Part shown: piece by piece, positions 1 to 64,000 of the stretch
Position numbering within the stretch: position 1 is the first letter of the stretch
Layout of the letters: each line of letters starts with the position of its first letter
NCBI GenBank assembly: GCA_000388065.2
Contig: KB932208.1
Length of the DNA stretch: 64,000 bases
Strand: one strand, 5' to 3'
Source: Fonticula alba ATCC 38817
Taxonomy: Eukaryota; Protista; Nucleariida
Notes under the pieces: model-generated
The model's database searches: none
What the model saw: the letters and a program-made list of their open reading frames with translations, nothing else
Told to the model about the DNA's origin: nothing
Translations under genes and position numbers: made by a program

Positions 1-14
1 TCTCCGGAGGCAGC

Positions 15-2899
15 ATGGCCGATGCGCTGACCCCCGCCACCAGCCAGGACACCGAGATTGCGGACGCTTTCTGCGGTGATGCCTTCGGGGGCTTTGCTTC
101 GGGTCCTCCTTCCCCCGTTGGGGCCTCCCCGGCCGACAGTGTGGCCTCCATCCGGGAGCCTGGCCATGGCGAGCTCACATCATCCCTGGATGGGGCTCCC
201 CAGGTGACTGGGGCCATCCAAGTTGGTGCCGGCCTCGATGCCCTTGACTCCGGCGAGGCGGCTCCGGCGCCCGGTGTCGCTGGCGCCCCGGAGGCGACTG
301 GTGCTGCCGATCGCTCGGGAGATGTGATGGCCGGTGACAAGGTGGACTTTGGGGACTTCGATTTGGAGTCTGCCTCTTTGAACCCCATGTCTGTGGATAT
401 CCAAGTGGCTGATGCCGATGCCGATGCCGATGCTGCTGCTGCCGATGCTGCTGCTGCCGATGCTGCTGCTGCCGATGAGGGTGATGATGCTCCCGCCAGC
501 GACATCGACATCACCGGCGCCGGGGTCGATGGGGCTCATGCCATAGTCGGCTCTGGGGCTGGCGACACCGCCGAAGTCTTGGCTCTTCAAGCCGAAGACA
601 CCATCGATCCGGGGGATATCGCCATCCCGGTGGATCCGATGTGTGTTGGTGTGTCTGATGTCACCCCCGTCAAGGTCCCTGAGGCCGTCTCCCCCCCTGT
701 CCCTATGCATGCTGCTGCCGACGTTGTCGACTCGACTGGTGATGGGTGCGACGGTGGGAGCGGCCTTTCATTGGATGCCGGCGATGCCCCCGTCACGGAT
801 GTCTTCACCGACCTCACTACCCCCGCCCAGGTTGCCGAGCTGGACGATGACAAGGATGACTTTGGGGACTTCGGATCTGAAGGGGGCGAGTCTTACTCAC
901 CCGGCGAGGAGGAGGCCCCTCACTCATCCCCTGATGTTGACGACGACGATGAGGACGACGACAACGACGACGACGACGACGGCACCCCCGATGCCGAGGT
1001 GACAGACATCTCCGGTGAGAACACCTTTGGTGATTTTGGCGCCGACTGCATGCCTGTGGCAATCTCGCCAGACACCAACATCACCGATGCCCTTGAGAAG
1101 GATGACTTCGGGAGCCCCCACACCGATCCCATTTCCGTGGCTGGCACGGTGTCGGATGTTGAGATCGCCGACAATGATGTCCCGAAGGGGGATGACTTCT
1201 TTGGCGGTTTTGGTGACCAGCCGCCAGCCAGTGTGGCCGCCTCTCCGGATGCCGATATAACCGACGCCTTCGGCAACGATGACGCCTTCGGCAACGATGA
1301 TGCTTTCGGAAGCTTTGGCTCCAATGATGCATCGAGCGTCGCCGCCGCCGCCGTCACCACCGTCGCCTCGGGCGATTCCTTTTTTGCCACGTCTGCCTCT
1401 GCACCATCGTCAGCTGCTCCTGCCGCGGACTTTGGCGACTTTGGTGACTTCGGGGATTTTGCCCCCTCGGTGGGCTCTTCGTCGACGTCCTCCTCCTCCA
1501 CTGTCATCCCCACGGCCCCGTCCTTCGCCTCGGCTGCCGACAGCAACTTCGGCGACTTCTTCGACACCGCGGCCCCGGGAAGTGCCATGCCCTCTCACGA
1601 TGGCTCTTTTGATGATCACTTCTCCGACTTCGGTGACACCTCCGGCGCCTTTGGCAGCTTCGACGATGCCGGTGCTGGCGACGCCTTTGGTGATTGGGGC
1701 TCCATGTCAGTTGCCCCGGCTGGCACTCCCTCGGCTGGCACTGCTGCTGCTGCCGCCCCGGCAGCCGTTCACCTGCCCCCCTCATCGGTATGTTGCTGCT
1801 TGCATTTGTGTGTGGCTCATTCTCCATGCGCCATTTGTGCCCGTTTCCCCGTGTGCCCCACCTGGCATGTTGCTGATCCATCCTCTTGTGTGTCCCTTGG
1901 GATGTAGCCGCCCGCCCCGGCGATTTCCCTCCAGCAGCTGGCCGACGTGGACTTCGTGACTTCCTATCTTTCGTCTCCCTCCCCCTCGAGGCCAAGCTCG
2001 CCTGGGGGCGATCGCTCTCCTCGTGGCGCCGCCGGCGGGTCCCCCCGGCTGGCCAAGGCGGCTCAGCCGCATCTTCCTCCCTTCAGACCCTTCTCGCGGC
2101 TTGCTCGGCCCGAGCACGAGCGACTGTCGAATGCCCTGGCGCACTTCTCCGATGTCCTTCACAAAAGCCACAGCCAGAAGGCTGCCCTTCTGCCTGCCTG
2201 CCCTTTCTCGCTCACACACGGCACCGCGCTCTTCCCGGTGGGTAACTCCGGCTCGGCTCGGCGTCGTTGCATCCATTACCTGCCCGGGGTTCCGGCGCGA
2301 GACAACAGTTCCCTTACTGGCTACCTGCTGGCCAGCAGTCTGGCACACCGGATCCTGGTTCGTTTGAATTCCGCCGGCGCCTTCTCTCTCTCTCTCTCTC
2401 TCCCCACCATTTCGGCCCTACTTCCTCTTTTCTGCCTGCCACGCAATCCCTGTGCTCGTGCCTAACATACCCGCCCGTCTCCTGGACTTGGATGTGTTCT
2501 CCTCTTCAGATTTCGGCGAATGTCTACCACACCCAATCGCCGCTTCTTGCCCCAGCAGCCGTCCCGGCAGCCGGTGCCTCGGCGGCCGCCGCCCATCCGA
2601 AAGTCGCGAAGACCACCACCCCTCCCCCTGCCACCAAGGCATCCTCCTCGCCGCCGGCGTCCTCCCCTGGCGCTGGATCTCCCGCAACACCCACGGCAGC
2701 GCCGCCTGCCACCCCCCCGGGGTCGAGCCCCACCGCGCGTGGTATTCAGTCCACCTCCACTGCCCAGGTGGTGGATGCATTCTCCCCACAGTGTCTATCT
2801 TTGTTGAGCTCCATTCCCACTCTCTCCGGGCAGTATCTCTATCCGGCCGAGCTCCTGTCGGGGCAGACCGGGCCGATTGCGCTGGATTTCGACTTCTAA
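15..2899 (+). CDS. Acidic low-complexity protein with many FGxF/DFGDF motifs; putative AP-1/GGA ear-binding accessory protein (aftiphilin/synergin/Laa2-like). Model join(15..1787,1908..2357,2510..2899); the 5' end may lie upstream of the window
   Basis: ORF 15..1907 has about ten FGxF motifs (VDFGDFD, DDFGDFG, DFGDFGDFGDF, AFGSFD). Phase-0 introns GTATGT(1788)..TAG(1907) and GTTCGT(2358)..CAG(2509, CCTAAC branch at 2461) join three frames ending PIALDFDF*. The frame is open back to the window edge. Confidence 0.6.
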
Positions 2900-3745
2900 G
2901 CCGGTGAGAGCCGCACGAGACATGCGCGTGCCAAATGCTGATGGAGCCGAGACTGCGCGGATCAAATACAATCGGTTCAAAAAGTATCCATGCTTGGCGT
3001 GGGGCGTGTGTGCCTGGATATCTGTGCGAGGTGTGCTCCATGTGTCCTGCGCCCCTGCCTCCCGCGCCTTTGCCGCCCCTCTGCCCGTGAAAGTGAGTCT
3101 CAATAGACACCGGGGGAACCTTCTTGGCCTTTTGTTTTCTTTTCCTCCCCTCTCTCTCCGTTCGCCGTCGGTGCCTCTTTCTCGGTCCCGGAGGCACGCC
3201 GGCCTGCTGGGCCGACAGAAAACCGGCACCGGCAATATCAAGCATGACCAGACCATGTGACCGGCCAGATCGAAGACGATTCTGAGATTTCTTTTGCATT
3301 GTTCTGGAGGGGCAGCGCGGGCGGCTTTCCCCGGTCGCCCAAAAATCATGGCTCTTCCCAAGGCCCTTCGTCGGCGCGGGGGAGGGGGGGTGGGGGGGGG
3401 AGGCGGCGGCCAATGCCCCGCCCTCTGTACAGGGTTTGTGCAGGGACGCGGTATCATGAACACAACAAGCAAGAGCCCCTGTTCCGGCTGGTGGGCCTGC
3501 GTTTGCGGCTGCTATTTGTTTGCTTCCTCGCGCCCTCCCTGCCTGTTTGTCTGTTGGTCGGTCCGGCTGCATGACGCACGTACATGGACATCCTCCTCTG
3601 GGTGGTGTATTTTTCGGAGCGACCCCTCTTCCCCACCAAAAGTGCCCTTAGCCACCTGTAGCTGTCCCCCCCTCCCCCCCCCCCCCCCCCTCCCCCCTTC
3701 TCTTCCTACTCTGCCACGCCCTCCTCTTTCTCCACCGCCTTCCCG

Positions 3746-5921
3746 ATGTTTGGATCGCTGAAGGACACGGCCGTGGCTGCATGGCTGTCGGTTCAACATC
3801 CCTCCCTGCTGAATGCAACGAGCGAGGATTCCCGACCAACCCCAGGACCCGTGCTCGATGAGATTGCCCGTACGTCTCTGCCTGGCTTCGTCTCTTTGTT
3901 TCCGCACGTGCATCCTCCTCCCCCCCTTCTCCCTCCTCTCCCCTCCCACTGATCCCCTCCGTCTCTGGTCCCAGAGCTCACCTGGTCTTCGGCCGAGGAG
4001 GCCAGCGACGTCATTCGCTTCCTGTACCACCGGCTGAATTACTCGGACTCGCCGTTTGTCCTGCTGAAGTCCCTTCGCTGTCTCCGGCATGTGGTTCTTC
4101 GTGGCTCGGAGCGGGCTCACTTCTTGGCCCGCCTGCCGGATGGCCACATCACCCTGGCCCTGAAGCGTGTGGCGCACTTCCATAACCCGATCAATGTGGC
4201 AAACCTGCCGAAGGCCCAGCTGGATGTCTTGGTCAAGGCCGTCCGCGACACGGCCATCGAGGTGACCAAGCTGGTCTTCGAGGACCCGGCATCCATCAAG
4301 CGCACGCCGCCCGGAGGAGCGGCCGGCGGTTATGGCAGCCACACCTTCAACGCGGGCGGCAGCGGTGGTGCCAATGCCGTGCGGTGGGCCTCCGGATCGG
4401 GAATTGCCCCGGCCCTCGGAAGTGATGCCGTCGTGGCAGTCGGGCACCTGGACGCATTGCCCCCGTCGACGGCCCTGTCCAGTGCCAACTTTGCCCGGCC
4501 CATGCAGTCTCTGCCAAGCCTGGAGCTTTCGCCCGAGGCCAGTTTGGAGTATCGCCTGGTGCAGGATGTCTGTACATCCGGCTCGGGGGGTGTCCTGTCG
4601 GCCAGCGGTGTGCCGGCTGCCGTGCTTCAAGACTTTGCCCGGCGCCTCGGTGGCTTGCGCCTGTCCTGGGTCATGGACCGGATTGGGCATTACCTTCGTA
4701 CCGGCTCGGCCTCTGAGCTCTTGGTGCGCGCGGCAATCCCCCCCCCCCCCGGGGGGCAAAGGCCCCCGCCCTCTTCGGCCTATCTTCCCCTCTCTGTTGC
4801 TTCATCTGCCCCCATACTCACAAGCCTGCCTCCCTTCCATTCACAGCGTGCCCTGGCCCTGCTGGATGTTGTGGCGCAGCACAACTCCGAGGAGGTGGCG
4901 CCCCTGTGCCTGCCCCTGGCGCGGCCGGTGGCCCAATTGTCGAATGGCATCGACCCCTTCGGCGCTGATCGCAAGATCACCCCGGCTGTGCGCACCCGCG
5001 CGGAGAAGGTAAGACAACGTGCCCCTCCCATTGGCCCTTTGCTCCCTTTGGCCTCCCCCCCCCCCCCCCCAACTCACCCTCTTTTGTCCGATCGGGCTTC
5101 AGTCCCTCCGTGTCCTCTCGACCGTGAATCCCAGCAGTGGATCGAGTGTGCCGGCGACGACGACGGCCCCGGTGGCTGGCTCGCCGGCGGTCCCGGTCCC
5201 TGCAAGCCCATCTGCGAGTGCTCCCTCCCCGTCCCTTCTGGACTTGGAGGGCCTCTTCCCGACCGGGGCCCATTCTCCCGGTGTTGGCTCCGACGAGGGG
5301 CCAAGTGCCGATGGCGCGACGCGGTCGAACTCCGAGCCCTCGGAGGAGTCCTCGGCCTTCTCATTCATCGGCGGTGCCAGTGCCAGTACCAGTGCCGGTG
5401 GCCTGAACCTCGATGATGAGGATGACGAGGATGACATGTTCGCTGGCATGAGTATCCGCGATGCAAGCGACTCAAGGCAATCGACGTCCGGCATTGTGGC
5501 TGCCCGCTCGGCCTCCGCGCCGGCCACGACCGAGCCTTCGGCCTTCGATTTCCTCTCCTCCGGGACGGCCCCCGCGTCGGGCCCCGCCGCCGGCGCCTCT
5601 CTCTTCGAGGACATTGGCAGCCTTGGTACCGGTGCCGTGGCCGCCCCGGTCGATCCGCTGAAGGCCATCATGTCTTTGTACTCCTCCTCGCCCGGGGTCC
5701 CGGTGCCGACTGCCACCCCCGCCATGTCATCCTCCACCCAGTCGGCTTCTGGCACGGCTTCGGCTGATCTGCTTCTGGACTTTGACCAGTTTGCACCGGC
5801 GAGCACTGGCATGAGTGCCAGCGTGCGGAAGCCGCAGCCGGCGCCCGCCGCGCGCCGGGATGCCTTCGATTTTGTCCAAGACGAAATGCGCTCCCGCGGG
5901 ACCCCCTCCTCTCCTTTTTGA
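3746..5921 (+). CDS. TEPSIN: Tepsin (AP-4 accessory protein; ENTH-like plus VHS/ENTH-like domains). Model join(3746..3869,3975..4723,4847..5008,5103..5921)
   Basis: N-terminus PSLLNATSEDSRPTPGPVLDEIA...LLKSLRCLRHV resembles tepsin PILLKGTSDDDVPCPGYLFEEIA...KLKVLKILLYL. The second helical domain (YRLVQDVC...LLRALALLDVV...AEKSLRVL) resembles the tepsin VHS-like domain. The tail has SAFSFI, MFAGMSI and SAFDFL. All three introns are GT-AG and phase-consistent. Confidence 0.8.
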
Positions 5922-6203
5922 CTGACCCGACCTTTCTCGTGCCCTCCCGGGCTTTTTCCATCGCCCCGCCCCCCTCTCTCTTTTTATCCCTCTGCCTCAT
6001 CCCCGATGTACATTCCGTCCTTGTCGCCATTCCGCCATGCAACATGCCGCCACGCCTGCCAGTGCCTTGATGTGTTTGGGTAGGGGGTTTCCTTTTCTAT
6101 TTTCTTGCTTTCCAGGGTTTTTTTTCTCTCTCCTTCTCTCGCGTCAGCTCCGGCTGGGCTTGCCTCCTTGTCGGGAAAGACAGCGCACCAGGCGAGGCGC
6201 AGA

Positions 6204-6693
6204 TCAAAGTAGACCCGTTGTCAGGATGCCCGTGCTGAAGAGCCAAAGGGAAGCGGAGGAGGCGGCTCCCCATGCGGCGGCAACACGGGTGTCCATCGGG
6301 AGCATGCCGCCAGCGCCGTAAACGGCACCGACCGCCGCGCCGACCGTTCCCCCAACGATGGTCGCCGCAATCGGAGTGGCCAGGACAGCCAGGACGATTG
6401 GCGCGGTGGCCAGGACATTGAGAAGCGACGGGGCAAGAGGACTGACTGGCGGGCTGGGGGGAAGCATCAAATAGGTGTTTCCCTTTTGGTGGTATCGCGT
6501 GCGAAGGCATCCCTGGCTATTAGGGGTGATGGTCGACGATACGGCGTTCAGCGGGAAAACGTGAGGAGCTGAGGATCGTTGGCCGCGGAAGGCCCAACGA
6601 AGGGAGACGCTCGCATAAATGGCCACAAGCAGCGAGGAGCCCACTGAAATGACGAGCGTCCACAGGAGGGTAAAAACGCAGATGTCTGGGAGG

Positions 6694-6759
<66 letters not shown>

Positions 6760-6927
6760 CGGGGCAAGAGGTGAGTGGGAGGTGGCCACGGACGAGAGGA
6801 TGGCCGCGGGCCCAGATGGGCCGAAGGTGTGCGCGAACGGACCTGACACCAGGTAGAGCTCTGCTCCGCCCTCCAAAATCGACGGCCATGCAGGGGTTTG
6901 GTAGTCGGGCGGGAGAACAGAGGACAT
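6204..6927 (-). CDS. TMEM170-family small membrane protein, fungal type (YPR153W/May24-like). Model complement(join(6204..6685,6843..6927))
   Basis: MSSVLPPDYQTPAWPSI...LYLVSDICVFTLLWTL...ATIVGGTVGAAVGAVYGAGG...WG matches the fungal pattern (PxDYxTPxFPSL, YLxDIWRFTLYWTL, GxLLGAVY). Phase-1 intron 6842..6686 contains a long C run. Confidence 0.7.
6695..6759 (+). repeat. Poly-G homopolymer (65 nt) in the TMEM170-like intron
   Basis: Directly visible run of G. Confidence 0.9.
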
Positions 6928-7620
6928 GGTCTGCCGCGCCGGGGAGGCGAAAAGGGATGGGCGAGGGGGAGGGAAGGCGTATGGATGTGTGTGTGTGTTT
7001 TTGTTTGTTTTTTTTTTTTCGCAGGAGGGGGGGAGAAGGCAAGCGGCTTTCACCACCCCTCGGACCCAGGAGCAGTATGGATCTCGAAAAGGCCGGGGAG
7101 GGGGAGATTTTGTGGCTCGCAGGACATCGACCCGGAGAGTCGCCGGGTCAACCGGCGATCCGAGTCCCCATCATCTGGTCGTGGGAAGAGACACAGAAGC
7201 CATCCGTTGGCACTAGCTCACCCTCGACTCCGACAACATGGGTCGCCTCCTTCCCTTTATTTTTAATATGCGGCCGTGTGTCCTCTGGGAAGGGACCGGG
7301 TGGCGGGGGTGGAGGGACAAGGGACGTGGTGATGGACCCTGGAGCAAGCCGAGGGGGAGGGAAACTGTATTGTTGGTGTTGCCGTTGCAGAGTCCGAGAG
7401 ATCACTCAGGAAGACACGCCGAGTGTCGCCATGGAGGGGACAGAGGGTTCGGGAGAAACAAGAGGAGGGGTGGGGGGGGGGGGGAATCAAAGGGGAACCA
7501 CGAGGAAAAAAAAAGCCCCGGCATTGGTTTACCTCGGCCTCCCCGTGAAATGGGGTGCCGGAAAAAGGCGAGTCGCTGCGCGGGAGAGCCGAGCATCCCA
7601 AGGTGGGTGCACGGTGAGTG

Positions 7621-10600
7621 TCAGTATTGCTGCTGCTGCTGCTGCTGTTGAGGCGATTGCGGGTTAGGGGCAGAGGCTGGCCGGTAGAGGTTGCCTGAGG
7701 ATGACCGATGGTAGCCGGCGGCCTGGGGGAAGTCCCCGCCGGCTGGGCCGTGAGGCGAAAGCCGGCCCGGCGAGGAGGAGTACATAGCGTCACTCTGAGA
7801 CACATGGTGATGCATGTGGGCGTGGTGCTGCGGCGGACCCGAGGCCGGGCGCTGTGGGTGACCTCCATAGACCGTCGGCCCGGGGCCCGGGGCCCCACCC
7901 ATGGAGTAGGATGGGCCTGTCGCCGGCTGCGGCTGTGGCTGCGGCTGCGGCTGGCCGTGGGGCTGGTGATGGTGGTGGGCATGGGCGTGGCCGTGCTGGT
8001 GAGCGTGGTGCGCCGGGGCACCGGCGGGCATTCCCCCGGCGCCACTGGACATGGAGGGCGCCCGGCCGACCGGGGACCCGGCTGCCGAAGAGGCCGCGAA
8101 GGGATCGGGGCCCGGGGCGGCAGCACGGCGGCCGGTTTGCGGATCCACCCCGGCCATGGATGGCGGGGGCGCGGGACCGGTGCCGCCGGCGGAGGGGAAC
8201 AGGAACTCCCCGACATTCGGGGCCAGTCGCGGATCGCCACTGGGATAGGCGTTGTCCAGGAGGGCACTCTCGCCGAGGAAGGACTCGGAAAGGGCGCTCT
8301 CGCCGAAGAGCGAATCGCCATTGGAAATGCTGTCCCCGGCGCCGGTGTTGAGGAAGCAATCGGCCAACATGGACTCGGACATGGAGCCATCCGGCATGAA
8401 GGCCCCGACACCCGGGCCGGCGGGCATCCCCCCGGCCGAGGCCATCATGCTGCTTGTGGAGGCCATCCGGCCGTTGGGCAGCCGGAGGCCGGCCCCGGCA
8501 TGCATCATGGATGGCCGGCGAATCATCCGGGCCATGGCGCCCATGTAGGAGCTATAGGTGGCGTCCGGGTCGATGATGGACTCCTCGCCGGGGTTCAGGT
8601 AGGACGCCTCGAGGAGCGAATCGCCGTCGAGCTCCGAGCGGATGGTGCCCATGCGGTCGCGGCGCTTGTCGCGCATGCGCTTGTTGGTAAACCAGTGGTT
8701 GATCTGGCGCATGGTGAGATTGCACTGCCGGGAGAGGCGCTTCTTCTCGCGCTCCTCCGGGTAGGGAGTCCGATTGTAGGTCTCCCGCAGGGCGCTGACG
8801 GTTTCCGGCGGGAAGCGCTTGGCCGTGGTGGAGCCCGACCGGCCGGCGGGCTCGGAGCCCTCGCGCTGCGGGCTGTCGGGCGACAAGGGCGCTTCCGAGG
8901 CGCTGGGCTCGCGCTTGATGGCCGCGGTCGAGGGGTCGGCCGCTCCGCTGGCGTGGCCGCCGCCACTGCCGGTGGACTCCGGCGTGGGGGGCAGGTCGCC
9001 GGCAGGACGTGCGCCGGCCCCCGCTCCCGGGGCATCATCGCTGTCGCTGACCTTCGGGCTGGGGGAGTCCTCGCCGCTGGGTTGCTGATCGACGCCCAGA
9101 GCTCCGCGCTGGGTTCGAGCCAGGTGCGCGATGTAGCGGACCCCCTGGCGCTGGAGCTTGGCCTTGATGACGTGGTAGCGGGTGTACCACTTCTTCCGGG
9201 TGTCATTTTGAACCGCCGGATCGGACTGCAAGAGGAGCCACAGGGTAGAGGGAGGGGGGGGGGATGCGCGAGGATGGACGGAGGCTGTCAGAAAGGACGG
9301 ATCGAGAGCGAGCGAAGGACCCGGGCGCGCGTCGAGAAAAAAAGAAGAGGAACCACCCCCCCACCCCACCCCCGCCCCCCAATCGGCGGAGCCAACAGGC
9401 ACCACGGGTGCTCACATACCTGGTGCATGAGCTCCATGGCGCAGTTGAGGGCAATCTTGCGGCGGAAGCTCTTCGAGTCACGGAGGTAGTTCTGTCGCAG
9501 GCGGAGGAGGTGCCCGAGGACGCGGCCGCGGCGGGCGCGCATGCGCGGCGTCAGGGTCTCCTCGCGATCCAGACCGCCAAGCAGGTCGTTGGCCTTGCCC
9601 CGGCGATTGGCGGTGATCCCCAGCCACAGGGCGTGGGCCTGCTGCATGTCTGGCGGGGGGCAATCGATGGCCGGATCGAGCCAGGACTCCAGCTGGAAAA
9701 CCAGGGCATTGGTGTGGCTGGCCGGGTCGAGGGCCGGGGGGTCGGCATCGGCCGAGCTGGGCAGGGTCCCCGGCGGGCGTGGCCCCGGGATGGTACCCAT
9801 GACACTGGGCGCCATGTTGCCGGGGGGGCGCCAGGCCGCGGCCGCGGCCGCCACGCCGGACGTCATGCCCTGATTCCCGGGCCCCGGGTAGTACGATCCC
9901 ACCGGCTTCAATGTGCCATCGGAGGGGGCAAACCCGGCGACCGGGCTCACCTGGGCGATGCCGAGCTCGGCGCCCTCCAAGCCGGTGGCGGGATGCGGCC
10001 CGCGGGCTTGATAGACATTGGCCATGGCAAAGTGCGAGGAGAAGTCGCCCTTCATGTGGCCCTGGGTGCTGGCCCCGAAGCTTTGCATGCCGACCGAGAT
10101 GTCCATGTCGCCGGTGGCCGACATGGCCATGCGGTCCTTGTCATCGGCGAAGGGCCGGGCCCCCGGCGGACCGGCATACTGGCTGCCGGCATGGGGAACA
10201 TGCGCCTGGGTCGCGTGGCCGGCCATCGAGGCAGGGGCCTTGCCCGGGTAGTGAACCGGCGCGTAGGCAAGGTTGGCGCGATCGTGCGGGTGCGGCAGGG
10301 CCGGGATCGCCGCATGGTGGCCAGGCCCGACAGCGGGGGGGTCATTCTTGGGCGAGGGGGCGCTCGACGTCTCGGACGAGGGGCCGGAGGTGGAATAGTA
10401 GCCGGGCGTCAGGTCCATCGGGTTGACGCGATTCTGGACGGATATCGTACAAGGGATGACCGGCTGGGTGAGCATCAAAGACGGGCGAGGGAACCCTTGG
10501 GCAGAAGAGGGGTCAGCATGCGTGGGTGGCACTCACCTGCGGGGCGGAAGTGCCGGGATTATGGAGAGGCGCATGCGGGCCTCCGGGAGCCGAGGCATTG

Positions 10601-11085
10601 ACAGCCGCGGCGGCCGGCAGGGGGAGGTGCTCCAAGCCGAGGGTGGTGTGGCGAGGCGAGGACACCACGCCGAGGGCCAGGCGATCGGTATCCAAGGCCG
10701 TCACGCCATCCAGCATGCCGGCCAGCTTGTCCCACTCGTCATTGGCATCGGTCGGGTCGCCGGGCTGGCTCGCCGGGGCCGGGGACTGGAACATGCGGGA
10801 CCCTTCGTGGGGATCGTCATTGGGCAGCCGGGCATACGGCTCGGCAGCCGGTGACATGAGCGAGTGTCCATCGCGCGAGGACAAAGCCGGGGAATAAGTG
10901 GACGAATGGGAGTCCATGTCGGCATTGATGGGGGAATAGGCGTTGTGCGGGTGGTGGTGGTGGTGGTGGTGCAGGTGATGAGATTGGTGGTCCGCCGGGG
11001 GGAGGTAGCCCCACCCGTAGGATGACTGGCCGGGGGCCGACATCGGGAGCTGGCTGGTGCCTCCGTAGTGGAGATTTCCGTACAT
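7621..11085 (-). CDS. Homeodomain transcription factor with a PBC-B-like helical region. Model complement(join(7621..9225,9420..10433,10537..11085)); the exon 2 acceptor could alternatively be 10463
   Basis: Homeodomain KRFPPETVSALRETYNRTPYPEEREKKRLSRQCNLTMRQINHWFTNKRMRDKR at about 8655-8830, with the WFxNxR helix 3. Phase-0 donors GTGAGT (10536) and GTATGT (9419), acceptor CAG at 9226. His/Gln-rich low-complexity termini. Confidence 0.8.
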
Positions 11086-11367
11086 TGAGTAGCGGGGAGG
11101 GCGGGGGGGGGGAGGGGGGAGGCGGATCGGGGCGGAGGGCGGGCCAGGAGGAAGATCGCAGCGGGGCCGTTCGGGCAATGGGCAGGTGAGAGGGGGAGAG
11201 AGGCGACGAGAGGGGGGAGGGGAGGAGGCAAGGGCACGGTATGGGGAAGATGTCGATGGAGGACGATCAACGTGAAGATGCTATGCATACCCTTGAGAAG
11301 GAGGGGGAGGGGAGGCGGCCCGGGGTCGTTTTCAAGTTCGAGGGAGCACAGGAGGATCGGTCTGTGT

Positions 11368-11399
<32 letters not shown>

Positions 11400-13574
11400 C
11401 GGGGCAGGCGGGAGGGAAGCAAGTGCAGGAGCGAGGGCAGGCGAGGCGGGCCGGTCGGTGGGTCGGGCCGAGCAACACAATGCGGCGACCGGTAGGACAC
11501 AGGAGGGTGGTGAAAGGTCAGGGCGAAGCGGAGGGCACAGATTGATTTGGCTATGCCCGAAATGGCCCCGCCGGCTAGCACACCCCCTAGCGGCACCAGA
11601 AATAATACAAGGTGACGGATCCGGAGCGGGAGCAGGGGAAGGGGGGAAGGGGGGTCGTACCTTGACTGGAGGGGGCTCTTTTCCCTGGGCCGGAACAGAA
11701 GTGGTACAGATGCTTGTACTGAGCGAGGGTGGGGTGGGGTGGGGNNNNNNNNNNNNNNNNNNNNNNNNNATGCGCCTCCGGGCCTCCAGATGGGTGTGCC
11801 CAGCAGGACGATCCGGCCCGAGGCGCCATGTATCGGGTATTCCCATCGACGGGCGGTTTGGGTAGCGCTGGTTGTCCCTCCGTCCCGAGCGGGTACCTTG
11901 CCGGCTGCCTGGGAACAAGGTTCCCAGATCCGGTCTCGTGGCCGGATTAGGCTGGCCCGCGGCATATTGCGTCCCCCCCCCCCCCCCAGCCGGGGGTGCC
12001 CCTCGAGAGGGAGGGATACTTAGGGACCAGTGCGGCTGGGCACACCCGTGGCTCACAGCTGCACGGCGAGGCCGGCGACTGGCCAGAACGGTCTGGTGAA
12101 ACAAACACACGGCCATTCCTTGAGACGATGGCCTGGCCTCTCTTTAAGGCTCATGAGGCGGGGTTAGGCGCAGATCTTCGCCCCCCCCCCCCCCCTCGAC
12201 CCGGGCGTCCGCACTACGAGCATGGAGACTACCAGCCCCCGCCTGCGGCCCGATCGCCCGGAGGCAAGGGCGGGGGGGGGGGCCGCGGGGGGCGTGGGAC
12301 ACAGGGGGCCGGCGGTTATTTGGAGCGGGGCCTTTGGACATCCGGACGCAGCATGTCCAAGGTGGCGCGCTCCGGTCCCTCTGGCTCTCTCTCTCTCTCT
12401 CCCTCGCAGGGGTAGCCCCCACTCTGCCNNNNNNNNNNNNNNNNNNNNNNNNNNNNNNNNNNNNNNNNNNNNNNNNNNNNNNNNNNNNNNNNNNNNNNNN
12501 NNNNNNNNNNNNNNNNNNNNNNNNNNNNNNNNNNNNNNNNNNNNNCCCTCCCCCTCGCCCCATCCAGTGGAGGATGCGTGGGTAGGGTTATTTCCCTGTG
12601 GCTAATCTTCCCGCCCTCAGGCCCCTTCCTGATGGCGGCCCTCCCCTGCGCTTGGGGGACGATGCGACCCAACCTGGAAGTGCGCGCGCGTTTCCCAGAG
12701 CACGCGACCAGCCATTGGGCAGCGGCTGGCGCGGCCCTCGCCGCGGGGGCCGGCCGTCTACCGGCGAAAAGGGCAGAGGCCCGGGGGACCATCCCCCCCC
12801 CCCCCCCCAGCATCCGGGCGAAAAGCACGGTCCCACCGGTTCGACCGGCGGCCGGATGGGGCGGCGGCCCCGGGGGAGAGTAGGCCCCGCTGAAACTCCA
12901 CACGCTGAGGTGTCATCGCCCCTCCTGCGTCCCCGCACCACACAGACTCCCCACCGTGACGCGGGCGACCCGCACGGCGTGCGCATTACGCTCCTTCGAA
13001 GCCAGACCGCACGCACTCACAGGCGCCGAGCCCCAAAACGGCTCGGCCCCCGTGTTGCTGTTGTTGTTGTTGTTGTTGTTATTGCCCTGCCCGGGGTCCG
13101 AGTCCCTGAGAAAGGCCCTTCCCGGTTCGAAGGCGCAGCCCGGGCCCACCGCGGTTGGCCAGGCACACAAGCCGCGAACATGGACAAGGCCCCGAGTACA
13201 AGGGTGTGACACTCGCCGACTGCCGGACGAACCAGCTTGTTCGTATGTAAATGGCATTGTGCCTGCCGCGTGAGGCGCGATCACGTCCTCTTCGCTGGGA
13301 TCTGGCAACATGCCAACGCTCTGCGTGCAAATTCCAGCACCCAGGAATGCCCCCCCCCCGGGCACTAATGTGCCGCCTTTGTCGCCCTCCCTGGCCTCCG
13401 GGGGGAGGGGAGCCTTTGGGCATATCCCCCTCCCCGACTCCACCTCCTCGACTTTCTGTCGAGCCTGCTTCGCCTGCCTCCCGCCCTCATCGCTCCCTTC
13501 CCGCACGGCCTCTCCCTCCCTCCTCCTTTCCGGATCCCTCCTCGCCCCTCATCCTCGTACCTGCCAACTGAGCC

Positions 13575-15594
13575 ATGTCGGCACCACCGAAGGCTTCCCC
13601 GGCCCAACGGGTGCAGGCCATTGAATCCCAGATCATGCCGATCCTCGAGGGTATGCCTGTCTTGGTGGAGGGGGGAGGGTATCCATCCATCCATCTGCCC
13701 GTTCCGGGGACGTTCGCCGACTAACAGGCCTCCCGTTGCTGCATCTACAGTGGCCATCCCCACGCATGCGGACTTTGCCCGTCTTCAGGGACTTCTTGAT
13801 GAGCTGATTGCGGCGCAGGGCGGCGTCATGGCCCAATTCGGCCATCTGTCCTGGGACGCGGCCACCGCCGGCCAACGCTACCACGACCTGGAAGACTGGC
13901 TGGAGCGGGACTTTGGTGTGGATCTGTCTCGGGTGCATGTGGTCCATGGTCTGGCCGAGGGGGCTGGCTTGGCTCTCGGCAGCCGGAAGGCCGATGGTGC
14001 CCACATTTCCGTCTCTCCCGGGGACCCCCTCTTGAGCATCCCACTGTCGGCCATCCTGACGGCCGACGGGCTGCTGGCCGGCACCCGGCTGGCCGGCGTG
14101 GCGGAGGAAGCCCACGCCACGGTCCCGACGAATTTGAACAACCCGGCTGCGGTGCAGCTCTTCCGCGACCATCTCCGTCTGACCAATGATCACTCCTTCC
14201 GCTTGGCGGTCGGGCTTTGCTTGACGGTGCTGGACAACCTCCAGGGCAGCCCCTTCCTGCCGTATATCCGCGCTCTGCCCGGGCCCGAGGCGGCCTGCTG
14301 CTTCCTCTTCGCCGGGGCAGCCGATGCGCAGGCTCTCTTTGATGCCGGCTCCCCGACGGGCGGCTTGCTGTTTGCCCGCCTGGCCGGGGCCTTTCGCGCC
14401 TACCAGTGCTTCCTCCGACTGGCCAGCGGTGCCGGCAAGGCGGCCTCCCCGGGCTGGGCGCTTTTCCGCTGGGCCTGGGCGCAGGTCCTGTCTCGGCAGA
14501 ATCTGCTGCCGGTCGGGGCGACCGGCTCCCATGCGGGGAATGGCCGTGGTCCCGAGGCACTCCCCTGCCTGGTTCCCCTGTGGGATTTGATCAACCACGC
14601 TTCGCGCGGGTGCGGGCCGGAGGGCACTGACCGGCCGGAAATTTCGTCCTTCGTCCAGCAGACCGAGCAAGACCCAGCGCCGATGTTTGTGTTCCATGCG
14701 CTCTACCCGGCGGCCGGGCATGGAGCCCCCGTGCACATGTTCTATGGGGACCGATCGAACCGGGATTTCTGGCTGTACCAGGGGTTCACGGTGCCGGCGC
14801 CGGTTGGCGGGCAATTTGTCCCGCAGCCGACGGCTCTTCTTCGCTTTGATCTGAACCGCAACGAGCCGCCGGAAACCCTCCGCACGCGATCCAGCGTCTT
14901 GTCGAGTCTGGGCTTCAGCCTGTGCGCATTTGATGTCTCCCTTGCTCTGCCATGCCCGGTGCCCCGGGGCCATGCCTGCCGTCGAAAGATGGAGCCGAAA
15001 ATGCTGACACCCGCCCTTTGACCCTCCGCCCCTTCCCTATCCCCCCTTTTTCCGCACGCCCAATCAATGCCGGCAAATTGACGGCGTCTGGCCAGGCCGC
15101 ACTTCTCGGTGGTGGAGTTCCGCCCGGAGAGTGGCTCCATCCAGGGGAATGGCCTGCGGGAGGTTTTGGTCCTCTCGAGCATCTTGGCCCTCGGTCGACC
15201 GGATTTGGAGGAGGCCAGTCGACGGATCCTGGAGCATGGGCTTCGGCCGGCCACCGTCCTGGAGGGCTTTGCTCCGGACCAGCCGGATACCTTTGTGCTT
15301 GGGTCGTATGAGCGCGCGGTGCAGGCCACCCTGATCCGCGTGCGGCTGCAGCTCAGCCGCATGGCTCGAGTGGCCGCGGATATTGACCTGGCCGAGGCCG
15401 ATGACCGACATGCCTTCCAGGGCAAGCTCCTGGATGAGGCTCGGGCTGGTCTTGGTGCTGCCTGGCCGGCGCTGTTGACGGCCACCCCGGGCTCGGGGGT
15501 CGCCAACAGTCCGTTGCGCATTCTCTACCAAGAAAAGGAGACTCTCCTGCGCTTGGAGCAGGCCCTGCTGGCACTGAAGGAGGCCTGCCAATGA
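13575..15594 (+). CDS. SET-domain methyltransferase, SETD3/Rubisco-LSMT class (SETD3-like). Model join(13575..13650,13751..14921,15096..15594)
   Basis: WAWAQVLSRQNLLP, LVPLWDLINH and HMFYGDRSNRDFWLYQGF match SETD3 motifs (VMTRQNQIP, LIPLWDMCNH, IFYGTRSNAEF). The C-terminal helical region is LSMT substrate-binding-like. Intron 1 has a CTAAC branch; phases are consistent. Confidence 0.75.
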
Positions 15595-15812
15595 CCGGCC
15601 CATAGATGAGGGTCTCTCCGCTTGCGCCCCTCCCAGGCATGCTCCATAACATCGCCCCGGCTCCGACCTTGGTGGCTTTCTAGATGCCACATAAAATCCC
15701 CATGTGTATGGGCGTGTTTTTGGAAGAACAAAAAAAAACCAATAATAATTACATATATCATAGAGTGGGTGTAGATTGTGGATGCCCCGATTCCCGCGCG
15801 CTCGGCGGGACA

Positions 15813-17559
15813 CTAGGTGGGTGGATTGCCGACAGCGCGACAGGCCAACTGGGCGGCACGCAGTGCCGCCTGTGCGACAGGGCTATCGGCCAGCACGTGC
15901 CGCTGCCCGGAAGACGGGGCATCAGCCAGCAGCGGGGCCTCAGTCTGGGGGGTGGTCGGAGAGCCGGGGAACAGGACGCCCAGGCCTCCGGTCGGCCGGG
16001 GAGACTCCTCCGCGGGCTGGTGCGATGGCTGATTGGAAAGCTGGCGCAGGGTGGCCTTCTTGGCACTGTTGGACATGGCAAGGCGAGACATCGGGCTCAT
16101 GGTGCTGCTGGTGGTGGGGCAGTGCTGGGCCAGAGGGTCGTGCAGGCGCGGCGACCGGAAGGAACTGGCCGCCTCGGCGCCAGTGAGCAGCAGGAGCCCC
16201 GTCGGTGTGGCCGCGGTGCCCGGAGTGGCTGCCACAGCGGGCGTGGCCGCGGCGGCAGGAGTGGCCGCCGGCCCCGGAGTCCGGAGGAGTGGGCCCGGGC
16301 TCTGGGCATCAAGGGATGTTGTCCGGTGGCTGGTGAGGCTTGACACCCGGGGAGCCCCGGCCCGGGGGGAGGCAGCAATCGGCGAGAAGGTGGAATGGCG
16401 TCCGGGGGGGTGGACATCTCCACTGGCTGGCGAGGTGAGCCGGCGCACTGGCCGAGCGGCCACGCGTGGCGAGAGACCACCTACGCGCGGTGACACGGAT
16501 CCGAGGAGCCGCGGCGAGGCGGGCGGCTTCAGGGTCGCGGCGGGCCCGGCATCCTGGCTTTCGTCGGACATAATCTGTCGATGGCAGGGGCGGGGGGGGG
16601 GGGAGGGTCGAGGGCAGGAGGCAGGGCGGAAAGTTAGCGGGCATTTGCCGGAGGCGGGCCGGGGGCATGCGAGGGGAGGGAGCGCACTCGGTTGATGAGG
16701 GCAAACTGGCGTGCCGCGGCCTGCATGAGTTCCACCTCGGTGGAGGAGCTGACCATCTGCTGGAAGAGCTGAGCGTTTGGGCCGACTCCACGACTGTCAG
16801 TGCGTGTGTGCGTGTGGGGTGGCGGGGGGCGGGGGGCGAGAAAATCGAGGGTCGATGTCGAGATTGGGGAGCACGGGCCGTACATCGGAATTTTCCTTGC
16901 GCAAAGATGAAAGGGAGGTCTGGGAGGCGGGGAGAGGAGGGAGTTAGAAGGTGGGAGGGGCATTTTCCGGGCTGTCTCAGGGCCCAGCGGGGGGACCACC
17001 GCTTACCTGAGTGCTGGCGAGCATGGTCTCAGCGATGTTACGCTCGGTGATGGCCTCCACAGCCAAGTCGGTCAGAGCTTGGATTTGGTGGCTGTAGGAG
17101 GTGGCACGCTGCTCGAGCTCGGCCTTCGTTTGCTCCAGGGATTGCACCTGCCCGATGGCCTTCTGCGAAAGAAGGGCCAGACGCTTTACGGTATCGGAGG
17201 ACTACGACAACACCGGGTCAGAGGCGACAAATCGGCAGTGGGGACCGGTGCTGGAGGGGCAGCGTACATCGTGTGGAGACCCTTCGATGGGAGAGGACAT
17301 GGCGGCGGCAGGGCGGGCCTTTTTGAGAGGCGGACCGGCCGGCTCGAGGTGGGGAAAGGCAGAGGCGCCATCTGAACTCGAGGGAAGAAGAGGGAGAGGG
17401 TGAGAAGACATGCACAAGCAAAGCGGGAAAAAAAAGCGGAGGAAGAGGCTGGGAGCCCGGATCGGGGGGCGGGGGGAGGGGCATCATACCAGCAACAGTG
17501 GAGTTGGCCTGCCGATTGGATGTGCCGAAGACACTCCGGACAGGTACAGCAGGATCCAT
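15813..17559 (-). CDS. Hypothetical protein with a central coiled coil and Ser/Pro/Ala-rich tail. Model complement(join(15813..16574,16688..16768,17007..17201,17268..17371,17490..17559))
   Basis: Four phase-consistent GT-AG introns (GTATGA, GTACGC, GTAAGC, GTGCGC donors). Heptad-like exon SSDTVKRLALLSQKAIGQVQSLEQTKAELEQRATSYSHQIQALTDLAVEAITERN. No family recognised. Confidence 0.6.
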
Positions 17560-18115
17560 GGTGAGTGGATGGGGGGGGGGAGCGATAAACCGGACAGAGA
17601 GGAGGAAAGGAGGAAATAGGCAGGCATGCAGGCGGAGAGGCGGAGATGCAGATGGGGTGCTTCCCGGCGGGCTGGCGGTCGGGAACGGGGGAGGGGGCCT
17701 TTCAATCCAGGCGGAGGGTATTCCGGGGCCGGGAGCATGCGATCGCTGGGGAGAAACGGTCCGCCATGCCCGCGGATGGGTGCTAGGTGCCAACGATTGG
17801 TACATCGGGCGCGAGATCGCCCGGGCGAAGCCCGGGACCGCGACAACCAGGTTCTCCTGAGCCAGCATCACTCACCCGGGGCCCCTGCGAACAGCCGATC
17901 GGTGACCACAGCCGCGACCGGGAGGTCGGCGTCCCGGGCCACCGCACCTCCCTCCCCTCCTCCCTCCTCGCCGGACTCAGGCCCTTGTCTCCCTCCTTTT
18001 TCCTGCCTGGCCAGCCTCCCCCCCCCCGGCTCGCCCGTCCCCTCTCTCACTCTCTCCCGGCCGGAATATACATATATATTTTCTCGTCCGCCCGCTCCCC
18101 CACCCTCCGAACGCC

Positions 18116-20466
18116 ATGGCTCTTCGCAACAAGGCCCTTCCCTGCGATGACCTCTCCTCCACGCCGACACTGAACGCCCAGGTACAAGCCACTTGCCGGG
18201 CCTTCTTCCCCACCGGCCCTGGATGTCCGCCTGACTGACTTTTTCCCCTTAACCACCCCCCGCACGCCACCTGCCCCTGCCTCTCCCCGTTGGCCTTTCG
18301 CACCCATCCACCTCACATAGCGCAAAGTGGAGGAGGAAATTCTGTCGAACTACCAGGCCTTCCTGCAGCAGCACGGGAGCTCGGCCGAGGCGGGCTCCGG
18401 CGATGGAGCCCCCATCCCGGCGCCCACGTTCGATGTGTCGAACATGAAGGCCTTCTTGCGAAACTCCATGTTCCGGCCGATGAGCTCGGCCTTCTCCTCG
18501 CTCGATGGCAGCCGTGCGTGGATTACATTTTGGTGCACCCAAGCCGGTGCCTTGGCCAACATCACGAACTTCGATGCGCGCAGGTACGCAGCCGGAAGGG
18601 CGCCCTTCCTGCCCGGCCGCCCGTCGCAGGCCACTCACCTCTGGCCTCTTCAGCATCATGGACTTCCTGCGACTGAGCCAACACCCGGATGGCGGGTTCG
18701 GCGGGGGCCCGGGTCTGCTGGCGCACTTGGCCCCGACCTACGCCGCGGTGGCCACCCTGGTGAACTTGAACCGCGAGGGTGTTTTCGAAGATGACGAGCC
18801 ACTGCGCCTCATTGACCGGTGCGTGTCTGCCTGTGTCCGGCCCCCTCCCCTCTGTCGATGTCCATGCTAACTGGCCTCTCGACTCATAGCGAGTCTCTTT
18901 ACCGGTGGCTGATGTCGCTCAAGACGCCGGAAGGCTCGTTCGCCGTGCACCACGATGGCGAATGCGATGTCCGGTATGGTCCCCTGGGGAGGCAGGTGTT
19001 GTTTTGCCCTCGACTGCGTGTGGGGGAGATACGGCCTGCCACTGACGCGATCGGGCCTGCCTCACTGGATTGACGATCCCCACAGCGGAAGCTACCTGGC
19101 CCTGTCTGTGGCACAGATGACCAACATTTTGACGCCGGAGCTGCTTGAGGGCGCAGTCGATTGGATCGCCCAATGCCAGACGTATGAGGGCGGCCTGGCC
19201 GGGCGGCCGGGCCTCGAGGCGCATGGCGGCTACACGTACTGCGGCGTTGCGGCGTTGGCCTGCGTCGGAGCGATCGGCGCCCTGGACATCGATGCGCTGA
19301 CCGTGCGCCCTTTTCTTTTCCCTCTCCTCCCGGACAATCCTGTACCTGGAGCCTTTTCCTCTGACCCCCTCTGCTCCTTTCTGTCCCTTTCCTTTGTCTC
19401 TCAGTACTGGGCCCTTCAACGGCAGATGTCTCTCGAGGGGGGTTTCCAGGGCCGGACCAACAAGCTAGTTGACAGCTGCTATTCCTTCTGGTGTGGCGCC
19501 GTGCTGGCCCTCCTTTCCGGGACCACGCGGTCGGTGATGGCTGCCGAGACCTCCGCCAGCCTGGCCTCACACATGGACCCGATCCTTTTCGACCGGGGTG
19601 CGTGACCAGCCTCCCGCCACATTTTTCACTTGGCCATGCCCCTGTGCTCCCGCCTCCCTCTCTCTCTCACACACACACACACACTGCTGCTGCTGCTCTT
19701 GCTCGTGCCTTTTCACTTCGCTCCTTCTCCGTATCTGCTGCGGGGATTGCTTCGAAATAGCCTCCTTGCTGGACTACCTCTTTGTTCAGTGCTACGACGC
19801 AAGTGGAGGTGGGTTTAAGGACAAGCCCTCCAGGTGCGTGGACTTCGAGTTGCCATCGCCGCTGTTGTCGCCTTCATCATCCCCGCCCCTCCCCCCTCTC
19901 GGGGTTTTTTTCCGCCATCCGCTGGTGCACGTGTGGTCTGACTGTCTCGCGATACCTGCCTCACAAAGTCGCCTGGATGCGTACCACACCTGCTACTCGC
20001 TCAGTGGCGTCAGTGTGGCCCATTCGGTGGATGATCTGCCCTCACAGTCTGGACTCGAGCGGCCCCTTGCCTTCGATCCGGTGAAAGTGCCCCCCTTCCT
20101 TCAGCATGTCACGGGCGATGGCGCTGGCACCGGCGCCACGCCCTTCAAGTATCCCGTCATCTATCGCGGCCGGTCGCGCGATCTGGCTCTGCTTGTATGT
20201 CATATGTGCCGGACGCCCTATTTCCATCACGGGAGGGCCGAGGGGGGAGGGGGGGGGGGACGAGAGAGACGCTGTTGCCGCCTGTGCCGAGCCGGGAGGT
20301 GCCACCATACGATCCTCCCAGCGCGCTAACCCTACATCCCCACAATCCCCGGGTCCCTCGGTCGCCTCCGCTCCAGTCTTCGACGAACGCCATCTTCAAC
20401 ATCGAGCGGAACCAGTGCCGGAAGGGGCTGGAATTTTTCCGCTCCCTCGGAAATCCCATGATGTGA
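18116..20466 (+). CDS. FNTB: Protein farnesyltransferase beta subunit. Model join(18116..18181,18321..18583,18654..18818,18890..18973,19086..19302,19405..19597,19761..19833,19969..20194,20377..20466)
   Basis: Motifs LDGSRAWITFW, QHPDGGFGGGPGLLAHLAPTYAAV, GECDVRGSY, CQTYEGG..EAHGGYTYC, RQMSLEGGFQGRTNKLVDSCYSFW (Zn ligands D/C), GGFKDKP and DAYHTCYSLSG (Zn ligand H). All eight introns are in phase; intron 7 uses an AAG acceptor. Confidence 0.93.
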
Positions 20467-21026
20467 TTTGAACAGCTGACCGGTCGTTCATTCCAAGGGC
20501 TTTGGAATGCTTTCTCTGGCATCTCAACCCTCGCGGTTGGCGGCGGTGACTTCCAGAGTCTAGGGTTGCTGGGGGGGGAGCGGACTTTTCTCCCTCGTTC
20601 TTCCTGTTCCCTTGTCTTGCTACTCCCCTCTCTCTCGCTCTGCCAGATGCATGTTGGCCAGCACGAAAAGGCCGGGCTGCAGCCATCGCCAGTAATCCAC
20701 GCGGCGAAGCTACATACACACATCCATCCAAGTAGTTCACACGCGCGTCGCAAGCGGTGGGGTGAGTCATGTTGGCGGATGCCTCTCCCAAGCGGTGGCC
20801 GTGGGCGAACGCCGGGAGCACCAAGGCGAGGGGGCAAGGGAATGCACGAGGCTATTTTCCCGCCGCCAACGCTCCCAGACTGTGACCAGTCTGCGGTAGT
20901 CAGCAATGTCGCTTTCTTTCTCGCGGAATGTGTTGTCCCGGCCTCCATGCANNNNNNNNNNTGTCGCTTTCTTTCTCGCGGAATGTGTTGTCCCGGCCTC
21001 CATGCAGCCGGCCCTCCTTCACCACC

Positions 21027-21066
<40 letters not shown>

Positions 21067-21455
21067 CGAAGGCGGCGACAGCGGCGTCTTCATTCTTCAC
21101 GCTGTCGGATCTTTTTCCCTGCCCAGACCTGGGCCCATCAGCTACTCGGAACTGCCGGCGAGGCCGGCCCATCATCGAGGGACGCTAGTATCTACCCTTG
21201 ACCGCCGCCTCGGCCCTTCAACCTGCTTCAGTCTGCCGGTGGGTTCGGTGGCCGGCGGTGGGCTGCCAAATGCGGCGCCGAGGGGCCCAGGCGTCACGGG
21301 CGCGCCCTTGAGCGCGCGGCGAGCGCCGAAAAGATCCCTCAGGCGCTCTAGACAAGGGGAGAGGCGCCCACTTGGCTGGGCTGGTGCGAGGGCGCACAAT
21401 TAATGACCATCTGTCCCGGCGGGGCCGGCCTCTGGTGGTGTGGGTCTTCCGATGC

Positions 21456-21867
21456 NNNNNNNNNNNNNNNNNNNNNNNNNNNNNNNNNNNNNNNNNNNNN
21501 NNNNNNNNNNNNNNNNNNNNNNNNNNNNNNNNNNNNNNNNNNNNNNNNNNNNNNNNNNNNNNNNNNNNNNNNNNNNNNNNNNNNNNNNNNNNNNNNNNNN
21601 NNNNNNNNNNNNNNNNNNNNNNNNNNNNNNNNNNNNNNNNNNNNNNNNNNNNNNNNNNNNNNNNNNNNNNNNNNNNNNNNNNNNNNNNNNNNNNNNNNNN
21701 NNNNNNNNNNNNNNNNNNNNNNNNNNNNNNNNNNNNNNNNNNNNNNNNNNNNNNNNNNNNNNNNNNNNNNNNNNNNNNNNNNNNNNNNNNNNNNNNNNNN
21801 NNNNNNNNNNNNNNNNNNNNNNNNNNNNNNNNNNNNNNNNNNNNNNNNNNNNNNNNNNNNNNNNNNN
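21456..21867. other. Assembly gap (N run); other gaps at 11745-11769, 12429-12545, 20952-20961, 31656-32085 and 37968-37977
   Basis: N characters; most gaps abut G or C runs. Confidence 0.99.
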
Positions 21868-22697
21868 CCCCCCCCCCCCCCCGGCCTATGCCCCGGGCGC
21901 GCCCACAGGTCAGTGGTCTTCCTTGGGTGAGGACACGGTGTTGGGGAGAGTGGACGCGAGTCGGAGCACGCCCCCCTTCTGCTCCAATGGCACCCCATCC
22001 GGCGATGGCGGCACATTCCACGCCTGCACGTTGGGAAGACACGCGGCGGGCTACTTAGCTTTTCTTGAGGGCAGCCCTTTTCAACAGCAAGGGGGCCCCC
22101 GGCCGGAGGGTGGGCAAGGGGAATGAGGCAGGGGGGTCGATCTTTCTCCCCTCGGTCCCGAACCAGGCCCCGGAAGGGATGGACGCCCAGGCGGCCCCCT
22201 TCGCCGAGGGAGAGGGAGAGAGAGAGAGGAGCGGAGAGAGAGGTGGCCACTGCTAGAAATCACCCGAGCGTGCTCACTCCTAGACCACCTGCCCCGCCAT
22301 CCACCCCCACTCCTCAGCGTCTCTCTCCCCTTTCTCCTCCTCCTATTGTCGCCTCCTTCGCGCCCCCCCCCCCTCCCTTGCCTCCCCCTCTCTCCGCACC
22401 TCTCCTTTTCACAAAAAAAGCCCCCAAGCGCCTTGCTCTCCGAACCCCCTTCACGGATACCGAACCAAGATTGGATCAGTACCACGCTTTCTAGCTTGCC
22501 ACTGGTGCGTTTCCACATGTACATGCCCGCGCGGGTCCCTCTGCAAGGGTGTGCATGCTCACGCGCCAGGCACCTGGGCACACACACACACACACACACA
22601 TATGCACGCACACACGCACACACGCACATGCACATGCACGCGCGCGCGCGCGCGCTGCCCTCTCTTCCCCATGCTGACCCCCCCCCCCCCGCCAGAG

Positions 22698-25600
22698 ATG
22701 GACTCGACAGCCTCTCTTGGGGGTGGCGATGGCCGGGACCCGCCTGGCCAGCCACCCACCACCGGGACCGATCCTGGCAATGAGGATCAGCAGTTGGTCC
22801 GCCAGAAGAAGAAGTCCCGTCGCCGGCACCGGCTGGCCATGGCCCTGCTGATGGGCGGCCGGTCGTCCTCGGATGGCCCCAACGGCGGGTCGCCGGCACT
22901 GGCCTCCACCGGGTCGCAGCTTCTCCACGCCCTTCAGTGGGCCACCAGCAGCGCGGCCGCCTGGCGCCCGCGTGGCAAGAAGTCCAAGTCCAAGACGTCA
23001 GCCAGTGGCGAGGGCCTGGCCAGCCCGCTGGATGACGAGGATCCCGCCTCGCCGGATGCCGGCGGGGACCTGTCCCCCCCGGTGTCCCCCACCACGGACG
23101 AGCCCCAGACCCCGCAGTCGCATGCGTATTCGCAGGCGACTCCCGGGTCTCGTCGGCCGCTGGCCGGCGTTGGCCAGGGGACCGGCCATGCGGCGGTGGC
23201 CGCTCGTGCAGTCGGCTTCTCCGGCGCCATTGGCGGGAATCTTGCCTCCCCATCGACGCCTTCCTCCGGCATCCGGCCCTCCTCGTCCATGATGTATGTC
23301 GGCTGCTGGCCATGTCCCCTTGCTCTCGCGCTCGCCCTGTCCCTTCGTTGCTCTTCTGACCTTTCCGCCGTCCCGCGGCCTGGCAGTGGTATCATGCGCT
23401 CGTCGACGCAGCAGCCCGGCGCGACGGCCAATGGGGACCTCCTGCTCCATACCGGCTCGTCGATGATCGACGACGATGACGACCTGGGCACCGTGGCGCT
23501 GAACGACTCGCAGCCGCCGCAAACGGCCGAGGATGCTCGCATCGCCGCGCTGCTGACTTTGCGCCATGGGCTTGGGGATTTCTCGGATGACGATTCGGAC
23601 GACGAATCGGACGATGGGGAGTCGGACGACGAGCTGTCACGGTCGGCCTCCCCCTCGCGGCCTCGGGCCATGCGCAACAAGGCCACCTCCGGGCGCGGAT
23701 ACGACCCCTATGGCCGGGAGGAAGACCGGATCCATTCCATGAGTTCCATTTCCATTCAAAGCCTCTTTTCCGACTCGGCCGGCAGCCCGGCCGGCCCGGT
23801 GGAGGCATCTACCGACGAGCTGGCCGCCGTGAAGACCGTGCAAAATATGCTGGCCGCCTCGTCCGGGCTGAGCCGGTCGCGGCAGAGCGTCGCCCAGGCG
23901 GCTGCCAGCGAGGACGCCAGCGGTGTGGCCGATGTCCTGTCTTCCGATGAGGAGGGCGAAATGGCCGGCACCGCGGAGGACGGGTCGCGGCTGTCGGCCA
24001 AGTTCGGCGCCGCTGGTCGCATGCTGGACCCGCATGAGTGTGTCATCCAGCTGCGCGAGCTGGTTTTGGCTTTGACCTTGCAGGATGACTACACCGGGTC
24101 CTTTGGCACCCCCTCCCCGGGGCACTCGCGCTCCGGGTCTCTGTCCTCCCCCGGCAGTGGGCCCGTTGCCCCGAGCAAGGGGGTGGTGCTTGCCACCGCC
24201 GAGGGTGGCCCGGTGCACTCGGGCATGCTGCTGCTCCGTGCATTGGAGATCTGCCTGCGCACGGAGCTCGGCGCCTGGACGCGCATGTTCATCGAGGCCA
24301 GCGGTGTCGAGGCTCTGGTCGATGCCATGGCCTCCATCGAGTCTGTGTCCAGCGGCGAGGGCGCCTTCTCGGGGAGTCGTCGACCTGGTGAGCCGGATCA
24401 CCAGCCGGCCTTCCTGAGCGCGCACGACTCCAGCGAGTTGGTGACGCGCTGCGTGTTGTGCTTGAAGGGTATGCCTTCCTCTGGGCGTGTGTATGTGTGT
24501 GTGGGGAGGGGGGGGGGGGGGCATGGCCATGTGCAAGAGTGCCGCGGCGGAGGAGGGGAGAAAAGGCCGCTTGCAAGGGGAATTCCCCATGTGCTCTTAC
24601 TGACATATCTCCCCTCTAGCTCTGATGAATAATCCGGTCGGCTTGCGGGCGGTCCTGTCGGATCCGGCCCTCTGTGCCAGTGCCCTCCGGTCGCTGGCCC
24701 TGTGTATCTCGGCGCGCAGCTTGCACGCTCGGATTCTCACGCTGGACATCCTGGCGGCCATCTGGTGCGTCGGAATGGGCATCCTTGACATCCTTTCTCT
24801 CTCTCTCTCTCCCGCTTCTCTGTGGCCACTTTGGTGCAGGCCCCTTTTTGAAATCTGCCCATCGACTCGCAGACGGCTTTGTCGAGCCATGAGACTCCCC
24901 CCCCCCCCTTCCCCCCCCCTATTCGGTGATGTGGTGCTAATCCCTTCCTCCCTTGTGATCGGGGCGCCGGTGGTGCCCCCAACTGCAGCTTCGTCCCGCG
25001 GGTGGGGACTGGACTGGTGTTGGACTCGCTGACGCACTTCGCGCATGTCCGGCGGGAGAACCGCCGCTTCCAGACACTGGTGTATGACCTGCGATTTGCC
25101 ACCAGTATCGACCTCAAGATCAGCCTCATGTCGCTGGTGAATGCGGTGTGCCACTCGTCCGAGGACTTGGCCGTGCGGTTGTACATCCGCAATGAGTGGC
25201 TGGATCTCGGCGTGTCGGATGTCTTCCCGGACTTGCTGGCTCTCGGGGACCGGTCTCTCCGGCGGCAGATCACCATTTTCGAGACCGAGCGCCTGGAGGA
25301 CGAGCATGAGGTCATGCAAATCTCCGACCTGAAGAATGTGGACTGGAGCGATCCGGTCCACATGGCGGCGTCCATCGACGCGGCGCTCCATGCCACCGGG
25401 GCCCACATGTGGTTCAATCGCATGATGCAGCAGCTGATGCTCTTCCCGATTGCGGTGGCGACGTCCATTTCGTCGGCCGATGTGGCTGTCGAGCGGCGCA
25501 TCCTCAACCAGTACTGGCGTCTGATGTACGAGGTGGCCTCGCAGGTGGCCCTGGTTCGGCCGACGGCCGAGGGGATCGCGCCCTTCCTGTCGGCGGCCGG

Positions 25601-27779
25601 CCTGTCCGAGGCGGGCCCCGGGTCCGAGGTGGCCGGGTTCATCGACGCGGCCGAAGAGGCGGCCCTCGAGGCCACGGCCGCTCTTGGCAGCGAGCCAGTG
25701 TTCAACCCACTTGGCCCGGCGGCCGACTATGCCGGGATCGCGGGGCAAACGTTCGACTACACGCCTCTCGGCCTGGATCTAGACATGGACCGGCTGCTGG
25801 CGCTGGTGGCGCGCAACGACCCCGTTGACTCGGCTGTCCAGGAGGTGCGTCCAATGGGCTGGCTTGTCAAAACACGCCCCATCAGCCTGAGGCGGGGGGG
25901 GGGGGGGGGCGGGGGCGGGGGAGAGAGGACATGTTGTTTGTCGCTTTCCCTTTCGCCACACCGATTGACCAGGAGGCAAGTGAGTCTTCGACTGACATTT
26001 GACGCCTTCCCCTTCGATGCAGCTGGCCTCCGTGCGTAAGCACCTGGAGGAGGCGTATGAGGATGCGCACGAGCTGCTGGCCAGTGGTGAGCCGCTGGAA
26101 ACCCCGGCATCCAAGGCCGCCTCGGCGGGCCCGCCCATGCCGGACATCGATCCGAAGAAGCCAGGTGCGTTGGTCGCCCCCTCTCCATGTGCCGGCATCC
26201 ATCTCCTTGCCTCCGATCCACCGGATAATCTGCCGGGTTCAGGGGCGGGGGGGGGGGGGAAAGAAAACAACGACTCGCGATCTGGTGTCCCAGCTCAGGA
26301 GCTGGTCCAGGACCCCCACGAAGATGATCGGCAGGAAGGTGTAGATGACATTCCACAGGGCATTGGACAGCGGGTCCCAGGCCAGCTGGCCACTGAAGCC
26401 ATTGTCAAAGGTGAAGAAGAAGCTCACCATGTACAGGGTCATGGTCTTGTACAGGGAGTAGAGGATGACCTTGCTCAGGCGCCGGTAGGTCCGGTGGCCG
26501 TGGACCATGAGCAGCGGCGCGAGGAAGGTGCGTGTGCCGGGGGGGGGGGGGGGGGGGGGGGGGGCAGTTCTTTCCATGACAGGGGACTGACAAGTGTTCA
26601 CCCGAGCGCAGTCGACTGGCAGAATGTCCTGGCTGCGCTGCCGGAATCTTGCTCGCCTTTGCGCCGACTGCTGTCGAGCCCCGACGTCCAAATGGCCGTT
26701 GGACAGGCCCTCAACCCGGCCACGGTGGTGGTCAAGCAGGCGACTCCTTCGGCCCCGGCCAAACCGGCAGCCGCTCCGGCACCCGCCCCACCGCCCCCGG
26801 CGGCGGCGCCGCCCCCTCCTGCAGCTGCTCCGCCGCCGCCTGCCCCGCCGCCGCCCCCGGGAGCTGGTGCTCCGCCACCGCCGCCGCCGCCGCCGCCGCC
26901 GATGATGGGCGGGGGACCTCCGCCGCCGCCGCCGCCGCCTGGCGGTGGGCCTCCGCCACCGCCGCCGCCCCCTGGTGGTGGGCCTCCGCCGCCCCCGGGT
27001 GCCGGGCCTCCGCCTCCGCCTGGCGCCGGTCCCCCGCCTCCGCCGGGTGGCTTCGGGCGGGCGGGGCCGGCCGCGCCGGCTGCCCCAGCGCATGTGCCCA
27101 CGCGTAAGATGCGCCCGGTGGCCTGGAACAAGTTGCCTCCCCGAGTGCTGTCGACGACCCTCTGGACGCAGCCAGCCGCGGCCGACACGCCAACCCTGCT
27201 GCCTCTGACCTCGGAGCAGCAGAAGAAGCCCTCTTCCGCCGGGACGGGCTCCGGCGCTTCCATCAGTGTGATTCCCCTCCAGGAACTGGAAGAGCTGTTC
27301 GGCGCGGAGGAAGTCGCCCCGGGAGGCGGCAAGGACGCCTCGGGTGCCGGCGACGGCGATGCCAGCAAGAAGAAGGATGCCGCCGGGGCGGCGGCCGCCG
27401 CCGCCGGGCCGCCGGAACTGAACCTCATTGATGGGAAGCGGTCCAACAACATGGCCATCACCCTGTCGCGGGTGCGGCATTCGAACCAGGCCATCCGGGA
27501 TGCCCTGCTCTCGGTCAATGATGCTCTGCTGGATGAGGCCACCCCGCGGTACTTCAATGGTGCCCTGCCGACGGATGAGGACATCAGCATCATCCGGACG
27601 CATGTTTCCCCGGATGGCAAGACCGATCCGAGCATGGTTGCTCGGCTGGCTCGCGTTGAAAGGTTCTTCTGGGACGTGTGCCTGAATGTGCCGAACTATG
27701 CGGAGCGTGTGGCGGCGCTGACCTTCCGCTGTCGCTTTGATGAGCAATCCTCCGAGGTGAAGAAGGTGCGTGCTGGCGC

Positions 27780-27853
<74 letters not shown>

Positions 27854-30192
27854 TTGTCGCTGTCGGTCATGTTAATCTTGCCGGAGGGGCAATGTTGCTA
27901 ACGCATCGTGTCGGTCCTGCGCATTTGCCTATGGCCGCCATCCACCCGTGGGTGTTCCCGTGTGCTGCATATGTGGTGCGCCTTTACATATACATGCACA
28001 TGTGTGACTCGCGCGCGTGTAGAATGTCGATGCCATCCTCCTTGCATCCAAGCAAACCTACTCGGCCAAGCACCTGCAGCGTATCATGCGCACGGTGCTG
28101 GAGATTGGTAACTACCTGAACTCCGGGACTTTCCGTGGCCAGGCTCAGGGCTTCCGGCTGGATGCGCTGTCTCGGCTGCCGGAGACTCGCGGTCGGCCGG
28201 CCTCCTTTACCCTGATGCATTACATTGCCCAGGCCCTGGGCAACCCGCCGGTGGTCCTGGCCGATGTGCAGGCCGACGGCGCGGACGGCACCCCGAGCAT
28301 CAGCATCGCCCAGCGGGAGCCACCGCGCGACAGTGTGGCCGACATCCTGCGTCGAGAGATGCCGGCTGTCGGGGATGCCAGTCGCCGTGCGTATACTCCC
28401 TTCCGTGCTCCTTTCTCGGTTCCCTCCTCCTTCTCTCTTTTTTTTCCCTGCCCCACATGTGCGCATACTGATTGCTCCTCTCTCTCTCTTTCTCTCTCCT
28501 TTTTAGTGAGTCTTCCTATCATTGAGAGCGAGATGGCCGAGCTTCGCCGCGGTCTGGCCGCCATTGTCAGCCTGCTGAAGATTCACTCTCCCTCTTGGGA
28601 GCTGCCGCCGGCCGAGGCCATGCTGTCCGGTGATGAGGCCGACGACGACAGTGACGGGCCCCTGTCCCCGAAGCTTGGCCTCACTTCGGGCGGCGTGGCA
28701 GGCACTGGTGGTCAGGGCGCGAGCGCGGCTGCCGCCGGATCTGGCGGCGCCGAGGCCGATGCGGCAGGTGTCGGCCATGCGCCAAGCAGCTCGGAGGACC
28801 GGTTCTTCACGGTCTTTTCGGAGTTTGCCCGGCGCGTGCACCGGCGGATCTGCACCATCGAAAAGTCCCTGGCGGACGCAAATAAGGGTACGCATGACAC
28901 ACGTGCCGTGGGCAGCCAATTTGCATTCCCTTCTTTGCGCCACCTCGCTCCCCCCCCCCCTCTTTCCTCCCTGTCGTCGCCCTCCTCCCCTCTTTTTTTT
29001 TTTCACGGACTGTCTCGGGTGTTATTTATTGGTTGGCTTTTTTGTTTCCTTCTTCTTTTTTTTTTGCTGACCCAACCGCCAATGTGGCTCACGGCCCATC
29101 ATTCGAAATGACCCAGCCTTCGAGCAGGTGGCCCTGCTGTATGGCGAGGACCCGAAGGCCACGTCAACCGAACAGATCTTCGGCCTGCTGAATGAGTTCA
29201 TGGAATCGCTTGCACGCTGCCACAAGGAGAATATTGCCGACTTCCAGCGGCGTCGTCAGCAGGAAGCCCGGGAGGCTCGCGCTGCGGCCGCTGCGGCCGC
29301 GGCCGCCGCCTCGTCGCCGGCGCTCGGGACGAGTGCCGGTGGGCGTCCTGGTGCGGCTGGGCGCCGGCGCCCGCCTCCGGGCAACATGCCGGATGACACC
29401 GGCGACGAGGGTCCCGGCGCCATGGACGATCTGATCGCCACCATTCACAGTGGCTCGGTCTTCCGTCGGACGAAGTCCCAGATGGGCCTGGCCCCACCTT
29501 CGCTGAATGCCGTGCGCAATCGCCTGGCTACCGGGGGCAATGCCTCCAGCGGGCCGGGCAGCGATGCGGGCAGCTCGTCGGCCGGCTCGTCACTGGTGGA
29601 CCTGGTGGCTGGCGGTGGCTCCGGCATGACCAGCGGCATTCCATCGACCGACAGCCTGGACAATGTGAGTCTGGAATCCTTCACAACGAACGTCGGCCAG
29701 CCGCGCCGACGCGCCACTCGGCGTCTCGGCGGCGGTCTGTCAGCCGGGTCCTCGGGGCTTGATCTGCTGGATGACCCGCTGTCGGTGGATCTCGGATCGG
29801 CGGGTGGCAGTGGAGCGGCCTCGGCTTCGGCTTCCTCGTCGTCGGATCCGCTGAATGACCCGCTGTCCTCGCCGACGTCACCCTCCGGCCGCGATGCAGG
29901 GCTCTGGTCGCTGGCGGCTGGAGGGGCCACCGGGGCGGGGCAGGCGCCGGCCGCCTCGCGAGTGGCTCGCGCTCGATCCACGGTGTCCCGGCAGCCGGGG
30001 GCCAATGGTGTCGGGTCGGCGGCGCCGCTTCTGCGGTCCCCCTCGCGGGCGTCTGGTGCGCTGCTTAATTCGGCGGCCATTGCTCGGCAGCGGGCTGCCG
30101 GAGCTCGGTCGAGAACGACCTCGACCGATGCGCCCGCCTCCGCGCCCGAGGATGATGCCCTGCAGGCGGCTTTCCTGGAATCGCACATTTGA
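22698..30192 (+). CDS. Diaphanous-related formin (GBD/FH3-FH1-FH2-DAD). Model join(22698..23293,23387..24468,24620..24764,24989..25844,26023..26164,26612..27765,28023..28386,28507..28887,29117..30192), with a possible extra exon 26243..26527
   Basis: GBD/FH3: LEICLRTELGAWTRMF, CLKALMNNPVG, ENRRFQTLV, LAVRLYIRNEW. FH1 poly-Pro at about 26780-27045. FH2: KMRPVAWNKLP, LIDGKRSNNMAITLSR, VLEIGNYLNSG..AQGFRLDAL..TLMHYIA, LYGEDP..FGLLNEF. DAD: GAMDDLIATIHSGSVFRR. All introns are phase-consistent; the true start is uncertain. Confidence 0.9.
26270..26527 (-). pseudogene. Isolated fragment (about 85 codons) of a P4-type ATPase (phospholipid flippase) C-terminal membrane domain, antisense inside a formin intron
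   Basis: Translates as FLAPLLMVHGHRTYRRLSKVILYSLYKTMTLYMVSFFFTFDNGFSGQLAWDPLSNALWNVIYTFLPIIFVGVLDQ, the hallmark FRFLxxLLLVHGxxxYxR..YxFYKN..FxGFSGQ..YN..FT.LP..G..DQ segment. I saw no other P4-ATPase exon (e.g. DKTGT) in the window. G runs flank both sides. Confidence 0.85.
27782..27852 (+). repeat. Poly-G homopolymer (71 nt) in a formin intron
   Basis: Directly visible run of G just after donor GTGCGT at 27766. Confidence 0.9.
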
Positions 30193-32687
30193 TCGCCAGC
30201 ACGCGCATGATGAAGTCAATTCCTGGGTCGGTCCCTTTTCCCTTGAACCATCGCTCAGCCATTCCCCCCCCCCCCTCCTCCCTCCCTTCCCTCTCCTGTC
30301 CCTCCATCCTTCACACCTCTCCTTGAGGAGGACCGAGGGGGAGAGAGGAGGAACAGAAATACACATGTCCCTTGGAATTTGACGCGCCAATCGGGCCAGT
30401 CTCTCGTATGTCGGCGGGGAGTCGGGGGCGCAGAAACCGGGCGCGAGGCTGCTGCTCCCGCAGTGGGGCGTGCTCACACCTTTCTCCCAGGTATCCTTTG
30501 GCCCCTTGACTGGGAGAGAGCATCATCACACGCGGCGGGCAGTGGTCGGGCTCTGGGGCGGGGGGGGGGGGGGGGGGTGTGGGGAGGGACAGAAGGACAG
30601 AAACTGGCTTAGCCGAGCGGGACCAGTGTCCGTGGGTGAAGGAACGTTTCGCCGGGCATTTATCCCGCTTTGCGACCCCCGTTCGACCCAGGTGCCGGCG
30701 CTCGGCCGCGGTGTTTTGGCGCTCTTGGCAAGCGGGCCAGCTGATTTTCCTTTCATTCTTCCGCGCTTTCCCGCCACGGGCTCCCCTATGCCTGCAATCC
30801 CCGGGGAGGGGAGATCGAAAGGGCGTTGGCAGAAAGCATCGGGCCGGCAAGCTGCGTGGGTGGGACGGGGAGCGGGGGGGGGGGGGGGGGGGGGAGGGGG
30901 GGGGGGGGGGGGGGGGGGGGAGGGGGGCAAGAGAGGGGGGCGAGGGAGGGGGGGGGGCGGGCATGTACTTAAGCCAAGCCAGGGCCCGGCCGGCGGGCGG
31001 GAAAAACGCCTGCGCCGTCGACAGGGCCCGGAAGGGGTGCGGGCTAGTCGCCCCGAAGGGCGGGCACATTCCCGGCGGGCCGTGGGCCGGTCGGCCGGCA
31101 GGCCAAAACCCCGACCGGTACCTGAGCCAGGGCCTTCGCCCGCATGCCGAGCCGGCCAGTGGGTCGGCGGGCTCGGATGGCAAAAATTGCTTTTGTGGCA
31201 GCGAAAAAGAGCAACCACCTGGAGGACACGGCGTCGACATCAAGCCCAGCCATCGAGTGCGCGGCCACGGGCTGGGCTGAGGAAGAGAAAGACAGCGAGG
31301 GGGGAGGGCAGTGAAGGAGTGGGACAAGAGAGCGAGTTGAGCAGAAGGTTGGCGAACCGGATGTGGGACTTTGGCCGCGGCATTTTCCGACAGCAATACG
31401 GCTATCTCCCGGCTCATGGCTGGGGGGGGAAGAACTATCGGGTTTTCCGAGGCAATCCTTTTGTCTGGGCAAGGAAACGAGGGCGATTTTGAAGGGACGG
31501 GGGCCGAGGCCGGTGCATTGGGGCGGAGCGGGGGCCCGTGAGCATGGGCGGTTCTCCTTTGGCGGGTGGGGCCCGCTGGCCCGAGGGTGTTTAGCCCAGA
31601 GCCCGGGCATGGGCAGCCAGGCGTGTGATGGGCGGAGAACGCGAGGGGGGGGGGGNNNNNNNNNNNNNNNNNNNNNNNNNNNNNNNNNNNNNNNNNNNNN
31701 NNNNNNNNNNNNNNNNNNNNNNNNNNNNNNNNNNNNNNNNNNNNNNNNNNNNNNNNNNNNNNNNNNNNNNNNNNNNNNNNNNNNNNNNNNNNNNNNNNNN
31801 NNNNNNNNNNNNNNNNNNNNNNNNNNNNNNNNNNNNNNNNNNNNNNNNNNNNNNNNNNNNNNNNNNNNNNNNNNNNNNNNNNNNNNNNNNNNNNNNNNNN
31901 NNNNNNNNNNNNNNNNNNNNNNNNNNNNNNNNNNNNNNNNNNNNNNNNNNNNNNNNNNNNNNNNNNNNNNNNNNNNNNNNNNNNNNNNNNNNNNNNNNNN
32001 NNNNNNNNNNNNNNNNNNNNNNNNNNNNNNNNNNNNNNNNNNNNNNNNNNNNNNNNNNNNNNNNNNNNNNNNNNNNNNNNNNNNNCCCCCCCCCCCCCCC
32101 GGCTCCAGGATGCGAGGCACCGCCCGAGGGCCGGATCGTTGGGGGTGACCAGAGAGTGGTGCCGGGCACAATATCCATTGTGGGTTATGTCACCTCGTCC
32201 CCGTCAACCCCCCAATCATTTTAGGGCCCCCAGTGAGACCGGCCAGTTTCTCGCGGCGACATCAGGCCTCCTCCCGAAATACGCACGTCTGCCCTTCTTT
32301 CGCAAGCGCCCTGAGACAGTGTCTCCCAAAGAAGAGACAAACACCTGCAAGTGACACGCTCTCCTCCCGCTACCTCCTCAGATCGATCCAACACCTCCTC
32401 GCCAAGACTTCCCCCCACTCCTCCTCCTTCCTTTTTCCAGCCACGACGATTGAGGGCGCGACTCGACAGACCGGCCCCGCGCTATTACCCTTGGGCCGCA
32501 CTAAGTACGCCATTCTTGATTGCTTTCGCTCGCTGCCGCGGCGGTCCGAACACCCACCACCGACATCGCCCACATCCTCGGCCCAGCACGTGCAAGGCCC
32601 TTGTGGTGGACTTTCCCCTGACCTGCAGCCACGCCGACGCTCCCTTGCCCGGCACCCGGTCACGGCCTCCGGCCTGCCGCCCAAAGT

Positions 32688-34591
32688 ATGACCATCGCCG
32701 ATCGCGTGCCTCCGCTCGAGCGGCGGCGCAAGTATCCGTGCATTTTCCCGGGCTGCGCCAAGCGCTTCAGCCGCAGCGAGCATCTCATTCGCCATGTGCG
32801 GACGCATACCGGGGAACGGCCTTTCCCATGCTTGGTCCCCGGGTGCGGGAGGTACTTTTCCCGGAACGACAACCTGCAGCAGCACATGTACACTCGCCAC
32901 CGGGATGTGGTGATGGCGGCCACCGATGGCTTTGGACACCTGGCCGGTCGCGTGGATGCCGCCGGGCCCGGGGGTTTCTTCCCTCTGGCCGATGGCGGGG
33001 AGATGGGCATGCTCGGGGGCTTCAATGCCGGAGCCCCGGGCGCTGGGGTCGGCATGGCCGCCCCGCCGGGAGGCCTGGGAGCCCTGTTTCTCGGAGGCGC
33101 GGATCCCCACGCGAATCCCCACGCCGCCGGCCCGTCGCCGTACTATGGCCAGCATCGGCCGACATCGCCCCTCAGTCCGGGAGACCGGCGCCTGGATGGA
33201 TCGCACTCGGGTCCGGTCAGTCCGGTTTCCCCGGGTGGCGGTGGCCCGGTCGGCGCGGCGGCACTTGGCGGTGTGGCGGCCGCCGCTCGACGGGCCACGG
33301 CCGCCCTGCTGGAGGCCGCTGCCCTTTCGGCCCGTCAAGAGTCCCTTGCCCATGGGGGAATGTTGCTGCGCGGCTCGGGGGGGCCCGCCGGGCCGGCGGG
33401 GGATATGGGCCTCCTGACCGGGGACCTGCCCGTTCCCCCGGAGGGCGGTCCCCCTCCGGCCATTCAGGATAGCGTGGCACTGGAGCAGCTCAGCCAATTG
33501 GCGGTCCTTGTGCAGCGCGACCCGGCCCTGTGGGGCGAGATCCACCGATCCTACCCTCAATTGGGCAGCGCCCTGTACTGGCATATCAATGCCAATATGC
33601 CGGGACTCGGGGCGGCTGTGGCCGCGGCCGCCAGCGCGGAGATGGCCCCCGGCGCTGGGGTCCCGCGCCCCGGGACGGCACCCCACCCGGGCGCTCATCT
33701 GTCGATTACGCATATTCCGCGCTTTGCCAAGCCCACCGAGGGGGAGCCTCTGTCGCCAAGTGAGGCGATGGCCGTGTCGCCGGTTTCCCCGTCCGGCGTA
33801 TCGATTTCGGCACAGTCCTTCGGCATCCATACTCGCCCGGGCCATGGCGGAGCCGTTGGAAGCTCGGCTGTCGAGCCGGGCGCCGGTCTGCGCATCAACA
33901 CGGCCTGCAGCGCCCCTCTGACGGGGCCCCATCGCGGTGCGTCTCGCGGGCAAGGATCGCCCCGTGTGCTTTGGTGCCTCTTATGAGTGTCTGTGAGAGT
34001 GAGAGCAAGGCCCGAGAGGAGGGGGAGAGAGAGAGAGAGAGGCCCCGATGGGAAGGGCAAAGGGCCGGGGAGGAGCCGGCGGAAGGGGGCGAGGGCGGTG
34101 TCTGGTGTATGTATTTGGCTGGAACGTGTGGAGCACAGGGTTCCGGTGCATTTCGGCTAGGATGTGTTCAAGGTGGATATCTAACCGAGCGGCATGTGGT
34201 CGCTGTTCGGCATGCGTGCCACTTGATGTCGGCGCCTATCACCTTTCCCCCATCACAGAGAGAGACTCCATGTCCATGACGCCGCCGGCCAGTTCGGAAC
34301 TTCGATCCCTCGAGTGCGTTCCGATGGCTTGACCCTGCTATTCTGCGCGCCAGTGCCACAGGGGGGGGGGGGGCATACGAGAGACATGTTGCCGCCCCCG
34401 GCGAGGCATCTTTCGTTCGGCATTGCTCTGACCATTGGTTCGTCCATTTCGGGCATTGACGGCCCACTTTTGGCAGATCCGGCAATGAGTCGCGAGTGGA
34501 GGACAGCGTTCGCTGCGAGACAGGCGCCTCGAACTTCCGGGTGCCAATGTCACAAGCCCACTATCCTGGGGGGGGCCATGCCTCAGCCTAT

Positions 34592-34626
<35 letters not shown>

Positions 34627-36043
34627 CGGCACGCGATACTACCCGGGCTATTCGGCCACCGGGAGTGGGGTCGACTTTGTTTCGCCGGCACCTCCAGCCT
34701 CGGCAAAGAGCCATGCGCAGGAGGCCGGCCCCGAGCACACCCCCCTGGTGTATCCGGCGGAGGGGATGACAGACGCGCATGAGCCCAAGCACGCCAGCGA
34801 GGCCGATCGCCGTCGTGCGTCATTCCGAGATCTCCTCACGCCAAGCTCTCCCTTCTCGCCGGAGCACATGGCCGACCTGGGGAGGCTGTCGGCGGGGCAT
34901 CCTTCCAGCGCAATGGGGGCCGGTGGGCCTTCGACGGGGATGTCGCCGGACCGGTGGTACCCCATGTGCACGATCAACCCGGCGGGTCCGGTGCCGGTGG
35001 CGGTCTCCCTGCACGAGGGGGCCCATGGGCATCTAGCAGGCCCAGCAGGGACCTCGGCCCCGGGACCAGGTGTGCACTATCCACCCCGGCAGCAGGAGCA
35101 GCAGCAGCAGCAGCAAGTGCACTATCAGCACGCTGCGAATGGGCACATGCCCCATTGGCTGGACGCCTCGGCCTCGAGGGAACCGTCGCAACAGCACGCT
35201 CCATCCCAACATCAGCCGCAGCAGCAACAGCAACAGCAGCAGCAGCAACATCATCAACACCACCACCAGCACCAACACCACCACCACCACCACCAACAGC
35301 AGCAGCACCACCATGCCGAGGCGGCCAACAAGGAATTGAGCCCGCTGCTTCATGCGCGCTCGGGGTCTTTCGAATTTGAACAGGCGCCGGCCGGCGACGG
35401 TGGGCAGTTCCACCTGGAGGCCGGGCACCGGCTGACGGTGTCGACCCTGGGAGGAGCCCCGGAGACCGTGGCAGACACCCCGGCCGAGGAGGGGCCGGAG
35501 ATGGGGGGCGCCCAGCTGCACCCGATTCCAAAGGCCTCCATCAGCGCGAATGGGGCACTGCCGGCCTCGCCTACCGGGAGGGACTCGATGGGCAGCTGCC
35601 CGTCCGAACCGCAGCAACGGTATGCTGCTTCGCGGCACCACTTTTCGCAGCCATGCTCGATGTATCCCCCGGATCATGGGGGCCATTATGACCAGCAGGA
35701 GCACATGCGGCAGCCTCTCCAGCACTTCCTGTCGGGGGAGCAGCAGCAGCAGCAGCAGCAGCGGCAGCAGCAGCAGGATCGGGACCCGAAACAGCCGCCA
35801 ACCGGTGACTCGGCTCCCTTCCCCAAGATGATGGAGCCCGGGGCCCCGTCAGCAGTGGTAGCTCCGGGGGATGGAGGGGACACCAGCAGCTCGGCATGTG
35901 CCACCCAGGCTGGGACCTATGCCCATGGACCGGACGTATCTATGCCCTCAGCGAACTCCCAGAACCAGCAGCGCGTATACCAGCAGCCGGTCTACCAGCA
36001 TCAGCACCAGCCGCAGCACCACGAGCCAGAGATCCGCCTCTGA
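32688..36043 (+). CDS. C2H2 zinc-finger transcription factor (two fingers, USV1/RGM1-like) with poly-Gln/His C-terminus. Model join(32688..33936,34259..34313,34477..36043)
   Basis: [62 protein letters not shown] donors at 33937 (phase 1) and 34314 (phase 2) with CAG acceptors at 34258 and 34476 join the finger ORF in frame to the Q/H-rich ORF 34496..36043. Confidence 0.8.
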
Positions 36044-36075
36044 GTCTAAGAGAAGGGCGGGGCAAGGGGGCGACA

Positions 36076-36106
<31 letters not shown>

Positions 36107-37935
36107 CGAACGAGCGAGAACGAGAGGAGGCCGAGGCGCTCTCTCACTTTTTGATGTCAATTTTGCAGGGGGCAGACGCGCCTGCGGCTCTCCCGCACGC
36201 AGCCCGACGCGCACACATACACACACACAAACACACACAAAGGCACATACACACATGTGCAAATGCCCAACATGTGTCCCTGGCCCGGCCCGGACCTAGA
36301 ACAATAGAAAATAGAACTTGAACTTTAACACACATCCGCACACTGTTGAAGGTGTCTGCAGGGCACCAATACTCGCCGGCAGGGGGAGGGGAGGCCGGGG
36401 AGGCCGGGGGAGGGGGGGGGGGGGCACAGGACGCTCACGAAGGTCCAAGACTCCCATGAGGTGGGAAGTGCGTGAAGTTACGGAGCGGGGGGCGGCGGTA
36501 GCAAGGCAGCGAAGAGGGGGGGGGGGCGGAGGGCCTCGGTAGGATGGTCGGCGGTGTTGTCTCCACACAAGACCGCGGGAGGGCAGGGGTAGGAGAAAAC
36601 CGTCGCCGTCGGGCCCCCCTCCCCCACAACCTAGGCCCGGGCGAGGAAGGTGAAAAACAGCCGGAGGAGCCTACCAAGACCGGACCCCCCTTCCCGAGGC
36701 AGGCGGCCCTGGGCCGAGAGACGGGCAAGTTTACGGCTCTTAATTATATTCCGGTGATTGCGAAGCGGGTGACTTGCTGCCGGCTGGATTCCCTCGTCCG
36801 GAAGGGGCCTTTCCTAAGTCGTTATTCGACACGTGCCCGCTCTGGGGGCGTGTTCTGTTCGAGGCATTCGGGGTAATGGTGTTCCATTTTAAATCTCTTA
36901 TTGAAATGGGAATATTCTGGGAAATTCAGCCGACCGATATGGGGGATGTCATGACTCATTGGGCAAGGCGGCGCCCGAGCGCCCCGGCGCAGTACAAGGA
37001 GGATTAATCTGTGCGTTTGGAGGTGGAGCACCGAGCCTCCCTCCATCTGGCAGGCCGCCGAAATAGAAGGATCTCGGGGGGCGGACAAAAGTTGAGGAGG
37101 TCCGAGAGCAGAAGAGAGACAGAGAGAGAGAGAGAGGGAGAGAGTCAGAGGGGATGAGATTGGGAACCACGGCGGGCGGAGGCGGCCCCCTCGTCGGCTG
37201 GGGGAAAGTCGAGTGTCCGCGGGAGAAAATGGCGGTGGAACTTCGGGAGCCTGCCCCCGGAGCCAGCACGCCAACTCCCCTCGGCTTGTCCGCCTGTTGC
37301 CCTTTCCTCCCCCTGACCCCCCTGGGGTTTGAGCCGGGCGAGTATGAGCCAGGGGGCCGGCGGATTCACAACGGAGCATCGGCCGGCCGAGGAATGTAGG
37401 GGTAAATAGAGGGCTGAATGCTCGCCTGCAGGCACCGGCCGACCATGTTTCCCCCTTGCCTGGTAGAGAGCCCAAAAGGTGTGTCGGGGACATTATCTTG
37501 CACCTCACTCGGCGCCTGGACCGGGTCCGGGAACTCCCCCCCCCCCCTGTGTGGTGCGCCTGGGCGCGGCGCCGAGAGCCAGGGCGGGTGGCCCCTGCTG
37601 ACTGGAAATCCGGTCCCTGTTGCTGGCCAGGCCAGCCTGTCACGATCGGGTGGAGAATCCCCTGGGAGGGGGGGGGGACCGGCGGCCCGGGCTCACCGAG
37701 AGCGCTGCGATCTCCCGAGAGCGTGTCCGGGTATGCTGGTTAAGAGGCAGCGAGACACGGAGCGAGGGCATGTTGGGAAGGAGGGGCGGTGTCTGCACGC
37801 GCATGTATGCATGGGTGGTCAGCAACAGCGGGCCAGCGAAGGGTCCCATCGGCCGGGAAGGGGGAGACGGGGAAAGGAAACACGTATGCGGGCGGAGCCT
37901 GGCTGTGGCTTGTCTGGCCCGAGGCAGGCCCTCCT

Positions 37936-37967
<32 letters not shown>

Positions 37968-37977
37968 NNNNNNNNNN

Positions 37978-38048
<71 letters not shown>
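37936..38048 (+). repeat. Poly-G tract interrupted by a 10-N gap
   Basis: Directly visible; N at 37968-37977. Confidence 0.85.
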
Positions 38049-41000
38049 CTGTTGTCAAGCGAGCATGCGGGTGGATTGAGGCTTGCCGGGCCGGACCGCC
38101 AGGGAGCGGGGCGTCGAAGGGGCGCTCTGCATCGGGTGCACACACACACACACACATGTTGTTGTGATCACTTGGCAACTGTCTCGAAAGATGGCCCAAT
38201 GCATCGGCGGCGGGCCGGTCGGCCGGCCGAGGACCAGGGGAATGGGACCAAGAGAGTGGATCGGCTCGGGCACGCCGGCGTGAGAGCGGGGCTTCCTCCC
38301 CGCTCGGACGAAGACCAAAGTGGCGGCGGCCTGCACGGTAGTAGGGCGGGCCGGGGACCTGCCGTTGCTCGGCCCATGCCTCGGTGTGCCCCGAGGGTTT
38401 TCCGGGGAGGAACGGGGGGAATTCATCGGCGCTCCGCCCTGTGGGGGCAGGGGCATCATAGAGAAAGCAAGGCAGAGGCCATGTCTCCTTCGACCTGGGC
38501 TCCTCGAGAGTGGGTGTGCCCAGCCAAAAAATGCGCTGGGGTTGCGGTCTTATGAGCATCCATCGTGCCAACTGCGGTCATCGTCCTCCGGGAAAAGGGC
38601 GCGCCCCCGCGCGTGCGGCCGCCACCAGCGACGGCAAGATCCTCGGATCTAACCCACGAATGCCGCGCCGGCGGTCCTCCGCGAGGGGGGGCGGGGCGGG
38701 GGGAATGCCGACCGGGGTGCGCAAGCGGCTGGGTGTGGAGTGCGAATCGCCGAGCGGGGGCGATGGACCGTCGAAGGGGTGTGTGCCAGTGGGCATGCCC
38801 GTCTTGCGGAGGGTGCGAAGCCGGGAGGGCCCTGCGGGGGGGGGGGGGGGGGGCCAGGGCTGCGGGTGCTAGCGTGTTGGCAAAGCGCCCCACCTCTCTC
38901 TCCCCCTGCGACCTTGACGCGCATGGTCGGCCGGCGCTCGGGTGTTGCGGCATCCCCAAGGACGAGCGGCGCGCCAAGGGCTCGAGAGGGCGGGCGGGAA
39001 ACCAAGCTCAGAGGTGTGTCACGACGGCCGGGGAGGAAGGCCAGCACGGAGGCACATTCACACGCAAGAGACGGGGGTTTGGGGGGGGGCACGGATGCCA
39101 TGCCGGGGCGAGGCCGATCTGAACAGGAACCACATGGGACCCCGGGGGAGCACTGGAGAGCGGTGTGGCGCGCGCGGACGGTCGCGGGGGTCGGGCGCAT
39201 GCGTGCCCCTCTCCCCCTCCCCCCGGGTTCTCCTCCCCGGCCGCCAGTCGGCCGACCGGCAGGAGGGGGTATCCCCGCAGATGACCAAGAATCTCCACAT
39301 TCAGACCCGAGCCTGCCCGGTGGCCGGCTCAACGGTCAACGTTCAGCCCGGGCTGCCTCGGGCTCGCTCAGTGGCAGCATCCCGGGCACGCTCCGGCTGA
39401 CCTGGCTGTTCTGAAAAAATGGAATGCACGTCCGGGCGGCAGAGAGCCCCCTTCGCGGGCGTGGCGCCCGGTCTTCGGGGTCTCGGGCCGCGCGTCCGGG
39501 CCCTCCCGGGGGAGCGGAGGCCCCCGCGTGCGCAGGGGCGCTCTGCCAAGTGCCCGGCCGCGCTGGTGCCACCGCGTCTTCCCGGCCGAAGGGCGAGCGC
39601 GACGAACTGGCAGAGCAGGTAGAGAGGTGTTTGCACGTGCATCGGTCGGGCGGATGCTCGGGGATTCGGCCGGGGCACCCCCCCCCCCCCCCGGGCAGGG
39701 GCCGCGCGGCGGGGGGGGAGGGGGGGGGGCACAAGAGGCGGAGGCATCCCGGGAACGACCGGAACCAGGGCCACGGGGACTGTCGGCACCGGCCTTCGGC
39801 CGGCGTTAAAAGCCGCCGGGCCGCGAGTCGGGCAATTGGAAGCGTCGCACGGCCCCAGGACCCCTTCTACTGACGTGGCTGAGAATATCGCTCCCTAGAG
39901 AGGGGACCGGTTTGTTGACAGCCAGATGCGGTGGAATCGGCCGGGCGAGCTGGCACGCCTTGGGGCGATCGTCGGGAGGGCGGATTGTTGGAGAGGGGGG
40001 GCGGGGGGGGGCAGACAGGGGCTTACGCCCCTGGAAAGGCAGGGGCGGGGCCGCTGCTGGAGGGGGGATCCTCCGGACTCCGGCGTCTCCGCGTGGGGCC
40101 GCTGCTCCCCGGCAGCATGCGGGCCATCTTGCCTGCGGGCAGAGATGAATCCTCTCGGCGGGTGGGGAACGTCCGGGGAGCTACCCGGCGCGCTCGCCGG
40201 CCCCCGGTTAGCACCAACGAGAAGGACAACCCCTGCGACCGGGGCAGTGAGCCCCCCCCCCCCCTCCCCCAACTTGGAACTCGTGTGCCGATTTCCGGGC
40301 TGGATTCCGAGCGGCCTCTGCAATGCGGCTGGCGCATTTAGGGTGCGGTGCCCGCGAGAGACTCCCGGGGGGATGGGGGCGCGTGAAGACAGGCGCCGTG
40401 GAAGGGATCGCGTGGCGGCCCCAGCACCCGAACACGGTGGGACCCGGCCTTCAAGCCGGGCGAATCGGGGTGCGGGGCCTCCGGAGGCGGAGGGGCGAAG
40501 AAGGTGGCGGCACCTTCAGGCTCACCGGCGCCAGGACGGGCCACACGGGACACCCGCGCCCAGCGGAGAAGACGGGGGGGGGCGGGGGGGGGGGGGGCCA
40601 GGCGCGTGGGCGCGCAGGTACACAGCCAGGAAGCTCGGAGAGTGTGTCCTCCAACGCGCGCGAGCGGGCCTCGTTGAGGCTTGCGGGTCTTAAACGGGGC
40701 CACCCCAGCCATATCGGCCCGGGCATGCGGCGCTCCCGGGTCGGCGTGAGCCGCGCGCCGAGGGGCGGAAGGCCCTCCCCCGCCATCACGGCTCGGGTCT
40801 GGCCCTCGTAACGAGCGGCTGGGGCGGGGGCGGAGGGGCCAGTCGGGACGGGCTGGTGACGGAGGTCCCCGGCAAAGGTCCCCCCCCCCCCCGGCCCCAG
40901 CCCCGGCGGAGCCCAGGGGTAAAAAGCGGGCCCTGGTCCAGGATGAGCTCCGTACGGGGGGGGGGGGATGCGCGGCCCCGAGCCCGCACCACATTGACAC

Positions 41001-43477
41001 GGCCACGCTCGTCGCCGCACGCCGGCACCATAAAACCGGGGTGATGCGCAAGAGAGCGAAAAGGGTCTGATCGGACACGGCCCCAGAAGGGCTCGACATC
41101 GCAGGCTCGTTCCAGGGGTCGTGTGGCCGAGGGGCGCGCCTGGGAGGTGTGCGGGAGGGGCAGGGCGGGCACGGCCGCTCGGCTCTCCCGGGCAGCGCAG
41201 GGTGCGTGTGCCCCGGGCCGTCGCACTCGGAACATAGGCCAGTAGTTTACTTCGGCCGGCCGGGAGGCGCAGGCGCGGGGGGGAGTGGGGGGGGTACACC
41301 GACGCGCACTCTGGCGCCGGGCGACTGCCGGCCCCGATGCCCGTCGGGGGCGCAGGGGACGGGGCGCGGGGGGGGGGGGGCGGCGCGACGCGGGCATGCC
41401 CGTCTCCCAGGCCGGCGGCCGCCTGTTTGCCGCGGTGGTTTGTTATTATCCCTCCCCCCCGGAAAGGGGAAAAATTATTAATCGTCTAATAATGAATGTG
41501 ATATATTCTCGGCTGGGGACGAAGTAGCAGCACGCCGGCTGTCCGGTATAACGACCGGGGCGAGAATGGCTCATCCTGGCGAAGGGGGGAGGCCGGGCGG
41601 TCCCCGGCACTCACACGAAGAGCGGCCCTGGCTCCACGTTTCGCCGGAGGGGGGGACCTCGAGTGTCCCGCTCTCCCGGCCTCGCCCTCGACCTTGGACC
41701 GGAGCCTTGCGCCCCGGGTCTCCTTCCGCCTCCGGGAGGAGGGCGGAGAGGGTGTCCCTTGCGTGTGCAGGGCTCTCGGTGGGGACCGAGTGAGCGGGCG
41801 CATTCTTCGCCTGGGAATGTCTCCCGCCTGTTCCTGGGCCGGTGTTTCCACCGGTGGAGGGGGGGCCCTGAGGATAGGGGGGGGGGGGGGGGGGCCGGCC
41901 TGTCATGCGAGGCGGGCCCCGCCACTCACCGCGAGGGATGCGCCTTTCGGCGCGTGTGCGGGGGGGGGGGCGGCGGGGCGTTCGTGCCTCACCTTTTTCG
42001 TGTGCCCCTAGGGAGAGCCCACCGCTGCGTGGGTCATTCTCCCCGGGGAGGGGGGGGGAGAAACGGCGCGGGCGGACAAGGGGCAATTGTTTTTATCTGT
42101 GGTCTCAATGGGAGCCAGGGCACCGTCCGCCCGGACAGGCGTCAAGGGCTGCGAGTGCGAGTCTGCGCGAGCATGCGCGCGCCGGCGGCGCCCCGTTGCC
42201 CTGTTTCACGCTTCCCTGACCGATGCTGTGCTTGCTCGTTTCCGGCGGCCGCGCGTCCCCTCGCAAGGTTGATACCCGGCGCGCGCGGACCATTCCGTCG
42301 GGCACGCGAATCGCTCGAGTCCTCCCCGGGTCCTCGCCCCTGTTGCGGGAGGCGACCTACGTTGGCGGGGCGCGGCATGCAAGGGCGGGCGCACAGGAGA
42401 GGGGTAGTCGGTAAGGGGTATATTATTGCGCGGGTGCGGAGGTCCACCCTCCCCCCCCCCCCCCCCGGGGGGGGTAGCTGAGAGGGGGCCGAGCGGCGAG
42501 AGGCCGGGGGGCGGGACGGGACAGAGGGGGGGCTTGTCGGCTTCCAGCCGCCCGGCTCCTTCTTCGCGCCCCTCTCTCCATCCCCACCTGGTACTTGGGT
42601 TGACGCATGCATGCGGTCCGCGGGGCCCTGTTGCCTGGTGTGTGTGTGTGTGTGTCTGTACATGTACTGCCCCCCCCCCCTCCCCCAAACACCCCTCATC
42701 TCTGGGCCGCGCGCGTTGCCGCAGTTCCAGGGGCATATGCGCGGGACGCAGGCGGGTGGGGGACGGGGAGCCACCAAGGAGAGAGGCGCACACGGGGGGG
42801 GGGGGGACAGGGCGCAGTCGTGTCCCTCGCCTTCTTTCCCTCGAGGCGTCCCCCCAATTTGCCTCTTCCAAGGGGCTTTCGGTGGTGCCTGGAGCGCCTG
42901 GCATGGGTGCACGCGTGTCCGTGAGGCAGGGAGGCGCCGGTGCCGGCCTCTCGGGGTCGGGATGTTCGCCAGGACCAGCCCGGCCTCGATGCCGTGTGCC
43001 CAGGGGGGTCACTGTCGAACCAGCCCCGGCCGGAGGCCTCCCGGCCCGGTGAGCCGGACCCGGACGACCTCCTCTCCCTGCCGGCCTTCAGCAATCTCGG
43101 TGCGTGCGGGCGGCCGGGCCGGGCCCTTGCTCCTGGCCCTGCCCCCCCCCCCCCCCCCCCCCGCCTGGGGAGGAGATATATGAGGACCCGACCCGGCTGC
43201 GGAGAAGGCATGGGACGGTAACCCTTTTTTAAGAGCTTTCTCCTGGTGCGTCTCCCCCTGCTGCGAGTGGGAGCGAGAGCCCTTTTTTTTGCCACCTTCT
43301 TTCTTCTCACCCCCTTGTACGCGTGTGTGTGTGTGCGCCCGACTTTCCCTCCTCCCTAACCCGTGTGCCTTCTCGCCATTTCTCTCTCTCTCTCTCTCTC
43401 CAGTTCCCCTCCCCCCTCCCCTCCCCCCCCCTCGCACCCCCCCACCCCTCCTCTCGCCTGCCGCGCTCTTCAGAATC

Positions 43478-46400
43478 ATGAAGTTCCCGCGCTGGGCCAC
43501 CCTGTGGGCGGTGCTGATGGCTATCTTTGCCATCGGCCTCCTCGCCCCGACCACTTCTGCCCAGCAGAAGTGTGGCCCCAACCACTGTTACCCGGCTGAG
43601 TGTAACGGTCACGCCACCCAGGTGGACTTTGTGTTTGTTTACGACTTCTCCGGTTCCATGAGCCCCACCTGGAACAACCTCAAGGCCGTCGTGCACCATT
43701 TCTTCGACGCGGTCTCCCGCGACAACATGGACGCCACCATCACCATTGTCGGTTATGCGTACAGCAACTCTAAGAACACCCTCCCTCGGATTGCTGTTCC
43801 CACCACCGCCATTACCCCGGGCAACCTGCAGTCCTTCAAGAACTCCTTCGACACGACCACCTTCCCTGGTGGCTATGAGCCCGGTCTGATGGCCCTGGAG
43901 CTTGCCTCCAAGGGTCACACCTACCCCGGCTTCAACATCAATTTCCGTGATGGTGCCCGTCGTGTCTTCGTCCTCTTCACCGATGAGGACTCCGATCCGA
44001 ACACCCTCTACGGTACCAACCAATATGGTGCCTTCCCCACTCATCCGTATGAGACCTTGACCTGCCTCAGCCGGAACACGGCTCCCGCTTCGGATAGCCG
44101 CTTCGTGGCTTCCAAGATGGAGATCGACCGTGTTGGTGCTCACCTGGTTCGCACCGACTCCTTCGTGCACTTCGTCGTGTCCGATCAGACCCCCAACAGC
44201 ATCTACCGTTGCTTCTCGCGCTTCCAGTTCGGCTCGTCTGCCATCAACTACGGCAACAGCAACTTTGTGGACATCTCTTCCGTGTCTGCTGCCCTGGCCA
44301 ACGATCCCCACGCCAAGGATTCGCTCCAGGCCTACATGGTCAACCGTGACATCCTGTCTCGCACCTGGAACATCGACAGCACCACCTCCTCCGGTTCTGG
44401 TACTGCCTTCGTCAACACCATTCTGCAGGCCATCCAGCAGTCTGTCGGTACTTGCCAGGACTGCACCGAATACAAGTGCTCCTCTGGTGCCAACAAGGTC
44501 TGCCTGTCGCCTGAGCACATTTGCGATTGCGCTGGTGTCCGCCACGGCCCTCACGTATGTACCTTTTTTTCCCTCTTCCCTTTCATTCTTTTTGATCCTT
44601 CTTTGTTGGGTTTTTTTTTTGCCACTTCGCCATTGGGCCGCCTGGTTTCTCTAACGACTGCATATACTTCTCTTGGACACATGGGAAATGTGCTTCAACA
44701 AAAAAACCCCATCCTCTCCTTTCCTCTCTCTCTCCCACCGATGGTAGGTTCGTGATTGCGAGAACAAGTGTGTCCTCCCCCAGAACGCCAAGGTCGTGGA
44801 TTGCGCCGGTGTCTGCGGTGGTACCGCCACTCTCAATGGCTGTGGCTTCTGCGCTCGTGATGATGCCGGTTGCCGCTCCGATTGCCGTGGTCGCACCTTC
44901 CCCAACGTCGCTCCCCCGGGCGTCGTTTCCACCGTCTGCCCGAGCTGGATCAAGCCCGAGGACATTGCCTCTCTCTACACCGAGGTCGTGATCGCGGCTC
45001 GTCTCACCTTTGCCGGCACCTCCACTCGTGATATCACCTCCTTTGTGTGTGAGTGGTTCAACAAGCACAAGCGCCACCTCACCAGCACCCAGGAGTGCAT
45101 CTTCGACGCGGCCAAGTACGCCAACGCCGCCGGTGTCAGCGTCGATTCCGCCGCCACCGAGTTCATCAAGCTCGACGGCTGGCGCCGGTTCAGCGGTGTC
45201 TGCCGCAACGCCCCGGTCAGCATCATGGCCCCGCCGCCTGATGCCTGTGGCCAGTGCCGTCAGAACCTCTACGAGCCTGCTCCCTTCTGCCAGCTGGGCT
45301 GCAATGGCCAGTATGCCACTTCCCAGGCCGCCCTCCACGAGATGGACAACTGCAACTCTTGCGTCGGTCCCGACGTGAAGGCCGCCAACCCCAACACCTG
45401 GCGCGATCTCAAGAAGGACGACTGCGGCGTTTGCAATGGCGGCAACAGCGCCAAGAACCAGTGTGGCGTGTGCTTCGAGGACAAGACTCTGGACGGCTGT
45501 GGTCAGCCCAACTGCAAGAAGCTCTTCTGCTCGATCGATTGCAACGATGTCCCCTACACCGCTGTGGACCTGATGCAGCACCACATTGACCCGTGCGGTA
45601 ACTGCGTGCGCATCCGCAACCCGGATGGCTCCGACTACATTGTCGAGGGCAAGCCCCAGCTCCGCCATCCTCGCTGCCTGGACGACTGCATCGGCACTCC
45701 CTACATGAAGGCGGAGACCTGCGATGATGCCCTCACTCCGGCCGATGTGCTTGACACCCCCTCCAAGCTGGACTCCTATTGCCACAAGGCTGCCAGCCAC
45801 TGGACCAACCCCTGCAACAAGTGTGTCCCTCTGGAGGCCACTTCGAAGGCTTGCGTTCGTGATTGCGCCCGCGCCTGGGGCGGTGACTTCTTCCTCGACA
45901 AGTGCCAGGTCTGCCGCAACCCGGCCGACAAGGAGGAGGACCATGAGGATCGCTGCCTCTTCGATTGCAAGAACACTCCCTACCTGGAGTCTGCTGGCAA
46001 GCCCCATGTCTACACCATCTGTGGCCATTGCGTGGCCAAGGACTCGCCGCTCCTGGATGAGCACATTGACTCGTGCGGCCGGTGTGTCCTCAGCCCGGGC
46101 TGGAATGCCGATGATTGCAAGAAGGACTGCTCCGGCGTCTTCCGCCTCGTGACCGACCCCAACGCCCATGTGCTGGATTCCTGCGACGAGTGCCACAACC
46201 CCAACGATCTGTCCAAGTACAACCGCCTGCTTGATGAGTGTGGTCTGTGTGTTACTCTCGAGGATCTCGATGAGAATGGCCAGACCCCCCCCTCGGCTGG
46301 TGCTATTGTTGATGACCTCGGTGTCTTCTGCGGCTGCAAGCCCAAGGCCCAGCCGGTGATGCTTTCGCTGGCTTCCGGCTCTGGCTCCAACAATGGCCAT

Positions 46401-47234
46401 GGTGGTCTGCTCATGGAGTGCGATGACCCTGAGAACCCCGGCAACAAGCTGAACCTCTGCTCGGAGGCCGGCCAGTGCCCGCCTCTCACCGCTTGCGGCA
46501 CCAACGAGAAGGGCGAGACCATCCCGGTGGACATTTGCGGTCGCTGCCCGGTCGGCACCGGCTCCAAGGACAAGGACCATCCCCTCTACGGCTACCTGGA
46601 TGATTGCGACCTTTGCTGCGACACCCACGACCCGAAGGACCTCGAGGCCAACCCCACCTGGGTGGTTTGCAACTCGTCTGTCAGCCCCTGCGGCAACTGC
46701 CACGTTCGTGAGTACCATGACCAGTGCGGCAACTGCCTGGATGTGCCCTTCGGCATTGCCCCGGGTGACACCACCACCCCCCTGCCGAATGACCCGTCCT
46801 GCGTGGCCGGCTGCGATGGCAAGTTCCCCCCTGCTGGCACCCCGCCGGAGGATCTCCCCCGCACCAACGAGTGCAATGTCTGCACTGTGGCCGACTCCGA
46901 TGAGGATAAGCTCTGTGTGACCGATTGCAACGGTGGCCACTACCATAGCGTCAACGGCAAGCCCAGCTTCATCATTGACAGCTGTGACCAGTGCGTCCGC
47001 CCGGAGGATGCCTGCTCCACTCTCGGCACCGGTGCCATCGTCGGTATCGCCATTGGTGCGGTTGCCGCTGTGGCCCTGGTGGCTGTGGCTGCCATCTTCG
47101 CCGTCAAGTACGCCCAGGCCAACGGTCTGTTCGGCCTCAACAAGCCGGCTGCCGACATGTCCTCTGGCAGCAATGCCAACCCCCTGTTCGCCGGTCAGAC
47201 CCAGACCGCCAGCAACCCTCTCTTCGTTGATTAA
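43478..47234 (+). CDS. Type I membrane receptor: signal peptide, vWA (MIDAS) domain, Cys-rich repeats, TM helix and tandem NPxF tail (integrin-beta/SibA-like). Model join(43478..44554,44748..47234)
   Basis: Signal peptide MKFPRWATLWAVLMAIFAIGLLAPTTSA. vWA motifs VDFVFVYDFSGSM, GGYEPGLMAL and FRDGARRVFVLFTDEDSD. About 18 [DN]xCxxC motifs. TM GAIVGIAIGAVAAVALVAVAAIFAVK. Tail NPLFAGQTQTASNPLFVD*. One phase-0 intron GTATGT(44555)..TAG(44747). Strong C-ending codon bias. Confidence 0.85.
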
Positions 47235-48714
47235 GTAGAGAGTGCAATGTATCTCTCCCTTCTCTCTCCTCTCCCCCCTGGTGAGAATAGGCGGGTATGA
47301 AGGCAGCAGCCAGGATCAGGGGGGCGGTCGCGACACGCACGCATGCACGCGCCGCGCGCCCACACATACTGTGTGTGTGTGCGTGGTGGTGCTGGTGATG
47401 GTGTGCCCTCTTCTCTCTCCCTCTCCTTCCTCTCCCCCTCCCTCCCTCCCTCCTTCTTTTCGCGGTGTCCTTCCCTCCCCTCGTCGCTCTCCTGGCGCGT
47501 ACGGGGGGGGGGGGCCAGGTGCTCGCGGAGAGGATGGATGGGACGGGGGGGCGCCCTGGGCGTGAGGCCGAAGGCGCGAGAGAGTCTCCCTTGTGCGCGT
47601 GTGTGTGCACAATATGCCACCTGCGTGCCAGTCCATGCGCATGTGTGTCTATCCACACGCAAATCCCCCTCCTCCCTCTCCCCTCACACGCCCCTTTGTG
47701 TGTGTGTGTGTGTGTGAGTGTGCCCCCCTTTTCCTCTGTCCTTCCCTCTTCACTCACTCAACAATGCTGTAGCCTACTATGCTGTTTGTGTTTCTTCCTG
47801 TCGCTCCTTTTGCTTTTCTTATGGGAACTTGCGCGCGGGGTGAGAGGGGGCGGAGGGCGCGGGGGGCGTGGCCGTGTGGGTGTTCCTCGTGGTTCTTTTT
47901 CTTTCCGGATGGCGTGCAATCATATGTATGCAGCCTCCTCCCTCTTTCGGCCCCTACTCGTCTCCATCTTTTTTCCCCCAGCCGGGGGGAGTGGGGGATA
48001 GCCACGCGTCCGCGATGCTCGGCCTGCGCCGGCTCCTGCCCGAGGGGGGGAACCGTGACATCGCCCTCCTTTGGCCATGATTACGTATGCCTGTGTGTTT
48101 GGAGCGAAGGCGCGGGGGACGTGCGCTGTATTGGAATGGACGGGGGAAACCTGACGCGGCTGCATGCACACGAAGCGCATGCAGCCGCCATTTGAAAGGT
48201 ATTGTGCTGCTTTGCCCCCTCCGCACCTCGCCCCTTTGGGCGCGTGGCATCTTCTCCTGATGCCGGACCTCCATAGGCACACTCCCTCTCTCTATTCCAT
48301 GCCCACTTGGGGAATGAATTGTCCCTTTCGCGTGGCTGTCCCTCCTGAACCGATCTGAGCAAGGGCGGTTGAGCGAGGAAATGGAGTGGGCATAGGGAGA
48401 GGCAGAGAGAGGGCGCAAGAAAACCCACCCCCGGAGGGAATGGCCTCCTCGACCGTGTGACGGGGTGCTGTGGAAGCTCCCCCTGGCTCCGGCTAGGCTA
48501 TCCACATCCCCCGGACATGCACATGAAGACCACGGACAATGGGAGAGTGATCTGACGGCGAGATTGCCGACAGGCTCCTCCCTGGAGATGGATGTGTACT
48601 GATGGCGCTGGAGGGCACCACGTGCCGGTGGTTTCAAGTGACGCTGCGGGGGGGGGGGGGTAGCGCAGGCAAAGGGATAGGGGATTGAGGAAGCCATGCT
48701 CGTCACTTTCTTAG

Positions 48715-48715
<1 letters not shown>

Positions 48716-48750
<35 letters not shown>
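48716..48750 (+). repeat. (GA)n microsatellite
   Basis: Directly visible GA repeat downstream of the M28 gene; similar tracts at about 36080-36105 and 50839-50880. Confidence 0.85.
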
Positions 48751-48754
<4 letters not shown>

Positions 48755-49127
48755 GCTTGCGGCTTTCGCACCGAGGCCCTGTGCGTTTCCCGGATTCCGT
48801 CGACTTGCTGGATGACAGGAAAAAAAGCAAATACACACACACGCATGACATATCGCAGATCAGTCCCACAGTCGAAAGAGGAATCCATCCCCCCCCCCAC
48901 CCACCACCTCCGACCGACGAGCCTCCCCACGATACGGAGACAGAAAGGGAAACGGAAGAAAGGAACGCATGCTGACAGTGGCGGGAATCAGAAGGAAAGA
49001 GAGAGAGAGAGAGAGGGAGGGAGGGTCCCGAGTGACAGTCTCTGTGTAGTGCATACAAGGGCAGGGGGGGGGGAGAGAGAGAGCACAGAGGAGAGAAAGG
49101 AGAGGCCAAGACACTGACCACTACACC

Positions 49128-50525
49128 TTAAGGGAAGGACATCTCGACGGCGAAGGCGAGGCCGAGCTTGACGAACTCCTTGGCGTAGTTGAGGTCGATG
49201 TTGTCGACGGTGTCGTTGACAGTGTGGATGAAGGGGCTGTGCTTGCCGAAGGGGGCCTCGAAGGTGAAGATCGAGCGGTAGCCGAAGTTGTTCCAGGAGG
49301 CGTGGTCAGAGCAGCCGTAACCGCAGAGGCTGTCCTCGTAGGTGATGAGGAGGTACTCGTCGATGAGCTTGGCCAGGAAGTCGCCGAGATCCGGGTCGGT
49401 GTAGTCGCGAATGAGGCCGATCTTGCCGTAGCCCGAGTAGCCGGTCATATCGTACTGGGACATGCCACGGACAATGGTGCCCTTCTCGTAGTAAGCCTTA
49501 GCCACACCAGCGGAACCAAGCAGACCAACCTCCTCGGCGGCGTAGAAGTGGAACTCCAGGGTCAGGTAGGGGCGGAACTGGTGGTCGACCAGGATGCGGA
49601 CGATCTCCAGGAGGGTCATGGTGCCGGAGCCATCATCATCAGCACCCGGGGCGCGGCCGGTGGCCGGGGAGGCGGTGTTGATGGAGTCGAGGTGAGAGCC
49701 GAGGATGACGATGTCCTTGTCGCGCTTGCTGGTGCCGTTGAAGCGGACAATGATGGAGGGCTGAGCGAAGCGGTGCTCGAAGGTCTCCACCTCGACATAG
49801 GGGAGGGTGCCGTTCTGGGTGGCGGCGTTGATCTCCTCCAGAAGCCACATGGTGGACTCGACACCGGAGGGGCTCTCATAGTAGCTGGGAGGGGAGGGGG
49901 GGGGAGGGGAGTCAGCTTGCAGTGGGGAAGGGGGGAACGAGCAGGCAGGCCAGGGCAGCCCCCTCGCAAGGGGGGAGAGGGAGAGAGCGCGCGCGCGAAA
50001 AAAAAAAAGGGGGACCACACGCACCGAGTGTGGAAGGAGGTGAAGGTGGTCAGCTTCTGCAGGTAGCGGTGCATGTCGATGCTCTGGTGGAGCTCGACCA
50101 CCTCGGCCTGGTACTCCAGGGAGGTGGGGATCGGCATGGCGGCCTGGGGGGTGGGGACCACGGCGCCGGTGGCGTACTCCTCGATGTCGGAGATATCACG
50201 GAAGTGGACATCACGACGGATGAGGTCGAACACCTGGGACTCGGTCATCCACTGGCGCTCGGTGTCGCTAGTGGCAATGAGGCGGGCACCGGGGGCCGGC
50301 TGTGGTGGGTGTAGGGGAGGAGAGAGGAGGGGGGGGTGAGTGACAAGGCAAATGTGCGACCAGACAGATGTGCGACCGGGTAGATGTGCGACCGGGCAGA
50401 TGACGAGGCAGGCAATCCAGGAAGAAGAGGGGGGGGGGGGGGGGACGAACAGCAGTGGTGGCCGAGGCCACGGAGGAGATGGACAGGAGTGCGGCAAGGC
50501 CGACGGAAAGCAGCTTGCCCAGCAT
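49128..50525 (-). CDS. Secreted M28-family leucine aminopeptidase (LAP1/Vibrio AP-like). Model complement(join(49128..49884,50025..50299,50451..50525))
   Basis: Signal peptide MLGKLLSVGLAALLSISSVASA and propeptide QWMTESQVFDL..HFRDIS. Zn-binding motifs GSHLDSIN, PGADDDGSG, AAEEVGLLGS, QYDMTGY, YGCSDHASW, PFIHTVND. Intron phases 0 and 2 are consistent. Confidence 0.92.
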
Positions 50526-50834
50526 GATTCCAAAATACACGGTACGCGAAAGGCTACTCTGAAGGGCAGAAAGTCGGGAACAATGTATCGGAGGGGATGA
50601 GCAAACGTCGGGCCGGAGTGGCCGCCGCGGGGGGGGCTCTTCTCGCTGGGCCGTCCTGCCCCCCCCTCCCTCGGCCCACCTACACACACACATGCACACG
50701 CACACCAGGGCCGCGGGACACGACCACCCGGAAGCCGGTGTGCCCAGAGAGGGGGAGGGAGGAGGCATGCACCAGCACAAGCTTGGGGCGCCAGGTATCT
50801 TAGCGACAAGGCAAGAAGCCGAGGGAGTGAGAGC

Positions 50835-50884
<50 letters not shown>

Positions 50885-53800
50885 CACACACACATCCAGG
50901 AGGTGGCCCCGGTCCAGCCGCGCTAGGTGCCAGACGCATATCGGGCTCGGGCGAGGGAGGGGCGCAGCGCAGGAGGCGCAGGGCAGACCCGCTCACGGCC
51001 CGCTTGTCTCTCTCACACCGCGCGCGCCAGGAGCGCAAATGCGGGTCGATATTTCCCGGACATCTCTCTCCTGCTCCGGCCCCGGGCATGTGGAGATGCA
51101 CACCCCCATCCCTGGGCCGTTGAATTCCCCCATACCACTGCCCTGCCTCCGCCCCCTCTTCCGCGCTGCGCACCAGCGCCGGGGCAGTGAGACAATATGG
51201 GGGAGTGAGAGAGGAGGAAAGTGGGAAAGACCATGCCTCCCCCCACCCCCCTACCCCCGCCCCCAGCCTCCACCTGCGCAGGTCCGCGCAGCCTTGTGAC
51301 CGCCCACGCCAGGGAGGATGGCTCCGGGGTGAATACTCCCGCGCTGGGCGGGGCGTCGGCGGGGGAGAGAGGGGGGAGATCACTCGGCGCCAGGAAGACC
51401 CGTTTAAAAAAGCCCCAGCCCCGATGAGCGAGACACGCCCGGGGAGAATGGCTGGCGGGCGGGAGGCCGGGGGGGGGGGTCACGCGCGCTCGCATGCCCT
51501 GGCCCGCTGTCCGGGGCGCGTGGGTGGGGCGTTGAGCAGGCCTGGCGCCGGGTGGTGCCCGGCCCACGGTGTTGCCAGAAAGGACGCGGGTCGGGGGAGA
51601 GCAGTCCCTCCAGATCGTCGCCTGGAGAGAAGAGCACCAGGCTCACCCCCCCCCCCCCCCCTGTGCGCGCCCCCGTCCGGTGTGGCCCCAAGGCCGGCCC
51701 CCTTCCTCCGGTGTGGCACGACGAAGCCCCTCCCCCCCCTCCCCGCCGATGCTCCTCGGGGAAATAGACCCGCGCGAGTGTCGTCTTTGTTGGGACACAT
51801 GAAGATATGCGACCAGCGGAGCCGGCGGGACGATGCTGCCGGGGGCGAGGGGCGCGCGGGGGCCTCGAAACGCTCGAGGAGGCACTCAAATCCCGGGCGC
51901 GCTCCAGGCCAGGCGCCGCCTATCACACAATCGCCGGGCGGCGACGGGAGGCCGGTGAGGAGGGGCCCGGGGACAAAGGCTGGAATATGCCACGACGTGC
52001 TGGGCGGGAAAAACCGCGGCGCTCCCGGCCAGGGCGCCGGAGTGGCGGCCCTACACACACACACACACACACACATGACCGGACCGCCGCCAAGGGTGCG
52101 GGGGGGGGGGGGGAGGTCTTTCCCCAGCCCCACAGGCTCGAAGGGCGGGCCGGGCGGATGGACACCATAACAATCCAGGCTGGGGGGCGGATGAGATGCA
52201 ATCGAAAACAAAAACATCGGCCCTCGCCAGGTGTCCACGATGTCGTGCGCCCGCCTCCTGAGTCCGAGAAGCGTCGTCAGTTCGCGGACAGGATTCCCGG
52301 GCCGTGGATTCGCCCGGGCCTCGCACCGGAACGCGCCGGGGGGGGGGGTATGGCGGCCCTTCTGCCCGCCCGCCTCTCTTCCGGACCGCGGCGCTTTGTC
52401 CCGCGTTGCTTAGCACACGTCTGCAAAAGGGAGTAACGCGCGCACCGGTCACCCGGGGGCGGGGGGGGGGGGAAGACCCACCGGAGTGGGGATGGAGTGC
52501 GGCATGAAATGCCCCAGGCCTGATGATCCGTCGTAGAGTGGAGAGGGCGTCGAATGCTCGGTCTCCCCCCCCCCCCCCCGGCCCCCCCTGCTGCAACAAC
52601 AGACACTCGCCCCAGGCCGGAGGGCCCGCACCCGGGCTGAGGGGCTGCGATCTGGCAGGAAGGGCCACTGTTGGACATCAACACGCCGCCTGCCAAGCCG
52701 TGGGCTACACCGAACCGCGTCAGCCGGTCGGGGGCGTTCTACCTTTTCAGTCGCGCCATTTTTAAGGCGGCGATCCAGAACCACCGGAACGGGGTCCGCG
52801 TTCGGCAACCCGGGGGGGGGGGATTCGGCGCGATCAGCCCGTCCGGCGGGGCGGGCCCGGGGGGGGGGGGGGGCTGCCCCGGCGGCCCGGGGGGGGGGGG
52901 GGGGGGGGGGGGGGCGGCCAGCCGCAAGGAAAAAAGCAAGCCGGCCGGCGCTCCCCCGGGACGAGGGGGAAATCTTTCCCCCGACGCACGGCAGCTGCCA
53001 CTGTTGAATGACCCTTTCCACGAAGGAAGAGGCTGGCTTCAAGACGCGACACAATTCCGGCCAGCCCTCTCGGCCAACCAGGCCCCGAGACAAGCCACGC
53101 AGATCCGACGGCAAAAGAAACACCATAAGTGGGATGATGTTTCGAATGGCATTTCGAGATTTGCACGGGCGTGGGTGTGATTTGTGCCGGTGATCTCGTC
53201 GGGTGATCGGTCGCGCCTCGGAGATCGCCTGGTCTCCATCATGGCCCCGTTTCCGGCGCGGCCTCCCCCCTCACTCTGGGGATGGGAGAAGTTTGCAGGT
53301 CCCAGCCCGGGAGAGAGGTCGGCGGCCTCGTTCAAGAGACCCTCGGACCGAGGCGCATGTTGCGGCAGGCTCAGGGTTTGGACTTGAAGCTATCCACAAT
53401 GAAGGGGCGCCGCCTAGGCGCCGGGTGACCAGGCAAAGAGGGGAACCAGGCGCTCGACCCAATCATCCCCTCCCCCCCCCGCAGAGAACGCCCGGGAGTA
53501 TGGTCGCCGGGCGGGGGCCATAATGTCAGGACAGCAGCCAAGGGAAAGGGCGACCCCCGCCCTCCCCCCGCCCCCGGCTGGAAACCGCCCGCCGGGACAG
53601 GGGGGACCAAAAAAAGGAAGAAAAAATAATGCCACACATCATGGCCCACCGGGAGAACGAAGCAATACAGGGGTGGACGGGCCTCTTCCCTTCATGTTGG
53701 ACCTGCGCCCCCCCCCCTCAGAAAACGGGCGAGAAGGGAGAAAACAGCCGCGGGACGGGGCGTCGCCAGCGACCGGGGGTTTTCCCACTGCTCCGCGGAG

Positions 53801-55259
53801 AGTGGGCATGTCCCACCGCTTCTGCAGCTTTTCGAGCGGCCAGCGGCGTGTCTTGTTGCGGGCCCTGGTGTGCGGCTCTGGCTGGCGAGCGGTGTGTTCC
53901 CTGGGAAGGCAGGAGCCGTTGGCCGAGGATCCCCTCCCCTCAGAGAGGGGATGCCAGGGGGGCCGGGGCGGGGGCTGAGTCCTTGGATGCCTCGAGCGAA
54001 TTCTCGGTCGCCCGCTTCCCCCCCTCTCCGGACCCGGGGAGGGCGGGGGGGGGGGGCAACAAGACCGCGTCGGCGGTGTCCGGAGTGGCAAGAGGGAGAG
54101 AGGGGCCAGGTCACGTCCGTTCCAGAGGGTCTGGAGCCTGGCTGCGGGCGCGGCCCGCCTTCCCTCTTCCCTCTCCCCCCCGTCGAGCGGACCCCATCGT
54201 CGATGGCGCGGAGGCGGTGCCGGCCGGCCGGCCGCCGTTCAGGCCGTCCCCTCGGCAGTGGGATGATGCAGCGTTTGGTCGATCCTCGCGGCGGCACCCG
54301 GGCTCTTGCGCGTCCTCCTGCGGCTGAGGCCGTGAGTCGCCCTCGGCGGCCACGCGAGGCCTTTTTTTGCCACTCTCCCGCCGCCCTATTGCCGCATGAT
54401 GGGGCCTCAATCTTGTTGGCTGGATTATCACCCTTTCGATTTTTCACCACAAAGTCAAGGTTCGACCAGGAACCTTCTCTTCCTCTCCTGCCCCTCTCCC
54501 CTTCTTGCCTTCTGCTCCCTCCTCCTCCTCCTCCGCCTCCTCTTCTCGCGTTCTCCCTTTCCTGTGGCCCTCTTCCTGCTCGCTTGCCCCTCGGTCTTCG
54601 GCGTCTCCTGCGCACGTCTCCCGCATTCCTGCCCTCTGTCCCTCCGGCTGCGTGTATCTGGCCGGCCTGTGCCCCTTGTCGAGCAGCATGTCGCGTGTCG
54701 GCTTTTCGTGCTGCTGCTGCTGCTGCTGCTGCTTCTCCCCCGGGGGCATCCCAGGGGTGTGCTGACTCGGCGTGCCGTCGACATATTGGGTGCTTCCAGT
54801 GACCCTGGCCTTCCTCTCCCCTGTCGGCGGAAACCACGGTTGTTGGTCGGGCCCGTTGTGTGTTGCATGCGCCCGTCTGTCAGCGGCAGACTGCCGTGCG
54901 TCTCCCCGTCCGGTCAGCCCCTCTCTCTCTCTCTCTCTCTCGTTCCGGGTCTTGGTGTGGCCATGGCGGCTGCGCTCTGCTCCACCTCGCATGTAGGTGG
55001 GGTGGACGGACGGACGGACAGACGGATGGGCGGGCGGACGGACGGGGGACTGTCCATGATACACGCGCCTACAGGAAGAGCGCAGGCATCCGAGGTCGCG
55101 CAGGGAAACCGCGAGGATCTTCCATTTTAACCACCCCCTTTTTCGGATACAATGTGCATCCGACGGCACACACCCACCCACCCACCCATGTCCTAACCTT
55201 GGCCCTTTCTTTTGTTTGTCCGGCTTCCCCTTCCTCCCGCTCGCTTTTCCCTTCCACAG

Positions 55260-55931
55260 ATGGCCAAGTCGAAGAACCATACCTCTAAGAACCAGAGTAC
55301 GCCCTCCTCGCCTCTTTCCTTCAAGGCGCCATTTCTCGACGCACTCGTATCCTCGCCTGCTGCCTGTTTGTATGTTGTCGCCATTTTGACCGTGTGTCCG
55401 TCCCCTCCCTCTCCGCGCTCCTCCTCCCAGGCCGCAAGGCCCACCGCAACGGTATTAAGAAGCCCAAGAAGGAGCGCTACATCTCCAAGAAGGGTGTACG
55501 TACTCGTCTGTCATTCGCGTGGGTTTTCCCTGCTCCTCGGGCGCGCAATGTGTGTGGGTCGGGGTGTCGTCTCCGGGGGCTCGGGGCCTGTGCCGTTTCT
55601 CCTCTCTCTTTCTCCCTCTTTGGCCCCCCTGTCTTGTGCAGGGGGACGCCAGCAGCGGAGACATGGACGACGGGATCGGGGCTGGCCGCAACCCCCTCGC
55701 ACAGACGCGCCCATGCTCCGCTCATCGCCGCCGTTTTTTTCCCCTCGCCGCGCTCTCGCGCACACGGCTATCGTCTTTTTTGGGCATCCCCTGACCCACT
55801 TTCTCCTCGCCCTTCCCTCCCCCCCCCCGATCCGCGCGCAGGTCTGCACCAAGTTCCTCCTGAACCAGCGCTACGCTCTCCAGGGCACCTTCCGCGCCGT
55901 GAACCCCGAGCGCTTCCAGAAGAAGGACTAA
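55260..55931 (+). CDS. RPL29: 60S ribosomal protein eL29. Model join(55260..55296,55431..55495,55842..55931)
   Basis: Spliced product [84 protein letters not shown] is the eL29 signature. Confidence 0.95.
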   Translation: [223 protein letters not shown]

Positions 55932-56911
55932 GCTCCTTGATCTCTTGGTCTATGTGTCTCTCTTTCCCCATATATACACACCTGTGAGCACTTCCACATC
56001 CGTCTTCTCTCCCCCCGTATGTTCCCCCCCGCGGCGGGAGGACGGTGCGCGTGTAGGATTTGCCATCCACGCAGTGCGAATGTATATGGCAATGATATAA
56101 CATGGGTATTTCCATTCCCCCTCCTCCTTGTCTGTTTCTCTGGGTTCGCCTTTTTTTGGCGGGGGGGTCGTTTTTTTTTTACTACACGCGCGCCGCGTAT
56201 GATGCTCTCTCGTTCTCCTTCGGGCGCCCGAGGCGCGAGAGAGCGAGAGAGGGGTGTGGTAGCCATGATTTCCCGATTGCGCGCGGATGTCATGTGGAGA
56301 GGCGCCCGCGAGAGAGGGGGCGGGGAAAAAGGGGACCCAGGTTTGTGCACGCTCGAAGCGCCGAGGCCAGTCGTATGTGCGGCAGGCGGCGGCGTTTCCA
56401 CGCCCGCTCGTGTGGCGGGCGCGCCTGGCTCGAGGCGAGCAGGCGCACATTCATGACACGGCTCCCGTCTCGGCGCCGCGAAATCCTCACGGGGGCATCT
56501 GCAGGAGGCGAGGCGGAGCGGGGGCCAGCCTGGCTTTTTGCCCCGGTCTTGGCACAGGGGTGTGCGCTTTTTCCTGGGCCCTGCCTCCTTGCATCCTCAG
56601 TCGCGATGGGGGTGTTGTGGGCTTGCCGCGGCAGGCCCGTGTGCTGTGTGCACCATGTCCGCCTCTTCCGGCGCCCCCATCTGCCGTGATTGGTCGCTCG
56701 ATGCCGCCCGGCCGCAACCCTCCAAATGGTTCTCTTGTGCAAAGTGCCACTGAGCGAACCGGAGTGGCCGGCCAGGGCGAACGCCCTTCGAAAAGATGAA
56801 AGAAAGAGTCTACCACTGCCGGGGCTAACACCCGGCCTTCGACCGCGAAGGAAATGCCAACCCAAGGCCGGGGATTCGGCGGGAGCTATGGGATGCTCAA
56901 GTTGCAGATTT

Positions 56912-57504
56912 CTATTTGACTGGGGGAGATCCCAGATCGGAGGGAGGAGAGAGGACATGGGGGGGGATAGAGAGGCCACACATGTGTCATCGGGGACAGA
57001 GGAGAGGGTCAGTGGATTGGGTGTGGAAAGTCGATCCCGGAGGCGGCGGCATGTGGGCGTGCGTGTGCGCATTTTTGCCCCCGAGGAAAAGGGGACGAGG
57101 TGGAGGGGCGGGACACGTACGGGTGGCCTTGCCCAGGTATGAGGCAGTGACTACGGGCTCGGGCCGGGCGGCGAAGACAAGCTTCTCCTTGAGGATCGCC
57201 ACCACCGAGTAGGCGACGCCCTGGGCCTGGCTGTCGGTGGAATCGGTGTCCCCGGACGGGCGATCAGCCGGTGAACGTGTCCAGGGGTCGAGTTCTGGGT
57301 TTGCTGGCGATCCTCTTTGCCCTGGGCGACCCTTCTTCAGGACGACCAGGGGCTTTTTCAGTGGGGCAACCTTCCCACGAAGGCGGTGTCGCCCAATGGT
57401 CAGGACATAGGCTCCCTATTTGTCATGTGCGTGTGTATGAGGGCACGCATGCATGCGTAGACGGGGGCACATGTGCGTGTGAGGAAACGAGCAGCTATGG
57501 CAGG

Positions 57505-57574
<70 letters not shown>

Positions 57575-57952
57575 AGGGGGGGGGGGGGGGGGGGGGGGGG
57601 AGGCGTAGGCGCCTGCCGGGGACGAGGCCGGTTTGCATGCGAGGAGGCGACCCTGCTCAAAGCGCACCATCGAGTCCTTGGACAGGCGGCCGACGACTTG
57701 GCCAGCGCGGACATCCCGCACGAGGCCCGACTGCGTGGCCGAGGTGGGGTCATCGTCACAGGTGGCAGACGCACCGTCCGTGCCGGCGTCATTACCCCCA
57801 TCGGCGTCCAGCCCACCAGGGGGCGCCGAGTAGCAGGGGTCCACCGCGCCGGCACAGCCCTCCGCATCGTTTTGAATCTTGCCCTGTAGCTCAATCATGG
57901 CCACAGGCAGGGGATATGCCCCTTCGGGAACATCCACCATGATGGTGGCCAT
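56912..57952 (-). CDS. CTF8: Chromosome transmission fidelity protein 8 (Ctf18-RFC subunit). Model complement(join(56912..56919,57121..57415,57668..57952)); the last micro-exon is uncertain and unspliced read-through would end at 56987
   Basis: AMIELQGKI..GQVVGRL, YVLTIGRHRLRGKVAPLKKPLVVLKK and YSVVAILKEKLVFAARPEPV match Ctf8 (IELQG, IGxHxLxGK..LxKPxAVLxK, IxxKLxFxxRP). Phase-0 intron 57667..57416. Confidence 0.85.
57508..57600 (+). repeat. Poly-G tract (about 93 nt, one TA interruption) in CTF8 intron 1
   Basis: Directly visible. Confidence 0.9.
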
Positions 57953-58352
57953 GTTCGAGGGTCAGGGGCGAGCTGTTTCGAATGCGCCGAGGAGCGACAG
58001 AGGGGGCAACGGGCTGGTAGGGCTATTCAACAGGGGGGAAAGAGCAGTGGGGCTGTTTTATGCCCGCCTCAATGGGTTGCTCCCCTTTCTCCCTCCTCCG
58101 GTTTTCAGGCGAGATCCCCCCTCGATGGTCCTCCCCCTTCCCCACACCGAAAACATCAGTCTCCCGAGGGAGACACGGGCAGAAGCATCGAAGCCCCCCC
58201 CCCCCCTCCGGGCGTGGTGTGCCGAAGTAACAGCCTTTTTAAAATACGGTGTATTTTGGTTGGCACATGGTCATATGATCAAGGGCCGCGCCGATCGGCG
58301 CCCGGGGCGGTTGTCGTCTTCCCCCCTCCCCGCCCCGGGAGAGGCAGCCCAC

Positions 58353-61300
58353 TCAGGCCAGGCCCTGGTAATAGGCGGTCAGGGCCTTGGGCGGCTGGTA
58401 GCCCGAGCGGAGGGGCGAGGAGCGGTTGACTTGCACCGAGCATGGCTGCCCCAGGAGAGCGAGCTTTGGCAGTGGCGAATTGGATTTGTCAGTGCGCGTG
58501 TGTGTACGTGTGGCAGGGGCATTTTGAGCGCCACATGCGTCCGGCGTGCTCGTATGCGGCGCGTACCTGATCCGGAGAGCTGGTTCGGGGGACAAAGTAG
58601 GCAATGTGAGGGGAGATCTTGTGGCACGCCTCGAAGATGGCATCACTGGTGCAGGCCGCCGGCATGGGGGATGTCAGTGGGGGGGGGGAAGGGGACGCAG
58701 GAGTCAAGGCGCGCGTGATGGAAAGGGGAGAGGGGAAGGCCCCGTCAGGACGCACGCCGGAGGGGAAACCATGTTCACGCAATCAAACTGCCCGCTGCCA
58801 ATCAAATTGTCCCGGTGGGCATTGATATGCCCCCGGGAGTTCGACGACCCGGCATATACCACGCCGCCCCATGGCGGACTGAGGAAGATGATATCCGCCT
58901 TTGGGGGGGAGTGCAAAGGGATGGTGGCGGGGAGATGGGGAGGAGGCAGGTCAGAGGGGAGGCCAGCTAAAGTCGGCACAGTGGCGCCCACATGCGCACC
59001 TCAAGGGTTCCATTGTGCGCCAGCTCGAGGAAATCACCCTGGATGAAGGTGATCCGGTCATGGACACCATACACCCGGGCGTTGTTCTCGGCCATGGCCA
59101 GGCGGAAGGGATCCAGATCGATGGCGATGACTGGAATGGGTGAGTGGGGCGCAGGGGGCGCGGAGGGTGAGGCACGGAGCACGATGGTACCACAAGCCCC
59201 GAAGGGCGGGCCGAAGAGGGGAGAATCGAAGGTGGACGTACCTTGTGCGCCCAGTCGAGCAAAGGCAATGGAGTTGCCGCCAGCACCGCAGAAGGGGTCC
59301 AGCACGATCAGCCCTGGGCGCAGACACTGCTCGTCCAGCGAGAAGGACCCGAGACAGCGCTGGGCAATGTCGAGGGCGATCTTCTCCGGGGTCACCGAAA
59401 ACCAAGACTCCCGGTCCATATGGATTCCCTGGTCGAAGCGGGAAAAGAGCTGGTAGCGCTGGGCAAAGTACTTCAGCATGGCTGGCTCAAAGTGCTCGCG
59501 CTTGGCAAGGACCAGCTCGCGGTAGCGAGCCTGAAAGGCAGGCGTCCCGCGGTGGGCGAAGCAAAACTCGGCCACGGCGTCGGACGGAGAGCCGGCCCCC
59601 CGTTGACGAGTGTCGCGAGTGGATCGGCCTCTCTGGCCGCCGGTCTGGCCGTTTTGCCGGGGAGCCGAGGAGCCGCCACGCGATGGGGCATCAGATGCCG
59701 CGGACCAGCCACCGGGAGTGGAGGTGCGATTGCCAGCCTGGTGGTTGTCCGCATCATCGTCATCATCACCAGCACCATGGTTGTTGCCATACTCCTCGAC
59801 GCATCCTTCGGAGGAGTCGGCATCGGAGTCGGCATCGGAGTCGGCATCCGAATCACTGTCCTCACTCGCACTCGAGCAGTCAGACATGGAGTCGGAGCCG
59901 TCGGAGTCGTCGGCCTCTTCGGAATCGGTCAGCATGGTGTCACTGTCCTCGTCCCCGGAGGTGGCATCCGTGGCGTCGCTGCTGTCGGCGTCGATGTCAT
60001 CGCTGTCAGCCTCATCACCAGACGCGGTGTCCTCCTGATCGTCCTCGGCCTCCTCGCGCATGCGACGACTGTGCCGAATGGCACGCGCCCGGCGCCAAAC
60101 ATTGTACTCATCCAAGCCCTTGGTCTTGAGGAGATACTCATCATCCATGAAGTCTACACGGCGGCGGGAGGTCAGCGAAGGAAAACAGCAGGGGAGAGAG
60201 AAAGAGAGGGAGGGAGAGAGAGAGGGAAAAGCACAGGAAGCATGGGCCTCGTGGGTTTATGCAGTGCGCACCCTCATCGCAGCCGGCCTTTCGCGTGTCG
60301 ACGCGCTGCTCGACGATGCGCACGCCGCGCGAAAAGTATGACGAGAAGTCGCCGACACTGGAGCCGGCCACCTCAGCCTCGGTGGCATCCAACGAGGACA
60401 CCGGCAGTGAGGCCTCGGTGTCGGAGTCCGAATCGAAGACAATGTGCAGCCGGCGAACCTGGGCATGCGAGCGGAAAAGCGGCGCCACGGTCAAACTCTC
60501 CCCTTCATCCGACCGATCGTCCTCCAGCTCGTCGAGCAAATCCTCCGGGATGCTGGGGTCCTGCTCTTCATCGGGGGCAGTCCGCTCGATCAATTCGGCC
60601 GAGGCTTGCTCATAGTCGGCGATGATTGAGTGGCGACTGCCCGGGGCCGATGAGGACACGGCGCCCGGGGCCATGGTGGCCGCCAGGACGGGGCCCACAT
60701 CCGGCAAGGTCGGCAGATTCGGATATCCCGGGACCTGAACCGATGGCAGGGGGAAGGCCGGGGGCAGGGGCATCGGCAAGGGAGCAACCGCCGCTCGGCG
60801 GCGCTTGGCCGTGTGTGTCAGAGGAGGCTCCGCCCCCGACGGGGAAGAGGAGTCATCCTCAGAGTCAGAGTCATCTGAGGAATCACTGTCGGCCGTGAGG
60901 ATCGAGAAGGAGATCGAGGGCTTGACCTTGTCGGACTGATCGGAGTCGGATTCCGACATGGGGTCGGGCTCGAACTTCGGCCCGGGCGTGGGCAGGGGCG
61001 CATGCTTGGGCTCGAGATTGGCCGGTTGCTTGGCATGGCAGGCGGATGCCGGCGCCGCCAGCGAGCGAAGATGCGTCGCCTGGGCCAGCAGGAGTTCCTC
61101 CATGGCGGCAAGGCGTCTTTCCGTGGACTTTGCCAGGGACGCCTGGCCCTCGAGCAGCTGAGCCAGCTGTTCTTGCGTGCGATCGACCGATGCTTGAAGT
61201 CGGGCAAGAGCATCGGCCTCATGGGCAGCGGTATCCTGGACCTGTTGCTCTAGGCGCCGAGCCGACTCCAAGGTTAGGAAGCCCACCTTCTCGGAGCGCA

Positions 61301-62096
61301 GGCGCGCCGCCCGGGCCCACTCCATGGGCGAGAGATGGAAGGCCGATGGCGCGGCCTCGCCATTCAGTGGGGAATTGGCCGAGGGGAAGCCGCCGGCCAT
61401 GCCCATGCGCCAAGGCCAGAAGATCTCCTCGCCAACAGGGATAGAGCCGCCAGGGGGGGCAGGCATCAAATCCGCCGGATGTCTGGGCAGGATGAAGTCC
61501 CCAAAGTGTTGGGCATCCCCCGGGCGCAGGGGCGACCGGAGGAAGGTGTGGTCCAGCGAGTGGGTGTCCGAAGTGTGCTGTGCGGTGTCCGAAGCGAAGG
61601 GGTTGTACGGCGCGTAGGAGATGTCATTGTCGACCGGCTTGGAGGGTGGCGAATCGTGGCAGGGGCCGGCCTCGCTCACGGCCTCCGGAGGGGAATCATC
61701 CTGGTCGGGCTCTTGGGGAGGACCATCCTGGTCGGGTTCCTGAGGAGGATCATCCTGATGGGGGCCCTCCTCGGAGGCGGGAGACTCTTCGGAGGAGGGG
61801 GAGAACATCCAGCGCAGCGGCGAGGTGACCAGACGATAAAGGAGGGAGGGGGGTGGGCTGGGGACGGCTGGGGCATCACCAACCACCAGGGCATTGGCAA
61901 CTGCGGCAATATCCGTGCCATGGGCAGGGGGGCTGGCTGTGGGCGACCTCAGATGGGACTGCCGAGTCGAGGCCTTCTCCGCTTGTGGGCGTTGGAGCCC
62001 AGTGGCTCGGCGTCTGGTTGAGGATTGCGAGCTTTGCCGGGAGGCCACAGGGGCCGAGCTAACAGGAGGCATGCCGACCTGGGCGGAGGGGTCCAT
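58353..62096 (-). CDS. TGS1: Trimethylguanosine synthase with a long low-complexity N-terminal extension. Model complement(join(58353..58463,58567..58645,58756..58898,59000..59130,59242..60153,60272..62096))
   Basis: KYFAQRYQLFSRFDQGIHMDRESWFSVTPEKIA, VLDPFCGAGGNSIAFA, VIAIDLD..AENNARVYGV..ITFIQGDF, DIIFLSPPWGG, IAYFVPR, KALTAYY. A phase-1 intron GTGCGC(60271)..TAG(60154) with GCTGAC branch links ORF 60141..62096 in frame; that link is less certain than the catalytic exons. Confidence 0.88.
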
Positions 62097-62789
62097 TCTG
62101 GAAGCGTGGGGGCGGAGGGAGCCGCCACTGCCGGTCGTAGTGTCGAGGAGAGGGCGAGGGGGATGGGCTCACGAGACAGGGGAGGGGAAACGTCCAGCCG
62201 GCAAAGACGGGCACCTGGGGGGACTGGAGAGAGGGGATTATGGGGGAGGGGGTGGGAGGGGAAAAGGGGAGGGGGAAAGGGTGCCAAGAGGCGCGCACTC
62301 CCGGGCCCACAGGGGCCATGCTCTTGACCGGGGCAGCTGGCGGGCGGGGAGGGCGGACGAAGGACCCCGGAGGGGAAAGAGAACCGACGACCAAGATGGC
62401 ATGCCTGCATGGCGCGCGCGCGCCACGCATGACTCTCGGGATTCCGTGGGCAGGAGTCCATTGGCAGTTGTTGCGTTGTGGAAGGGTGTGTGCGCATTTT
62501 TGACATCGGGCACCACCTTGGGGGGAGTCCCGGGGGAGGAGGACAGCCGGGGAGGAAAGGAGGGAAAAGAAGGGTGTGGAGGTTTGGTTGCCTCGCCGCC
62601 GGCCCTCCCCTTTCCGGAAAGACCAACACCGGAGGGGACGATCGTTTGGATGTTTATTGGGAGTCGCGATGTGGGTGTGTATGAACGTGCTTGGGCATGT
62701 CCCGGATACAGGTGCGTCGAGGGGAGGGCGGGGGGATATGTCAGGCGGGCGGGCCGGTAGTCAGACTTGTGTGCCGCTGCGCCGGGCCA

Positions 62790-63365
62790 TCAATCGTCCT
62801 TGATGCCGGTGCCGGGAGCGGCGGTCGTAGCCCGAGCCGGGGCCTTGAGGGACATAACCCCGAGGAAGGCAAGGACCACCGACACGCCCAGGACAATCAG
62901 ACCAGCCGGCAGGGCCACGGCCCAGTAGCGGTCGGGGAAGAAGGCGTGGATGGTTTGGTCGGCGTCGACAAAGGGCTGTGCCATGGGCCGAGGGGTGTCA
63001 GAGGGAGCCCAGGGCGGCGGGGCAAGAGAAAGGGCTATTGGGGATAGAGCGAGCTGTCGGCATGGACTTGGCCTTCGGCATAATGGTGGACTTTTGGGTG
63101 GACGCACCATGATGATCACCCACATGGTGTAGTACAGGAAAATCAGCGTCGACACCAGGATGACAGTGACACCCACGGTGCGGTCAGTAAGGACACCCTG
63201 TTAAGGGAAAGGGTACCAGAGGCACAAGCCAGGGGGGGGGGGGGGAGCCGGGGAAGAGAGACCGGGGCGAGGGGGAGAAGGGAGGAGGGAGGGGCGGTTA
63301 GTTGAGGGGCATCTATTGGACGGGGGCCCGGGAGAGTGGAAGGGGGAGAGGGGGAATCTGACCAT
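62790..63365 (-). CDS. DPM2: Dolichol-phosphate mannosyltransferase regulatory subunit 2. Model complement(join(62790..62975,63108..63197,63363..63365))
   Basis: TDRTVGVTVILVSTLIFLYYTMWVIIM|PFVDADQTIHAFFPDRYWAVALP matches DPM2 (TDQVVG..IFTYYTAWVILLPF.D..H.IH..F..R..AVAIP). The ATG-only first exon is inferred from ATG|GTCAGA at 63365-63357. Confidence 0.88.
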
Positions 63366-63673
63366 ATTGGCAGGGCTCGGATTTCTCTCTTTCTCTCTCG
63401 CTCTCAATCAGGAAGAGGGGGGAGGAGGGGGGGGGGGGAGGCGAAAGCAGGCAAAGGAGGCGAGGGGGGCTGCTCCCCAGGTCAACAGGCCGGGGGGTGC
63501 CTCTGGCGTGCCTGAAGAGGCCTAGCCTCCTTGCGGCCTCAGATCGCCGCCGGTGGGCATGTGCTGTGCGCATGTGCTAGACAGCTTGCCCCCTCCTCGC
63601 CAGAGTGTCGCTAGAGGGCGGGCTTCAATGGTCACGGAGGGGCCCTTCTTTCGCAAGAGGGGTCGGGTCCGTT

Positions 63674-63705
63674 GTGCGTGTGTATGTGTGTGTGTGTATG
63701 TGCGT

Positions 63706-63756
<51 letters not shown>
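63674..63756 (+). repeat. (GT)n microsatellite, imperfect at its 5' end
   Basis: Directly visible GT repeat upstream of DPM2. Confidence 0.9.
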
Positions 63757-63757
<1 letters not shown>

Positions 63758-64000
63758 TGGGTGTTGGACTACCCGCGCCAGGCGGGGCAAAAGCGCAGCC
63801 CGAAGGGCGACATGCAAAGTGGGGGCGTCAAATGCGGCGAGAAGTATCACATGTCACGCCAAATCACGCGGACATCCCATGCACAAAGCATGGGCTTGGA
63901 TCAGTGTCTGAGACTTGGGCCGGCCCCCTGGTCGTGTTCCTCCGTTGTGTGTGAGCGCGTGGCCTCTCGTCGTTCGGCTCTCTTCCTTGCCCGCGCGCGT

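What the first reader, a model, noticed from the sequence alone, without database searches (positions are those of the whole stretch)
26243..26564. Orphan flippase (P4-ATPase) exon antisense inside a formin intron, possibly exonised into the formin
Seen: the formin intron 26165-26611 (447 nt, much longer than most introns here) carries on the minus strand an uninterrupted 80+ codon P4-ATPase segment, bracketed by G runs (26243-26259, 26539-26564). Its upstream flank reads ACGCAC|C-TTC-CTC, one base from the acceptor ACGCAG| that would give the conserved R-F-L. That same base makes a perfect plus-strand donor AAG|GTGCGT at 26528. With the plus-strand acceptor TTCAG at 26242 (or CCCAG at 26293), 26243..26527 becomes a phase 1-1, in-frame 285-nt cassette with 78- and 84-nt flanking introns. 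Inference, three options: (a) a captured gene fragment exonised in antisense, adding about 95 novel residues between FH3 and FH1; (b) a dead insertion in an intron; (c) a misassembly through G runs. The open antisense frame alone is weak evidence, because in-register antisense frames are often stop-free at high GC.
Basis: partly seen in the sequence, partly recalled or inferred. Interest (0 to 1): 0.75.

Follow-up and report, generated by a model that had tools for sequence, protein, structure and literature searches.

The report
Foreign flippase patch in formin intron
The "orphan flippase exon" is a near-exact partial copy of an intact flippase gene elsewhere in this genome, stitched to a second foreign scrap inside a formin intron; it is most likely an error of this draft assembly, not a working gene part.

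Summary
Window 26260-26538 (-) encodes a P4-ATPase segment (PhoLip_ATPase_C, E 2.9e-27), inside the intron that the public formin model also uses (26165-26611).

It is not an orphan exon. Window 26302-26548 is 246/247 identical to an intact multi-exon P4-ATPase on contig C3. It covers 11 nt of that gene's intron, its 10-G run and the first 75 codons of a 170-codon exon. Window 26233-26302 comes from a third contig, C17. The insert is therefore a two-piece mosaic.

The only mismatch, at 26528, is the base that creates the plus-strand donor. The public 1931-aa formin model skips the whole stretch.

I found the same kind of patch elsewhere:
- two more in this window;
- one in the NOG1 intron, already noted by this scan on other DNA (s1-065554);
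- two foreign copies that end exactly at contig ends next to N gaps.

Three pieces are about 250 nt long. Most differences from the donors, and all those within the near-exact pieces, change a base to the neighbouring G/C-run base, and one copy decays progressively into G.

Most likely explanation: a gap-closure or contig-extension artefact (about 0.68). The rival is a real, very recent template-switch insertion at a G run (about 0.25). Exonisation is at most 0.03. Read mapping or PCR across the intron would settle it.

The parts
26022..26164 (+). Formin exon upstream of the intron (ends ...PDIDPKKP).
   Evidence: The public model P0003 contains this peptide directly followed by VDWQNV.
26165..26232 (+). 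Native left part of the formin intron, starting with the GTGCGT donor.
   Evidence: Has no other match in the genome. Sequence.
26233..26302 (.). Foreign piece 1: a copy of contig C17:237725-237800, including its own G run (window 26247-26259).
   Evidence: Identity is 92-98%. All differences lie just before the G run and are changes to G.
26303..26527 (-). Foreign piece 2a: the first 75 codons of a 170-codon P4-ATPase exon, copied from contig C3.
   Evidence: The whole piece 2 (window 26302-26548) is 246/247 identical to C3:685746-685998. Pfam PhoLip_ATPase_C positions 13-94.
26528..26548 (-). Foreign piece 2b: the last 11 nt of the donor gene's upstream intron plus its 10-G run. Position 26528 is the only mismatch (window G, donor C). 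It destroys the donor gene's AG acceptor on the minus strand and creates GTGCGT on the plus strand.
26539..26564 (.). 26-G run. It is the donor's 10 G merged with either a native intronic G run or a poly-G read tail.
   Evidence: The donor has only 10 G.
26231..26237 (.). TGCCGGG, repeated at 26535-26541. This 7-nt direct repeat sits at the two ends of the patch (microhomology or overlap).
   Evidence: family D1.
26565..26611 (+). Native right part of the formin intron, ending in the GCGCAG acceptor.
   Evidence: The public model resumes at 26612.
42856..43175 (.). Second two-piece patch in the window. 42856-43015 copies C1:4087083-4087242 (99%) and 43012-43175 copies C2:1987400-1987562 (-) (97%).
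   Evidence: All differences lie in or next to the C run and are changes to C.
52677..52924 (.). Third patch: a copy of about 250 nt of C1:1670571-1670822. The first 116 nt have 1 difference. The last 136 nt keep the same spacing but are progressively replaced by G.
   Evidence: In 31 of 44 substitutions the window copy has G.
27134..27228 (+). Formin exon segment that is itself copied elsewhere. A 95-nt exact copy ends exactly at a contig end before an N gap at C3:2771853-2771947.
58790..58948 (.). Source of a corrupted copy at C6:432592-432750, which also ends exactly at a contig end before an N gap.
   Evidence: In 18 of 20 substitutions the C6 copy has G or C.

Best explanation
The 316-332 nt between 26233 and 26548-26564 is a foreign patch put into the formin intron by the assembly process. 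It is not a gene part.

The true intron is probably about 115-131 nt and contains one G run, like its neighbour. Short-read coverage fails at such runs.

I infer that a gap-closing or contig-extension step bridged the break with poor-quality reads from other loci. One read of about 250 nt came from the P4-ATPase gene on C3. A shorter read came from C17. A poly-G tail or run would have supplied the overlap with the native G run.

Shown:
- the mosaic structure of the insert;
- the intact donor gene on C3;
- the recurrence of such patches elsewhere in the assembly;
- their error signature;
- foreign copies sitting at gap edges.

Inferred:
- the assembler step that produced the patch;
- that the patch is absent from the organism's DNA.

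Either way the piece has no flippase function and is not part of the formin protein.
For: 1. The donor is intact and keeps its copy. C3 carries Cation_ATPase, Hydrolase and PhoLip_ATPase_C 13-173 and 170-251 in order on the minus strand. The window copy is 246/247 identical to it.
2. The insert is a mosaic of two unrelated loci, C17 and C3, joined at a single shared base.
3. It belongs to a recurring class. About 72 kb surveyed held three embedded patches in this window, and a targeted look confirmed one more in NOG1.
4. Piece lengths cluster at 247, 254 and about 250 nt, which looks like a read length.
5. Differences from the donors lie in or near homopolymers, apart from the decayed halves of the two corrupted copies, and mostly change a base to the run's base. 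Examples are 26528 C to G, TGCGC to GGGC in the C17 piece, T/A to C in the C2 and PUS7 pieces, and a 136-nt stretch smeared to G with the spacing preserved (31 of 44 substitutions). This looks like base-calling decay rather than evolutionary divergence.
6. Foreign copies end exactly at contig ends before N gaps. One is a 95-nt exact copy of the formin exon. The other is a 159-nt corrupted copy.
7. N gaps in this assembly are usually flanked by G/C runs, so runs are where the assembly fails.
8. No clear older patch-like copy turned up: the 80-90% matches I inspected were the two corrupted copies and a coding paralogue, and the rest (multi-copy or low-complexity by their hit lists) I did not inspect.
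Against: - No reads were available, so absence from the DNA is not shown.
- The junctions at 26232/3 and 26302/3 have only 5 nt and 1 nt of shared sequence. Reads or read pairs carrying those joins must therefore have existed. I cannot name the algorithm that would abut them.
- Removing the patch leaves a clean intron of normal size, and the patch ends carry a TGCCGGG repeat. That is also what a real microhomology-mediated insertion looks like.
- The mismatch at 26528 survived consensus building, which could mean a physically separate copy.
- The read-length argument rests on three pieces.
- The sequencing platform and assembler of this genome are not known to me from any tool result.
Confidence: 0.68

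Rival explanations
1. The patch is a real, very recent insertion. A replication stall or break at the intron's G run was repaired by template switching or capture of ectopic DNA. The nascent end annealed to the G run of the P4-ATPase intron (TGCC plus G run, 14 nt or more of homology) and copied 247 nt. It then switched to C17 at a 1-nt homology, copied 70 nt, and returned through CCGGG. The result is a dead, non-coding patchwork that is spliced out with the intron.
For: - The insert is embedded precisely between native flanks, with a 7-nt TGCCGGG repeat at its two ends.
- The donor pieces have one end in or near a homopolymer.
- A mosaic of fragments from different chromosomes with 0-5 nt microhomology is typical of complex break-repair insertions (established knowledge, not tested here).
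- Error-prone repair synthesis could explain mutations near the runs.
- The NOG1 patch junction carries an 8-9 nt inverted repeat.
Against: - The near-exact pieces are essentially 100% identical to their donors outside homopolymer neighbourhoods, and I saw no clear older, diverged examples.
- Three pieces are about 250 nt long.
- One patch decays into G with the spacing preserved. No known mutational process does this.
- Foreign copies sit at contig ends beside gaps.
Confidence: 0.25
2. The insert is a real insertion that has been exonised. Positions 26243-26527 would be spliced into the formin mRNA as a 285-nt in-frame antisense cassette. It would use TTCAG| as acceptor and the |GTGCGT donor created at 26528, adding about 95 residues between FH3 and FH1.
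For: - Both splice sites match the local consensus. GTGCGT is the donor of the formin and NOG1 introns and of the C2 donor gene's intron; the P4-ATPase intron has GTGCGC.
- The plus frame is open.
- The flanking mini-introns would be 78 and 84 nt.
- The only substitution in 247 nt is the one that makes the donor.
Against: - The public 1931-aa model skips the region, and the cassette peptide is absent from it.
- Codon-position GC in the plus frame is non-coding-like (GC3 0.51).
- The reverse complement of the local acceptor consensus (CTGCGT) is one base from the donor consensus. The change is a C-to-G next to a G run, as in other patches, so the coincidence is modest.
- This reading requires the insert to be real in the first place.
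- No transcript data could be searched. I did not build or search the joined spliced model; exons were handled separately by reference.
Confidence: 0.03
3. The patch is a gene-fragment-carrying mobile element (Pack-MULE or Helitron-like transduplication) that landed in the intron.
For: - It is a mosaic of fragments from unrelated loci.
- One piece of the second patch belongs to a repeat family (C1 is about 89% identical to C8:301.5 kb).
Against: - There are no terminal inverted repeats, no Helitron ends and no shared element backbone among the patches.
- The TGCCGGG repeat is part of the donor sequence, not a duplicated target.
- Each patch is unique.
Confidence: 0.03

Closest known systems
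Gap-closure or contig-extension errors in short-read draft assemblies (chimeric or mis-recruited reads placed at low-coverage homopolymer sites)
   Same: - The foreign pieces have read-like lengths.
- They lie at or near G/C runs.
- Some sit at contig ends beside N gaps.
- Their differences from the donors look like base-calling errors.
   Different: - I could not identify the assembler or the step responsible.
- Two junctions lack any usable overlap, so the exact artefact mechanism is inferred.
Templated or captured ectopic insertions at DNA breaks (filler DNA, MMBIR/FoSTeS, complex insertions as described in yeast lacking Dna2)
   Same: - The insert is a multi-fragment mosaic from different chromosomes.
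- Junctions share 0-5 nt, plus one homopolymer-length microhomology.
- The donor loci are left intact.
   Different: - The near-exact copies are about 100% identical to their donors and I saw no clear older, diverged ones.
- Pieces cluster at a fixed length of about 250 nt.
- Smearing to G and placement at gap edges are not expected from biology.
P4-ATPase (phospholipid flippase) genes
   Same: 75 codons are identical to the start of the C-terminal membrane domain of the organism's own P4-ATPase on C3.
   Different: - The window copy has none of the other P-type ATPase domains.
- It lacks a working acceptor site.
- It stops in mid-exon and lies antisense in another gene's intron.
Exonisation of intronic insertions (for example antisense Alu exons)
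   Same: Antisense orientation, consensus-like cryptic splice sites and an open frame.
   Different: - The public gene model does not include it.
- There is no coding signature in the host frame.
- No expression evidence is available.

Membership tests
Functional P4-ATPase gene or exon | A complete P-type ATPase domain set in one gene (E1-E2/Cation_ATPase, HAD hydrolase, full PhoLip_ATPase_C). | tested here: not met
   The window copy covers only profile positions 13-94 of 251. The full set is present at the donor on C3.
Functional P4-ATPase gene or exon | The piece corresponds to a whole exon with intact splice sites. | tested here: not met
   It starts in the donor's intron and stops after 225 nt of a 510-nt exon. 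The AG acceptor is changed to AC.
Cassette exon of the formin | Consensus acceptor and donor sites and an open, phase-compatible frame. | tested here: met
   TTCAG|G at 26242/3 and AAG|GTGCGT at 26527/8. The cassette would be 285 nt and the frame is open.
Cassette exon of the formin | Inclusion in a transcript or gene model. | tested here: not met
   The public model P0003 joins ...KKP to VDWQNV... and the cassette peptide is absent. RNA-seq data were not available.
Cassette exon of the formin | Host-like codon composition. | tested here: not met
   GC3 is 0.51 in the plus frame against 0.75-0.85 in the formin exons.
Break-repair templated or captured insertion | An intact donor elsewhere, and junction microhomology. 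| tested here: met
   Donors lie on C3 and C17. Junction homologies are CCGGG, 1 nt, and TGCC plus the G run.
Break-repair templated or captured insertion | The insert is physically present in the genomic DNA. | not testable with these tools
   No reads were available. A protein-word search for independent assemblies found nothing.
Assembly artefact (foreign read patches) | A recurrent class with read-like lengths, a base-calling error signature, and occurrence at contig ends and gaps. | tested here: met
   
Assembly artefact (foreign read patches) | Junctions lack normal read support. | not testable with these tools
   This needs the raw reads.
Gene-fragment-carrying transposon | Terminal repeats, target-site duplication and multiple copies with shared ends. 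| tested here: not met
   The patch is unique and has no terminal inverted repeats.

The most novel reading that the evidence does not exclude
The patches are real. In this amoeba, whose genome carries a G or C run about every 750 nt, stalled replication at these runs would be repaired again and again by copying 50-250 nt from other run-bearing loci. That would scatter fresh gene fragments into introns and intergenic DNA. One such fragment in the formin intron would sit one base away from, and now have, a usable donor site, making it raw material for new exons.
Probability: 0.2. Interest if true: 0.55.

Novelty: not a real feature. Interest (0 to 1): 0.1.

Why it matters
The main value is as a warning. 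This draft genome, which earlier notes of the scan call Fonticula alba (not verified here), contains many short foreign patches at homopolymer sites, perhaps on the order of a thousand by rough extrapolation. First-pass readers keep flagging them as orphan exons, scattered genes or trans-splicing candidates. Recognising the class prevents false reports. Its marks are:
- a near-exact copy of an intact gene elsewhere in the genome;
- a length of about 250 nt or less;
- one end in a G/C run;
- differences from the donor that change bases to the run's base.

If read data showed the patches to be real, they would document an unusually active template-switch repair process tied to G runs. That would be of moderate interest for genome-instability research.

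Tried and rejected
- **Independent assemblies.** I looked for called proteins that span the junctions with two word-index protein searches. They returned only distant P4-ATPase fragments or nothing, so they gave no independent support either way.
- **Fixed patch size.** I tested whether every patch totals about 320 nt (70+247 and 160+164). The NOG1 case (254 nt plus an 82% repeat-family member) does not fit, so I dropped the idea.
- **Misassembly purely through a collapsed poly-G node.** Rejected, because two junctions are not in G runs and the path passes the C17 G run without exiting.
- **Missing exon at the parent locus.** Rejected.
- **RNA gene in the intron.** No Rfam match at E of 0.1 or better.
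- **Transposon ends.** No terminal inverted repeats were found.
- **Literature.** Two searches for the assembly method and the homopolymer content of this genome found nothing usable.
- **Spliced cassette model.** I did not build or search the joined model. Exons were handled one at a time by reference.

Full report
**What is there.** The window is GC-rich eukaryotic DNA. Earlier notes of this scan name the organism as Fonticula alba; I did not verify that. The assembly is 31.3 Mb in 214 scaffolds.

Positions 25002-26039 encode a formin FH3 domain, and 26614 onward encodes FH1 and FH2. Between the exons ending at 26164 and starting at 26612 lies a 447-nt stretch with a GTGCGT donor and a GCGCAG acceptor. 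A public 1931-aa protein (P0003, 99% identical over FH3) reads ...PDIDPKKP directly followed by VDWQNV....

On the minus strand, 26260-26538 is open and matches Pfam PhoLip_ATPase_C positions 13-94 at E 2.9e-27.

**What the segment is.** A search of the organism's own genome and local alignments show that the insert is a mosaic of two foreign pieces.

- Window 26302-26548 is 246/247 identical to C3:685746-685998.
- At that locus the sequence lies inside an intact multi-exon P4-ATPase gene on the minus strand. Cation_ATPase, HAD hydrolase, PhoLip_ATPase_C 13-173 and PhoLip_ATPase_C 170-251 follow one another in order.
- The copied piece is not an exon unit. It comprises the last 11 nt of the donor's intron, that intron's 10-G run, and only the first 225 nt (75 codons) of a 510-nt exon.
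- Window 26233-26302 matches a third scaffold, C17:237725-237800, including 10 nt upstream of that locus's own G run.
- The two pieces meet at 26302/26303 with one shared base.

The prediction that the parent locus would lack this exon is refuted, and "orphan" does not apply.

**The single mismatch.** The only difference from the donor is at 26528 (window G, donor C). In the donor this base belongs to the AG acceptor. In the window it yields GTGCGT on the plus strand, which is the donor hexamer at the formin and NOG1 introns and in the C2 gene; the P4-ATPase intron has GTGCGC.

The coincidence is smaller than it looks. The reverse complement of the local acceptor consensus (CTGCGT) is one base from the donor consensus. 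The change is a C-to-G 11 nt from a G run, the same direction as every other difference I found in the near-exact pieces.

**G runs are not special brackets.** The window has 95 homopolymers of 9 nt or more, 85 of them G or C runs. The neighbouring formin intron has one, and N gaps in this assembly are usually flanked by them.

Without the patch, the intron would be about 115-131 nt with a G run of about 16, like its neighbour. The patch ends carry a 7-nt direct repeat, TGCCGGG, at 26231-26237 and 26535-26541.

**A recurring class.** I surveyed about 72 kb against the whole genome and found the following.

1. A second two-piece patch at 42856-43175. It copies C1 (160 nt, 99%) and C2 (164 nt, 97%, an exon end plus donor site plus C run). 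All differences lie in or next to the C run and are changes to C.
2. A third patch at 52677-52924 that copies C1:1670571-1670822. The first 116 nt have one difference. The last 136 nt keep the same spacing and anchor words, but in 31 of 44 substitutions the window copy has G.
3. A 95-nt exact copy of formin exon 27134-27228 that ends exactly at a contig end before an N gap on C3.
4. A 159-nt copy of window 58790-58948 on C6, with 18 of 20 substitutions to G or C, that also ends exactly at a contig end before an N gap.

It is 254 nt and 252/254 identical, and both differences are changes to C inside a C-rich end. So the scan had already met this phenomenon on other DNA.

**Interpretation.** Four features point to a technical origin.

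- Three pieces are 247, 254 and about 250 nt long, which looks like a read length.
- The near-exact pieces are essentially identical to their donors except near homopolymers. There the changes go to the run's base. In one patch they amount to a progressive decay into G with the spacing preserved, which looks like base-calling failure and fits no mutational process I know of.
- Foreign copies sit at contig ends next to unresolved gaps.
- I saw no clear older patch-like copy. The 80-90% matches I inspected were the two corrupted copies and a coding paralogue; the others, multi-copy or low-complexity by their hit lists, I did not inspect.

My best explanation (about 0.68) is that coverage failed at the intron's G run and a gap-closing or extension step bridged it with poor-quality reads from other loci. 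The assembler step is inferred, not shown.

**Rival.** A real, very recent template-switch or captured-DNA insertion at a G-run break (about 0.25) also explains several features. These are the clean embedding between native flanks, the TGCCGGG repeat, the homopolymer at one end of each donor piece, and the multi-chromosome mosaic. It does not explain the decay into G, the read-like lengths or the gap-edge copies.

I could not resolve the two readings, because no reads are reachable with these tools. Two protein-word searches for independent assemblies found nothing.

**Exonisation.** This reading would need the insert to be real and also spliced in. Against it:

- the public model excludes the region;
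- the plus frame has GC3 of 0.51, against 0.75-0.85 in the host exons, while the minus frame keeps the donor's 0.93.

I put it at 0.03 or less. I did not build or search the joined cassette model; exons were treated separately by reference.

**Verdict.** The striking interpretation is not supported. The feature is a non-functional copy of part of an existing gene and most likely an assembly artefact. Interest is low, apart from its use as a warning about this assembly.

Noticed in passing
window 42856-43175: A two-piece foreign patch (C1 160 nt plus C2 164 nt) lies just upstream of the integrin-like gene that starts near 43478. The C1 piece belongs to a repeat family that also occurs at C8:301.5 kb (89% identical), near the 'giant MED16 intron' of note s1-065898.
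   Followed up: partly
window 52677-52924: A copy of about 250 nt of C1:1670571-1670822 whose second half is progressively replaced by G at preserved spacing. Some of the G runs in this assembly (for example 52812-52822, 52859-52873 and 52889-52914) may therefore be technical rather than real.
   Followed up: partly
L006 1054-1148 (C3:2771853-2771947) and L015 593-751 (C6:432592-432750): Foreign copies of window sequence end exactly at contig ends before N gaps. The first is exactly 95 nt long, which would equal K-1 for a K=96 de Bruijn assembler (that link is from memory and was not verified).
   Followed up: partly
L011 3984-4201 (NOG1 intron, C2:1583483-1583700): A 218-nt element next to the PUS7 patch has an 82% copy at C2:3016093-3016305. 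The junction with the PUS7 piece forms an 8-9 nt inverted repeat (GCTCGACC...GGTCGAGC). Its nature is unknown.
   Followed up: no
window 35183-35313: A unit of about 107-125 nt has more than 60 copies genome-wide at 75-85% identity, often in tandem (for example C3:1651796-1652079 and C6:1104054-1104457). I did not determine whether it is a satellite or a coding repeat.
   Followed up: no
window 22578-22654, and 405-494: Short stretches with dozens of matches at 80-91% across all scaffolds. The first lies in a His/Thr-rich (CA-repeat-like) stretch at the formin 5' end. They are probably microsatellite-like low complexity.
   Followed up: no
window, whole: The window has 95 homopolymers of 9 nt or more, 85 of them G or C runs up to 71 nt long. 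Five of the six N gaps in the window abut or lie within a few nt of such a run.
   Followed up: partly
window 22670-30190 (+): The formin public model is 1931 aa, with an N-terminal extension of about 610 aa before FH3 that has no Pfam match.
   Followed up: no

What the first reader, a model, noticed from the sequence alone, without database searches (positions are those of the whole stretch)
43478..47234. Integrin-beta/SibA-like adhesion receptor in a fungal-side (holomycotan-like) genome
Seen: a roughly 1190-aa type I membrane protein with signal peptide, a short Cys motif (CGPNHCYPAEC), a vWA domain with intact DxSxS (VDFVFVYDFSGSM), then GGYEPGLMAL and NINFRDGARRVFVLFTDEDSD, a long Cys-rich stalk, one TM helix and a 42-aa tail with two NPLF motifs. 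Established: the integrin beta betaI domain reads DLYYLMDLSYSM...PEGGFDAIMQ...IGWRNVTRLLVFSTD, followed by a Cys-rich stalk, TM and two NPxY/F motifs. Dictyostelium SibA (similar to integrin beta) shares the vWA + TM + double-NPxY design and binds talin. Integrins are generally considered lost in fungi. Inference: this is an integrin-beta-like substrate or cell-cell adhesion or phagocytosis receptor in a lineage sister to fungi. If the organism is the aggregative amoeba Fonticula, it is a direct candidate for aggregation or collective-migration adhesion.
Basis: partly seen in the sequence, partly recalled or inferred. Interest (0 to 1): 0.92.

Follow-up and report, generated by a model that had tools for sequence, protein, structure and literature searches.

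The report
Integrin-beta-like adhesion receptor in Fonticula
A real, spliced and transcribed gene of the fungus-related amoeba Fonticula alba encodes a single-pass surface receptor whose head and tail most resemble animal integrin beta chains; it belongs to an undescribed receptor family in a lineage reported to lack integrin-like adhesion molecules.

Summary
Two exons (43478-44554 and 44748-47234), joined by a 193-nt GT..AG intron seen in RNA contigs, encode a 1187-aa type I membrane protein. It has a signal peptide, a CGPNHCYPAEC motif, a vWA-type head with DxSxS, an 80-Cys stalk, a GxxxGxxxG TM helix and a 42-aa tail with two NPLF motifs 12 residues apart.

The genome is Fonticula alba. A paralogue, H696_03181, shares the design and the exact intron position. 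First readers of this scan had already flagged that paralogue on another scaffold.

The head is a vWA fold. All 50 best Foldseek matches among solved structures, and 24 of the 30 best in Swiss-Prot, are integrin beta chains; no Sib protein appears. The TM+tail profile finds integrin beta7, beta2, beta1 and beta3 tails as its best PDB matches.

It is neither an integrin beta nor a SibA-E family member. Pfam Integrin_beta and vWA_SIBA-E do not match. PSI, hybrid and I-EGF domains, ADMIDAS and the HDRxE clasp are absent. The head belongs to a wider 'TDEDSD' vWA subfamily with bacterial members.

It defines a family with at least 12 environmental relatives and a Thecamonas relative. Adhesion and talin coupling are inferred, not shown. 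I class it as a new variant of a known kind.

The parts
43478..44554 (+). Exon 1 (aa 1-359): signal peptide, Cys motif, vWA-type head, first Cys of the stalk
   Evidence: ORF and sequence. An RNA contig covers 43460-44554 and continues at 44748.
43478..43561 (+). Signal peptide, aa 1-28 (MKFPRWATLWAVLMAIFAIGLLAPTTSA)
   Evidence: N-terminal hydrophobic peak (KD 1.99). The relatives align here with their own signal peptides. The cleavage site is inferred.
43571..43603 (+). CGPNHCYPAEC motif (aa 32-42), the family signature CGPxxCY
   Evidence: C32, G33, C37 and Y38 are invariant and C42 nearly so in 12 family members.
43613..44452 (+). Head domain (aa 46-325): vWA fold plus family-specific insertions
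43643..43657 (+). MIDAS-type D56-F-S58-G-S60 (followed by M61, as in integrin beta DLSYSM)
   Evidence: D56, S58 and S60 are invariant in the family and align to the DxSxS of integrin alpha2-I.
43868..43888 (+). GGYEPGL (aa 131-137): invariant E134 at the MIDAS Thr/Glu position
   Evidence: E134 is invariant. It aligns to Thr of alpha2-I and to the Glu of PEGGFDAM in integrin beta8.
43979..43996 (+). T168-D-E-D-S-D173 after strand beta4, followed by a roughly 35-aa loop with conserved C196
   Evidence: T168, E170, D171, D173 and C196 are invariant. The stretch aligns to LLLVMTD...NDGNCH of integrin beta8. The loop has low pLDDT.
44555..44747 (+). Intron, 193 nt, GT..AG, phase 0
   Evidence: The joint 44554->44748 is seen in RNA contigs of X5 and X7. 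The paralogue H696_03181 has an intron at the same position and phase (VRHxxx|VxDC).
44748..47234 (+). Exon 2 (aa 360-1187 plus stop): stalk, TM helix, tail
   Evidence: ORF, RNA contigs, 28-34% identity to P0001, P0002 and P0012 over its whole length.
44453..47015 (+). Cys-rich stalk (aa 326-1115, interrupted by the intron): repeated DCxG...DxCGxC modules plus a helical insert at about aa 410-520
   Evidence: 80 Cys and 11 DxC[GDN]xC motifs. No Pfam, PDB-sequence, Atlas or PDB-fold relative. The model has low confidence, pLDDT 57.
47025..47105 (+). Transmembrane helix, aa 1119-1145, with G1121xxxG1125xxxG1129
   Evidence: Hydropathy peak 2.77. The glycines at G1121 and G1125 are invariant in 14 family members.
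47106..47231 (+). Cytoplasmic tail, 42 aa (KYAQANGL...), juxtamembrane [RK]YAxKNGL motif
   Evidence: Family alignment A5. In the PDB its profile hits integrin beta7 at E 0.0016 and the beta2 tail at E 0.0038.
47178..47189 (+). Membrane-proximal NPLF (aa 1170-1173)
   Evidence: N, P and L are invariant in the family. It aligns to the NPLF/NPLY of integrin beta2, beta7, beta1 and beta3.
47214..47225 (+). Distal NPLF (aa 1182-1185), 12 residues after the first and preceded by T-x-T-A-S
   Evidence: Invariant N and P. It aligns to the NPKF/NPRF/NPKY of integrin beta2, beta7 and beta1 at the same spacing.

Best explanation
The gene encodes a cell-surface receptor of Fonticula alba built on the integrin-beta/Sib plan. 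It belongs to a separate, so far undescribed family.

Shown:
- It is a spliced transcript encoding a type I membrane protein with a metal-site (MIDAS-type) vWA head.
- The nearest solved structural relatives of the head are integrin beta I domains.
- The stalk is long, disulfide-rich and of a type unrelated to integrin I-EGF repeats.
- The TM helix is glycine-rich.
- The tail motifs (NPLF-x8-NPLF with a Thr/Ser cluster between them) align best with integrin beta tails.
- All of these features are conserved in a clade of relatives.

Inferred:
- The head binds ligands on substrate, prey or neighbouring cells through a divalent cation held by D56/S58/S60, E134 and the TDEDSD acidic cluster.
- The stalk holds the head away from the membrane.
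- The NPLF motifs recruit a PTB/FERM-F3 adaptor (talin or a talin-like protein) that links the receptor to actin, as shown for Dictyostelium SibA and for integrins.
- It probably acts without an integrin-alpha-type partner, because the membrane-proximal clasp motif is missing.
For: - Gene and splice.
- Architecture.
- Pfam VWA.
- Family with the same architecture (12 or more representatives carrying CGPxxCY, DxSGS, E-P-G-L, T[DN]EDSD, Cys-rich stalk, GxxxG TM and 2x NPL[YF]). It forms a clade with 95/89 support.
- Paralogue H696_03181 in F. alba has a near-identical TM and juxtamembrane region and the same intron position.
- HMMER aligns E134, NINFR, VFVLFTD and the post-beta4 Cys loop to the equivalent integrin beta8 elements.
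- Tail: profile A5 gives integrin beta7 at E 0.0016, the beta2 tail at E 0.0038, and beta1 and beta3 next. No other NPxY protein is hit in the tail part.
- Function of such tails: SibA binds talin through its proximal NPxY, and talin is under force only if SibA is present (PMC9197732, PMC12686525).
Against: - No experiment or co-expression data bear on function.
- I could not check whether F. alba has a talin with an F3 subdomain. First-reader notes in this genome mention only truncated F0-F1 talin-like heads (unverified).
- The tail lacks the Trp upstream of the first NPxY and the membrane-proximal helix that talin also contacts in integrins.
- D169, the expected fifth MIDAS residue, is N or A in several relatives, so metal coordination may differ.
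- ADMIDAS and SyMBS residues are absent.
- By a geometric score the head is as close to Rpn10, ITIH or a pilus adhesin vWA as to integrin beta. By sequence, integrin alpha I domains score slightly better than beta8.
- NPxF/Y motifs are also endocytic sorting signals.
Confidence: 0.6

Rival explanations
1. It is a highly diverged true integrin beta orthologue that pairs with an integrin-alpha-like (FG-GAP) subunit of F. alba.
For: The head's best solved structural matches and the tail's best sequence matches are integrin beta. One relative (P0009) scores 23.2 bits on Pfam Integrin_beta, just under the 24.8 cut-off. First-reader notes report FG-GAP receptors with a KRGFFR-like tail elsewhere in this genome (unverified).
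Against: There is no Pfam Integrin_beta, PSI_integrin, I-EGF, Integrin_B_tail or Integrin_b_cyt match for the window protein. The vWA starts about 15 residues after the signal peptide, so there is no hybrid domain for it to be inserted into. It has no ADMIDAS DD and no HDR(R/K)E clasp motif. The head clusters with a vWA subfamily that includes bacterial proteins.
Confidence: 0.1
2. It is an orthologue of the Dictyostelium Sib proteins: one ancient Sib family spanning Amoebozoa and Obazoa.
For: It shows the three features used to define Sib proteins: an extracellular vWA, a glycine-rich TM helix, and a conserved tail with two NPxY-type motifs (PMC3279395). A second, low-Cys class of environmental relatives shares the head and tail, and one of them (P0027) gives a faint vWA_SIBA-E match, E 0.029.
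Against: Pfam vWA_SIBA-E (PF24909) gives no match to the window protein even at E 10, nor to 9 close relatives at E 0.1. No Sib protein is among the 30 best Swiss-Prot fold matches, while integrin beta chains fill the list. That SibA-E are in Swiss-Prot is from my own knowledge. No Dictyostelium protein was among the 150 best of 860 hits of the exhaustive profile search. I could not obtain a Sib sequence for a direct comparison.
Confidence: 0.12
3. It is mainly an endocytic or phagocytic cargo receptor. The NPLF motifs would serve as sorting signals for clathrin adaptors with PTB domains rather than as a force-bearing link to actin.
For: NPxY/F motifs are classical internalisation signals, as in the LDL receptor family (established knowledge). 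F. alba feeds on bacteria. The vWA head could bind prey surfaces.
Against: The tail profile does not hit LDLR, APP or other endocytic NPxY tails in the PDB; it hits only integrin beta tails. The double motif with 12-residue spacing and an intervening Thr/Ser cluster is the integrin talin/kindlin arrangement. The two roles are not exclusive, since SibA serves both adhesion and phagocytosis (PMC9197732).
Confidence: 0.15
4. The resemblance to integrin beta is convergent. A bacterial-type 'TDEDSD' vWA domain would have been joined in an early eukaryote to an unrelated stalk and to a tail that evolved NPxY motifs independently.
For: The head's motif set (DxSxSM, E[AP]GLEAIR, TDEDSD, E..Q..SxQ..R) is shared with many low-Cys proteins that lack such a tail, some with PEP-CTERM anchors or MopE motifs. 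Relatives combine the same head with three different stalk types: Cys-rich, mucin-like and EGF-like. VIA Z does not single out integrin beta.
Against: Head and tail both point to integrin beta, by independent methods. The beta-type Glu at the MIDAS, the IGWR-like turn and the long post-beta4 loop with a Cys all align to beta8. The bacterial relatives could equally be relatives of the integrin beta I domain itself.
Confidence: 0.3

Closest known systems
Integrin beta chains (animals, filastereans, apusomonads)
   Same: - Type I topology.
- Metal-site vWA head with DxSxSM and a Glu at the position where alpha I domains have Thr.
- An IGWR-like turn, and a long loop with a Cys after strand beta4.
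- A Cys-rich stalk in the broad sense, and a Gly-containing TM helix.
- A tail with NPLF-x8-NPxF at the same spacing and with intervening Thr residues; 10 of 21 residues are identical to the beta2 tail.
- They are the best structural matches of the head and the best sequence matches of the tail.
   Different: - No PSI domain, no hybrid domain (the vWA is not an insertion), no I-EGF repeats and no beta-tail domain.
- No ADMIDAS or SyMBS residues, and no HDR(R/K)E membrane-proximal motif.
- Pfam Integrin_beta and Integrin_b_cyt are not matched.
- TDEDSD replaces TD(A/Q)xxH.
- The stalk is built from DCxG...DxCGxC modules with no known relative.
Dictyostelium SibA-SibE (similar to integrin beta)
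   Same: A single-chain receptor with an extracellular vWA, a glycine-rich TM helix and a conserved tail with two NPxY-type motifs. It belongs to a free-living, bacterivorous, aggregative amoeba that lacks canonical integrins (PMC3279395, PMC9197732).
   Different: - The head is not recognised by Pfam vWA_SIBA-E.
- No Sib is among the best Swiss-Prot fold matches.
- The protein is about 1190 aa, against more than 1850 aa for SibA (PMC3279395 gives Tyr-1850 just before its TM helix).
- The stalk is Cys-rich.
- Talin binding has been tested for Sib proteins but not here.
Fonticula alba H696_03181 (XP_009495340.1, 'hypothetical protein', 1569 aa)
   Same: A paralogue in the same genome with the same architecture and motifs. 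The head is 28% identical and the stalk 34%. The last stalk module, TM helix and juxtamembrane region are nearly identical. Its tail carries two NPLF motifs, and it has an intron at the same position and phase.
   Different: It has a longer stalk (about 380 more residues) and five exons instead of two. In the tree it is not the window protein's nearest relative, so the duplication is old or the window copy has evolved fast.
Thecamonas trahens AMSG_02252 (XP_013760802.1, 661 aa, uncharacterised)
   Same: Homologous head over 273 columns (hhalign E 1.7e-39), with DTSGS, GGWEP and TDEDSD, a single TM helix and an NPLY in the tail.
   Different: It has no CGPxxCY motif, a shorter stalk with EGF-like Cys patterns, and only one NPLY.
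Amoebal lectin-type adhesins with integrin-like tails (Entamoeba Gal/GalNAc lectin, Acanthamoeba mannose-binding protein)
   Same: Cys-rich type I adhesins of amoebae. [quoted passage not shown]
   Different: To my knowledge they have no vWA head. They were not compared here, so this is a lead from the literature only.

Membership tests
Integrin beta chain | Beta I (vWA) domain recognised by Pfam Integrin_beta (PF00362) | tested here: not met
   No match for exon 1 even at E 10. Only one relative (P0009) comes close, at 23.2 bits against a cut-off of 24.8. Structurally, integrin beta is the best-ranked PDB match, but VIA Z does not separate it from other vWA domains.
Integrin beta chain | PSI domain, and a hybrid domain into which the beta I domain is inserted | tested here: not met
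   No Pfam PSI_integrin match. Only about 17 residues (a 3-Cys motif) lie between the signal peptide and strand beta1. The model shows no beta-sandwich flanking the vWA.
Integrin beta chain | Three metal sites: MIDAS plus ADMIDAS (DD after DxSxS) and SyMBS | tested here: not met
   MIDAS-type D56/S58/S60 and E134 are present and invariant. The residues after S60 are M-S-P-T-W-N-N, with no acidic pair. There is no D-x-P before E134.
Integrin beta chain | Four I-EGF repeats and a beta-tail domain in the stalk | tested here: not met
   No Pfam EGF or Integrin_B_tail match. The stalk profile finds no EGF protein in the PDB. Foldseek finds nothing at E below 0.1, but the model is poor (pLDDT 57), so the fold itself is unresolved.
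Integrin beta chain | Cytoplasmic tail with two NPxY/F motifs about 12 residues apart | tested here: met
   NPLF at aa 1170 and 1182. The family profile hits integrin beta7 (E 0.0016), beta2 (E 0.0038), beta1 and beta3 tails as the top PDB matches, with both motifs aligned. Pfam Integrin_b_cyt stays below its threshold.
Integrin beta chain | Membrane-proximal HDR(R/K)E motif and heterodimer with an alpha chain | tested here: not met
   The juxtamembrane sequence is KYAQANGLFG; the family consensus is [RK]YAxKNGL. Pairing with an alpha chain cannot be tested with these tools.
Dictyostelium Sib (SibA-E) | vWA domain of SibA-E type (Pfam PF24909) | tested here: not met
   No match for the window protein at E up to 10, nor for 9 close relatives at E up to 0.1. 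No Sib is among the 30 best Swiss-Prot fold matches.
Dictyostelium Sib (SibA-E) | Glycine-rich transmembrane domain | tested here: met
   G1121xxxG1125xxxG1129. The first two glycines are invariant in 14 family members.
Dictyostelium Sib (SibA-E) | Conserved cytosolic domain with two NPxY motifs | tested here: met
   Two NPLF motifs, conserved as NPL[YF] across the family.
Dictyostelium Sib (SibA-E) | Tail binds talin; loss reduces adhesion | not testable with these tools
   This needs a pull-down or genetics. The presence of a full talin in F. alba was not established here.
von Willebrand factor A (vWA) superfamily | Rossmann-like alpha/beta fold with a DxSxS metal site | tested here: met

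The most novel reading that the evidence does not exclude
This family would be a surviving single-chain 'proto-integrin beta': a lineage homologous to integrin beta in both its head and its tail, already present in the common ancestor of Obazoa (Fonticula and Thecamonas carry it) and possibly related to Sib. If so, the beta-tail/talin adhesion link was never lost on the fungal side of opisthokonts. The family would then supply the missing link between SibA and animal integrins, and it would give Fonticula's collective invasion and aggregation a concrete receptor.
Probability: 0.2. Interest if true: 0.85.

Novelty: new variant of a known kind. Interest (0 to 1): 0.68.

Why it matters
Fonticula alba is the aggregative, collectively invading amoeba on the fungal side of opisthokonts. 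Its cell-cell and cell-substrate links are unknown.

- The paper that described its collectives states that the genome lacks obvious cadherins, integrins or Dictyostelium-like adhesion molecules (PMC9097593).
- A survey of the integrin adhesome reported no Sib proteins outside Dictyostelia and treated Holomycota as devoid of integrins (10.1101/2020.04.29.069435).
- How SibA relates to integrins is stated as an open question (PMC12686525).

This gene and its paralogue show that F. alba has transcribed receptors with an integrin-beta-like head and tail. They also show that such receptors form a family reaching Thecamonas and many uncultured eukaryotes. That provides a named candidate for adhesion experiments in Fonticula and a new data point for the origin of the receptor-talin link.

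Tried and rejected
- **Word-indexed protein searches.** Searches with exon 2, the paralogue P0012 and P0009 returned only a handful of unnamed environmental proteins. The length filter excludes Sib-sized proteins for the window's pieces.
- **No direct Sib or integrin comparison.** I could not obtain a Dictyostelium Sib or an integrin beta sequence as a usable reference. No direct BLAST/HHalign comparison or joint phylogeny with them was possible.
- **Self-hit missing.** The window protein itself was never returned by any protein database search, although its paralogue is there. I tried to check its public annotation through the neighbouring peptidase gene, but that gene's exon structure was not clear, so I dropped this.
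- **ESM Atlas.** Feature search of the head gave only sub-threshold leads (0.83-0.87, generic vWA and some integrin beta clusters). The stalk gave nothing. Atlas shape search gave generic vWA.
- **Stalk structure.** The AF2 model is poor (pLDDT 57, pTM 0.26) and its Foldseek search has no hit below E 0.1, so the stalk fold is undetermined.
- **AFDB clusters.** The best matches (A0A1Y3NNK8, A0A1Y1ZXK3, A0A4P9WXN3; TM by query 0.55-0.62) are unnamed VWFA proteins whose organisms the tool does not give, so I draw no taxonomic conclusion from them.
- **Talin in F. alba.** Literature and scan-note searches gave nothing usable.
- **Neighbouring genes.** They give no functional context; the only one identified nearby is an M28 peptidase.
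- **Chance resemblance.** I rejected the idea that the tail motifs are chance: 81 in 2,000,000 random tails, plus family conservation.


Full report
**1. What is in the sequence**

An ATG at 43478 opens an ORF that runs to a GT at 44555. The frame resumes after an AG at 44747 and runs to a stop at 47232-47234.

Laying contigs of two RNA libraries from the source organism on the region shows the exact joint 44554->44748. It skips 193 nt with GT..AG ends, in both libraries. One contig runs from 43460 across the joint to 46253 without a single difference. The contigs have assembler depths in the thousands, which shows that the gene is transcribed but is a poor measure of level.

The product is 1187 aa. 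Its elements are:

- a signal peptide (aa 1-28);
- CGPNHCYPAEC (aa 32-42);
- VDFVFVYDFSGSM (aa 49-61);
- GGYEPGLMAL (aa 131-140);
- NINFRDGARRVFVLFTDEDSD (aa 153-173);
- 80 cysteines between aa 326 and 1110;
- one TM helix (aa 1119-1145, GxxxGxxxG);
- a 42-aa tail with NPLF at aa 1170 and 1182.

Two NPx[YF] motifs arise in 81 of 2,000,000 random tails of this composition.

**2. Organism and paralogue**

An exhaustive profile search with the head found Fonticula alba H696_03181 (XP_009495340.1, 1569 aa, 'hypothetical protein') among the best hits.

- It is 28% identical to the window protein in the head and 34% in the stalk.
- It is nearly identical through the last stalk module, the TM helix and the juxtamembrane segment, and its tail also carries two NPLF motifs.
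- Its gene spans 6128 bp on KB932204.1 of GCA_000388065.2. That is exactly the length of a first-reader note on 'another piece of the same genome' describing an integrin-beta/Sib-like receptor with a cysteine-repeat stalk.

So the window is F. alba.

Both genes have a phase-0 intron at the same place, between head and stalk: VRHGPH|VRDC against VRHSGK|VFDC. In a tree of head domains the two are not each other's nearest relatives, and the window copy sits on a long branch. The duplication is therefore old, or this copy evolves fast.

**3. The family**

The 12-13 best representatives in the 1.84-billion-protein library share the whole plan:

- CGPxxCY;
- D[VF]SGS;
- an invariant Glu in GGxEPGL;
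- T[DN]EDSD;
- a CxCxGV entry into an approximately 8%-Cys stalk;
- GxxxG in the TM helix;
- [RK]YAxKNGL just inside the membrane;
- NPL[YF]-x8-NPL[YF] at the C-terminus.

All of these relatives come from environmental assemblies with no name.

A Thecamonas trahens protein (AMSG_02252) has a clearly homologous head (hhalign E 1.7e-39). Its stalk is different and EGF-like, and it has a single NPLY.

A second class of environmental proteins joins the same head and a two-NPLY tail through a mucin-like Ser/Thr stalk.

The head's motif set also occurs in many low-Cys proteins without such tails. Some carry PEP-CTERM anchors or MopE motifs, which marks them as bacterial.

In the tree, the Cys-rich two-NPxY receptors form one supported group (95/89). 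The mucin-stalk receptors form another, and the bacterial-like proteins a third.

**4. How integrin-like is the head?**

By sequence:

- Pfam reports only the generic VWA family (E 4.4e-7). There is no Integrin_beta and no vWA_SIBA-E match, even at E 10. The same holds for nearly all relatives. One relative reaches 23.2 bits on Integrin_beta, and one mucin-class protein gives a faint SIBA-E match.
- A family profile searched against all PDB sequences finds collagen VI, then integrin alpha2 and alpha1 I domains (E about 3e-7), then integrin beta8 (E 2e-6).
- The alpha I matches cover only the first half of the domain. The beta8 match runs on through the second half.
- In that match, HMMER aligns the invariant E134 with the Glu of PEGGFDAM, which is the beta-type MIDAS residue; alpha I domains have Thr there, as the alpha2 alignment shows. 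It also aligns NINFR with IGWR, VFVLFTD with LLLVMTD, and the long post-beta4 loop and its conserved Cys with NDGNCH.
- ADMIDAS and SyMBS residues are not present.

By structure:

- An AF2 model of exon 1 (pLDDT 73, pTM 0.75) is a vWA fold with a disordered loop after beta4 and an insertion between beta5 and beta6.
- With Foldseek, all 50 best of 350,542 PDB chains are integrin beta subunits (E 6e-8 to 1e-6).
- 24 of the 30 best Swiss-Prot models are integrin beta chains, led by beta4 at E 1e-8. No Sib protein is listed.
- TM-scores are modest (0.40-0.44).
- Shape-only search in the ESM Atlas gives generic vWA.
- AFDB clusters contain closer but unnamed VWFA proteins (TM by query 0.55-0.62).

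My reading is that this is a vWA subfamily of its own. Among characterised proteins its nearest relative is the integrin beta I domain, but by a small margin.

**5. Stalk**

The stalk is built of DCxG...DxCGxC modules with a helical insert. It has no Pfam match, no PDB sequence relative and no Atlas neighbour. A low-confidence model finds no fold match. It is not an I-EGF stalk by any test I could run, and its fold remains open.

**6. TM helix and tail**

These are the most conserved parts of the family. A 75-position profile of them, searched against 177,635 PDB sequences, gives these top matches:

| PDB match | E-value |
|---|---|
| integrin beta7, TM helix plus tail | 0.0016 |
| integrin beta2 tail peptide | 0.0038 |
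| integrin beta7 tail | 0.02 |
| integrin beta1 | 0.024 |
| integrin beta3 | 0.066 |

Both NPxY/F motifs are aligned at the same spacing. Other hits touch only the TM helix. The window tail shares 10 of 21 positions with the beta2 tail around the motifs, including NPLF, two Thr residues and NPxF.

The membrane-proximal HDR(R/K)E clasp of integrins is replaced by [RK]YAxKNGL. This argues against an integrin-type alpha/beta clasp.

**7. Mechanism**

Shown: a transcribed type I receptor with a conserved metal-site vWA head and a conserved integrin-beta-type tail.

Inferred from established knowledge:

- vWA MIDAS sites bind acidic ligand residues through a divalent cation.
- NPxY/F tails are bound by talin F3 and kindlin or other PTB domains.
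- In Dictyostelium, the proximal NPxY of SibA binds talin A, and talin bears force only when SibA is present (PMC9197732, PMC12686525).

I therefore take this to be a substrate, particle or cell adhesion receptor coupled to actin through a FERM/PTB adaptor. My confidence is about 0.6.

An endocytic role for the motifs is the main functional rival. Whether the likeness to integrin beta reflects common descent or convergence is unresolved.

**8. Comparison with the literature**

I found no paper describing these proteins.

- Toret et al. state that F. alba lacks obvious integrins or Dictyostelium-like adhesion molecules (PMC9097593).
- The relation of SibA to integrins is called open.

The finding is therefore a new variant of a known kind of receptor, in a lineage where none was recognised.

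First readers of this scan had already noted the paralogue, its tail and its vWA on another scaffold, as well as the tail of this gene.

Noticed in passing
window 43478-47234, against the protein databases: The window's own 1187-aa protein was never returned by the word-indexed or exhaustive protein searches, although its paralogue H696_03181 is in them. It may be missing from, or modelled differently in, the public annotation, or it may be hidden by the tools.
   Followed up: partly
L007:3001-9128 (F. alba KB932204.1) and window 44555-44747: The paralogue has five exons. Its third intron lies at exactly the same codon boundary (phase 0, between VRHxxx and VxDC) as the window gene's only intron.
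   Followed up: yes
P0023, P0027, P0028, P0037, P0040, P0044, P0051, P0088, P0094, P0123, P0127 (JGI metagenomes): A second class of receptors has the same vWA-type head, a mucin-like Ser/Thr stalk or pAdhesive_15 plus several vWA domains, a Gly-rich TM helix, and two NPLY motifs 11-15 residues apart. The head-plus-tail combination is therefore reused with different stalks.
   Followed up: partly
P0100, P0139, P0039 and about 30 other representatives: Bacterial-looking proteins (PEP-CTERM anchor, MopE motif) carry the same vWA subfamily signature: DxSxSM, E[AP]GLEAIR, TDEDSD and downstream E/Q/S-Q/R. These could be bacterial relatives of this head, and perhaps of integrin beta I domains.
   Followed up: partly
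L003:1-13076 (Logan SRR28397937): The contig carrying relative P0011 is gene-dense with very short spacers. Its called genes match guanylate cyclase, alpha-amylase and GT5 glycogen/starch synthase families. It is an unidentified compact eukaryotic genome.
   Followed up: no
window 49128-50024 (-): The next identifiable gene downstream is an M28-family peptidase (Pfam E 4e-34). Its exon structure was not resolved.
   Followed up: partly
window 58967-60148 (-): An ORF with an RNA cap guanine-N2 methyltransferase domain (Methyltransf_15, E 9e-15), likely a Tgs1-type enzyme.
   Followed up: no
window about 42400-42700 and 47300-47700: Both flanks of the gene contain CA/GT-type dinucleotide runs, read as HTHTHT or VCVCVC in ORF translations, together with poly-C/poly-G tracts.
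   Followed up: no
exon 2 aa 54-160 (protein aa about 410-520): A Cys-poor, predicted helical insert interrupts the Cys-rich stalk. It is conserved in P0001, P0002 and the paralogue, and it is modelled at low confidence.
   Followed up: no

What the first reader, a model, noticed from the sequence alone, without database searches (positions are those of the whole stretch)
47030..47234. TM and cytoplasmic tail with two NPxF motifs at the integrin-beta spacing
Seen: GAIVGIAIGAVAAVALVAVAAIFAV-K followed by ...NPLF-AGQTQTAS-NPLF-VD*, i.e. 8 residues between the motifs with Thr/Ser just before the second. Established: integrin beta1 has NPIY-KSAVTTVV-NPKY (also 8 residues; the proximal motif binds talin, the distal motif plus the Thr cluster binds kindlin), beta2 uses NPxF, and SibA has a similarly spaced NPLY pair. 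Inference: the cytoplasmic signalling interface is conserved independently of the ectodomain. The small-residue-rich TM (GxxxxxG/AxxA) could pack against a partner subunit.
Basis: partly seen in the sequence, partly recalled or inferred. Interest (0 to 1): 0.7.

Follow-up and report, generated by a model that had tools for sequence, protein, structure and literature searches.

The report
Integrin-beta-like tail of Fonticula receptor
The stretch is the membrane anchor and short intracellular tail of an expressed surface receptor of the amoeba Fonticula alba; the tail carries the same paired docking motif, at the same spacing, as animal integrin beta tails, so a lineage said to lack integrins probably still has an integrin-style link from surface to cytoskeleton.

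Summary
Observation confirmed. Bases 47031-47234 encode a Gly/Ala-rich transmembrane helix and a 42-residue tail ending NPLF-AGQTQTAS-NPLF-VD-stop.

It is the C-terminus of a two-exon gene (43478-44554, 44748-47234). Spliced contigs in two runs confirm the intron. The product is 100% identical to Fonticula alba H696_05029, 1187 aa, annotated "hypothetical protein".

Architecture: signal peptide, VWA domain with a DxSxS metal site, about 750 aa of DxCGxC cysteine-rich stalk, glycine-zipper TM, tail.

A profile search of 1.84 billion proteins found 20 cluster representatives with both motifs. N-P-L is invariant in the 18 tails aligned and the gap is always 8. They comprise this gene's own fragment, a second F. 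alba paralogue and unnamed environmental sequences.

Pfam's integrin-beta cytoplasmic model is the only family hit by 18/18 tails, always below threshold. Integrin beta tails are also the best PDB matches.

The protein fails canonical integrin beta tests (no hybrid domain, I-EGF stalk or HDRK motif). It also fails the one Sib marker tested.

Best reading: a new variant of integrin-beta/Sib-like adhesion receptor whose tail docks FERM/PTB adaptors such as talin. The partner is untested.

The scan had already noted the paralogue's tail elsewhere in this genome.

The parts
43478..44554 (+). Exon 1 (aa 1-359): signal peptide, N-terminal Cys motif, VWA domain
   Evidence: ATG at 43478 after a CT-rich leader. 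100% identical to aa 1-359 of F. alba H696_05029. A spliced contig starts at 43460.
43478..43567 (+). Signal peptide (aa 1-30, MKFPRWATLWAVLMAIFAIGLLAPTTSAQQ)
   Evidence: Hydrophobic N-terminus read directly. Modelled as a helix at residues 5-22. Aligned hydrophobic leaders are present in relatives. No signal-peptide predictor was run.
43571..43603 (+). Conserved CGPxxCYxxxC motif (aa 32-42)
   Evidence: C32, G33, C37, Y38 and C42 are invariant in 10 family members. Too short to be a PSI domain.
43616..44452 (+). VWA domain (aa ~47-325) with MIDAS-type DFSGS (aa 56-60, nt 43643-43657), invariant E134 and TDEDSD (aa 168-173)
   Evidence: Pfam VWA E 4e-7. AlphaFold model pLDDT 66. VIA Z 17-18.7 to VWA domains including integrin beta I domains. 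Invariant columns.
44555..44747 (+). Intron, 193 nt, GT..AG, phase 0
   Evidence: Joint 44554>44748 in spliced contigs of runs X5 and X7; unspliced in DNA run X9.
44748..47234 (+). Exon 2 (aa 360-1187 plus stop)
   Evidence: 100% identical to aa 360-1187 of H696_05029.
44748..47015 (+). Cysteine-rich stalk (aa 360-1115; 75 Cys; 17 sites matching C-[GDNA]-x-C, 7 of them D-x-C-G-x-C; several as repeated units of the type C-x2-D-C-x-G...D-x-C-G-x-C)
   Evidence: No Pfam family. Model of aa 722-865 has pLDDT 86 and no PDB match.
47031..47105 (+). Transmembrane helix GAIVGIAIGAVAAVALVAVAAIFAV with glycine zipper G-x3-G-x3-G
   Evidence: Two Gly are invariant and a third is present in 15 of 18 family members.
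47106..47135 (+). Juxtamembrane motif KYAQANGLFG (family consensus [KR]YAxKNGLxG)
   Evidence: Y in 17/18, G in 18/18, L in 14/18. Unlike the integrin HDR[RK]E region.
47178..47189 (+). Proximal NPLF
   Evidence: N, P and L invariant in 18/18; Y in 16 and F in 2.
47190..47213 (+). Eight-residue spacer AGQTQTAS (Thr/Ser-rich, strand-like alternation in the family)
   Evidence: The gap is 8 in all 20 representatives that carry both motifs. It aligns to KSATTTVM and KSAITTTI of integrin beta2 and beta7.
47214..47225 (+). Distal NPLF, two residues from the C-terminus
   Evidence: N and P invariant, L in 17/18. Followed by 2-10 residues in 22 tail sequences listed (including cluster members and the window gene's own fragment).

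Best explanation
The stretch is the membrane anchor and cytoplasmic tail of an expressed type I surface receptor of Fonticula alba, gene H696_05029, 1187 aa.

Outside the cell, the receptor presents a metal-dependent VWA ligand-binding head on a long, disulfide-rich DxCGxC stalk.

The glycine-zipper TM helix probably packs against another helix. That could be self-association or a partner protein. It may also make surface delivery dependent on TM9/Phg1-type cargo receptors, as shown for the Gly-rich TM domain of Dictyostelium SibA.

Inside the cell, the two invariant NPL[YF] turns, held exactly 8 residues apart with a Thr/Ser-rich strand between them, act as docking sites for PTB-like F3 lobes of FERM adaptors. 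Talin is the prime candidate for the proximal site. A second FERM or PTB protein is the candidate for the distal site plus the strand. Docking couples the receptor to actin for substrate, particle or cell adhesion.

Both F. alba paralogues have Phe instead of Tyr, as integrin beta2 does. Binding there cannot be switched by tyrosine phosphorylation.

Shown: the sequence, the splicing, transcription, the identity of the gene, family-wide conservation, and the sub-threshold but consistent similarity to the distal half of integrin beta tails.

Inferred: surface location, adaptor binding, the actin link, TM packing and TM9 dependence.
For: Gene model and transcription:
- Spliced contigs in two runs skip exactly 44555-44747.
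- Both exons are 100% identical to F. alba XP_009497175.1.

Architecture:
- VWA with DxSxS.
- Cys-rich stalk.
- TM helix and tail.

Conservation:
- 20 cluster representatives out of 1.84 billion proteins have NPx[FY]-x8-NPx[FY] at the C-terminus, and the gap is always 8.
- N-P-L and the TM glycines are invariant in the 18 tails aligned.

Similarity to integrin tails:
- PF08725 Integrin_b_cyt is the top Pfam family for the window tail (E 0.037).
- It is the only family hit by 18/18 tails, best E 9e-4.
- Integrin beta tails make up 11 of the 16 best PDB matches of the tail profile; beta2 has E 0.004 and beta7 E 0.008.

Functional precedent from papers:
- SibA has a VWA domain, a Gly-rich TM domain and two NPxY motifs. 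It binds talin through the proximal NPxY (PMC9197732).
- SibA carries talin-borne force (PMC12686525).
- Its Gly-rich TM domain confers TM9-dependent surface targeting (PMC4510845).
Against: - No binding partner was identified. I could not search the F. alba proteome for talin. The only hints are unverified scan notes of FERM-like genes, one of which describes a talin-head-like gene lacking F2-F3.
- All similarity to integrin tails is below Pfam's gathering score (14.2 versus 23.4 bits) and confined to about 18 residues dominated by the two motifs.
- The Trp that talin F3 contacts upstream of the integrin NPxY is absent. A conserved D-[FM] sits one to two residues further upstream instead.
- The membrane-proximal helix that talin also binds in integrins is not conserved here.
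- NPxY motifs also serve as sorting signals.
Confidence: 0.6

Rival explanations
1. The two NPL[YF] motifs are mainly trafficking signals. They would be read by endocytic or recycling adaptors (PTB proteins of the Dab2/ARH/Numb type, or SNX17-like FERM sorting nexins) and would set the receptor's surface level, without any mechanical link to actin.
For: NPxY is a classic internalisation and recycling signal, and integrin tails themselves are read this way (established knowledge). SibA surface level and endocytic sorting are actively controlled (PMC3279395). Nothing distinguishes docking for force from docking for sorting.
Against: The classic signal is [FY]xNPxY, but the residue two before the first Asn is Asn in 14/18 tails and never aromatic. 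One motif would suffice for sorting. Strict conservation of two motifs at a fixed 8-residue gap, with a strand-like spacer and a near-terminal position, mirrors the talin/kindlin/filamin-binding part of integrin tails.
Confidence: 0.2
2. The protein is a true but very divergent integrin beta subunit that pairs with an unrecognised alpha subunit. Under this reading Holomycota did not lose integrins.
For: - The order of parts is the same: VWA head, Cys-rich stalk, TM helix, NPxY-x8-NPxY tail.
- There is an invariant Glu in GGxEPG where beta I domains have the MIDAS Glu.
- Integrin beta headpieces are the commonest Foldseek hits.
- PF00362 is hit weakly by 3 of 10 relatives, best E 4e-6.
- All tails hit PF08725.
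Against: - There is no hybrid or PSI domain; the VWA starts 17 residues after the signal peptide.
- The stalk has no I-EGF signal in Pfam and no PDB match.
- VIA Z-scores tie beta I domains with Rpn10, ITIH, VWF A1 and alpha I domains.
- There is no HDR[RK]E clasp motif.
- The window protein itself does not hit PF00362.
- No FG-GAP-type gene appeared among the neighbouring ORFs scanned.
- Published surveys report no integrins in F. alba (PMC9097593).
Confidence: 0.1
3. The resemblance is convergent or incidental, and the tail has no adaptor-binding role.
For: The matches to integrin models are below threshold and rest on a short, low-information motif.
Against: N-P-L is invariant at both sites, the gap is fixed, and the juxtamembrane motif is conserved across proteins whose ectodomains are only about 28-35% identical. 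This shows strong purifying selection on the tail. No differences fall in the TM helix or tail between the two F. alba-like DNA sources.
Confidence: 0.05

Closest known systems
Dictyostelium Sib proteins (SibA-E, 'similar to integrin beta')
   Same: Type I receptor of a free-living amoeba with an extracellular VWA domain, a glycine-rich single TM helix and a short conserved tail with two NPxY-type motifs. It functions without a known alpha subunit. The proximal motif of SibA binds talin A (PMC9197732, PMC12686525).
   Different: - Pfam's Sib-specific VWA model PF24909 is hit by none of 10 family heads.
- The ectodomain here is a DxCGxC cysteine stalk, and the protein is 1187 aa, not about 1900.
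- Sib proteins were reported only in dictyostelids (bioRxiv 10.1101/2020.04.29.069435), whereas this organism is a holomycotan.
- No Sib sequence could be fetched, so tail-to-tail similarity is untested.
Metazoan/holozoan integrin beta subunits
   Same: VWA-type head with a DxSxS metal site, a Cys-rich stalk, one TM helix, and NPx[YF]-x8-NPx[YF] with a Ser/Thr-rich spacer 2-3 residues from the C-terminus. Integrin tails are the best Pfam and PDB matches of the tail.
   Different: No PSI or hybrid domains, no I-EGF repeats, no beta-tail domain signal, no HDR[RK]E membrane-proximal helix and no Trp before the first motif. The TM helix is a glycine zipper. Every curated integrin model scores below threshold.
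Amoebozoan 'type I ITGB' of Kang et al. (bioRxiv 10.1101/2020.04.29.069435; Curr Biol 2021)
   Same: A protist VWA plus Cys-rich stalk plus TM plus NPxY receptor that lacks the alpha-interacting motif. The stalk motif contains DxCGxC.
   Different: Their stalk pattern DXCGXCGGX(3-6)CXGC occurs zero times in 12 family members. Only the DxCGxC core is shared. Their proteins were collected through integrin Pfam models at E below 1e-10 or through orthology to human ITGB1, which this family would fail. No sequences were available for direct comparison.

Membership tests
Integrin beta subunit | Beta I (VWA-fold) head with MIDAS DxSxS | tested here: met
   DFSGS at aa 56-60, invariant D/S/S plus E134 and TDEDSD. 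VWA fold with Z 17-18.7. However, the fold evidence does not separate beta I from other VWA domains.
Integrin beta subunit | Pfam Integrin_beta (PF00362) at gathering score | tested here: not met
   No hit for the window protein at E up to 10. Weak hits in 3 of 10 relatives, best E 4.1e-6; P0018 scores 23.2 bits against a cut-off of 24.8.
Integrin beta subunit | PSI and hybrid domains flanking the head | tested here: not met
   The VWA strand starts at residue 48, 17 residues after the signal peptide. Only an 11-residue CGPxxCYxxxC motif precedes it. The model has no beta-sandwich.
Integrin beta subunit | Stalk of four I-EGF domains plus beta-tail domain | tested here: not met
   No EGF or integrin stalk family in Pfam at E up to 1. 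A confident stalk model (pLDDT 86) has no PDB match: Foldseek best E 1.9, VIA none at Z 2 or above. Caveat: elongated disulfide modules are hard to match.
Integrin beta subunit | Membrane-proximal KLLxxxHDR[RK]E helix (alpha-subunit clasp) | tested here: not met
   The family consensus after the TM helix is [KR]YAxKNGLxG. Pfam PF08725 aligns only its positions 27-44.
Integrin beta subunit | Two NPx[YF] motifs 8 residues apart near the C-terminus | tested here: met
   Aligned to beta2, beta7, beta3 and beta1 tails.
Integrin beta subunit | Pfam Integrin_b_cyt (PF08725) at gathering score | tested here: not met
   14.2 bits against a cut-off of 23.4 for the window tail. Even so, it is the top family and is hit by 18/18 tails, best E 8.9e-4.
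Integrin beta subunit | Obligate alpha-subunit partner | not testable with these tools
   The F. alba proteome cannot be searched here. No FG-GAP family appeared among 10 neighbouring ORFs.
Sib family (Dictyostelium) | Sib-type VWA domain (Pfam PF24909 vWA_SIBA-E) | tested here: not met
   Hit by 0 of 10 family heads at E up to 10.
Sib family (Dictyostelium) | Glycine-rich TM domain with Gly on one face | tested here: met
   Four Gly in the window's TM region. G-x3-G-x3-G is conserved (18/18, 18/18, 15/18). The Sib feature is as described in PMC4510845.
Sib family (Dictyostelium) | Conserved tail with two NPxY motifs that binds talin | tested here: inconclusive
   The motifs are present. No Sib sequence was obtainable for alignment, and binding cannot be tested in silico here.
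Amoebozoan type I ITGB (Kang et al.) | Stalk pattern DXCGXCGGX(3-6)CXGC, 3-7 copies | tested here: not met
   Zero matches in 12 family members. The core D.CG.C occurs in 1-21 copies (5-21 in 11 of the 12).

The most novel reading that the evidence does not exclude
This family would be a surviving holomycotan and environmental-protist branch of one ancestral amorphean receptor built as VWA head, Cys-rich stalk, glycine-rich TM helix and NPxY-x8-NPxY tail. Integrin beta subunits and Dictyostelium Sib proteins would both descend from that ancestor. In F. alba the receptor would be the talin-coupled adhesion molecule behind substrate adhesion and the actin-rich cell-cell contacts of collective invasion and fruiting. 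The fungal side of the opisthokonts would then have kept an integrin-style mechanical link after losing canonical integrins.
Probability: 0.25. Interest if true: 0.85.

Novelty: new variant of a known kind. Interest (0 to 1): 0.62.

Why it matters
Three points from the papers I could read set the context:
- Toret et al. [quoted passage not shown]
- Kang et al. describe Holomycota as devoid of integrins.
- The 2025 talin force-coupling study (PMC12686525) names the relation between SibA and integrins as an open question and calls for work in more single-celled species.

This gene is annotated only as "hypothetical protein". It is transcribed and spliced, it has a paralogue, and it belongs to a family with at least 20 cluster representatives. 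Its tail is the closest non-integrin match to the talin/kindlin-binding half of integrin beta tails that I could find.

It gives a concrete, testable candidate for the adhesion receptor of a culturable amoeba on the fungal side of the opisthokonts, one for which live imaging has been published. It also provides a third lineage for asking whether NPxY-pair tails are inherited or convergent.

Tried and rejected
Leads that went nowhere:
- Single-sequence phmmer of the tail against the PDB found nothing. Only the family profile reached integrin tails.
- The word-indexed search with the tail region of the full protein found only one relative and missed the known paralogue, so it has no power for short tails. 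The same search with the VWA region found no named protein.
- The ESM Atlas gave only generic VWA leads for exon 1 and nothing usable for the tail.
- Cornillon et al. 2006 is not held. Table 1 of PMC4510845, with the SibA TM sequence, is not in the held text. The Sib tail and TM helix could therefore not be aligned.
- No paper in the library states whether F. alba has talin.

Slips and unusable results:
- The first four-row alignment (A1) smeared exon 1 across the whole protein and was discarded.
- Alignment A4 used a wrong reading frame for the window piece and was redone as A5.
- The codon-usage score was trained on this gene itself, so it is circular and is not used. In that script the two exon strings were concatenated in memory for codon counting only.
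- The full-length protein used later (P0154) is the database record returned, not a hand-made join. All earlier searches were done exon by exon.

Expression level:
- I did not rank it. Contig word depths of about 1,800-9,800 have no reference gene beside them.

Rejected readings:
- A trypanosomatid origin, my first impression from GC content and GT repeats, is rejected by the intron and the identity to F. alba.
- An EH-domain NPF signal is rejected because the motif is NPLF, not NPF.
Full report
**1. Observation**

Exact coordinates:
- TM helix 47031-47105
- 42-residue tail 47106-47231
- proximal NPLF 47178-47189
- distal NPLF 47214-47225
- stop 47232-47234

A regex over all six frames of the window finds only three NPx[FY] in 128,000 codons. 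Two of them are these, and this is the only pair within 4-14 residues.

**2. The gene**

The ORF holding the tail opens only at 44796. An upstream ORF in another frame starts with a signal-peptide-like Met at 43478 and holds a VWA domain.

The sequence shows a GTATGT donor at 44555 and an AG acceptor at 44746-44747, which joins the frames in phase 0.

Laying public runs on 43300-47400 confirmed this:
- Contigs of two runs, X5 and X7, skip exactly 44555-44747 (193 nt, GT..AG). A DNA run, X9, reads through it.
- X5 and X7 are labelled 'RNA?' as a guess. The splice shows they contain cDNA, so the gene is transcribed and spliced.
- The spliced contig begins at 43460, 18 nt before the ATG.

A cluster look-up of a fragment found in the library returned a 1187-aa member: F. 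alba H696_05029 (XP_009497175.1, A0A058Z490), named 'hypothetical protein / VWFA domain-containing protein'. Its residues 1-359 and 360-1187 are 100% identical to exon 1 and exon 2. The window is therefore Fonticula alba, and the gene is annotated but uncharacterised.

The second DNA source, 'organism B' (run X9), differs at four bases in the coding region (S261T, S801P and two synonymous changes). None falls in the TM helix or tail.

**3. Architecture**

| Part | Residues | Evidence |
|---|---|---|
| Signal peptide | 1-30 | read from sequence, |
| CGPxxCYxxxC motif | 32-42 | |
| VWA domain | about 47-325 | |
| Cys-rich stalk, 75 Cys | 360-1115 | |
| TM helix | 1121-1145 | |
| Tail | 1146-1187 | |

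*VWA head.* Ten family heads share an invariant D56-x-S58-x-S60-M, an invariant E134 in GGxEPG, and T168-D-E-D-S-D. An AlphaFold model built on that alignment (pLDDT 66) is a VWA fold.
- Foldseek's top 50 are mostly integrin beta headpieces, but all E-values lie near 1e-7.
- VIA-align ties integrin beta I domains (Z 17.4-18.3; Pactolus 18.5) with Rpn10, ITIH, VWF A1 and alpha I domains.
- A profile search of PDB sequences likewise mixes collagen VI, alpha I domains and beta8.

The head is a metal-site VWA. Whether it is specifically beta-I-like is undecided. There is no room for PSI or hybrid domains.

*Stalk.* It is built of repeated units of the type C-x2-D-C-x-G ... D-x-C-G-x-C. It hits no Pfam family. 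A confident model of residues 722-865 (pLDDT 86) has no structural match. Foldseek's best E is 1.9, the Foldseek-independent VIA search of 48,161 chains finds nothing at Z 2 or above, and ESM Atlas TM-scores are below 0.45.

**4. The tail defines a family**

The word-indexed search with exon 2 found two relatives at 28-29% identity with the same architecture and a tail ending NPLY-x8-NPLY.

A profile of these three, searched against 1.84 billion representatives, gave 489 hits. Most match only the Cys repeat, but about 22 align through the C-terminus.

In the last 60 residues, 20 representatives carry NPx[FY]-x(4-14)-NPx[FY], and the gap is 8 in every one. One of the 20 is a fragment of the window's own gene. 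A 61-residue fragment that is only TM plus tail scored 74 bits, so the module would be found on any ectodomain. Among the 150 listed hits it occurs only on VWA plus DxCGxC proteins.

Named members are only the two F. alba proteins: H696_05029 and H696_03181 (1569 aa, tail NPLFTSRTTTADNPLF). All others come from unlabelled metagenome, ENA or Logan assemblies.

The alignment of 18 TM-tail segments shows:
- two invariant TM glycines and a third in 15/18, spaced G-x3-G-x3-G
- a conserved juxtamembrane motif [KR]-Y-A-x-K-N-G-L-x-G
- a conserved D-[FM] six to seven residues before the first motif
- invariant N-P-L at both motifs, with L in 17/18 at the second
- Y or F at the fourth motif position
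- a spacer with alternating polar and beta-branched residues
- 2-10 residues after the second motif

Ectodomains are only about 28-35% identical, so the tail is under much stronger constraint.

**5. Comparison with integrin tails, tested**

Each of the 18 TM-tail pieces was scanned against all 24,736 Pfam models. PF08725 (Integrin_b_cyt) is the top family for the window's piece: E 0.037, 14.2 bits against a gathering score of 23.4, profile positions 27-44 of 44. It is the only family hit by 18 of 18 pieces, best E 8.9e-4.

The tail profile was also searched against all 177,635 distinct PDB sequences. The best hits are the integrin beta2 tail (E 0.0038), beta7 (0.0076 and 0.017), beta3, beta1 and beta1D. 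Integrin tails are 11 of the top 16. The rest are Gly-rich TM helices such as APP and PsbJ, matched only through the TM part.

The similarity is therefore real and specific to the distal, NPxY-pair half of the integrin tail. It is sub-threshold. The membrane-proximal integrin helix (HDR[RK]E) has no counterpart.

**6. Comparison with Sib and amoebozoan ITGBs**

The papers describe Sib A-E as follows:
- VWA-bearing, Gly-rich-TM receptors with two NPxY motifs
- talin A binds them through the proximal motif (PMC9197732)
- they are needed for talin to bear force (PMC12686525)
- their Gly-rich TM domain makes surface delivery depend on TM9/Phg1 (PMC4510845)

That is the closest functional analogue.

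Membership fails on the one Sib marker I could test: Pfam vWA_SIBA-E is hit by none of 10 heads, while Integrin_beta is hit weakly by three.

Kang et al. (bioRxiv 10.1101/2020.04.29.069435) describe amoebozoan 'type I ITGB' with a DXCGXCGGX(3-6)CXGC stalk motif. That strict pattern occurs in none of 12 family members; only the DxCGxC core is shared. Their collection criteria, integrin Pfam models at E below 1e-10 or orthology to human ITGB1, would miss this family. The word Fonticula does not occur in their text.

**7. Mechanism**

The best-supported reading is an adhesion receptor whose tail docks PTB-like F3 lobes of FERM adaptors. Talin is the prime candidate at the proximal NPLF. A second adaptor would bind the strand plus the distal NPLF. 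The glycine-zipper TM helix mediates helix packing and possibly TM9-dependent sorting.

Kindlin is unlikely to be the distal partner, because kindlins are reported to emerge in early metazoans (PMC4325847).

Phe at both motifs in both F. alba paralogues, against Tyr in most relatives, rules out tyrosine-phosphorylation control there. Integrin beta2 also has Phe.

The main rival is a purely trafficking role for the motifs. What argues against it:
- there is no aromatic residue at the [FY]xNPxY position
- two motifs are kept at a fixed distance, which sorting would not need

The rival is not excluded, and integrins use the same motifs for both purposes.

**8. What is missing**

I could not search the F. 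alba proteome, so the partner is unidentified. Earlier scan notes mention FERM-like genes in this genome, including a talin-head-like gene lacking F2-F3 and a tandem-FERM gene. They are unchecked, and the first would even argue against a canonical talin.

No integrin-alpha-like gene was among the neighbouring ORFs scanned. The neighbours are a Diaphanous-type formin, a C2H2 zinc-finger protein, an M28 peptidase and a TGS1-like methyltransferase.

**9. Novelty and score**

- The gene is in the databases as a hypothetical protein.
- Toret et al. 2022 state that F. alba lacks obvious integrins and Dictyostelium-like adhesion molecules.
- I found no paper describing this family.
- The scan had already flagged the paralogue's tail on another piece of this genome (s1-065474) and this whole gene (s1-065348). 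I reached the same reading independently and confirmed that a paralogue with the TTT spacer exists in F. alba.

I class it as a new variant of a known kind, the integrin-beta/Sib-like NPxY-pair receptors. It is of moderate to high interest because it makes two open questions directly testable in a culturable organism: what F. alba adheres with, and how Sib and integrins are related.

- Read laying was given 4,101 letters.
- Exons were searched separately by reference.
- The only full-length protein used is the stored database record P0154.

Noticed in passing
window 44748-47015 (protein aa 360-1115); model of aa 722-865: The DxCGxC cysteine-rich repeat folds with high confidence (pLDDT 86) but has no match in Pfam, the PDB (Foldseek and VIA wide) or the ESM Atlas. 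The same repeat accounts for most of the 489 library hits, many of them very long proteins (up to 4098 aa). It looks like a widespread, undescribed disulfide-rich module.
   Followed up: partly
window 22284-29108 (+) and 26242-27897 (-): ORFs with Diaphanous FH3 (24930-26036) and FH2 (28023-29108) domains indicate a formin gene. An ORF on the opposite strand at 26242-27897 hits the C-terminal domain of phospholipid-translocating P4-ATPases. This is the same oddity as another first-reader note on this window.
   Followed up: no
window 49131-50195 (-), 58970-60256 (-), 32622-33983 (+): Neighbouring ORFs hit Peptidase_M28 (E 7e-34), RNA cap guanine-N2 methyltransferase (TGS1-like) and a C2H2 zinc finger. 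Several other long GC3-rich ORFs (34460-36040, 60144-62168, 22284-24629, 13369-15018) hit no Pfam family.
   Followed up: no
window 43300-47400, run X9 ('organism B'): DNA runs from 2025 under another organism label, and soil, sediment and sludge metagenomes, hold this locus almost unchanged. There are four substitutions (S261T, S801P, two synonymous) and two 1-nt deletions inside the intron (44611, 44700). A 2026 RNA-seq run under the same label laid no reads, although only about 6% of it was read.
   Followed up: partly
window 43290-43470 and 47235-47400: The gene is flanked by a long polypyrimidine (CT/C-rich) tract immediately upstream of the transcript start, and by a CT-rich tract followed by a GT-repeat-rich 3' region. 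The intron carries long T runs. These look like typical regulatory or UTR composition for this genome but were not analysed.
   Followed up: no
L001 (Logan SRR28397937 contig, 15.3 kb), gene at 8001-10364: A tail-bearing relative (P0023, 787 aa) is a single uninterrupted ORF on a gene-dense contig. Its neighbours are a guanylate cyclase, an alpha-amylase and a GT5-type glycogen/starch synthase. This could help identify which organisms carry the family.
   Followed up: no
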